From Gemmatimonadales bacterium (lineage in GTDB: Bacteria; Gemmatimonadota; Gemmatimonadetes; Gemmatimonadales; GWC2-71-9), in assembly GCA_038321865.1 (NCBI GenBank), contig JBBQFH010000032.1, positions 1-36,567 on the forward strand: 36,567 bases of DNA, in the 5' to 3' direction. The number at the start of each line of letters is the position of its first letter. Position 1 is the stretch's first letter. Position numbers and translations under genes: made by a program. Below are positions 1-36,567 of this stretch, in pieces. The notes beneath the pieces are model-generated. The model was given only the letters and a program-made list of their open reading frames with translations, did no database searches and was not told the origin of the DNA.

Positions 1-679
1 CGACGTAGGCCGCGCCCCGGGGACCCAGCGTCACGACCATCAGGCGAACCCCCGCGCCGAGCGCATCGGCGGCCAGGGCGAGCGGATCGTCGGAGAGCTG
101 GCGCATCTCGTCCTCGTTGAGTTGCACGACATCGAAGCAGCCGAACCACGATGGTGCGCTTGGCAGCGGACGCAATACCCGAACACCGTCGTGCTGGACC
201 CCGAGGAAAAGGCTGTGGAGATCGGCGTACAGCGGCCCGTGGAACCCCCGGCGGAGTGCCTCCGCCGTGCCGAGACACATCTCGTACCCTGAGATGAAGT
301 TCACGTACACGGCGTCCAGGTCCCGCACCATGGGGCCGAGCTCGGCCCAGTTCCAGCCGGGGACCCCACCCGCCATCCGCTCGCAGCGCCGCTCGGTCGA
401 TTCGTAATGCAGGACGACGCGGTTGTTGGGAACCGCCACCTCCACGCACCGTGCCCCCGGGCTCAACCGGGCGAGCGTCCCAAGAAACTCGGCCGCGCGG
501 GCACTCATGTCGCGTCCGACCTTGATGAGCGGCACGATTTCCCAGTCTTCGGGCAGTGCGGCGTCCATGCCGGCGAGGGCATAGGCGATGCCGCCCCACT
601 CCTCGACCGGGGCAACCTGCGGGTCGCGTCCGTGGATCACATCCCAGACCAGCGATCCCACGACGCCGATTCTAGGCAT
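1..679 (-). CDS. PfkB/ribokinase-family carbohydrate kinase (partial, runs off left edge)
   Basis: Not in ORF track. Read manually from ATG at 679: MPRIGVVGSLVWDVIHGRD...EEWGGIAYAL...IKVGRD, later FDVVQLNEDE and LMVVTLGPRGAAYV, which are PfkB-like motifs. Start overlaps the ROK stop by 8 nt. Confidence 0.8.
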   Translation of the reverse strand, partial: MPRIGVVGSLVWDVIHGRDPQVAPVEEWGGIAYALAGMDAALPEDWEIVPLIKVGRDMSARAAEFLGTLARLSPGARCVEVAVPNNRVVLHYESTERRCERMAGGVPGWNWAELGPMVRDLDAVYVNFISGYEMCLGTAEALRRGFHGPLYADLHSLFLGVQHDGVRVLRPLPSAPSWFGCFDVVQLNEDEMRQLSDDPLALAADALGAGVRLMVVTLGPRGAAYV

Positions 680-1646
680 CGCCCCGTCCCGAGTCGAGGA
701 ACGCGCGGGCGGCACCATGCACGCCTGGCGCCTCGAGCTGGCCCGGCAGGATGCGACACGCCGCCACGGCCGGCCTGAAGGCGCGGCGCGCGACCTCGCG
801 GCGGAGCGGCTGAAACAGCAGATCGCCCGCGCGGGTGACACCGCCGCACACGACGACGACATCCGGATTGAAGATGTTCACGAGGTTGGCCAGCCCCGAC
901 CCGAGAAACCGCGCGGTGTCGCCGACGACCTCCCGCGCGAGCTCGTCGCCGGCGTGCGCCGCGTCGTAGACCGTTTGCGCGGTGATGTCCGTCAGGCGCC
1001 CGTTCACCGACTGCCGCAGGCCCGATTCGGCGCCGGCTTCGATCGCCTCGATCGCCCGCCGCGCGATCGCCGGTCCCGACGCGTAGGCCTCGAGGCAGCC
1101 GTAACTGCCGCACTTGCAGCGGCGGCCGTTGGAATCGATGGAGGCGTGCCCGATCTCGCCGGCACAGCCCGAGGCACCGTGGTACAGCCGGCCATCCAGA
1201 ATGAGCCCGCCGCCGATGCCGGTGCCGATGGTGATGCCGATCGCGTGACGGCTGCCGCGGGCGGCGCCGGTCCACCACTCGCCCAGCACGGCGCAGTTGG
1301 CGTCGTTGTCGAGCGATGCCCGGAGCCCCGTGCCCGCCTCGATCCTGTCGCGCAGCGGAAAATCCACCCATCCCAGGTTCGGCGTCAGCAGGACGATGCC
1401 GTGCTCCACGTCGAGCGGTCCCGGTGCCCCGATGCCGACGCCGAGGCAGATCGCGCCCGGCTCCGCCTCACCGGTGAGGCGGATGACCTCGTGCGCCACC
1501 GCAACGATCCGGCCGACCACATCGTCAGCGCCGCCCTCCGCCAGCGTCGGCTCGTTCCGCAGCACGATGAGCCGGCTCCCGTCCTCGACCACGCTCCCGA
1601 CCGAGAAGCTGGTGCCGCCGATGTCGATCCCCAGCACGTAGCGCAT
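672..1646 (-). CDS. ROK-family sugar kinase (glucokinase-like)
   Basis: GIDIGGT, DNDANCA, GTGIGGG, GEIGH and CKCGSYGCLE Zn motif; no HTH, so kinase rather than repressor. TGATG coupling with lepA. Confidence 0.93.
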   Translation of the reverse strand: MRYVLGIDIGGTSFSVGSVVEDGSRLIVLRNEPTLAEGGADDVVGRIVAVAHEVIRLTGEAEPGAICLGVGIGAPGPLDVEHGIVLLTPNLGWVDFPLRDRIEAGTGLRASLDNDANCAVLGEWWTGAARGSRHAIGITIGTGIGGGLILDGRLYHGASGCAGEIGHASIDSNGRRCKCGSYGCLEAYASGPAIARRAIEAIEAGAESGLRQSVNGRLTDITAQTVYDAAHAGDELAREVVGDTARFLGSGLANLVNIFNPDVVVVCGGVTRAGDLLFQPLRREVARRAFRPAVAACRILPGQLEAPGVHGAARAFLDSGRGDA

Positions 1647-3448
1647 CAGTCATCGACCTGAAGGACCGCGAGGAAGGCCTCCTGCGGAATTTCCACCGCG
1701 CCGATCTGCTTCATGCGCTTCTTCCCTTCCTTCTGCTTCTCCAGCAGCTTCCGCTTGCGCGTGATGTCGCCGCCATAGCACTTGGCGAGCACGTCCTTGC
1801 GGAAGGCGCTGATCGACTCGCGCGCGATGATCTTCTGGCCGACAGCCGCCTGGATCGCCACCGCGTACAGCTGCCGGGGGATCAGCTCCTTCAGCTTCTC
1901 GGCCACCTTCCGGCCCCATTCATAGGCCTTGTCGCGGTGGATGATGACACTGAACGCATCCACCTGATCGCCGTTGATCAGCATGTCGAGCTTCACCAGG
2001 TCGCCTTCGCGGAACCCGACGATCTCATAGTCGAGCGAGGCGTACCCGCGGCTGATGGACTTGAGGCGGTCGTAGAAGTCGAGGACGATCTCGCCGAGGG
2101 GAAACTCGAAGTCGAACTCGACGCGCGCCGGGTCGATGTAATGCATGCCGTTGTAGACCCCGCGCCGTTCCTGCCCCAGCTTCATGATGCCGCCGATATA
2201 CTCCGACGGCGCCATGATCCGGGCCTTCACGAACGGCTCCTCGATCCGGAGGATCTCGGCCGGGTCGGGCAGGGCCGTCGGATTCTCCAGCAGCAGCATC
2301 GTCCCGTCGGTCCGGTAGACATGGTACTCGACGGTCGGCACGGTCGTGATCAGGTCGAGATTGAATTCGCGCTCGAGCCGCTCCTGCACGATCTCGAGAT
2401 GCAGCAGCCCGAGAAAACCGCAGCGAAAACCGAATCCGAGCGCGGTCGAGGCCTCCGGCTCGTAGGCGAGACTCGCATCGTTGAGGCGAAGCTTCTCCAG
2501 CGCGTCGCGCAGCCCCTCGTACTGGTCGGAGTCGGTCGGATACACCCCCGCGAAGACCATCGATTTCACGTCGCGATAGCCGGGCAGGAGCTCGGTGATG
2601 CGGTCGTCCGCGTCCATGATGGTGTCGCCGACCCGCGCGTCCCGCACTTCGCGCAGGCTGGCCACCACGTATCCCACCTCGCCCGCTTCGAGCCGGTCGG
2701 TCTTGTGCTGGCCCAGCTGCAGGTAGCCCACCTCGTCCACGTGATAGACGTCCGCGGGGTGCGCGCCGAAGGCGATCTCCATGCCGGTCTCGATCGCGCC
2801 GTCCACGACCCGCACGCTCGGAATCGCGCCCCGATAGCGGTCGTAGTACGAATCGAAGATGAGTGCGCGGAGCGGGGCATCAGGGCGGCCACGGGGCGGC
2901 GGGATCCGGCTGACGATCGCTTCGAGGAGGTCCGGGACGCCCGTCCCTTCCTTGGCGGACACCGACAGGATCTCTGCCCGGCTGGCGCCGATGAGATCCA
3001 TGATCTCCTTCGCGCGCCGCTCGGGCTCGGCGCCGGGCAGGTCGATCTTGTTGAGCACGGGGATGATGTCGAGGCCCGCATCCATGGCCAGAAACAGATT
3101 GCTGAGCGTCTGCGCCTGGATGCCCTGGGAGGCGTCGACGACGAGAATCGCGCCCTCGCATGCGGCGAGCGACCGCGACACCTCATAGGTGAAGTCCACA
3201 TGCCCGGGCGTGTCGATCAGATTGAGCTCGTAGGTCCCACCGTCGCGAGCGGCGTAGCTCATGCGGACCGCGTTCAGCTTGATCGTGATCCCGCGCTCGC
3301 GCTCCAGGTCCATCGTGTCGAGGAGCTGCTCCCGCATCTGACGCTTCTCCACGGCTCCGGTCGCCTCGATCAGGCGGTCGGCGAGCGTGGATTTCCCGTG
3401 GTCGATGTGCGCGACGATGCAGAAGTTGCGAATTCTGGACTGAGACAT
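1646..3448 (-). CDS. lepA: Elongation factor 4 (LepA)
   Basis: [33 protein letters not shown] and C-terminal [25 protein letters not shown]. Start set at ATG 3448 (600 aa). Confidence 0.98.
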
Positions 3449-3454
3449 GGCGGG

Positions 3455-3460
3455 AATATA
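3455..3460 (-). promoter_or_regulatory. Putative -10 element (TATATT) 6 nt upstream of the lepA ATG, leaderless-type
   Basis: TANNNT hexamer in a GC-rich context; no SD before the ATG. Confidence 0.55.
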
Positions 3461-3521
3461 AGGGCGGAGCCCCGATCGGCGGAGCATCGAAAATTCCGGC
3501 TCGCCGCTATTGTTCCCGCCC

Positions 3522-4448
3522 ATGTCTCCGACCTCTCGCGCGGCGTCGCCGCGGTCGCTCAGCCTGGGCCTCACGCTCCAGCTGCTGTTCGTCGTGCTGA
3601 TCTGGGGGCTCAACTTCAGCGTGTCGAAATGGGCGCTGCGTGAGCTGCCGCCGCTTGGCTTCACGGCGCTGCGCTTCGCCCTGGCCTCGCTTCTCCTGCT
3701 CGCCGCGCTGGCCTGGAAGGAAGGATCGGTGCGTCCGCCGCCGGGCGGCGTGCCGCGCCTGGCCTTGCTCGGCGTGGTCGGAAACTCCGTCTACCAGGTG
3801 TGCTTTATCCTCGGGCTCTCGCTCACCACCGCGACCAACAGCTCGCTGGTGCTGGCCAGTATGCCCGCCGTCGTCGCCGGCCTGGGCGCGGTGTTCGGCA
3901 TCGAGCGGCTGTCGGCCCGTGGCGCCCAGGGCCTGGTGCTCGCGACGGTCGGGGTCGTCATGGTCGTCGCGGCCCGGGGGATCTCCTTCGGGTCGGCAAC
4001 GTTTCGGGGAGACGCGCTGACCTTCGGGGCCGTCGTGTGCTGGGCCGGATTCACCATCGGCGTGCGGCGCCTGGCGTTGCCGATGTCGGCACTGGCGATC
4101 ACCACCTGGACGATGGTCTTCGGCACGCCCGTGCTGATCGCACTCGGCCTGCCGTCACTCCTGCGGATGGACTGGGGTGCGGTCAGCGGTGTCGCCTGGG
4201 CCGGGTTGGTCTACTCGTCTGCGCTGTCGCTGGTCGTGGCCTACGTGCTGTGGAACAACAGCGTGCGCGTGGTGGGCAGCAGCCAGACCGCCGTATTTGC
4301 CTGCATCACTCCGCTCGTGGCCATGGGATCGGCCATCCTGATGCTCGGTGAGCGCCCGCTGCCGGTCCAACTGCTCGGCACCGCCGCCGTTCTAGGCGGC
4401 GTGTTGCTGGCGCAGCTCAGTCCGGCGGCGCCCCGGCCCCGGCCCTGA
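3522..4448 (+). CDS. DMT/EamA-family transporter
   Basis: About 10 hydrophobic helices in two repeats; IWGLNF, ALRF and LGER motifs. TATTGT lies 8 nt upstream of ATG 3522. Confidence 0.9.
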
Positions 4449-4779
4449 GCTCCTCCAGGCGCGCCATCGCCCGCCGCAGGTGTGGAATGACGATGCTGCC
4501 GCCCACCACGAGCCCGACCGAAAAGATTTCCAGAAATTCCTCGGGGGTCACGCCCTCCTCGTGGCAGCGAATGACGTGATACGTGATGCAGTCGTCGCAG
4601 CGAAGGACCATCGAGGACACGAGCCCCAGCATTTCCTTGGTCTTCGTTCCGAGGGCACCCGGTTCGTAGGCGCGGTTGTCGAGCGCGAAGAAGCGATTGA
4701 TCGTCAGGTTCCCGGCGCCCAGGATCGCGTCGTTCATCCGGGTGCGGAACAGGTTGAAATCGGCGATGGAGTCGCTCAC
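4417..4779 (-). CDS. Carboxymuconolactone decarboxylase / AhpD-like protein
   Basis: GALGTKTKEMLGLVSSMVLRCDDCITYH (CxxC..H); GTG start. Confidence 0.9.
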   Translation of the reverse strand: MSDSIADFNLFRTRMNDAILGAGNLTINRFFALDNRAYEPGALGTKTKEMLGLVSSMVLRCDDCITYHVIRCHEEGVTPEEFLEIFSVGLVVGGSIVIPHLRRAMARLEELRAGAGAPPD

Positions 4780-4836
4780 GGCGCGCGTTCTCTCCGAGGT
4801 CGGAGTTCAGGGTGAGGGGTCCGCAACTCCGAGCCG

Positions 4837-5109
4837 TCAGGGCTTTCGCCGGCGCAGCTCCGGCTCGCCCGTGCTCCGCGGTTGCGGATGGTCGGCGGGA
4901 CGGGCGCGCTGCGGCTCGGCCCGCGGCTCCTGGCGCGGATGGTTCTCCCGCGCATCCGGCCTGGGGCGATCCTTCTGGGGATCCTGTCTGGGCGGTCGAG
5001 GCTGCTGCGGCTCCTGGAGCACTATGGGGACCGCCGTGGCCGGGGCCCGGCCGGCAAATCCGGCCGACAGTGCGAGCGTGGTCAGGAGTAGCGCCGTAGG
5101 TGCGATCAT
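4837..5109 (-). CDS. Small putatively secreted Pro/Arg/Gln-rich protein (90 aa)
   Basis: GGAGG SD before ATG 5109; signal-peptide-like N-terminus (LLLTTLALSAGFA); low-complexity tail ending TGEPELRRRKP. Confidence 0.6.
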   Translation of the reverse strand: MIAPTALLLTTLALSAGFAGRAPATAVPIVLQEPQQPRPPRQDPQKDRPRPDARENHPRQEPRAEPQRARPADHPQPRSTGEPELRRRKP

Positions 5110-5292
5110 GAAACCTCCGAACTTGTCGAGACGTCGTACCGTGCGCTGCTTAGCATGCACCATGCCATGACGCGTTATTTCGCTAAGATGCCGAGCCGCA
5201 TGACCTTGAGATTGCCGGGGCAGGACCGGTTCAGGCTGTGCTGTCCCTATCGGGTCACTCGCGTGTCCGAAATCGGACTCGCCGCGCGCGCG

Positions 5293-5321
5293 TTGACTCC
5301 TCCCCTGCCTGCCGATACGTT
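5293..5321 (+). promoter_or_regulatory. Sigma70-type promoter TTGACT-N17-TACGTT for the DUF58 operon
   Basis: Near-consensus -35 and -10 with 17-nt spacer; ATG 9 nt downstream of the -10. Confidence 0.65.
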
Positions 5322-5330
5322 GCCCCCGGG

Positions 5331-6254
5331 ATGAACCGAACCGCTTCGTCAACCGGTCGCGCGCGTCTCGACCTGCTCGACCCGCTCGAAGTCTCCCGTC
5401 TCGGTGGCCTCGAAGTCGTGACCGAGGGCGTGGTCGAGGGATTTCTCACGGGCCTGCACCGCTCGCCACGCCGGGGTTTCTCCGTCGAATTCGCCGAGCA
5501 CCGGATGTACCAGCCGGGCGACGAGCTTCGGTACGTCGACTGGAAGATACTCGGGCGGAACGACCGGCTGTACGTGAAGCAGTTCGAGGAGGAAACGAAC
5601 CTCCGCGCGGTCGTCGTCTGTGACGCCTCTCGCTCGATGGCCTGGTCGGGCGATCCGGCCGCGGTCCTTCCCAAGCTCGACTACGCCTGCCGGCTGATCG
5701 CAGCACTGTCCCTCGTCCTCCTGCGCCAGCGCGACGCCACCGGCCTCATCACCTTCGACGAATCGATCCGTTCGGTCACGCCGCCCAGCGCGCGCACCGG
5801 TCACTGGCATCAGCTCCTCCGGGTGCTCGCGGAGCTCGAGCCCGGCAGCGGTACGGCGGCCGAGCCCGCGCTGCGCCGCGTGGTCGGCGCGCTCCGGCGC
5901 CGGGGACTGGTGATCTTCGTGTCCGATCTGCTGCTCGATCGGTCGCTCGCGCTGAAGGCGCTGCGCTTTCTGCGGCATCGCGGCCATCACGTGCTCGTAC
6001 TCCACGTCATGGACCCATCCGAAGCGACGCTGTCGGGCCCGGCCGAGGCGCGCTTCGAGGATCCGGAAACTCACGACGCGGTCGTGCTGCGGCCGCGCGA
6101 CTGGGCTCGTGCCTATCGCGAGACGGTCGAGGGAGTGGTAGCAGCCTGGCGTCTCGCCTGCCGCAGCAGCGACATCGGCTACCATCGTGTCCTGACCAGC
6201 GCCCCTTTCGGCTCGGTCCTGCGGCAGGCGCTGGCGCCGTCCCGTCGCGGATGA
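5331..6254 (+). CDS. DUF58 domain protein (vWA-like MoxR partner)
   Basis: GLHRSPRRGFSVEFAEHRMYQPGDELRYVDWK, YVKQFEEETN, DASRSM and VSD motifs. Confidence 0.93.
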   Translation: MNRTASSTGRARLDLLDPLEVSRLGGLEVVTEGVVEGFLTGLHRSPRRGFSVEFAEHRMYQPGDELRYVDWKILGRNDRLYVKQFEEETNLRAVVVCDASRSMAWSGDPAAVLPKLDYACRLIAALSLVLLRQRDATGLITFDESIRSVTPPSARTGHWHQLLRVLAELEPGSGTAAEPALRRVVGALRRRGLVIFVSDLLLDRSLALKALRFLRHRGHHVLVLHVMDPSEATLSGPAEARFEDPETHDAVVLRPRDWARAYRETVEGVVAAWRLACRSSDIGYHRVLTSAPFGSVLRQALAPSRRG

Positions 6255-8035
6255 TCGGCTTTCTCCATCCGGGACTGCTCGCGGGGCTCGCCGCCGCCGG
6301 GATCCCCGTCGTCCTGCATCTGGTGGCCCGGCGCGAGCCGCCCACGGTGATCTTTCCCGCCGTCCGCTACCTCGTGACGACCACCCAGGAGCACCACCGC
6401 AGGCTCAAGCTGCAGCACTGGCTGCTCCTGCTGGTCCGGACCCTGCTCATCGCCGCCGTGGTCATGGCGGCTGCCGGTCCAACCGTCCGGCTCAGTGGCG
6501 TTCCGGGACACCCGCCGACCGCACTGGTCGTCGTGGTGGACAACAGCGCGAGCAGCAGTGCGGTCACCGGGGGAACGCCACGCATCGCGCAGCTCCGGGC
6601 CGCCGCGCGCGCCGCGCTCGAGCGCGCCACCCCGGCCGACGCGCTCTGGCTCCTGACTGCCGACGGCACGCCCCGGCGAGACGACCGCGCCGCCCTGCTC
6701 GCGCTGGTCGACAGCCTCACCCCCTCCCCCCGACGCGTCGATCTTGGCCAGGCGCTCCGTCTCGCCGATGCGGTCGTGGCGCAAGACTCCCGGCCGGCCG
6801 AAGTGATGCTCCTGACCGACCTGCAGGCCAGCGCAGTCGCGCCCGCCGCTCCGGCCGCGTCGCTCCTCGTGGGCCGGCCCGCCGACGAAGGCCCTCAAAA
6901 CCTTGGGATCGCGTCCCTCGTCACCGGCCCGCAGCCCTGGGCGCTCGATGGGGGTCGGGTGGCGGTGGCACTGGCCGGCGATTCCGGACGGTCCGTGTCC
7001 GTGGCCGTGCGGCTGGGTGATCGGCCGGGCCGGCAGGCGCTCGGTGCGGCCGGCGGTGCCGTGACGGTTTCGCTTCCGGGTGCGCCGCCGGGCTGGTGGC
7101 TGGTGACCGCCGAGCTCGATGCGGATGAAATGCGGCTGGACGACCGCCGATCCGCATACGTGCGGATCGCGCCGGTCGCCCGGGTGAGCTGGAACGCCGG
7201 CGACCGGTTTCTCGGCTCCGCCGCGGAGGTGCTCGCGGCCAACGGACGAATCGCTCGCGGCGGCGACGTCTCCCTGGGTTCGCTGGGCCCGGGCGTCTCG
7301 ATCATTGTGCCGCCCTCCGACCCCTCGGCGCTCGGCGCGCTCAATCGTGCGCTGGCGCGGCGCGGTGTCACCTGGCGGTTCGGGGCGCTGAGCGCCACCA
7401 CCACGAACACCGACAGCGGCACGACGCTCGGCCGTCACACGGTGAGCCGCCGATACGCGCTGGAGAGCACCGGCAGCGGACGCACCGGCGTGCTCGCGAC
7501 CGCCGGGGGCACACCGTGGGCCGTCCGCAGTGCGGGGGTGGTCCTGCTGGGAAGCCGCCTCGAGCCGGAGTGGACCGATCTGCCGGTGTCGGCCGAATTC
7601 GTCCCGTTCGTTGATCGCCTGGTCAACCGGATCGCGCGGGGTGAGCTGGCCATGGTCACCGGCATCGCGGGAGATCCGGTCACTCTCCCCGACCTTGTGA
7701 CCGAGGTCCGTCTGGGGGCCCGCAGCTGGAGGGTGGAAGGCGGTGATTATTTCCGGCCCGCCGAGCCCGGCGCCCATCTCCTGCTGGCCGGGGCCGACAC
7801 GGTGGGGGCGCTGAACGTCGGAATCGACCCGAGGGAGTTCCAGCTGCGACGGATGCCGGATGCCCAGGTCCGGGAGCTCTGGAAGGGCGTCCGGATCGTG
7901 CCGCTGGCCAAGGCGGGCGGCGCGGCCTTTTCGTCGCTGGCACTGGCCGATTTCAGAGGTCCGCTGCTCTGGGCCGCGCTGGTGTTGGCACTGGGCGAGT
8001 TGCTCCTGGCGAGCGCGTGGCGGAGACGGGGATGA
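6251..8035 (+). CDS. BatA-domain / vWA-like membrane protein
   Basis: N-terminal FLHPGLLAGLAAAGIPVVLHL...FPAVRYL BatA motif, VVVDNSASS, C-terminal TM helix. ATGA overlap with DUF58. Confidence 0.85.
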   Translation: MIGFLHPGLLAGLAAAGIPVVLHLVARREPPTVIFPAVRYLVTTTQEHHRRLKLQHWLLLLVRTLLIAAVVMAAAGPTVRLSGVPGHPPTALVVVVDNSASSSAVTGGTPRIAQLRAAARAALERATPADALWLLTADGTPRRDDRAALLALVDSLTPSPRRVDLGQALRLADAVVAQDSRPAEVMLLTDLQASAVAPAAPAASLLVGRPADEGPQNLGIASLVTGPQPWALDGGRVAVALAGDSGRSVSVAVRLGDRPGRQALGAAGGAVTVSLPGAPPGWWLVTAELDADEMRLDDRRSAYVRIAPVARVSWNAGDRFLGSAAEVLAANGRIARGGDVSLGSLGPGVSIIVPPSDPSALGALNRALARRGVTWRFGALSATTTNTDSGTTLGRHTVSRRYALESTGSGRTGVLATAGGTPWAVRSAGVVLLGSRLEPEWTDLPVSAEFVPFVDRLVNRIARGELAMVTGIAGDPVTLPDLVTEVRLGARSWRVEGGDYFRPAEPGAHLLLAGADTVGALNVGIDPREFQLRRMPDAQVRELWKGVRIVPLAKAGGAAFSSLALADFRGPLLWAALVLALGELLLASAWRRRG

Positions 8036-11000
8036 GCCTCCGCCTCGTGATCGACGCCTTTGAGCGGTCGGCTGCCGCGTCGGAGCTCCTGTCGCGTTTG
8101 CCCGCGCGCGGGGCGGCGCTCCGCCTCGGCGGGCTTCCGGGCTCGAGCGGCGGCGTGCTGGCCGCCTGGCTCGCACGCGTCGAGGCCCAACGGCTGCTGG
8201 TAATTGTCGCGCCCGCTCCCGGCGACGCGGAGCGCTGGTTGACCGACCTCGGGCACCTGACCGACGCCGCGGTCGCCCTCTACCCCCAGCGCGAGGCGCT
8301 CGGCGAGGATGAGCCGCACTACGAGATCGCCGGCGAGCGCGCCGAGACGATCGAGTCGGTGCTGGGCGGCCGGCTCCGAATCCTGGTGACGACCGCCCGT
8401 GCGACGGCGGAGAAAACGCTGGTGCCCGCGGCGCTCGAGGCCATGCGCATGCGGCTCGCCGTCGGTGAGCGGCGACCGCCCGCCATGGTGGCCGCCGAGC
8501 TCGAGACGATGGGATACCACCGGGTGCCGACCGTGACGGAGGTGGCCGAATACAGCGTGCGGGGCGGGATTCTCGACATATACGGGTTCGGCATGGCGGG
8601 CCCGGCCCGGCTCGAGTGGTGGGCGGACGACATCTCGTCGATCCGCGGCTTCGATCTCACGACGCAGCGGTCCACCGACGAGATCATGGGCATTACGGTG
8701 CTCCCGATCGACACCCGGTCGCTCCGGAGCGATACCGGCGGGGCCGAGCCGGCCCGCCGGACGCTCCTCGAGCTGCTGCCGCCGGACGCGCTCCTCATCG
8801 AGGAGGCGACCGGCCCGGATGCGGACGAGGTCGCGCGCGCGTGGAACGAGGCCGAGCATCATCTCGACATCGCGAGACGGCTGGGCGAGGCGGTGCCGAG
8901 TCGCGACGAGATTTTCGAGGAGCCCGCCAGGTGGCGAAGTCGGATCGCGGCCTTTCCGCGCCTGGTGCTGCGTGACGAGGCCGCCGACCTCCAGATGGGC
9001 TTCTTCCCGCCCGAGAAGGTCGATCGCGACCTGAACCGTCTGCGCGCGGTGATCGCGGGCTCGCCGGCCACGCTGATTCTGTGCGACAACGAAGGCCAGC
9101 TTGAGCGGATGGAAGAGCTGCTCGAGGACGGCGGCCGGCGGGCCTCGAGTGCGACTCTCGCGGTCGGCGCGCTGGAGGGCGGGTTCGTCATGCCGTCGCT
9201 CCGGGTACTCACCGATCACGAAATCTTCCGGCGGGCGCGGCGGCTCCGCCGCCCGCGCCGTTACCGGCAGGCCGCGCCGTCGTCCGCGACCGGTGCCCTC
9301 ACCGTGGGCGACTACGTCGTGCATCTCGATCACGGGATCGGGATCTATCGCGGCATCGACACGGTGCGGGTCGCCGAAAGCACCATCGAGGTGGCGGTCG
9401 TCGAATACGAGGGCGGAGATCGGCTCAACGTGCCGCTGTACCGGCTCGATCAGCTGGAGCGCTACCGCGCGGCCGGTGACGACGGCGACCACCCGCCGCC
9501 CAAGCTGCACCGCCTGGGCGGCTCGTCCTGGCAAAAGGTGCGGGACCGGACGCGCAAGGCGATCAAGCAGATGGCGGCGGAGCTGCTCGACCTCTACGCC
9601 CGGCGGAGCGTGACGGGCGGGTACGCCTTCCCCCCGGATTCCAAGTGGCAGCGCGAGCTGGAGTCCGCCTTCCTCTATGAGGACACCCCCGATCAGCGCA
9701 AGGCGACCGACGACATCAAGCGCGACATGGAGCAGCCGCGTCCGATGGACCGCCTGCTCGTCGGCGATGTGGGCTACGGCAAGACCGAAGTGGCGGTTCG
9801 AGCCGCCTTCAAGGCGGTGCAGGGTGGCAAGCAGGTGGCGGTCCTCGTGCCGACGACGATCCTTGCCGAACAGCACGGCCGCACCTTTGCCGAGCGCCTG
9901 GCCGATTATCCGGTGAAGATCGAGGTGCTCTCGCGGTTCCGCACCGCGAAGGAACAGAAACAGGCGCTGGAGCGAATGGCCGACGGACAGACCGACGTCG
10001 TGATCGGCACCCACCGGCTGCTGTCCAAGGACGTGATCTTCAGGGATCTCGGCCTCCTGATCGTGGACGAGGAGCACCGCTTCGGCGTGAAGCACAAGGA
10101 GCGGCTCAAGGAGATCCGGCTGCAGGTGGACGTGCTGACGCTCACCGCGACGCCGATTCCGCGGACGCTGCACCTGTCGCTCGCCGGCCTGCGCGACCTC
10201 ACGCTGATCGAGACGCCGCCGCGCGACCGCTCGCCGGTGCTGACCTTCGTCGAGCCGTGGGACGACGGCCTGCTCGAGGAGGCCTTTGCCCGCGAGCTCG
10301 ATCGCGGCGGCCAGGTCTTCATGGTGCACAACCGGATCGAGACGATCGAAACGATCGCGGCGCGGGTCCGGTCGCTGGCGCCGCGAGCCCGCGTGGCGGT
10401 GGCCCACGGCCAGATGCCGGCCGAGCAGCTGGAGCAGGTGATGCGCGGGTTCGTGGCGGGCGAGGTGGACCTGCTCGTCACCACGATGATCGTGGAGTCC
10501 GGCCTCGACGTCCCCAACGCGAATACCATGGTCGTCCACGATGCGCACCGGTTGGGCCTGGCGCAGCTCTACCAGCTGCGCGGCCGGGTCGGTCGCAGCC
10601 ACCGCCGGGCCTACTGTTATCTCCTGGCGCCGGACGCGATCGACGCGGAAGCCGAGGAGCGGCTCAAGGTGCTCGAGCACCACACTGACCTCGGCGCCGG
10701 ATACCGGATCGCGCTCAAGGACCTGGAGCTGCGCGGCGCCGGCAACCTGCTCGGGTCGGAGCAGTCGGGCCACGCGCACGCGGTCGGGTTCGATCTCTAT
10801 CTGCGCTGGCTGGAGGAAACGGTGAAGGCGCTGCGGGGGCAGGGCGGCCGGGAGCAGCCGCTGCCGCCCGACGTGGTGCTCGATCATCCGTCGCACCTTC
10901 CGGATGCGTATGTGGCGGACGACGACGTGAAGCTCGACCTGTACCGCCGACTGGCGCGGGCGGTGTCGTCTGGCGACATTGATCAGTTGCGCGAGGAAAT

Positions 11001-11298
11001 GCGCGAGCGATTCGGCCCGCTGCCGCCCGAGGCGGAGACGCTGCTCGACATGGCCCGGCTTCGGGTCGTCGGGGGTGCACTCGGCCTGCAGCACGTGCTG
11101 GTCCGCGGCGACGAGGCGCGCCTGACGTTTCGGCCGGGCACGGCACCGCGGATGGCCGGCCTCACCGCCGCCCTCGACGACGTCCAGCTGGCCGCTGAAG
11201 TGCGCCGCACCGTGCCGCTGTCGCTCCGGCTGACGCGGCTGGGCGGTGAACCGATGATTCCCGCGCTCGTCCGAGCGCTCAAGGCCGTAGCGAAGTGA
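8032..11298 (+). CDS. mfd: Transcription-repair coupling factor Mfd
   Basis: UvrB-like N-terminus (VRGGILDIY), CarD/RID (GDYVVHLDHGIG), GDVGYGKTEVA, DEEHRFG, QLRGRVGRS and TRCF C-terminus. ATGA overlap with the BatA gene. Confidence 0.97.
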   Translation: MSLRLVIDAFERSAAASELLSRLPARGAALRLGGLPGSSGGVLAAWLARVEAQRLLVIVAPAPGDAERWLTDLGHLTDAAVALYPQREALGEDEPHYEIAGERAETIESVLGGRLRILVTTARATAEKTLVPAALEAMRMRLAVGERRPPAMVAAELETMGYHRVPTVTEVAEYSVRGGILDIYGFGMAGPARLEWWADDISSIRGFDLTTQRSTDEIMGITVLPIDTRSLRSDTGGAEPARRTLLELLPPDALLIEEATGPDADEVARAWNEAEHHLDIARRLGEAVPSRDEIFEEPARWRSRIAAFPRLVLRDEAADLQMGFFPPEKVDRDLNRLRAVIAGSPATLILCDNEGQLERMEELLEDGGRRASSATLAVGALEGGFVMPSLRVLTDHEIFRRARRLRRPRRYRQAAPSSATGALTVGDYVVHLDHGIGIYRGIDTVRVAESTIEVAVVEYEGGDRLNVPLYRLDQLERYRAAGDDGDHPPPKLHRLGGSSWQKVRDRTRKAIKQMAAELLDLYARRSVTGGYAFPPDSKWQRELESAFLYEDTPDQRKATDDIKRDMEQPRPMDRLLVGDVGYGKTEVAVRAAFKAVQGGKQVAVLVPTTILAEQHGRTFAERLADYPVKIEVLSRFRTAKEQKQALERMADGQTDVVIGTHRLLSKDVIFRDLGLLIVDEEHRFGVKHKERLKEIRLQVDVLTLTATPIPRTLHLSLAGLRDLTLIETPPRDRSPVLTFVEPWDDGLLEEAFARELDRGGQVFMVHNRIETIETIAARVRSLAPRARVAVAHGQMPAEQLEQVMRGFVAGEVDLLVTTMIVESGLDVPNANTMVVHDAHRLGLAQLYQLRGRVGRSHRRAYCYLLAPDAIDAEAEERLKVLEHHTDLGAGYRIALKDLELRGAGNLLGSEQSGHAHAVGFDLYLRWLEETVKALRGQGGREQPLPPDVVLDHPSHLPDAYVADDDVKLDLYRRLARAVSSGDIDQLREEMRERFGPLPPEAETLLDMARLRVVGGALGLQHVLVRGDEARLTFRPGTAPRMAGLTAALDDVQLAAEVRRTVPLSLRLTRLGGEPMIPALVRALKAVAK

Positions 11299-11320
11299 CT
11301 GCCCTTTTCCTGGAGACGTG

Positions 11321-12817
11321 ATGCGCCGCTTGTTGATCGCCGTCGGTCTGATCGCCCTCGCCGGTTGCTCGAATTTCCGCGACCTGTTCTCGGCGCACGC
11401 CGACGTGGCGGCCAGGGCCGGCTCGCTGGAGCTCACCACCGGCCGGCTGTCCCAGATTCTGGCCGGGCCCAAGGGCGCGCAGCTCAACCGCGAGGCGTCC
11501 CAGTACGTCGGCAATCTGTGGGTCGACTACGCCCTGTTCGCCCAGGCCGTGGCCACCCGGAAACTGCCGTCGGACTCGGCGGCGATCGCCGAGGTGTTCT
11601 GGCCGGACATCGCCGATATCCGGTCGAAGCACTGGTTCGATTCGTTGCTCGCCCGCCGGAGCCACGTCAAGCCGGGTTCCGCCGACAGCGTGTACAACGG
11701 CAACGAGATCCGGGTGTTCCAGCACATGCTCTTCCGGGTGGAGCCGAACGCGGTTCCCGAGGAGCGGGCCACCGTCCACAAGAAGGCGGAGGCGGTGCTG
11801 GCCCGGGTGAAGGCGGGGGCGGATTTCGGCCAGCTCGCGTCGCAGCTGTCGGAAGACCCCGGCAGCGCGCAGGACCAGGGGTTTCTTCCGCCCCGCCCCC
11901 GCGGGGCGTGGGCCACGGCCTTCGACAGCGCGGGGTGGTCCCTCGCGCCGGGCGCGACGAGCGGGATCGTGGAAACGCCGTACGGGTACCACATCGTCAG
12001 ACGGCCGGCCGCGACAGTCGTCCAGCCGCGGCTCGAGGCCTGGCTGCGTGAAGGCGCCGGCGTCCGGCTCGACTCGGTCTACCTCGACAGCCTCGGCCTG
12101 CAGCGGAAGGTGAAGATCGCCGCGGGCGCGCCGGCGACGGTGCGCGCGGCGGTCGATGACATCGACGCGAACAGCACCTCCCGCAAGACGGTGGCGACGT
12201 ACGACGGCGGCGAGATGACGGTGGGCGACGTGCTCCGGTGGGTGCGGCAGATCCCGCCGGCCTACATCGCGCAGATCAAGGAGGCGAAGGACTCACAGCT
12301 GGTGCAGTTCATCCGTCAGGTGACCAACAGCCAGCTGCTCGTGCGCCAGGCCGACTCCGCGCACGTGGCGCTGACACCGCTCGAGTGGCAGGAGATCCGC
12401 CAGCACTACAACGGGCAGGTCGACTCGCTCCGCGCGGACATGGGCATCGCCGGCGCGGATTTCAACGATTCGACGCTGTCGGGCGGCGACCGCGTGAAGG
12501 TGGCCGGGCTCAAGCTCGACCAGTATTTCGATGCGCTGCTCGCCGGCCGGACCCGGCTCCGCCCGCTGCCGTCGACGCTGGCCGCCGTGTTGCGGCAGCG
12601 GACGCCCCACAAGCTCTACGAGGCCGGTTTGGCCCGCGCCCTCGAGCAGGCAAAGGCCGTTCGGGCCAAGGCCGACTCGGCCGCCGGGCTGCCGGCGCAG
12701 GGCACCACGATGATCCCGCCGGGCGCCATGCAGCCCGCCCCGGGCCCGTCGCCCGCGGCGCCCGCGCCATCCTCGCCAAACACCGCGACGCCCGCCTCAC
12801 CGGCGCCGAGGAAGTGA
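11321..12817 (+). CDS. Lipoprotein peptidyl-prolyl isomerase (PpiC/parvulin type)
   Basis: Lipobox LAGC; HMLF...DFGQLASQLSED.GS..GFL...ETPYGYHIV rotamase motif; GGAG SD. Confidence 0.85.
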   Translation: MRRLLIAVGLIALAGCSNFRDLFSAHADVAARAGSLELTTGRLSQILAGPKGAQLNREASQYVGNLWVDYALFAQAVATRKLPSDSAAIAEVFWPDIADIRSKHWFDSLLARRSHVKPGSADSVYNGNEIRVFQHMLFRVEPNAVPEERATVHKKAEAVLARVKAGADFGQLASQLSEDPGSAQDQGFLPPRPRGAWATAFDSAGWSLAPGATSGIVETPYGYHIVRRPAATVVQPRLEAWLREGAGVRLDSVYLDSLGLQRKVKIAAGAPATVRAAVDDIDANSTSRKTVATYDGGEMTVGDVLRWVRQIPPAYIAQIKEAKDSQLVQFIRQVTNSQLLVRQADSAHVALTPLEWQEIRQHYNGQVDSLRADMGIAGADFNDSTLSGGDRVKVAGLKLDQYFDALLAGRTRLRPLPSTLAAVLRQRTPHKLYEAGLARALEQAKAVRAKADSAAGLPAQGTTMIPPGAMQPAPGPSPAAPAPSSPNTATPASPAPRK

Positions 12818-12824
12818 TCGCGTC

Positions 12825-14183
12825 ATGAGGATGCCGTACCGGACGACGCTGGCCTTGGCGGCCGCGGCCCTTGCCGGCGCGGGCGGAAGGCGTGTCGACG
12901 GACAAACCTCGCCGGCGACCGTGCACACGCTCCGCGACACCACGCTGGTCACCGACCGCGTGGTGGCCGTGGTGGCCAACCGCCCGATCCTGCTGTCCCA
13001 GGTGGATGAGGAGATCTTCACCCGCCAGTCGCAGCAGGGCCTCAAGCTGCCGCCGACCGATGCGGGCATCGATTCCCTCCGGCGGTCCATCGTGGCCGAC
13101 ATCATCGATGACGAGCTGCTGGTGCAGGAAGCGCAGCGTGACACCACGATCAAGGTCACCGAGGAAGAGGTGGTGCAGGGCGTCGAGGCGCAGGTCAAGA
13201 GCGTGCGGGGGCGCTTCACGTCGGAGGTCGATTACACCGCGGAACTGCGGAAGGCGGGCTTCGATACGCCCGACGAGTACCGGCGCTGGACCGCCGACAA
13301 CATTCGCCGGAGTTTCTACCGGACCCGTTACCTCGAGCACCTCAAGCAGCGTGACCGGCTCAAGCCGGTCGCGCCGACCGAACGCGAGATGCGGGCGTAT
13401 TTCGAGGCCAACAAGGGCTCGCTGGAGCAACGCCCGCCGACGGTCTCATTCAAGCAGATCATCGTCGCGCCGCGCGCGACCGACGCGGCAAAGGCCCGGG
13501 CCCGGGCCCAGGCCGACTCGATCGTGGCCGAGCTGCGCAAGGGTGCCGATTTCGCCACCGCGGCCCGGCGCTTTTCCCAGGATGCGGGGACCAAGGACAA
13601 GGGCGGGGACCTGGGCTGGCAGCGCCGCGGCACCTTCCTGCCGGAGTTCGAGCGGGTGGAATTCCAGCTCAAGCCCGGCGCCATCTCGGATCCGGTGGAG
13701 ACGGCGTTCGGCTACCACATCATTCAGGTCGTGCGGGCGCAGCCGACCGAGACCAACGCCCGCCACATCCTGATCATGCCCGCCGTCACGCCGGCCGACG
13801 TGGACAGCGCGCACGCGCTGGCGACGCGGATCTCGCAGGGGCTGGCCGCCGGCCAGTCATTTGATTCGCTGCAGCGGCTCTATCACGACCGGTCCGAGGA
13901 GAAGGAAGGCCAGTCGGTGCCGGTCGACCGGCTGCCCCCGGCCTACGCCACCGCGATCGGCACCGCCGATTCGGGCGCGGTGATCCCGCCGTTCGATCTC
14001 ACCGGGCCGGATGGGCGCACCAAGTACTCCATCGTGAAGGTGACGCTCCGCCGCCCGGCGGGCGACGTGTCGTACGAGGACATGAAGGAAAAGATCCGCT
14101 CGAGCCTGGGCGATGAGTTCGCCCTCCGGCGCCTGCTGGCGCGGCTTCGCGCCTCCACGTACGTAGACATCCGCGGTCCTTGA
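12825..14183 (+). CDS. surA: SurA-like chaperone / peptidyl-prolyl isomerase
   Basis: DRVVAVVANRPILLS SurA N-domain; FATAARRFSQD..GGDLGW and ETAFGYHII; directly precedes pdxA. Confidence 0.82.
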   Translation: MRMPYRTTLALAAAALAGAGGRRVDGQTSPATVHTLRDTTLVTDRVVAVVANRPILLSQVDEEIFTRQSQQGLKLPPTDAGIDSLRRSIVADIIDDELLVQEAQRDTTIKVTEEEVVQGVEAQVKSVRGRFTSEVDYTAELRKAGFDTPDEYRRWTADNIRRSFYRTRYLEHLKQRDRLKPVAPTEREMRAYFEANKGSLEQRPPTVSFKQIIVAPRATDAAKARARAQADSIVAELRKGADFATAARRFSQDAGTKDKGGDLGWQRRGTFLPEFERVEFQLKPGAISDPVETAFGYHIIQVVRAQPTETNARHILIMPAVTPADVDSAHALATRISQGLAAGQSFDSLQRLYHDRSEEKEGQSVPVDRLPPAYATAIGTADSGAVIPPFDLTGPDGRTKYSIVKVTLRRPAGDVSYEDMKEKIRSSLGDEFALRRLLARLRASTYVDIRGP

Positions 14184-15088
14184 CCCCCCGCCTCGCGGTC
14201 ACCCTCGGCGACCCGCGCGGCATCGGACCGGAGATCGTCGAGCGCTCGCTGGCCGAGCCGCTCGATGCGGAGATCACGCTGATCGGCGCCGAGGACCAGA
14301 TCGCGGCGATCCCGGCCGCCCGCAGGATCTCCGTGGGGAGCTGGAAGGGCGGAAGCGGCGATCGCGCGGATCATGCGCGCACCCTTCGCGCCGGCCGGCT
14401 CGCCGGGCATGCGGTCGAGACGGCAGCGCGCCTCGCACTCGCCGGCGAAGTCGACGCGATCGTGACCGCCCCCGCCCACAAGCACGCCCTGCACCTCGCC
14501 GGCTTTCCCTATCCCGGACACACCGAGTGGCTGGCCCACCTCGCGGGCGACGTGGACGTCGCGATGATGCTCGCCGCCGAGGAGCTTCGCGTCGTGCTGG
14601 TCACGACGCACGTGCCGCTTCGGGACGTGCCGTCGCTGCTCACGACCGATCGCATCGTGCGGACCGGCCGCGTCACCCTGCTGGCCCTGCGCGACTGGTT
14701 CGGCATCGCGTCGCCCCGGCTGGCGCTCTGCGCCCTGAATCCCCACGCCGGCGAGTCGGGGCTGTTCGGCGACGAGGAGATCCGGGTGCTGCGGCCGGCG
14801 GCCGAGCTGCTGGGCGCGGCCGGGCCGTTCCCCGCTGATACCGTCTTTGTGCGTGCGATGCGGGGAGAGTTCGACGCCGTGCTGGCGCCGTATCACGATG
14901 TCGGAATGACTGCGATCAAGGTCGCGGCGTTCGGGCGGGCGGTGAACGTGACGCTTGGTCTGCCGTTTCCGCGAACGTCGCCGGATCACGGGACGGCGTT
15001 CGACATCGCCGGGACCGGTCAGGCCGACGCGGGAAGCATGCGGGCGGCCCTGGAAATGGCCGCGCGGCTGGGGAGCCGTCGAACGTAG
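14180..15088 (+). CDS. pdxA: 4-hydroxythreonine-4-phosphate dehydrogenase
   Basis: TLGDPRGIGPE, TAPAHK, GHTE, LNPHAGE, YHD and RTSPDHGTAFDIAG. TTGA overlap with surA. Confidence 0.95.
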   Translation: MTPRLAVTLGDPRGIGPEIVERSLAEPLDAEITLIGAEDQIAAIPAARRISVGSWKGGSGDRADHARTLRAGRLAGHAVETAARLALAGEVDAIVTAPAHKHALHLAGFPYPGHTEWLAHLAGDVDVAMMLAAEELRVVLVTTHVPLRDVPSLLTTDRIVRTGRVTLLALRDWFGIASPRLALCALNPHAGESGLFGDEEIRVLRPAAELLGAAGPFPADTVFVRAMRGEFDAVLAPYHDVGMTAIKVAAFGRAVNVTLGLPFPRTSPDHGTAFDIAGTGQADAGSMRAALEMAARLGSRRT

Positions 15089-15107
15089 CGTTGCCCAGCG
15101 GACAATG

Positions 15108-16433
15108 TCAGGCCGGCTTCTGCTCCGGCTTGATGGCGACGACGCGCAGGGCCTTCACCCGGCGGCCGTCCATCTCCGCGACTTCGAAGGTGCGGTCTCC
15201 CACGGTGACGCGATCGCCTACCTTGGGCAGGCGGCCAAGGAGCCCAAAGACGTAGCCGCCGATCGTCGTGTAGTCGGAATCGTCGATCGTCGTGTCATAC
15301 TCCGAATTGAATTCCGTGATCGGCAGCGCGCCGTCCACCTGCGGCGCCCCCTCGGCGGGCTTGGCTCCGTCCTGGGGGTCGTATTCGTCGTAGATCGGCC
15401 CCACGATCTCCTCGAGGAGGTCCTCCATCGTGACGAGGCCGGCGGTGCCGCCGTATTCGTCGAGCACGATCGCGAGGTGCACCTTGAGCCGCTTCATGTC
15501 GGCCAGCACGTCCTCGACTTCGCGCGTGCCGGGGACGAACAGCGGCGGGCGCATGATGGCGCGCACCGTTTCCTGCGGCCGGGTCCGGATGGCGCTGAGG
15601 ATGTCCTTGGCGTGGACCACGCCGACGATCTCGTCCACCGTTTCCACGTACACCGGGTAGCGGGAGCGGCGCTCGGCGGCGACCTCGTCGGCCGCGCCCT
15701 CGATCGAGAGTTCCGCGGCCAGCCCGATCATCTGGGTGCGAGGCGTCATCACCTCCTGGGCCGTCTTCTCGCTGAACTCGAACACCCCCTCGAGCAGCCG
15801 GGCATCCTGCTTGAGGAGCGTGCCACCCTCCTCGCTCTGCTCCACGAGCATCCGGATCTCTTCCGGGGAATGCAGCCGGTCCTCCTGGCCGGGCGGAGTG
15901 ATCCCCGCCAGGCCCAGCAGCCAGTTCGACACCCCCTTGAGCACGGCGATCGGCCCCGCCATGACCCAGGCGAACCCCATCAGCGGGATCACGGTCCAGG
16001 TGGCGACGACCTCGGGATGGACCAGCGCAAACGCCTTCGGCACCAGCTCGCCGAGCACGATATGCAGGGTGGTGATGCAGGTGAACGCGATGACCGACGC
16101 GATGGTGTGCGTGGCGATTCCGGCCACGACCGGCTGCATGCCGGTGAACCAGCCGCCGATCACATGGGCGAGCGCCGGTTCACCTACCCAGCCGAGGCCG
16201 AGGGAGGTGAGGGTGATCCCGAGCTGCGTCGCCGAGATGTAGCGGGCGAGTGATTGAATGGCCCGCCGGGCGAGGATAGCTTTGCGATCGCCGGCCCGCA
16301 CCATTTCGTCGAGGCGGGTCTTCCGCGCGCTGACCAGCGAAAACTCGGTCGCGACGAAGAATGCATTCGCGATGACCAGCACGAATACGGCGGCGAGACC
16401 GAAACCGGTCGAGGTGGGCTGCGATGCTTCCAT
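15108..16433 (-). CDS. Hemolysin-family / CorC (CNNM-CBS-CorC) Mg/Co efflux protein
   Basis: NAFFVATEFSLV, TQLGIT, GELVPK, VMTPR, DEYGGTAGLVTMEDLLEEIVG and C-terminal CorC domain. Confidence 0.93.
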   Translation of the reverse strand: MEASQPTSTGFGLAAVFVLVIANAFFVATEFSLVSARKTRLDEMVRAGDRKAILARRAIQSLARYISATQLGITLTSLGLGWVGEPALAHVIGGWFTGMQPVVAGIATHTIASVIAFTCITTLHIVLGELVPKAFALVHPEVVATWTVIPLMGFAWVMAGPIAVLKGVSNWLLGLAGITPPGQEDRLHSPEEIRMLVEQSEEGGTLLKQDARLLEGVFEFSEKTAQEVMTPRTQMIGLAAELSIEGAADEVAAERRSRYPVYVETVDEIVGVVHAKDILSAIRTRPQETVRAIMRPPLFVPGTREVEDVLADMKRLKVHLAIVLDEYGGTAGLVTMEDLLEEIVGPIYDEYDPQDGAKPAEGAPQVDGALPITEFNSEYDTTIDDSDYTTIGGYVFGLLGRLPKVGDRVTVGDRTFEVAEMDGRRVKALRVVAIKPEQKPA

Positions 16434-17428
16434 GGGGCTTAAGTCTAACGGAGAAACGGTTTTACCGCGAGGCCACCGACCTGGACCCGTCAAAGGTAGG
16501 GGAGTGTTCGCACGCGGGCATTACGGGGCGGGGGGCGGCCACGCCCTCGCGGCGCCTCCGCTACGTCCTGTTGATCACGGCCGTCTTCATGATCGTCGAG
16601 GCGGTGGGCGGGTGGCTCAGCGGCTCGCTGGCGCTGCTGGCGGATGCCGGCCACATGCTGACCGATGTCGGCGCGCTCGGATTGACCCTCGTCACCGCTT
16701 CCGTCGCGCAGCGGCCGGCGGACGATCGCAAGACCTACGGCTACGTGCGCTGGGAAATCCTGGCCGCGCTGGTGAATGGGGCGGCGCTGGTCGCCATCGC
16801 GGGCTGGGTGGTCTTCGAAGCGGTGCACCGGCTGGGGGATCCGCACCCGGTGCAGGCCGGCCTGATGCTGGCCGTGGCCGGTGCCGGCCTGGCCGCCAAC
16901 GCCGTGGCGCTCTGGCTGCTGCACGGCACCCACCAGCACAGCCTCAACACGCGGGGCGCCTACCTGCACATCCTGGGCGATCTGCTCGGCTCGGCCGGCG
17001 CGATCATCGCCGGCGCCGTGATTGCCCTGACCGGGTGGACCCCGATCGATCCGATCCTGTCGGTCGCGCTCGCACTGCTCATTCTGATCGGGGCCTGGCG
17101 GCTGGTGAGGGAGAGCACCGATATCCTGCTCGAGGCGGTGCCGCGCACCGTTTCGATGCCCGAGGTGCAGCGGCGCATGCTGGAGGTCGACGGCGTGACG
17201 GCGGTGCACGACCTCCACGTCTGGGCCGTCACCAGCGGGGTGATCGCCATGAGCGGCCACGCCCTGGTGCCCGACCTGGCGGCGCATCCCGGCGTGCTGG
17301 ACGGCATCCGGCGCGCGATGGGACAGCTGGGCATCGGGCACGTGACCATTCAGCTCGAAGTCGAGGGCGCCTGCGAGCCGGTCGAAACCGCCTCGGCCCA
17401 TGGTTCGCACGGCCATGTCCATCATTAG
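16424..17428 (+). CDS. Cation diffusion facilitator (CzcD/ZitB-like) transporter; start uncertain
   Basis: SLALLADAGHMLTD, TYGY.RWEILAA, HILGDLLGS, HDLHVW, HVTIQLE and His-rich tail. Confidence 0.92.
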   Translation: MLPWGLSLTEKRFYREATDLDPSKVGECSHAGITGRGAATPSRRLRYVLLITAVFMIVEAVGGWLSGSLALLADAGHMLTDVGALGLTLVTASVAQRPADDRKTYGYVRWEILAALVNGAALVAIAGWVVFEAVHRLGDPHPVQAGLMLAVAGAGLAANAVALWLLHGTHQHSLNTRGAYLHILGDLLGSAGAIIAGAVIALTGWTPIDPILSVALALLILIGAWRLVRESTDILLEAVPRTVSMPEVQRRMLEVDGVTAVHDLHVWAVTSGVIAMSGHALVPDLAAHPGVLDGIRRAMGQLGIGHVTIQLEVEGACEPVETASAHGSHGHVHH

Positions 17429-17502
17429 AGGGGAGGCGCCTTTCCCCGGGTGACGCGGCGTCTTGCGGCATCGCGTTGGGCCGTCTATATATGCGCCCCT
17501 CA

Positions 17503-17527
17503 GGGCCCGCCAGTCCGGGCCCCTTTT
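17503..17527 (+). terminator. GC hairpin with T-tract upstream of typA
   Basis: gggcccg-ccagtc-cgggccc followed by ctttt. Confidence 0.45.
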
Positions 17528-17549
17528 CAGTCTTTCTCGGAAGTGCCGA

Positions 17550-19403
17550 ATGTTGATCAGGAACATCGCCATCATCGCTCACGTCGACCACGGGAAGACC
17601 ACCCTCGTGGATCAGATGCTGCGCCAGGCGGGCGCGTTCCGCGCCAACCAGCAGGTGGCGGAGCGCGTGATGGATTCGAACCCGCTTGAGCGGGAGCGCG
17701 GGATCACCATTCTCGCCAAGAACACCGCGGTCAGCTGGCACGGAACGAAGATCAACATCGTGGACACGCCGGGCCACGCCGACTTCGGGGGCGAGGTCGA
17801 GCGCATCCTCCGCATGGTGGATGGCGTCCTGATCCTGGTGGATGCCGCCGAGGGGCCCATGCCGCAGACGCGATTCGTGACGCGGAAGGCGCTGGCACTG
17901 GGTCACCGGCCGATCGTGGCGATCAACAAGATCGACCGCTCGGATGCGGAGCCACTGCGGGTGCACGACGAGGTGCTGGGGTTGTTCATCGATCTCGACG
18001 CGACGCACGAGCAGCTCGACGCGCCGTTCCTGTACACGTCGAGCCGCGCCGGTACGGCCACGATGGAGCTGGATCATCCCGGCACCGACCTGGCGCCGCT
18101 GTTCCAGACGATCCTCGACTACGTGCCGGCCCCGAAGAGCGACGCCGGGGGCCCGTTCCAGATGCTGGTCTCGACGCTCGACTTTTCCAGCTTCCTCGGC
18201 CGGATCGCGATCGGCCGCATCGAGCGGGGCCGGGTGGCCGTCGGCGACCAGGTCGCGCTGCTCCCGATGGGCGAGGCGGGAATGGTCGGCCCGGAGGAGA
18301 AGGTCGAGCGGAACAAGGTGACGCGGCTCTACACCTTCGACGGACTAAACCGCATCGAGGTCGAGCAGGTCGACGCGGGAGACATCGTCGCGCTGTCGGG
18401 CTTCGAGGGGATCGAAATCGGAAAGACCTTCACCTCGGTGGACCACCAGGAGCGCCTGGAGGGTATCGCGGTGGAGGAGCCGACGATTTCGGTGGACTTC
18501 ATCGTGAACAACAGTCCGTTCGCCGGGCGTGAGGGGAAGTTCGTCACCAGCCGCCAGCTCCGGGACCGGCTCTACAAGGAGCTGGAACGGAACGTGGCGC
18601 TCCGGGTCGAGCCGACCGACAGTCCGGACACCCACTCCGTCGCCGGGCGCGGGGAGCTGCACCTTGGTATCCTGATGGAGACGATGCGGCGGGAAGGGTT
18701 CGAGTTCCAGGTCAGCCGCCCGCGGGTGATCACCAAGGAGGGACCCAACGGCGAGCGGTTCGAGCCGTATGAGGAGTTGATGATCGACGTGCCCGAAGAC
18801 TACATGGGTGCGGTGATGGAGAAGCTGGGCCCCCGCCGCTCCGAAATGACCGAGATGCGGAATCCGGGTCAGGGCATGGTGCGGATGACGTTCAAGATCC
18901 CGGCGCGCGGTCTCTTCGGATACCGGTCGGAGTTTCTCACCGACACGCGGGGAACGGGTATCATGCACCACCGGTTCCTGGAGTACGGTCCCTGGGCCGG
19001 TCCGCTGGCCGGCCGCAAGCGGGGGGTGCTCGTGGCCGATCGCGAGGGGCCGGTGGTGGCGTTCGCGCTCGGAAACCTGCAGGAGCGGGCCCAGATGTTC
19101 GTGGCGCCTGGTGACATCGTCTACGAGGGCATGCTGGCCGGGGAGAACTCGCGGCCGGCCGACCTGGACGTGAACGTGACGAAGGAAAAGAAGCTGACCA
19201 ACATGCGGACGACGGCGACGGACGACAACGTCATCCTGGAGCCGCCGCGCCAGATTACGCTGGAGTACGCCCTCGAGTACATCGAGGAGGATGAGCTGAT
19301 CGAGGTCACGCCGAAGACCATCCGGCTGCGCAAGCGGCAGCTGGCGGCGAACGACCGGAAGAAGGCCGCGCGCGCCGCCGCGCGGGTCGAGAACGCGTCC
19401 TAG
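17550..19403 (+). CDS. typA: Translational GTPase TypA/BipA
   Basis: [50 protein letters not shown] and [11 protein letters not shown]. Confidence 0.98.
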
Positions 19404-19444
19404 GGCGCGGCACTGGAATCTCTCTGAAGGCGGGAGGACACATC

Positions 19445-19660
19445 ATGCTGGCCTGGGAGACGTCGGTCGAGGCCCTCGAGATGCGTCGGAAGTTCGATGA
19501 CGACGAGGGCGAATTCGAGGACGGATTCACCTTCGACGACGACGACGATGACGAGGATGACGACGAGGTGGAGGACGATGAGCTCGACGATGACGACCTC
19601 GACGACGACGAGGCCGAGGAAGACCTGATTCTCGACGATGAGGAGGAAGACGAGCGCTAG
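19445..19660 (+). CDS. Small, highly acidic protein (71 aa, about 60% Asp/Glu)
   Basis: GGAGG SD upstream; GAC/GAT/GAG codon run with synonymous variation. Confidence 0.65.
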   Translation: MLAWETSVEALEMRRKFDDDEGEFEDGFTFDDDDDDEDDDEVEDDELDDDDLDDDEAEEDLILDDEEEDER

Positions 19661-19724
19661 CCGCCGGCCCGTCTGCCACACTAGATTCCGGCGCTGGCGG
19701 TCATCTTGTCCGGCCCCGGAGGCC

Positions 19725-19798
<74 letters not shown>

Positions 19799-19807
19799 CT
19801 GTCCACT

Positions 19808-19839
19808 CGACGGCGCACCGTGAACGCGGTGCGCCGTCG
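19808..19839 (+). terminator. Perfect 13-bp hairpin just downstream of the tRNA (terminator or processing stem)
   Basis: cgacggcgcaccg-tgaacg-cggtgcgccgtcg; no clear U-tract. Confidence 0.6.
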
Positions 19840-19948
19840 CTCGTTCGGGCCCGGCGCCGGTCACGCACTGGATGTGAGTGGGGCCACACCCCGAGCCCGG
19901 TCTGCCCCACCGCGCCGCCGCCGTTAAAGCGCCATCTTGTCGTCGAGG

Positions 19949-20257
19949 ATGGGGGTGGCGCATGGTGACGACGAACTGATGGCGAGTGCCTCAGGACAAC
20001 GCGGAAGTGCCGGGGCAGGGGTCCGCGAGGCGCGTGTCCTGCCGCAGCATGCTCGCAAGTATGTCGACGTCGTCGCCGATCACTGGTATCCAGCCGCCGT
20101 TCTCGCCGATTATGTGCGCGGCACGTACCACCGGGCGTCGCGGGCGGTCCGCGAGCTCGACGAGGCCCATTTCGAGTTCCGCGGCGGATCGCCGAGAGGC
20201 GAGGCCTGGCATCCGACCCGCCGGGTGGACGGGCCGCGGAACCGTCGGCCGACCTGA
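19949..20257 (+). CDS. Small hypothetical protein with REAR...HFEFRGG motif
   Basis: GAGG before ATG 19949 (ATG 19979 is an alternative); ordered, aromatic-containing sequence unlike the shadow frames. Confidence 0.55.
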   Translation: MGVAHGDDELMASASGQRGSAGAGVREARVLPQHARKYVDVVADHWYPAAVLADYVRGTYHRASRAVRELDEAHFEFRGGSPRGEAWHPTRRVDGPRNRRPT

Positions 20258-20293
20258 CCGGAAGTCAACCATTCATCGCTGCGGAGGCCACAC

Positions 20294-20446
20294 ATGTTAG
20301 CCACGATCGCACTGATTCTGCTCGTTCTGTGGGCCCTGGGGTTCTTTGCGTTCCATGCGGCGGGCGGACTGATCCATATCCTGCTGATCGTCGCCGTGAT
20401 CGTCGGCATCATGCACTTCCTCCGCGGGCGCGGCACGACGGTCTAG
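20294..20446 (+). CDS. lmo0937-like (DUF5670) small membrane protein, 50 aa
   Basis: Below the ORF-track cut-off. MLATIALILLVLWALGFFAFHAAGGLIHILLIVAVIVGIMHFLRGR; GGAGG SD. Confidence 0.85.
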   Translation: MLATIALILLVLWALGFFAFHAAGGLIHILLIVAVIVGIMHFLRGRGTTV

Positions 20447-20463
20447 CCTTGCTGACCGCATCC

Positions 20464-20496
20464 GCGGCCCCCGCCCGGTCTTTGGGCGGGGGCCGC
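20464..20496. terminator. Perfect 13-bp GC hairpin
   Basis: gcggcccccgccc-ggtcttt-gggcgggggccgc, 17 nt after the stop of the small membrane gene. Confidence 0.6.
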
Positions 20497-20583
20497 GTGC
20501 GTCCAATTCCCTGTAGTGGCGTGGATCACGACGAGCGGGCAGCCCGGCCGCTAGGCTGGCATTGTCCCCAATGTGGAGGCCAC

Positions 20584-20793
20584 ATGAGCAAGAAGGGTTC
20601 CAACTACGATCAGCAGCGCTTCAAGGTGGGAGCATCGACCCAGCCGGGCGACACCGTCACGCCCGATCGGGAAAAGCAGAAAGTCGCCCGGTCGGACGCG
20701 GCGGTCGATCGCGAGGAGGAGCTCCGAACCGCGATGGGAAAGGGCGAGGATTCCGACAAGGCGGAGCCGCGCGATCCGCACCCCGACAGCTGA
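20584..20793 (+). CDS. Small hydrophilic hypothetical protein (69 aa)
   Basis: GGAGGCCAC-ATG; MSKKGSNYDQQRFK..., charged and hydrophilin-like. Confidence 0.65.
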   Translation: MSKKGSNYDQQRFKVGASTQPGDTVTPDREKQKVARSDAAVDREEELRTAMGKGEDSDKAEPRDPHPDS

Positions 20794-20814
20794 GGGCCTC
20801 AAGGGCAGCCGGGT

Positions 20815-21795
<981 letters not shown>

Positions 21796-21800
21796 GGCGA

Positions 21801-21829
21801 AAACTAGGGCGCGCCCCCCGGGCTGGCAA
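21801..21829 (-). promoter_or_regulatory. Sigma70-type promoter TTGCCA-N17-TAGTTT, 5 nt before the ATG of the DHS-like gene (leaderless)
   Basis: Exact 17-nt spacer; no SD. Confidence 0.65.
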
Positions 21830-21945
21830 CCACAGGCGCCACGGCCCCTTCCACCCCCCCCCGGGGCTGTGGGAGGCGCGGATTCGACGTATATTGCCCA
21901 GGTACAGCCGACTCCATCGTTCAAACCCTCGCGGAGGATCCGCAT

Positions 21946-22908
21946 ATGCATCGATTTGCCTCAAAGCTTTCCGGCGCAGTGGCGGCCGTCGCCTGTGTGG
22001 CTGCGCTGGCGTCCTGCAGCAGCAGCGACAATAATTCGGGCACGGTGAAGGACTACTTCTCCGCCGTCTCCGCCGTCGTCGGCACCGGACCCGTCGCGCA
22101 GGCGAGCGTCGGTTCGATCACCATCGTGAAGGCGCCGAAGACCGGGGGCAATCGGCCCTCCTTCAGCTCGGCGGCCATCACGGTCAACGCGACCTTCCAC
22201 AGCGGGAACGCACCGACTGGCTCCAGCGGCCCGACCGCTAATGGTGAAGCCGGCAGCACGCCGCTGCTCGGACAGCCGTTCCGCTATTCCATCAGCGGCA
22301 GCGCGGCGTTCACCTCGGTGTTCGTGTGGGTGGACGGTGCGTCCGGCTACTGGCAGCTCGACCTGCCGGCGTCGACCACGCTCGTCGACCTGATCCTTGC
22401 CCTGGCTGCGAATCCGCCCCAGAACGCCTTCACGATCATGTCGGCGGTCGGCTCGTCCAGCTCGGCCGGACCGGCTGAGTCCACCGCGCTGACGGCGACC
22501 GACCTCTCATCGGCCGACGTCGCGGTCACGGTCAAGTGGACTGGTGCCAGCGACGTGGACCTGCACGTGTTCGATGGCAAAGGCCAGGAAGTCTATTACG
22601 CGAATCCGGTGACGGCTGAGGGCGGGCGCCTGGATCTGGACTCGAACGCGGGCTGCGCCATCGACAACATCAACCAGGAGACGATTTCCTGGCCGCAGGG
22701 CACCGCGCCGACCGGGACCTACACGGTCAAGGTCGACCTGTACGACGATTGCGGCCAGCCGACGGCGCCGTTCACCGGCACGATGGCTGTGACCGGCCAT
22801 TCCAGCAGGACGTTCAGCGGCACCTTCACCGGCGTCGCGGGCACGAACAACCCGATCAAGACTGTCGGGACGTTCACGTTCCCGGGCGGCGTGTTCACGA
22901 TTCCGTGA
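21946..22908 (+). CDS. Lipoprotein with C-terminal YfaP/DUF2135-like domain
   Basis: Lipobox LASC; VKWTGASDVDLHV...VYYAN...GGRLDLDSN...ETISW...GTYTVKV; GGAGG SD. Confidence 0.75.
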   Translation: MHRFASKLSGAVAAVACVAALASCSSSDNNSGTVKDYFSAVSAVVGTGPVAQASVGSITIVKAPKTGGNRPSFSSAAITVNATFHSGNAPTGSSGPTANGEAGSTPLLGQPFRYSISGSAAFTSVFVWVDGASGYWQLDLPASTTLVDLILALAANPPQNAFTIMSAVGSSSSAGPAESTALTATDLSSADVAVTVKWTGASDVDLHVFDGKGQEVYYANPVTAEGGRLDLDSNAGCAIDNINQETISWPQGTAPTGTYTVKVDLYDDCGQPTAPFTGTMAVTGHSSRTFSGTFTGVAGTNNPIKTVGTFTFPGGVFTIP

Positions 22909-22925
22909 TCTAGCTGCGGAAGCAG

Positions 22926-22970
22926 GCACGCCCCTCTGCCGATCGATTCGGCGGAGGGGCGTGCTCTTTT
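22926..22970 (+). terminator. Rho-independent terminator
   Basis: 17-bp stem gcacgcccctctgccga/tcggcggaggggcgtgc (one G-U pair) followed by tctttt. Confidence 0.8.
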
Positions 22971-23056
22971 CCGGCCCCTCTTGCGTGCGGACGGCTCGCG
23001 GGGACAAGATCATGGTGTCGGCAGCCCACCCCCACATTCAGCAAGAGGCGGTTTCG

Positions 23057-23638
23057 ATGCGGACACGCTATGTCGTGATGGGCCTGTTGGCGTGCGCGGC
23101 CCCGAGGATGGCAGGCGCGCAATCGGCGCAGCGCTTTTCGGTGCAGGCCTCGGCGTTGTACGCGGCGCTGTTCGGAAAGGTGTACGCCTACGTGCATGAC
23201 GGTATCGGCGCGGAAGCCCAGCTGCGCTATACGCCGGGCGCCATCTCCATCGGCGGCGGCGTGCAGTGGACCAGCCACAGCACCACCATCGCCAATCCGC
23301 GGCTCAAGCTCGTCGGCATCTTCCTCGAGCCGCGGTACGTCATTCCGACCCGCAGCAACACCGTGGCACCCTATGTGTCGTCGCGCCTCAGCATCCTGCG
23401 CCAGCGCCTGAGCGACCCGTCCGGCGACTTCCGCTCCTCCGGCTTCACCGGCAACCTGGGCGGAGGGTTCCTCTTTCGGCTGGGGTCCCGGATGAATCTC
23501 GACGCCGGCGCGAGCTTCGGGTACACCACCTTCGGCGATCTGACCTTTACCGACGCGACCGACGGCAGCAAAAGCTCAACGCCGGGCGGCAGCGGATCGA
23601 ACCTGGTGGGCCGTCTGGGTATCGCGGTCGGCATCTGA
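23057..23638 (+). CDS. Outer-membrane beta-barrel protein (8-stranded OmpA/OmpW-like)
   Basis: Signal peptide ending AGA-Q; alternating amphipathic strands (LEPRY, APYV, GGGFLFRL); terminal strand GRLGIAVGI. Confidence 0.75.
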   Translation: MRTRYVVMGLLACAAPRMAGAQSAQRFSVQASALYAALFGKVYAYVHDGIGAEAQLRYTPGAISIGGGVQWTSHSTTIANPRLKLVGIFLEPRYVIPTRSNTVAPYVSSRLSILRQRLSDPSGDFRSSGFTGNLGGGFLFRLGSRMNLDAGASFGYTTFGDLTFTDATDGSKSSTPGGSGSNLVGRLGIAVGI

Positions 23639-23666
23639 CCCTGCACCAGCCCAGCGCCCGGCCGGA

Positions 23667-26600
23667 CTAGAGGTCGGGCGTTCCCTGCAGGCGGCATCCG
23701 GCCGGCTCCCAGCCGCCGCCGGCTGCACGCTGCACCTCGGCGCGGAAGTTGAGCACCACGTCACGCCGATTGCCGAAGCTGCTCTTCCACGTCACCTGCG
23801 CCATGAAGTCCGCGAAGGCATGGTCTCCCGATGTCTGGGCCGCCGGGGCCACGCCCGCCGTGGTGGTGGCGAACGCCCACTCCTTCCGCCGCATCAGCGT
23901 CAACAGCTTCTCCGAATTCTTGCGGTCGCGATCGGTCGCGGGCTGATACAGCGCCGCCAGGCGGCCGGCGTCTACGGCCTTCAGCGCCGCGAAACAGTCG
24001 TTGGCGGCGGCGCGTGCGGCCGACTCAGCGCCGGCGGTGCTGCCCGCGGCGGGTGGTGTCACGGCCGCCGGTGCGGGGCGCTCCACCGCCGGCTTCGGGA
24101 CGACGGCGACGAGCAGATCGCCGCTGACCCCGTCGATCGTCGCGGTGATCGTCGCGCGTCCGGGCCGCCGCCCGACGACGGTCCCGTTGGCCGGGTCGAC
24201 GGATGCGACCGCCGGCGCATCCGAGCTCCAGATGGCTCGGCGGCCCGTCATCGCTCGGCGACCCGAATCGCGCGCGGCGGCACGGAGCGAGACCGTGTCG
24301 CCCTCGGCCACCGACGCCGAGCCGGTGACCGCCACGCTCGCAACCGCCGCCGCGGACGCGACGCCGGGCTCCGGCTTCCCTGCCACGGTCACGACGATCG
24401 TCGCGCTGTGCGGTCCGGCCAGCGCGGTAATCGTCGCCACACCGGGCCGGCTGGCCGTGACGCGGCCGGATGCGTCCACCGCGGCGGTGCGGGCATCGCT
24501 CGATGACCAGACGGGCGCGTCGCCGCTCAGGGCGTTGCCGCGCGCGTCCAGCATGAACGCCCGGAGCGGCGCGCGCTGGCCCGCTGTGAGCACCAGCGTG
24601 ACCGGCCGGATGACCAGCCGCGACGCCGCCGGCCCGGGCGCCGACGAGTTGCCTGCCGGCGAAGCCGACGGAGTGGTCGGGGCGGGAGCGCCGGTCGACG
24701 GCGGGGCGGGCGGAGTGATGACCGCGTGCTCATCCGGCGTGTCCGCCCCGCGGGTGAGGAGCAGGACGGCCCCGGCGATGCCGATCACCGCCAGCACACC
24801 CCACACCACGGCGCGGCGAGGGCGCCAGCGTGCCGGCGCTGGTGTCACCCCCGCCACAACGGGCGCGGCAGCCACGACGATCCGGGCGGTGCCCGATACC
24901 CCTTCGGCCGTCGCCGTGAGCTTCGTCTTTCCCGGTGCGACGGCGGTGACGACACCGTCCGGGGTCACCCGGGCGATCCGCTCGCTTCCGCTGGTCCATC
25001 TCACATGGCGCTCGAGCGGCGCGCCGGCCGCGTCGCGCACGCCGACATTGAGCCGGACCGACTGGCCGATCTCGAGCGGTCCCGCCGGCTCGCCGATCAC
25101 GACGGTGGCGACCGGGACCTCGGCCACCGCGACCACGGCTGACGATTCCCGATCCTCGCATGTCGCGACGATGGTGGCGGAGCCGGCACCGCGCGCCGTC
25201 AGCGCGCCACTCTCGTCCACTTCGGCCACCGCCGGATCGCTCGAAAGCCAGTGGACCATGCGGTCAGCCAGCCGCTGGCCGCTCGCATCCACGGCGTCGG
25301 CGGTCAGTTCCGCGCGTTGCCCGACCAACAGCTGACGCGGCACCCTGCCCAGCCGCACCTTGGCGACGGCGACTAGTCGGACCGCCAGCTCGACGGACGA
25401 CTCCAGCTCGCCGACCGTCGCGGTAATGCGCGCCGACCCCGGCGCCGTGGCGACGGCGAGACCGGCCGCCGAGATGGTGGCGATGGCGGGGTCGCTGGTG
25501 GCCCAGGCGACTACGGGCCTGAGCGGAATGCCCCGGCGATCCTGCGCGATCACCGAGAGCTGCGCGCGGGCGCCGACGACCAGCTCCGTGACGTCAGCGA
25601 CAACCTCAAGCTCGGCCGGCCGCGCGGGCCGCACCTCGATGCGCACCGACTCGCTCGCGTCGCCGGCCTGCGCCGTGATCGTCACACTGCCGGCGTTTCG
25701 GGTCGCGACCGCACCGTCCGTCCCGACTGTCGCGACGGCCGGCTCGCTCGACGTCCAGCTCACCCGGCTCCCGCGCAGCTCGGCGCGGGTCGCATCCAGC
25801 ACCTGCGCGGTCAGCGTGAACGTGTCGCCGGCTTCCACCTCGTCCGGCGCGCCGCCCAGCGTGATCAGCGCGGCGCGGGGGCTGGGCGTCGTGGGCGGCG
25901 TGGCGATCCGTGCGGCCCGCAGCGCCTCGGCCGGCGATGCGGCGACCCGGCTGCCGCCGACCAGCGCCTCGAGCTCGAGGCGGAGCGGATCATCGTCCGT
26001 GAGGGGGACTGCTCCCAGCGCCTGGAGCGCAGCGGGCATCGTGGGGAATCGCTCGGCCGGGGTCTTGGCCAGCATCCGGAGTACGGCATCCGCCAGTGAG
26101 GGGGGACAATCGGGTCGCACATCGGCCAGAGGCGCCGCGGTCTTCTCGAGGTGGCCCTGCATGATGGCGTAGCTCGACCCGGCGAACGGCGGTGCGCCGG
26201 TGAGCAGTTCGTAGGCGACCACGCCGAGCGAGTACTGGTCGGACGCCCAGGTCACCGTCTCCGCAACGCACTGTTCCGGACTCATGTAGGCCGGAGTACC
26301 CACCATGGTCCCGGTCTTCGTCTGGCCCGGCACCTCAGCCACCTTGGCGATGCCGAAGTCGGTGACGATCGCGTTCCCGTCGCGGTCGAGCAGGATGTTG
26401 GCGGGCTTGATGTCGCGGTGGATGACCCCGCGACGGTGCGCGTAGGCGAGCCCGCTCCCGACCTGGAACAGGATAGAGCGGATGATGGGGATCGGCAGGA
26501 TTCCCGCCGCCTGCAGCACCACATCGAGCGGCTGGCCGTCTACGAACTTCATCACGAAGAAGTGCAGGTCGTCGAGCTGACGGACGGTGTGGATCGTGAT

Positions 26601-26948
26601 GATGTTGGGGTGACTGAGATTGGCGACCGTCACCGCTTCCTGCCGGAAGCGGTCCACCATGCCCTCGCCCATCATCATGCCCGGGGCCATCACCTTGATC
26701 GCCACTAGGCGATTGAGCGTGACTTCCTGCGCCAGGTAGACGGCCGCCATTCCGCCCCGGCCGAGCTCGCGAAGGACGTGAAACTCGCCGGTCGTGGCGG
26801 TCTTGAGCCGCTCCTGGACCTGGGCCCACGGCGAATAGGTCGGCACGGCGGCGGTGGGGGTGGCCGGCGATCCCGACGCGATGCCGCACTTGGGGCAGAA
26901 CCGGTCGTTCGCGGTGAGCGGCTCGCCGCAGGCGCGACAGCTGGTCAT
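23667..26948 (-). CDS. Hanks-type Ser/Thr kinase with N-terminal Zn ribbon, six Big_2 Ig-like repeats, one TM helix and a C-terminal NTF2-like domain
   Basis: CRAC/CPKC; GRGGMAAVY, VAIK, HRDIKPAN, DFG, GTPAYMSPE; six W.S..P.VA.V...G.V.....G...ITA repeats; TM VVWGVLAVIGIAGAVLLL. Confidence 0.92.
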   Translation of the reverse strand: MTSCRACGEPLTANDRFCPKCGIASGSPATPTAAVPTYSPWAQVQERLKTATTGEFHVLRELGRGGMAAVYLAQEVTLNRLVAIKVMAPGMMMGEGMVDRFRQEAVTVANLSHPNIITIHTVRQLDDLHFFVMKFVDGQPLDVVLQAAGILPIPIIRSILFQVGSGLAYAHRRGVIHRDIKPANILLDRDGNAIVTDFGIAKVAEVPGQTKTGTMVGTPAYMSPEQCVAETVTWASDQYSLGVVAYELLTGAPPFAGSSYAIMQGHLEKTAAPLADVRPDCPPSLADAVLRMLAKTPAERFPTMPAALQALGAVPLTDDDPLRLELEALVGGSRVAASPAEALRAARIATPPTTPSPRAALITLGGAPDEVEAGDTFTLTAQVLDATRAELRGSRVSWTSSEPAVATVGTDGAVATRNAGSVTITAQAGDASESVRIEVRPARPAELEVVADVTELVVGARAQLSVIAQDRRGIPLRPVVAWATSDPAIATISAAGLAVATAPGSARITATVGELESSVELAVRLVAVAKVRLGRVPRQLLVGQRAELTADAVDASGQRLADRMVHWLSSDPAVAEVDESGALTARGAGSATIVATCEDRESSAVVAVAEVPVATVVIGEPAGPLEIGQSVRLNVGVRDAAGAPLERHVRWTSGSERIARVTPDGVVTAVAPGKTKLTATAEGVSGTARIVVAAAPVVAGVTPAPARWRPRRAVVWGVLAVIGIAGAVLLLTRGADTPDEHAVITPPAPPSTGAPAPTTPSASPAGNSSAPGPAASRLVIRPVTLVLTAGQRAPLRAFMLDARGNALSGDAPVWSSSDARTAAVDASGRVTASRPGVATITALAGPHSATIVVTVAGKPEPGVASAAAVASVAVTGSASVAEGDTVSLRAAARDSGRRAMTGRRAIWSSDAPAVASVDPANGTVVGRRPGRATITATIDGVSGDLLVAVVPKPAVERPAPAAVTPPAAGSTAGAESAARAAANDCFAALKAVDAGRLAALYQPATDRDRKNSEKLLTLMRRKEWAFATTTAGVAPAAQTSGDHAFADFMAQVTWKSSFGNRRDVVLNFRAEVQRAAGGGWEPAGCRLQGTPDL

Positions 26949-27167
26949 CGAATGCGCGCCCGCCGCCGGGCCGCGGCAGGCCGTCCGAAGGTGCCGACGT
27001 CAGGAAGGCGGATCGGGATGGAGGTCATCCTGTCGGGTGGAGGAAGTACGTCGGGTGTGCGCCCGGGGACCATTCCGCTGGCAGGCGCAGACGCGAAGGC
27101 ACTAAGTTGCTGTGAGGCCAGACGTTCCGCAAGCGCACAGCCGGGTTCGCACCGGGGGCGCATCGTG

Positions 27168-27196
27168 TGGACGCGGAGCGATGATCGCCTTAACTT
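27168..27196 (+). promoter_or_regulatory. Putative sigma70-type promoter TGGACG-N17-TAACTT
   Basis: 17-nt spacer, in the divergent intergenic region upstream of 27265. Confidence 0.4.
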
Positions 27197-27264
27197 GAGC
27201 GTTCCCATTTCACATCCGACCTCCGCCGGCCCTGGCCGCGGCGGGTCTACCAACGGAGCCGGTC

Positions 27265-28983
27265 ATGCTGCGTGATAACGGGCCCACCAGACTGAACGTG
27301 GTCCCGAATCGTTCGGCGCCGCAGGCCGACGCGCTGCTCGGCGCGGTCAAGGAGGCCGCGGCCGCCGATTTCGACGTGCTGGGCGAGATCGGCCGGGGCG
27401 AGGCCGGGGTGATCATTTACCTCGCCAGCGAAGCGTCCAGCCGCCGCCTCGTGGCGCTCCGGCTGCAGCGTGACGGGCAGCTGGCCGACGAGTTTACCCT
27501 CGAGATCGTCCGACATCTCGACAACTCCATGCCGGCGCCGGAGAGCAAGTGCGTGCAGTGCGGCAAGGCGATCAAGGGATGGGCCCGCTTCTGCAGCTAC
27601 TGCGGCGCCGACTTCACCGGCGTCGCGCCGAAGGAAGGCGACGCGGTCGAGCGCGCGCTCATGCTCGAGGCCGTCAAGGATGCGGTGTCCGACGAGTTCG
27701 ATGTGCTGGGCGAGATGTCGCGCACGGAAGGCGGAGGCGCGGTGTATTTCGCCTGCGACCGGAAGACGGGAAAGATCGTCGCGCTCCGGCTGCAGCGGGA
27801 AGGCGCGGGCGAGGAGTTCTCGGTCGGACTCACCACCGCTCTCAAGCCGATCGCGCGATCGCTGGGCGTGAAGTCTCCCGCCACGCAGGCGCTGTCGGCG
27901 TTGTCCCGCCCGAACGAACCCGCGGGCCTGCCGCCAGTGGTCCCGCCGGCCGCCCCTTCTGTGCCGCCGGCGCCGAGACCGGGTCCGGCGGCGCCGCCGC
28001 CATTGCCGCCCGCCGCTGCCGGCATGAGCGGCCGGAATCGGCTGATGCTGGCGGGGGTCCTCGCCGTCGCGGTGGCGACCGCGCTCATCGTCATCAGTCT
28101 GCCCAAATCCGCCCCGGCTCCGATCGCGCCGGCGCCGGTGGTCGACTCAGTGCCCCCGGCCCCCAGGGTGAACACCCCGGCGGCAGTCGTTCAGCGACCG
28201 GAGTCGACGGTGTCCCGGGCGGCTCCGCCGCCCGTCGTGGCAACGGCACCGGTGGCGGCGCGGCCGAAGGATGCGACGATCCGGATCGCCGGGCTGCCGC
28301 AGGGTGCCGAGATCAGGGTGGACGACCGGATCCGCCCCGGCCGCAGCCTCTCGGTGGCGCCGGGTCGCCACATCATCGCCGTCTCTCTCGGTGGCTATCT
28401 GCCCCGCACCGACACGCTCCGGCTCCGGCCGGGCGAGGCGTACACCTGGGCCCCGACGATGGTCGGCGATACGCCGAAGGCCGTCGTGCGTGCGCCGGAC
28501 TCCCGGCCGGCACCCAAGCCCGTGGCTTCCTCCGGCCCGACCTGCGCGGCGAGCGTGCAAAGCGAGCAGTGGCCGGCGGCGTTTGAGTCATGCATGCGCG
28601 AGGCGCTGGCGGGCAGCGCCAGCGCCAAGCGGAGCGTGGCGCTGCTGTATGAGCGGGGCAAGGGCGTCGCGCGGAGCGACGAGAGTGCCGCGCGCTGGCT
28701 CGAGGATGCCGCGAACGCCGGCGATCGCGATGCGATGGATCAGCTTGCCGCGTGGTACGAACGTGGTCGCGGCGTCAAGAAGGATCAGGCTGCGGCGCTC
28801 AAGTGGTACACGCGCGCCGGCGACGCGGGCCAGGTCAGCGCCCAGCTCACGCTGGGCGAGACGTACGAGAAAGGCCGGCTGGGCGTCATTAAGGACAAGG
28901 CGAAGGCCCTTGACTGGTACCGCAAGGCCGCCGCCCAGGGGAACAAGGCCGCGGCCGACAAGGTGCGGGACCTGGCGAAGTAG
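27265..28983 (+). CDS. Membrane protein: two kinase N-lobe-like fragments around a Zn ribbon, TM helix, PEGA-like domain, SEL1 repeats
   Basis: FDVLGEIGRG..VIIYLA..RLVALRL and FDVLGEMSR..GAVYFA..KIVALRL; CVQC/CSYC; TM LMLAGVLAVAVATALIVI; LYERGKGV, WYERGRGV, YEKGRLGV and WYRKAAAQGN. Confidence 0.85.
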   Translation: MLRDNGPTRLNVVPNRSAPQADALLGAVKEAAAADFDVLGEIGRGEAGVIIYLASEASSRRLVALRLQRDGQLADEFTLEIVRHLDNSMPAPESKCVQCGKAIKGWARFCSYCGADFTGVAPKEGDAVERALMLEAVKDAVSDEFDVLGEMSRTEGGGAVYFACDRKTGKIVALRLQREGAGEEFSVGLTTALKPIARSLGVKSPATQALSALSRPNEPAGLPPVVPPAAPSVPPAPRPGPAAPPPLPPAAAGMSGRNRLMLAGVLAVAVATALIVISLPKSAPAPIAPAPVVDSVPPAPRVNTPAAVVQRPESTVSRAAPPPVVATAPVAARPKDATIRIAGLPQGAEIRVDDRIRPGRSLSVAPGRHIIAVSLGGYLPRTDTLRLRPGEAYTWAPTMVGDTPKAVVRAPDSRPAPKPVASSGPTCAASVQSEQWPAAFESCMREALAGSASAKRSVALLYERGKGVARSDESAARWLEDAANAGDRDAMDQLAAWYERGRGVKKDQAAALKWYTRAGDAGQVSAQLTLGETYEKGRLGVIKDKAKALDWYRKAAAQGNKAAADKVRDLAK

Positions 28984-28987
28984 CCGA

Positions 28988-29095
28988 ATGCAAACGCATA
29001 CCGTCGCTCCGGGGGAATGCCTCGCCAGCATCGCGGAGCGCTACGGCTTCGGCGGACAGCCGTTCCTTCGACTCATCGAAGACGTCGAGGTCTAG
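28988..29095 (+). pseudogene. Truncated LysM-domain remnant (35 aa)
   Basis: MQTHTVAPGECLASIAERYGF matches the first half of a LysM domain and the start of the 33133 gene, then switches to unrelated GGQPFLRLIEDVEV-stop. Confidence 0.65.
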
Positions 29096-29098
29096 TCG

Positions 29099-30199
29099 AT
29101 GCCATCGTACGTCTTCGAGGTCGCCACGGAGCGAGGTACCGAGCGGTACCCGTTCACGCTGGACGACGACCGGGCGCTCGGGCCCCAGATCACGCAGGTG
29201 CTCGAGGAGCTGCGGCAACGCGGCGTCATCCTCAAGGGTGGGGGAGACGACGAGCTCGCGGCCTTCTGGGGCGGAGGCGAGCTCGACCTCACGCGCCGCG
29301 CGGCCGAGCAGGCGATGTCGCCGGCCCGTCCGATCGAGCTGCGCATGCGGCAACGATCGGCTCCCGCACGCACGCAGCCGGCCGACGCGACGCTGCCGAA
29401 AGGTGTGCTCGCGTCGGCGGCGTGGGGATATGCCGGCGCGTTCGCCGCATGGGTGATCATCTCCCGCTGGACCGACACCGGTGCCGTGATCACCGATTAC
29501 GTCCGGCTCGACCAGGCCACCATGCTGACGCTCGGTGCCTTGGTCGGCGCGTCGGCGTTGGCGGGAATGGCACTGCGGCAGCGCCGCTCGGTTCCCCTGG
29601 GCTTCCTGATCGGGCTGTGTCTTGCTTCCGCCGGTGCGGGGATCGCGGCCTCGCTTGCCCTCCTCCTTCCGGCCGTCGTCTCGCCGCGGGGATTCATTGT
29701 GGCGCGCGTGCTCGGCTGGGCCCTGTGTGGCGGACTCGCTGCCGCGTTGCTCTCGCTCTACGGCGCCGTGATGGACCTGCGCGGCTCAGCCGAGAGTCTG
29801 GCACTGGGCCTGGTCGCCGGTGCCGTGGCCGGTGTGGTGTTCACGCTGCCGGGCCCCTCGGATCTCTGGCAGGCGGTGGCGTTCATGGCCTTCGGCAGCG
29901 GCGTTGCCGTGGCCGCGTGCGCGCCCGCATTGTGGCACGCGGCCGCGATCGTGGAATGGGCGGGCGGCCGGCGGAGGGCCGGAGTGCTGTCGCTGCGCGA
30001 GTGGCCGGTTCCCGACCGGGGAGCGGTCGCTCTGGCAGCCTCCCGTCTGGCGTGGCACGACGGCCGCGTGGCGTTGCATCCCGCGCCGTCGGGCGCGTCG
30101 GTCGATGGCCTGGCGGTGACCCAGCCCGTGTATCTGTCGGAGGGCCCGCTCTCGCTCGACGGCGTATCCTACCGGCTGCGCGTGCGGGCCGACGCATGA
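29099..30199 (+). CDS. Ubiquitin-like (YukD/EsaB-like) N-domain + about 6 TM helices + degenerate FHA-like C-domain
   Basis: Beta-beta-alpha-beta-beta pattern ending ELDLTRRAAEQAMSPARPIELR; six Gly/Ala-rich hydrophobic helices; C-terminal SVDGLAVTQPVYLSEGPLSLDGVSYRL. The ORF is secure; domain calls are by eye. Confidence 0.6.
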   Translation: MPSYVFEVATERGTERYPFTLDDDRALGPQITQVLEELRQRGVILKGGGDDELAAFWGGGELDLTRRAAEQAMSPARPIELRMRQRSAPARTQPADATLPKGVLASAAWGYAGAFAAWVIISRWTDTGAVITDYVRLDQATMLTLGALVGASALAGMALRQRRSVPLGFLIGLCLASAGAGIAASLALLLPAVVSPRGFIVARVLGWALCGGLAAALLSLYGAVMDLRGSAESLALGLVAGAVAGVVFTLPGPSDLWQAVAFMAFGSGVAVAACAPALWHAAAIVEWAGGRRRAGVLSLREWPVPDRGAVALAASRLAWHDGRVALHPAPSGASVDGLAVTQPVYLSEGPLSLDGVSYRLRVRADA

Positions 30200-31554
30200 G
30201 GCTGTGGCTGACGGCGGCATTGGTGCTCGCGGCCGTACCCGCCGGCCTCGCCCAGGGACCCCGAGCGGCCGCATCACCGGTCCGGCTGGTGCGCTGCGTG
30301 GCTGGCCGAGACCTGCCGTGCCTGATCGCTCGTGTCGTGCTGACGGGGGCGGGGGCCGCGAGTGTCGCCGCGCTCGATTCCGCGGCGGAGGCGCATGCGT
30401 GGACCGGTGTCCTCGGCGGCGCGCGGCTCATCGGGCCCGGCGTCGTGGTACCACGCCGCATCGATCCGCCGTTGCGGCTCCTGGTGCTGCTGGACCGCAG
30501 CGGGAGCATGATCGGTGAGGGCATCGCGTTCACCCGGATCACGCTTCGCGGGTTCATCCTGTCGCTGGACAGCGCGACGACGCGTGTGGCGGTCGCCGGG
30601 TTCGAGAGCCGGGACGTCGCCCGCGGCATCCAGGCCGCCCGCTTCGTCGCACCGGCCGAGGCCGCCCGAATCCTCCAGCAGCTTCCGGCGCCGGACCCGA
30701 CGGCCAATACCGCCCTCTACAGCGGGCTGGTCAACGGGCTCGAGCATCTCGGCGCGGCGAGGACAGCGGCGCCTGGAACGCAGGGTGCACTGCTGCTGGT
30801 GACCGATGGCAGGAACGATGTCGGCCATCCGCGTGACGATCCCGATCTGCTGGCCGGTGAACTCGGGCTGAAAGAGGCGGCGGCGGCCGCCGCGGCGAGC
30901 GGCGCGGGGATCTGGATCATGGGCGTCGGCGAGCATCTGTCGGCGTCCGAGATCTCCACCCTCGCCGGCACGCGCGGCAGTGCGACGACGGTGAGTCTCG
31001 ACCCGAATGCGATGAGCGCGCGGCTCTCCGCCATCGCCCGCGAGCTGCGAGGCTCGAGGGATCTGACGTTCGGGGTCAGCGGAGGGGCTGCGTCGGCGCT
31101 CGCCCGGGCGCCCTGGGCGGGAACCGCGGCGGCATGGAGCGGGGGCAAGCCGGTGGTGACGGAGGCGCTCGCCTGGCGGCCGCCGTTGTTCGCGCTTCCG
31201 GCCTATGAGGGGGTGGCCGAGCCGGCCTCGCTCCCGGCGGCGCTGCGCGATGCCGGCACCGCGGCGGGCGCGCTCGCCGGACTTCGCTGGCTGATGGCGG
31301 GGTGTCTGGTGCTGTTCGGTGGGCTGCTGTGGTTCGCCGCGCCGCGCTATCTCTGGCGCCGCGACGAAGTGCTCGCCGATACCGGCCTCGCTCCCGCCCC
31401 TTCACGCCGGGCGCCACTCGCCACGAGTGCCGACACCAGTGGGCTGCGCCGAGACCTGCAGGAGGCACCGCCACGGAGGCCCGAGGCGATCACCGCCGAA
31501 TACCCGGCAGTCAGCGCTTCTTCCACTCCCTCGCGTCCCGATCGGGAAACGTGA
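30196..31554 (+). CDS. Secreted, membrane-anchored von Willebrand factor A domain protein
   Basis: Start ATG 30196 (ATGA overlap); signal peptide; MIDAS LLDRSGSM, TALYSGL, LLVTDGRND; C-terminal TM helix. Confidence 0.85.
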   Translation: MRLWLTAALVLAAVPAGLAQGPRAAASPVRLVRCVAGRDLPCLIARVVLTGAGAASVAALDSAAEAHAWTGVLGGARLIGPGVVVPRRIDPPLRLLVLLDRSGSMIGEGIAFTRITLRGFILSLDSATTRVAVAGFESRDVARGIQAARFVAPAEAARILQQLPAPDPTANTALYSGLVNGLEHLGAARTAAPGTQGALLLVTDGRNDVGHPRDDPDLLAGELGLKEAAAAAAASGAGIWIMGVGEHLSASEISTLAGTRGSATTVSLDPNAMSARLSAIARELRGSRDLTFGVSGGAASALARAPWAGTAAAWSGGKPVVTEALAWRPPLFALPAYEGVAEPASLPAALRDAGTAAGALAGLRWLMAGCLVLFGGLLWFAAPRYLWRRDEVLADTGLAPAPSRRAPLATSADTSGLRRDLQEAPPRRPEAITAEYPAVSASSTPSRPDRET

Positions 31555-31843
31555 CCTTGCAGCTGCCGGGATCGACGCCTTCCACGCGAATCCGGCCAAG
31601 GTTGTCGAGCTTGCCGGTGACGTATTTGCCGTCCGCGAGCTCCACCCTGAACGGTTCGCCCGCGATTGGCGACCCGTCACGCTCGGTCAGCGCGATGCCG
31701 ATCCAGTCCGGCTTCGTAGGGTCGGCGACCATAACGGCGGCCAGTGGGGCCGACTCGCCTGCGATCTTGGGTGCGGTCGCTGGCTCGCACTCCTTGCAGC
31801 CGCCGAGAGCGTCGGCCTGCGACTGACTGATCCGCATGTTCAT
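31511..31843 (-). CDS. Stand-alone transthyretin-like (VgrG/PAAR C-terminal extension type) protein
   Basis: WIGIALTERDGSPIAGEPFRVELADG...GKLDNLGRIRVEGVDPGSCKVTFPD..W, homologous to the PAAR C-terminus in this window. ATGA overlap with DUF4123. Confidence 0.75.
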   Translation of the reverse strand: MNMRISQSQADALGGCKECEPATAPKIAGESAPLAAVMVADPTKPDWIGIALTERDGSPIAGEPFRVELADGKYVTGKLDNLGRIRVEGVDPGSCKVTFPDRDAREWKKR

Positions 31844-32409
31844 TGGCGTCGCACGGTGACTCGGGGCTTGCTGGGCGTCGGGGTCTCGAGCCAGCGCCGG
31901 GTCACGAGCGTAACGCCGTACGTCTCGAGATCGGTCACGCCGTACGCGGAGACCGGCCCGAAGAACTCCGTCAGCTGCGGGGCATCGCAGGTGGGGAGGA
32001 ACTTCGCGAGGACGCGCGGATCATAGAAGCGGAAGTACCAGGTATCGCCGTCGGGCCCATCGACGAGCAGGCACTTCCGAAAGTGGGCGCGTACGACCTG
32101 GATATCCGCGTCCGAGACTGCGAAGATGCCCCACGGATCCGTCCAGAGCGTTTCGGCCAGCCAGAGCAACGTCGTCGGGAGCAAGCGAACGAGGTACGGG
32201 GCGATGGCCGCGAGCTCCTGCTCCGCCGGAGGGCGGTACAGGGAGACTGCGAGCGCGGGGCCGAGTTCGGCGACTCGGAGCGGCACAGACGGCTCGTCGC
32301 AGGCGTCGAGCACGGCGTAGAGCGCTCCGCGCTCCGCCTCCCGCCCAAGGTCGGTGACCGAGACGGAACGGGTCGTCATGAGATCGGGCATCCCCGCAAT
32401 ATCCAGCAT
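31840..32409 (-). CDS. DUF4123 (Tap/Tec) T6SS effector adaptor-chaperone; start may be 32391 or 32379
   Basis: LYAVLDA, SLY, APYLV, WGIF, HFRK.LLV and YFRFYDPRVL..FL......FFGPV. Confidence 0.88.
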   Translation of the reverse strand: MLDIAGMPDLMTTRSVSVTDLGREAERGALYAVLDACDEPSVPLRVAELGPALAVSLYRPPAEQELAAIAPYLVRLLPTTLLWLAETLWTDPWGIFAVSDADIQVVRAHFRKCLLVDGPDGDTWYFRFYDPRVLAKFLPTCDAPQLTEFFGPVSAYGVTDLETYGVTLVTRRWLETPTPSKPRVTVRRQ

Positions 32410-32491
32410 GCCGCGGCGATGGCAAGGCGGACTGGACGGTGGGTTGTCTGGGCCGCAGATTCACCAGTTGCTCCTCACACGCAAGGTCTGC

Positions 32492-33136
32492 ATGCTCGCG
32501 CCGATCGCCCGCGTCGAAGATCTGCACGCCTGTCCCATGGCCACGCCCGCCGTGGTGCCGGTGCCGCACGTGGGCGGCCCGGTGAAAGGCCCGGGCGCCA
32601 TGACGGTGCTGGCCGGGGGGCAAATTGTTTGTGTGGCCGGGGACATCGCGATCTGCGTAGGTCCTCCTGACGTCATGTGCATGGGCTCCCCGACGGTGAT
32701 GGCGATGGGTCGTCCGGTCGTCCGTATCTGCGATCAGTCGGTCCACGGCGGCATGGTGCTCATCGGATTGCCGACGGTCATGGTCGGCGATTCGGGCGGG
32801 AACGGAAGCGCACAGGCGGGGACCATGAGCGCCGCGAAGGCCGGCGGGTCGGCATTCACGCGGGCCGAGTGCAACGCCAAGGCCGCTGCGAGCGTCGCGC
32901 GAGGGGTACCGTCACCGCCGCCGGCCACCGGACCGGCGTGGGTCGAAGTCGAAGTGGTCGCCAGCGATGGCAAGCCGCTGCCGTACCAGAAGGTGCGCGT
33001 GATTGACGGCGGCGGCACCGCCCGCATCGCGTTCAGCGACACCAGCGGCATCGCCCGCGTGGACGGCATGGCCAAGGGCGAATGCCAGATTACACTGGCA
33101 GACCTCGACCGGTCGTCGTGGGAACCTGTCGGGTGA
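32492..33136 (+). CDS. PAAR-domain spike-tip protein with C-terminal transthyretin-like extension
   Basis: PIARVEDLHACP...PHVGGP...GDIAICVGPPD...GSPTV...GRPVVRICD.SVHGG....GLPTVMVG, then WVEVEVVASDGKPLP... Confidence 0.88.
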   Translation: MLAPIARVEDLHACPMATPAVVPVPHVGGPVKGPGAMTVLAGGQIVCVAGDIAICVGPPDVMCMGSPTVMAMGRPVVRICDQSVHGGMVLIGLPTVMVGDSGGNGSAQAGTMSAAKAGGSAFTRAECNAKAAASVARGVPSPPPATGPAWVEVEVVASDGKPLPYQKVRVIDGGGTARIAFSDTSGIARVDGMAKGECQITLADLDRSSWEPVG

Positions 33137-33780
33137 CGACACACACCGTCCGGCAAGGCGAATTTCTGGCGCGGCTCGCCCAGGCTTACGGGTTCACGGA
33201 TCCGGATGTGATCTGGAATCTGCCGGAGAATCAGCCGCTCCGGGACGCCGGCCGGACCCCGACCACCCTGGCACCCGGTGATAACCTGTTCGTGCCCGAG
33301 CGCGTGGATCGTACGCTGCATGGCCCCACCGAACGCCGCTACACGGCCAAGGTGAAGCTATCGGTGGTGAGACTTCGTGTGCTGTTGCAGACCCTGGGCG
33401 GCGAAGCGCTCGCCAGCGAATCCGGGACGCTGCACACCGCGGCAGGCGATTCCAAGTTCACCACGGACGCCAAGGGTCTTCTTGACGTGGTCCTGACGGG
33501 CGTCACCGAGGCGGGCGAGCTGCGGCTCGCGGGCGACGGAACCACACTGCATCGCATTGTGATTCCACTCCACATTGGACACCTCGACCCGATCACAACG
33601 GTTCAGGGGCAGGAAGCTCGGCTCAACAGCCTGGGCTATCGCGCGGGCCTGGGAGGAGATGCATCCGCGCCGGCGTTTCGCTCCGCCGTCGAAGAATTCC
33701 AGTGTGATGAGCGGTTGCGGGTTGACGGGGTGTGCGGGCCGGCGACGCAGACGAAGCTCCGGAGTGCACATGGGAGCTAG
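33133..33780 (+). CDS. LysM + TTR-like + peptidoglycan-binding (PG_binding_1) protein
   Basis: GTG start overlapping the PAAR stop; HTVRQGEFLARLAQAYGF..IWN.PEN..L..P.TLAPGD.LFVP; TTDAKGLL; ARLNSLGY...AVEEFQ...LRVDGVCGPAT. Confidence 0.85.
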   Translation: MTTHTVRQGEFLARLAQAYGFTDPDVIWNLPENQPLRDAGRTPTTLAPGDNLFVPERVDRTLHGPTERRYTAKVKLSVVRLRVLLQTLGGEALASESGTLHTAAGDSKFTTDAKGLLDVVLTGVTEAGELRLAGDGTTLHRIVIPLHIGHLDPITTVQGQEARLNSLGYRAGLGGDASAPAFRSAVEEFQCDERLRVDGVCGPATQTKLRSAHGS

Positions 33781-35137
33781 TCCCGTGCCGCCCGATCAGG
33801 ACGTAACCGAGACGCCAGTCGCGCTGCCGGTGCTGGTTGCCCCGACGACCGGGACGGGGTTCAACACGATTCGCGAGCAGCTCGCGGCCGCGGCCGCGTG
33901 GCAGCTGGACGACATCCGCTTCGAATTCGACTCGTCGGTGATCTTGCCGGACGCGGAAGAGGAATTCGGGTTTCTCGCCGTGTTGCGCGCCGAGCACCCC
34001 AAGGCGCCGCTGGCGCTCTTCGGCCATGCGGACCCGACCGGCGATGATGACTACAACAAGGCACTGAGCGGGCGGCGGGCCATCGCCGTGTTCGGGCTGC
34101 TCACCCGGCGCGTCGCCTTGTGGGAACAACTGTTCTCGAAACCAATCGGCAACGACAAATGGGGTGATCGGGCACTCACGCTCATGCGGTCGGTCGTGGC
34201 CGGCGACGGGGATCCGCCACCCCCGCCGGCATCACCGGCAGAGCGCGCGCAATTATTCCGCGCCTACATGGACGAGCTCTGCCGTGATTTCAGCGGCACG
34301 CCATATCAGCTCGATGCAACGGCGGACTTCCTCGCCGGCGGGAAGGATCCCGGCGGCAAGGGGGACTTCCAGGGCTGCAGCGAGTTCAATCCCGAACTGA
34401 TGTTTTCAGCTCAGGAAAAAGCCGCGTTCGACCGCAGCGGCGACAAGGACGGGCGGGACCGGGAGAACGCCCCGAACCGGCGGGTGGTCGGGTTGCTGTT
34501 CCGGCCCGGTACTCGAGTTGACCCGGTCCGATGGCCGTGCCCGCGGGCCACTGAGGGCCCGGAGGCGTGCCATCGCCGCTTCTTCGCCGATGCCAGGGTG
34601 CGCCGTTCATTCCAGGGGCAGCGCCGGACTCACGCGGTCAATGGCGACACGTTCGCCTGCCGCTTCTACGAACGCATCGCTGACAGCGCGCCGGGCCCAC
34701 GGCTGACGCGCCGGAATATTTTTCAGTACGGTGTGCCGCTCGGCAAGGGCGCCCCGTTCACCGAGACCGCCACGGTCCGCATCGTCAGCGAAGACGGCAA
34801 ACAGATCCGCACCTTCAAGGAAGCCGATGGGTTCCTCGCCGGCACGCATCGCGTCTTCATCTTCACGCGTGTCCGCACCGGTGTCCGGTACCGTTGCGAG
34901 GTGACCGACGGCGGTTTGACGTTCGAGCTGTTCAGCTTTACCGACTTGAGCAGGGTCCTCAATCCCGGAGACCCGCTGAACCTGCTGCAGCAGCCCCAGC
35001 CGGCCGGCCTTGTGGCGCTGCCGCCGCCGCCGCCCGCCAATTTTCAAGCGTTCACCGGTCCGCCGGATGCGGTGGACTTCACCGCGGTGGACGACGCGAC
35101 TGTGACGCGGGCTCCCATCACTACGGCCATCGTGTGA
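33770..35137 (+). CDS. OmpA C-terminal-like domain protein with large internal insertion, no signal peptide
   Basis: FEFDSSVI, LFGHADPTGDDDYNKALSGRRAIAV and a distant NRRV; GGAG SD before ATG 33770. Confidence 0.8.
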   Translation: MGASPVPPDQDVTETPVALPVLVAPTTGTGFNTIREQLAAAAAWQLDDIRFEFDSSVILPDAEEEFGFLAVLRAEHPKAPLALFGHADPTGDDDYNKALSGRRAIAVFGLLTRRVALWEQLFSKPIGNDKWGDRALTLMRSVVAGDGDPPPPPASPAERAQLFRAYMDELCRDFSGTPYQLDATADFLAGGKDPGGKGDFQGCSEFNPELMFSAQEKAAFDRSGDKDGRDRENAPNRRVVGLLFRPGTRVDPVRWPCPRATEGPEACHRRFFADARVRRSFQGQRRTHAVNGDTFACRFYERIADSAPGPRLTRRNIFQYGVPLGKGAPFTETATVRIVSEDGKQIRTFKEADGFLAGTHRVFIFTRVRTGVRYRCEVTDGGLTFELFSFTDLSRVLNPGDPLNLLQQPQPAGLVALPPPPPANFQAFTGPPDAVDFTAVDDATVTRAPITTAIV

Positions 35138-35150
35138 CGAGCGCCCGCTA

Positions 35151-36567
35151 ATGGCAATCTTCGTGGTCATTCGTGTTATCGACACCGCCTACGCGCAGCT
35201 GGACGGCGCCCTCGTCCAGTTCAAGGTCGGAGGCGGCGCGTTCGTGACACTGCCTGCCACCAGCATCGCCGGGGCGACCGGCCACGAAACGGTGGTCAAC
35301 GCACTGGCCGGCACCACGACGCGCTGTACCGTTCGGGTGACCAAGGCCGGCCTCTTTCCGGTCCAGCAGGACCTGGTGCTTTCCACCATCGAACGGCCGG
35401 CATCGCTCGCGTTCGATGGTGCGCAGGATATCAATGTCCGGAACATCGACCGCCACTCGCGCGACTCCGGCGACATCAACTTCGATGTGTTCGTCGTGCC
35501 CGGGGAGTTGCGCGACGCGAGCAGCTCCATCCCGCCGGTGCTGGCCCAGGCCCCGCCGCTGTTTCCCGCCCCCAACCCGACCGGTCAGCGGCGGCCGGCA
35601 ATTCCGCAGCCGATCCTCGATCCCCGCCGGGTGCAGAACGTCGTGGACCTCGCGGCGATTATCCTCAGTACCCCAACCAATCCGGCCGCCGGCCAGCACA
35701 AGCAGGTCACCGCGAGGCTGGCCGGAAAGCTCTTCTTCATCGAGCGGACCACGGTCCCTCAGCTGCTGGCCGTCTATGTGCCGGACGGGCTCGGGTTTAT
35801 CAAGCAATTCTCGACCACGACAAAAGCGCCCATCCCCCGGGCCTACCACCTCTTCTTTCATCCGTCCATTCCGGACCACTTCACCACCCCCTACCCGTTC
35901 AGCTACAGTTACATCGACCTAATCGCACGGTATCTCCGTGCCGAGCAGCACTGGGCGATCGGCAAGGAGCTGATGTACCAGCACGAGGCATCCTCGAAAC
36001 GGTGTATCCTGGTGTTTCCGGTCGGGGCGAAGGGCGCCGGCTTCGGAACGCTCGCCACCCAGCGCAACGTGCTCAAACTGCTGCACGAGCTCAACTACTG
36101 GATCCAACGGATGGTGGGGGTGGCGGTGCCGTCACAGCCTGAGCCGGTCGCGCATCTGGCCGTGTCGGGGTTCAGCGCGGGGATCCGGCAAGTACAGGGT
36201 GTGCTGAGTCAGGACCGGGTGACCGCATTCAATGATAATGTGCTCCGGGAGGTATACAGCTTCGATGGCATTTTCGTGACGCGAGATGCCAACAACAAGG
36301 AGGTGCTGGACGTTCCGTCCACCGACGCGTGCTGCGCGGCGATGCGAGCCTGGTTTCGCCGGGGCCAGAATGCGCGGGCGTTGCGGGTCTATACCCAGGG
36401 GCGAATCTGGTTCGACCGGCTGAGGGACGTGTTTCCCGGCGCCGCCTTCATCCAGGGCCGCGACGGCGCGCTCGAGATGTCGTCAGCGCAGAACACGATC
36501 CTCTTCGCGCCGTCGGTGTTCTGGACCGGACTCAACGAGCCGCTCCGATCGCAGGCCGTGAGCACCA
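35151..36567 (+). CDS. Putative alpha/beta-hydrolase-like effector with N-terminal beta-sandwich (partial, runs off right edge)
   Basis: Not in ORF track. Open for 472 codons from ATG 35151 (MAIFVVIRVIDT...); contains YHLFFHP, CILVFP, HLAVSGFSAG (GxSxG at 36168-36182) and EVYSFDG. Confidence 0.7.
   Translation, partial: MAIFVVIRVIDTAYAQLDGALVQFKVGGGAFVTLPATSIAGATGHETVVNALAGTTTRCTVRVTKAGLFPVQQDLVLSTIERPASLAFDGAQDINVRNIDRHSRDSGDINFDVFVVPGELRDASSSIPPVLAQAPPLFPAPNPTGQRRPAIPQPILDPRRVQNVVDLAAIILSTPTNPAAGQHKQVTARLAGKLFFIERTTVPQLLAVYVPDGLGFIKQFSTTTKAPIPRAYHLFFHPSIPDHFTTPYPFSYSYIDLIARYLRAEQHWAIGKELMYQHEASSKRCILVFPVGAKGAGFGTLATQRNVLKLLHELNYWIQRMVGVAVPSQPEPVAHLAVSGFSAGIRQVQGVLSQDRVTAFNDNVLREVYSFDGIFVTRDANNKEVLDVPSTDACCAAMRAWFRRGQNARALRVYTQGRIWFDRLRDVFPGAAFIQGRDGALEMSSAQNTILFAPSVFWTGLNEPLRSQAVST

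Follow-up and report, generated by a model that had tools for sequence, protein, structure and literature searches.

What does a protein that carries the front part of a kinase twice, and nothing of the rest, do beside an intact kinase gene? This question is raised by the window, a stretch of 36,567 bp from a Gemmatimonadales genome, in which two divergent ORFs, a kinase gene and a gene for this "stub" protein, are arranged as the original prediction described (Table 1). The kinase has the Zn ribbon, helix and catalytic motifs attributed to it (CRAC..RFCPKCG, helix, EFHVLRELGRGGMAAVYLAQE..RLVAIK, alphaC Glu, HRDIKPAN, DFG and GTPAYMSPE). Its Pkinase match covers residues 56–307 (E 8.5e-49), and VAIK, alphaC Glu, HRD, DFG and P+1 loop were all found.

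Table 1. Features of the kinase-stub locus and the downstream island (positions in the window).
Feature	Position	Strand
Intact Hanks-type Ser/Thr kinase, 1093 aa: Zn ribbon, helix, kinase domain, Big_2 repeats flanking one TM (713–731), C-terminal domain	23667..26948	-
Gap between divergent start codons, 316 bp	26949..27264	
Stub protein, 572 aa: double kinase-fragment module, Pro-rich linker, TM, PEGA, SEL1 x3	27265..28983	+
Repeat 1 (aa 22–86): helix, beta1–beta3, hairpin, fourth strand at beta5 position; without alphaC-beta4	27328..27522	+
C4 Zn ribbon of stub (aa 96–113), CVQC..RFCSYCG	27550..27603	+
Repeat 2 (aa 127–195): helix, beta1–beta3 with conserved RxEGGGxVYF loop, fourth strand of low pLDDT	27643..27849	+
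Thr190 codon, candidate phospho-acceptor	27832..27834	+
Single TM helix (aa 261–279) downstream of basic residues; predicted N-in topology	28045..28101	+
PEGA domain of stub protein	28273..28458	+
Three SEL1 repeats of stub protein	28621..28968	+
35-codon remnant; residues 1–21 match the beginning of the PG-binding protein at the same place in L031	28988..29095	+
EccD-like protein, 366 aa: ubiquitin-like domain, TM bundle, degenerate FHA-like domain	29099..30199	+
vWA protein, 452 codons; signal peptide and C-terminal TM both apparent on visual inspection	30196..31554	+
DUF4123 protein	31840..32409	-
PAAR protein	32354..33136	+
PG-binding protein and OmpA-domain protein of T6SS island	33082..35137	+

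The stub protein has a beta1–beta3 unit, immediately preceded by a helix, on each side of its Zn ribbon (27370–27468 and 27697–27795), where the original prediction had placed them. The two repeats are identical at 21 of 44 positions, and they match the neighbor kinase at 17 and 16 of 43. In hhalign, repeat against repeat reached 99.6% and repeat against kinase 95% and 80%, with homology spanning helix to beta3 only. No HRD, DFG or C-lobe was found in the stub protein, as predicted, and Pfam Pkinase had no match to it. The TM, PEGA and SEL1 parts do follow the module, the PEGA match being barely above its cut-off (21.1 vs 20.8 bits). Across 56 module sequences, Pfam returned Zn ribbons, and Pkinase in 10 (best E 0.003); the module's best PDB sequence match had an E of 0.008, the Atlas search returned unnamed clusters only, and a plasmid search gave no stub match.

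Relative to the kinase subfamily, the Gly loop is longer by one residue, the first Gly is lost in repeat 2 and the whole unit is duplicated. The beta3 Lys of Hanks kinases is Arg in both repeats of the source genome, as was originally noted, but this is no rule for the family: of 149 relatives, 60 have R and 39 have K at this position in repeat 1, and repeat 2 has R in 119/146. All four Cys of the Zn ribbon are present in 148–149 of 149 relatives. Column counts leave out row P0149, a false hit via the Zn ribbon only, and alignment A2 leaves out 10 near-identical loci.

The module was modeled confidently (pLDDT 80, pTM 0.76). The predicted helix and beta1–beta3 are there, but each repeat also has an extra strand after beta3 that superposes on kinase beta5/hinge. 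The beta5 window ranked outside the top five for either repeat, so this fourth strand is beta5-like in position only. No alphaC is present in the model. By VIA, the module resembles kinase N-lobes (Z 7.0–7.3, rmsd 2.2–3.0, 55–61 aligned), which agrees with the expected fold, but this similarity is middling and other folds tie with it: no row reached Z 8 or above, and Foldseek gave no match at E ≤ 0.001. The cystatin, MS5, Sec3, VirB8-like and YpmB rows are level with the kinases (Z 5.6–6.8), as would be seen for an exapted, cystatin/PepSY-like binding fold; in this reading, to which we return below, its partner or ligand has nothing to do with kinases or secretion and its gene is a passenger at an island edge. 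By profile and model together, the first 190 residues fold into a single non-catalytic module, in which a Zn ribbon joins two truncated Hanks-kinase N-lobes and which originated from the Zn-ribbon kinase subfamily including the neighbor kinase. As a separate observation, of about 265 windows tried with the tail of repeat 2, the kinase P+1 loop gave the highest score (z 4.0).

A protein without catalytic motifs and C-lobe could also be the functionless product of a decayed or broken kinase gene. The module occurs in 211 clusters (E ≤ 1e-30) in Gemmatimonadota, its boundaries are identical across 60 proteins, its dN/dS is 0.11–0.28 in 8/8 pairs and its predicted fold is confident. Conservation and purifying selection already contradict decay, which has next to no probability, and the stub is a conserved Gemmatimonadota module, kinase-derived and non-catalytic as originally proposed. 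In the source genome and its relatives, the module forms the cytoplasmic head of an inner-membrane protein that spans the membrane once. Among 150 relatives, SEL1 repeats occur in 31, 47 are tail-anchored without SEL1, and 27 have the module fused to the N-terminus of a kinase (26 of these with a full kinase domain). Given the tail-anchored and kinase-fused forms, the module also serves outside type VI secretion (T6SS), which is discussed below.

In the original prediction, the stub acts as a decoy or co-receptor: binding of a periplasmic ligand to the SEL1 repeats would make it engage the N-lobe of the head-to-head kinase. Among the 82 kinase N-termini of its own genome (87 kinase ORFs), the neighbor ranks first for the helix-beta3 part against both repeats. 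The C25 kinase, considered as the template from which the stub was copied, was rejected; it is best only with the Zn ribbon counted (51.5 vs 46.1 bits). The head-to-head order recurs in 7 of 48 other loci, each in another genome, and the chance of a divergent kinase within 3 kb is 3%, but all belong to one clade (9 tree rows). This count excludes L052 (duplicate) and L067, L069 and L070 (partial). With the best five candidates per genome scored, no stub was seen in 114 of the 128 genomes that have the neighbor's kinase subfamily, and this subfamily is present in 14 and absent in 13 of the 27 stub genomes. The periplasmic ligand step is not supported as general, because so few relatives have SEL1 repeats and so many are tail-anchored.

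Engagement of the N-lobe by dimer mimicry also fared poorly. Counting from the beta3 Lys, which we take to be Lys40 of PknB, the Leu33-equivalent is Leu in 26/26 subfamily kinases and mostly Ser/Thr in both stub repeats. The Asp76-equivalent is not Asp in the subfamily, and beta4 is absent from the stub. PknB-type kinases are described as activated by N-lobe dimerization, with Leu33 and Asp76 as interface residues (PMC13434768). Without alphaC-beta4 and a conserved Leu33-equivalent, a back-to-back mimic is doubtful. Complex prediction with residues 1–320 of the neighbor kinase (26 rows) and the stub module (56 rows) gave no answer (score of 0.02). The decoy-pair reading is weak and, in its full form, very improbable; the stub is not a dedicated decoy of the head-to-head kinase.

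The module could instead be a general kinase regulator. It would bind Hanks kinases that carry a Zn-ribbon prefix, acting in cis in fusion proteins and in trans where it is membrane-bound, and would inhibit, cluster or localize them. The kinase fusions fit this, as do the tail-anchored forms, which have only the module to act through. Stub profile medians favor the neighbor's subfamily (23.0 and 15.8 bits) over own-genome kinases overall (14.1 and 6.6 bits), and subfamily kinases lie near stub genes on the same strand in G197 and G368. However, a kinase is present in 17/48 stub loci, and in 9/39 outside L031–L039, compared with 21% of random places in the source genome; the fused kinases are 33–39% identical to the neighbor; and locus L121 keeps the TM-SEL1, vWA, FHA and small-kinase genes together without a stub. 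We regard a general regulator as possible but unlikely. It is partly compatible with the explanation that we prefer, as the T6SS could be merely one pathway under such kinases.

That explanation comes from the other side of the stub gene. The gene context shows that the stub comes first in a cassette of three genes (stub-TM-PEGA-SEL1; ubiquitin-like-TM-FHA-like; vWA) that belongs to a Bacteroidota-like T6SS. The island also encodes a protein of DUF4123, a family of T6SS effector chaperones. The best folds for the EccD-like protein are EccD5 (E 3e-4 and 5e-4; Z 11.0, rmsd 2.8, 88 aligned), and its C-terminus matches FHA (Z 8.9). TssN is described as resembling entry 7B9F, the same EccD5 entry (PMC10781749). 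The islands hold TM-FHA proteins and kinases. T6SS-iii-type TssB/TssC, VgrG, TssG, TssK and a Clp ATPase are encoded on contig C42 of the same genome; contigs C32 and C42 have no end overlap.

The Bacteroidota-like TssC was detected in 10 of 401 genomes, from three families, and all 10 have the stub. In seven of these, stub and tssC lie 3–22 kb apart on one contig; in three, the source genome included, they are on separate contigs. T6SS-linked stubs occur in at least four separate clades. With TssC 77–94% identical among the ten genomes, the island may have been transferred as a single unit, and few events may underlie the co-occurrence. Plasmid matches to this TssC were only seven, all from Bacteroidota at 20–24% identity. 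A T6SS of type i4b is reported from one Gemmatimonadetes plasmid (PMC9113992); our TssC query did not match it. In the open-access literature, we found no description of the stub module or of this T6SS.

The stub also co-occurs with the EccD-like gene. This gene lies downstream of the stub in only 14 of 39 loci (L031–L069, some incomplete), but 10 of the 12 genomes with the gene have the stub. The exceptions, G225 and G301, have neither stub nor TssC; their TM-protein copy lacks the stub, their EccD-like copy lacks the ubiquitin-like domain, and no frameshifted stub remnants were found upstream. Stub and ubiquitin-like domain are likewise both absent from the L121 and L127 cassettes, and these four stub-less cassettes may represent one or two events. 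An exapted fold unrelated to secretion agrees with the TPR-linked stub copies in genomes without T6SS, but neither the presence of the stub in every T6SS genome nor this joint absence is expected of an island-edge passenger, and we consider it improbable. The Bacteroidota-like TssC was not detected in 17 of the 27 stub genomes; seven of these have kinase fusions, and in others the stub gene follows a TPR gene or belongs to an eCIS locus. As the stub gene travels with the unusual T6SS and not with the adjacent kinase, a part of a membrane anchor is a more likely role than a kinase decoy.

The anchor itself would be unusual. Unlike proteobacterial T6SS-i, the system gave no Pfam matches to TssJ, TssL or TssM in any of five genomes (E. 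coli control positive), although distant homologs may escape these models. The TssN model was silent in five genomes and in its control, and TssO, TssP, TssQ and TssR had no match among the island proteins scanned. The Bacteroidota T6SS-iii complex TssNQOPR is described in similar terms: it too is TssJLM-free, and it comprises a vWA protein, an EccD-like polytopic protein that includes a ubiquitin-like domain, and single-pass proteins whose periplasmic parts are Ig-like or helical (PMC10781749). TssC here matches the T6SS-iii-type model and Bacteroidota records. In contrast to TssNQOPR, the ubiquitin-like domain here is at the N-terminus, ahead of an FHA-like domain. The available text of PMC10781749 gives TssQ/O/P no sizeable cytoplasmic domain and mentions no kinase-derived part for TssNQOPR.

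Such a part is known from YukC/EssB of the Firmicutes T7SSb, described as a single-pass interaction hub that has an outer domain and, in the cytoplasm, a non-catalytic domain derived from a kinase (PMC9600267, PMC12599244); for the stub, the likeness comes from genes and models. YukC/EssB is also encoded with ubiquitin-like and FHA components of its secretion system, as described there and as seen here for the stub. The YukC pseudokinase domain is reported to copurify with YukB FHA domains, with a weak YukC signal with the ubiquitin-like YukD (PMC9600267). However, the YukC pseudokinase fold has about 216 residues, the stub has two N-lobe fragments around a Zn ribbon, Pfam gives no YukC match to the stub, and the stub system is a T6SS in a diderm. 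Bacterial pseudokinases of the YukC/EssB and MviN types keep the whole bilobed fold, whereas the stub models as N-lobe parts only. It shares the Zn ribbon, helix, beta1–beta3 sequence and sheet geometry with the Zn-ribbon-prefixed Gemmatimonadota subfamily of Hanks kinases (PF00069), but not alphaC, beta4 or the C-lobe.

We give an even chance to the stub being a non-catalytic, YukC/EssB-like cytoplasmic scaffold in a TssJLM-free T6SS membrane complex, with predicted binding partners and possibly gated at Thr190. The cassette would form the membrane complex of the Bacteroidota-like T6SS. By binding FHA and ubiquitin-like domains in the manner of YukC/EssB in T7SSb, the scaffold would dock or time baseplate assembly.

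Thr190 is Thr in 127/130 relatives and lies in one of the eight most conserved columns. Position +3 is L/M/I/F in 115/125, position +5 is mostly Pro (51/122), and the upstream acidic residues are partial. The substrate motif described for mycobacterial Ser/Thr kinases has Thr with hydrophobic residues at +3 and +5 and acidic residues upstream (PMC6888350, PMC3138270). The T6SS genome G106 has lost Thr190, and since the aligned residue in repeat 1 is part of a strand, Thr190 may have a structural role. In the Agrobacterium T6SS, PpkA and Fha are described as acting through pThr14 of TssL, a bitopic inner-membrane protein with a cytoplasmic Thr, from a cluster with kinase and FHA proteins (PMC3953482). 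By analogy, an island kinase might phosphorylate Thr190 and so create an FHA site, a step that we place somewhat below even chance. In the source clade, which seems to have no small island kinase, the head-to-head kinase may be the Thr190 kinase. Unlike the Agrobacterium system, TssL was not found here (five genomes, Pfam), and Thr190 is a candidate phosphosite.

We tentatively suggest, as a somewhat unlikely outcome, that Gemmatimonadota have a third kind of T6SS membrane complex, a Bacteroidota-type tail on type-VII-like parts, with a new-fold scaffold of two kinase N-lobe fragments switched by one phospho-threonine. If the scaffold explanation is true, a kinase N-lobe fragment without alphaC became a stable repeat domain, unlike the known whole-fold pseudokinases, and candidate anchor parts (three genes, one threonine and defined partner domains) are named for a TssJLM-free T6SS outside Bacteroidota.

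Both genes of the head-to-head pair were confirmed. The ORF of the neighbour kinase retains every catalytic motif, as expected of the active kinase originally predicted. The proposed layout of the stub protein (P0001) was also recovered, with its paired kinase units around the Zn ribbon and its TM, PEGA and SEL1 part; HRD and DFG are absent, in line with a non-catalytic protein. The neighbour has Big_2 Ig-like repeats between its kinase domain and TM, which by topology are cytoplasmic, and further ones beyond the TM. Its C-terminal domain is shared with a fused stub-kinase, P0096 (32% over 312 aa). Since the gene remnant directly downstream of the stub has a whole counterpart in two other loci, we suggest that a deletion has affected the interval that separates the stub and EccD-like genes.

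Coordinates of the genes and islands discussed
Feature	Location	Strand	Remarks
Neighbour kinase	window 23667-26948	-	all catalytic motifs present
Stub gene (P0001)	window 27265-28983	+	two helix + beta1-beta3 units, C4 Zn ribbon, TM, PEGA, three SEL1 repeats
PG-binding protein gene remnant, 35 codons	window 28988-29095	+	intact at same place in L031 and L036
T6SS core of the window's genome (G000)	contig C42 (L100) 4890-11819
Conserved FHA-TM protein, island end	G000 C42 2597-3706; L121:7537-8886; L080:11361-12539
Small island kinase	L126:12816-13628; L125:15030-15824; L121:1918-2640; L080:12549-13310		Hanks type, sensor-less
Second, shortened cassette	L121:2646-6814 (G038); also L090, L091, L127		TM-SEL1, TM-FHA-like without ubiquitin domain, vWA, TM-FHA
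Stub-SEL1 gene directly behind kinase with Big_2 repeats, eCIS locus	L088:8543-19611 (G278); also L051

The module derives from a kinase and has lost catalysis. Profile comparison matched repeat 1 to repeat 2 at 99.6% and the repeats to kinases of the same genome at 95% and 80%, in each case from the helix to beta3 only. Within its 3.4 Mb this genome encodes 87 Hanks kinase ORFs, many clustered in tandem, and the helix before beta1 is common among them; the likeness of stub and neighbour therefore required a control. The neighbour ranked first of 82 own kinase N-termini for both repeats, and second of 82 when the Zn ribbon was included. The Arg that stands here in place of the catalytic Lys is not a defining trait, because in repeat 1 the position is Arg in 60 of 149 relatives and Lys in 39 (in repeat 2, Arg in 119 of 146); the decisive change is the loss of alphaC and the C-lobe.

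An AlphaFold2 model built on 56 module sequences (pLDDT 80, pTM 0.76) gives each repeat a helix followed by a meander of four strands and shows no alphaC. In structural alignments, model residues about 10-67 overlay the N-lobe of kinases, starting at beta1 and ending at the hinge. With S. aureus PknB, the 56 aligned residues are spread over 1-88, and Glu88 is described as the adenine-anchoring residue (PMC3372466). Because the overlay reaches the hinge after skipping about 30 residues, the fourth strand is modelled in the position of beta5; profile comparison of the repeats with own kinases gave no sequence confirmation of its descent from beta5. The matches to kinases are middling (Z 7.0-7.3) and are equalled by cystatin-like rows.

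The module is a conserved family, counted separately as 60 proteins, 40 loci, 27 of 401 genomes of the phylum Gemmatimonadota (in which its relatives place the window's genome too) and 211 clusters at E<=1e-30, with dN/dS of 0.11-0.28 in all eight pairs of the stub gene with close relatives. It is not covered by any Pfam or NCBIfam family. Among the best 150 representatives, many possibly cut by contig ends, 52 combine stub and TM (at the C-terminus in 47), 33 are stub only (including one false match), 31 bear SEL1, and 27 have the stub fused ahead of a kinase, with a full kinase domain in 26. With architectures so varied, a periplasmic SEL1 signal, as first envisaged, is not the general input. 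Four of the tail-anchored representatives carry the double-stub module twice. Tail-anchored proteins of this kind, with a total of four kinase fragments each, include P0062, P0064, P0065, P0089 and P0091, the last of which has no Zn ribbon in its second copy. Some close homologues (L033; P0045) come from records that bear the labels Bacillota and Armatimonadota, and misbinning or transfer is likely for L033, given its 85% identity to the window's module.

The idea of a dedicated kinase-decoy pair was not supported by comparison across genomes. Of 48 further standalone stub loci whose upstream sequence extends for 2 kb or more, seven have a divergent kinase within 3 kb, and since all seven fall in a single clade (9 rows, support 100/98), the head-to-head pairing is one event. 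A kinase of any kind was found at 17 of the 48 loci, or 9 of 39 outside L031-L039, compared with 21% of random sites in the window's genome. The Zn-ribbon-prefixed subfamily of the neighbour (E<=1e-95, five candidates scored per genome) occurs in 128 of the same 401 genomes, including 14 of the 27 stub genomes; at this depth the stub was not seen in 114 of the 128. In a register that takes PknB Lys40 to be the beta3 Lys, the Leu33-equivalent is Leu in 26/26 subfamily kinases and mostly Ser/Thr in the stub repeats, Asp is lacking at the Asp76-equivalent throughout the subfamily, and the stub has no beta4. L33D and D76A are reported to break the PknB back-to-back interface (PMC13434768).

The module is instead linked to a TssJLM-negative T6SS cassette. 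In 15 loci, the window included, the stub gene lies ahead of one gene for a membrane protein of 366 aa and another for a vWA protein; beyond these come TssB/TssC or DUF4123/PAAR/OmpA genes. Contig C42 of the same genome carries TssC, VgrG, TssG, TssK and Clp ATPase; its TssG has an N-terminal PASTA-like domain, as in G357. This TssC was found in 10 of 401 genomes, from three families and all with the stub, which lies 3-22 kb from tssC in seven. TssL, TssM and TssJ models matched nothing in five of the ten, and the E. coli control was positive. Plasmid matches of TssC comprised seven records, from Bacteroidota only. The 366-aa protein occurs in these ten genomes plus G225 and G301, where the stub is absent, the SEL1 protein begins just ahead of the TM and the partner has no N-terminal domain; stub and partner domain are likewise both missing in L121 and L127. 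The stubs linked to T6SS are spread over no fewer than four clades. As the island has a scattered distribution and little sequence divergence (TssC 77-94% identical among carriers), kinship and transfer inflate these counts. This TssC was not found in 17 of the 27 stub genomes, and the partner gene is present in just 14 of the 39 loci L031-L069. Because kinase-fused and tail-anchored forms exist, the module also works outside T6SS, and a role as a general regulator of kinases stays alive as an explanation.

The islands also carry TM-FHA proteins. The C-terminus of the FHA-TM protein at the island end has an H-x6-D...H-x-H pattern, like that of peptidoglycan peptidases, and no database match. 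A small soluble kinase whose Gly loop is degenerate follows the genes for the Clp ATPase and TM-FHA protein; it occurs in the islands of G111, G126, G357, G038, G147, G197 and G106; in G000 and G382 nothing matched it above generic scores. The shortened cassette is also present in genomes that gave no TssC match, and the eCIS locus of G278 includes an FHA gene and an FHA-tail fusion.

In the model of the 366-aa protein (pLDDT 84), a ubiquitin-like domain is followed by a TM bundle and then by an FHA-like domain; the best matches are to EccD5 of ESX-5. Bacteroidota TssN is likewise described as resembling EccD (in 7B9F); it binds TssK and is joined by single-pass periplasmic proteins and by a vWA protein (PMC10781749). 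The cassette may form the membrane complex of this T6SS, with the stub as its cytoplasmic scaffold. Thr190 would be a candidate for phosphorylation by a kinase and recognition by an FHA domain, for which TssL Thr14 offers a described precedent (PMC3953482). It is Thr in 127 of 130 relatives, with a hydrophobic residue at +3, and sits at the poorly predicted edge of the fold. Its context fits the mycobacterial kinase motif in part only, it is lost in G106, and it could be conserved for structure.

We found no description of the module or of this T6SS in the open-access literature searched, though genome-survey tables may list such islands. The precedent for a scaffold is YukC/EssB of T7SSb, described as a pseudokinase that spans the membrane once and serves as a hub. 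Its kinase-like domain binds FHA domains, seemingly with no need for phosphorylation, and a weak signal was reported between YukC and the ubiquitin-like YukD (PMC9600267, PMC12599244). By analogy, the stub would work like a secretion-system pseudokinase scaffold, yet outside that family.
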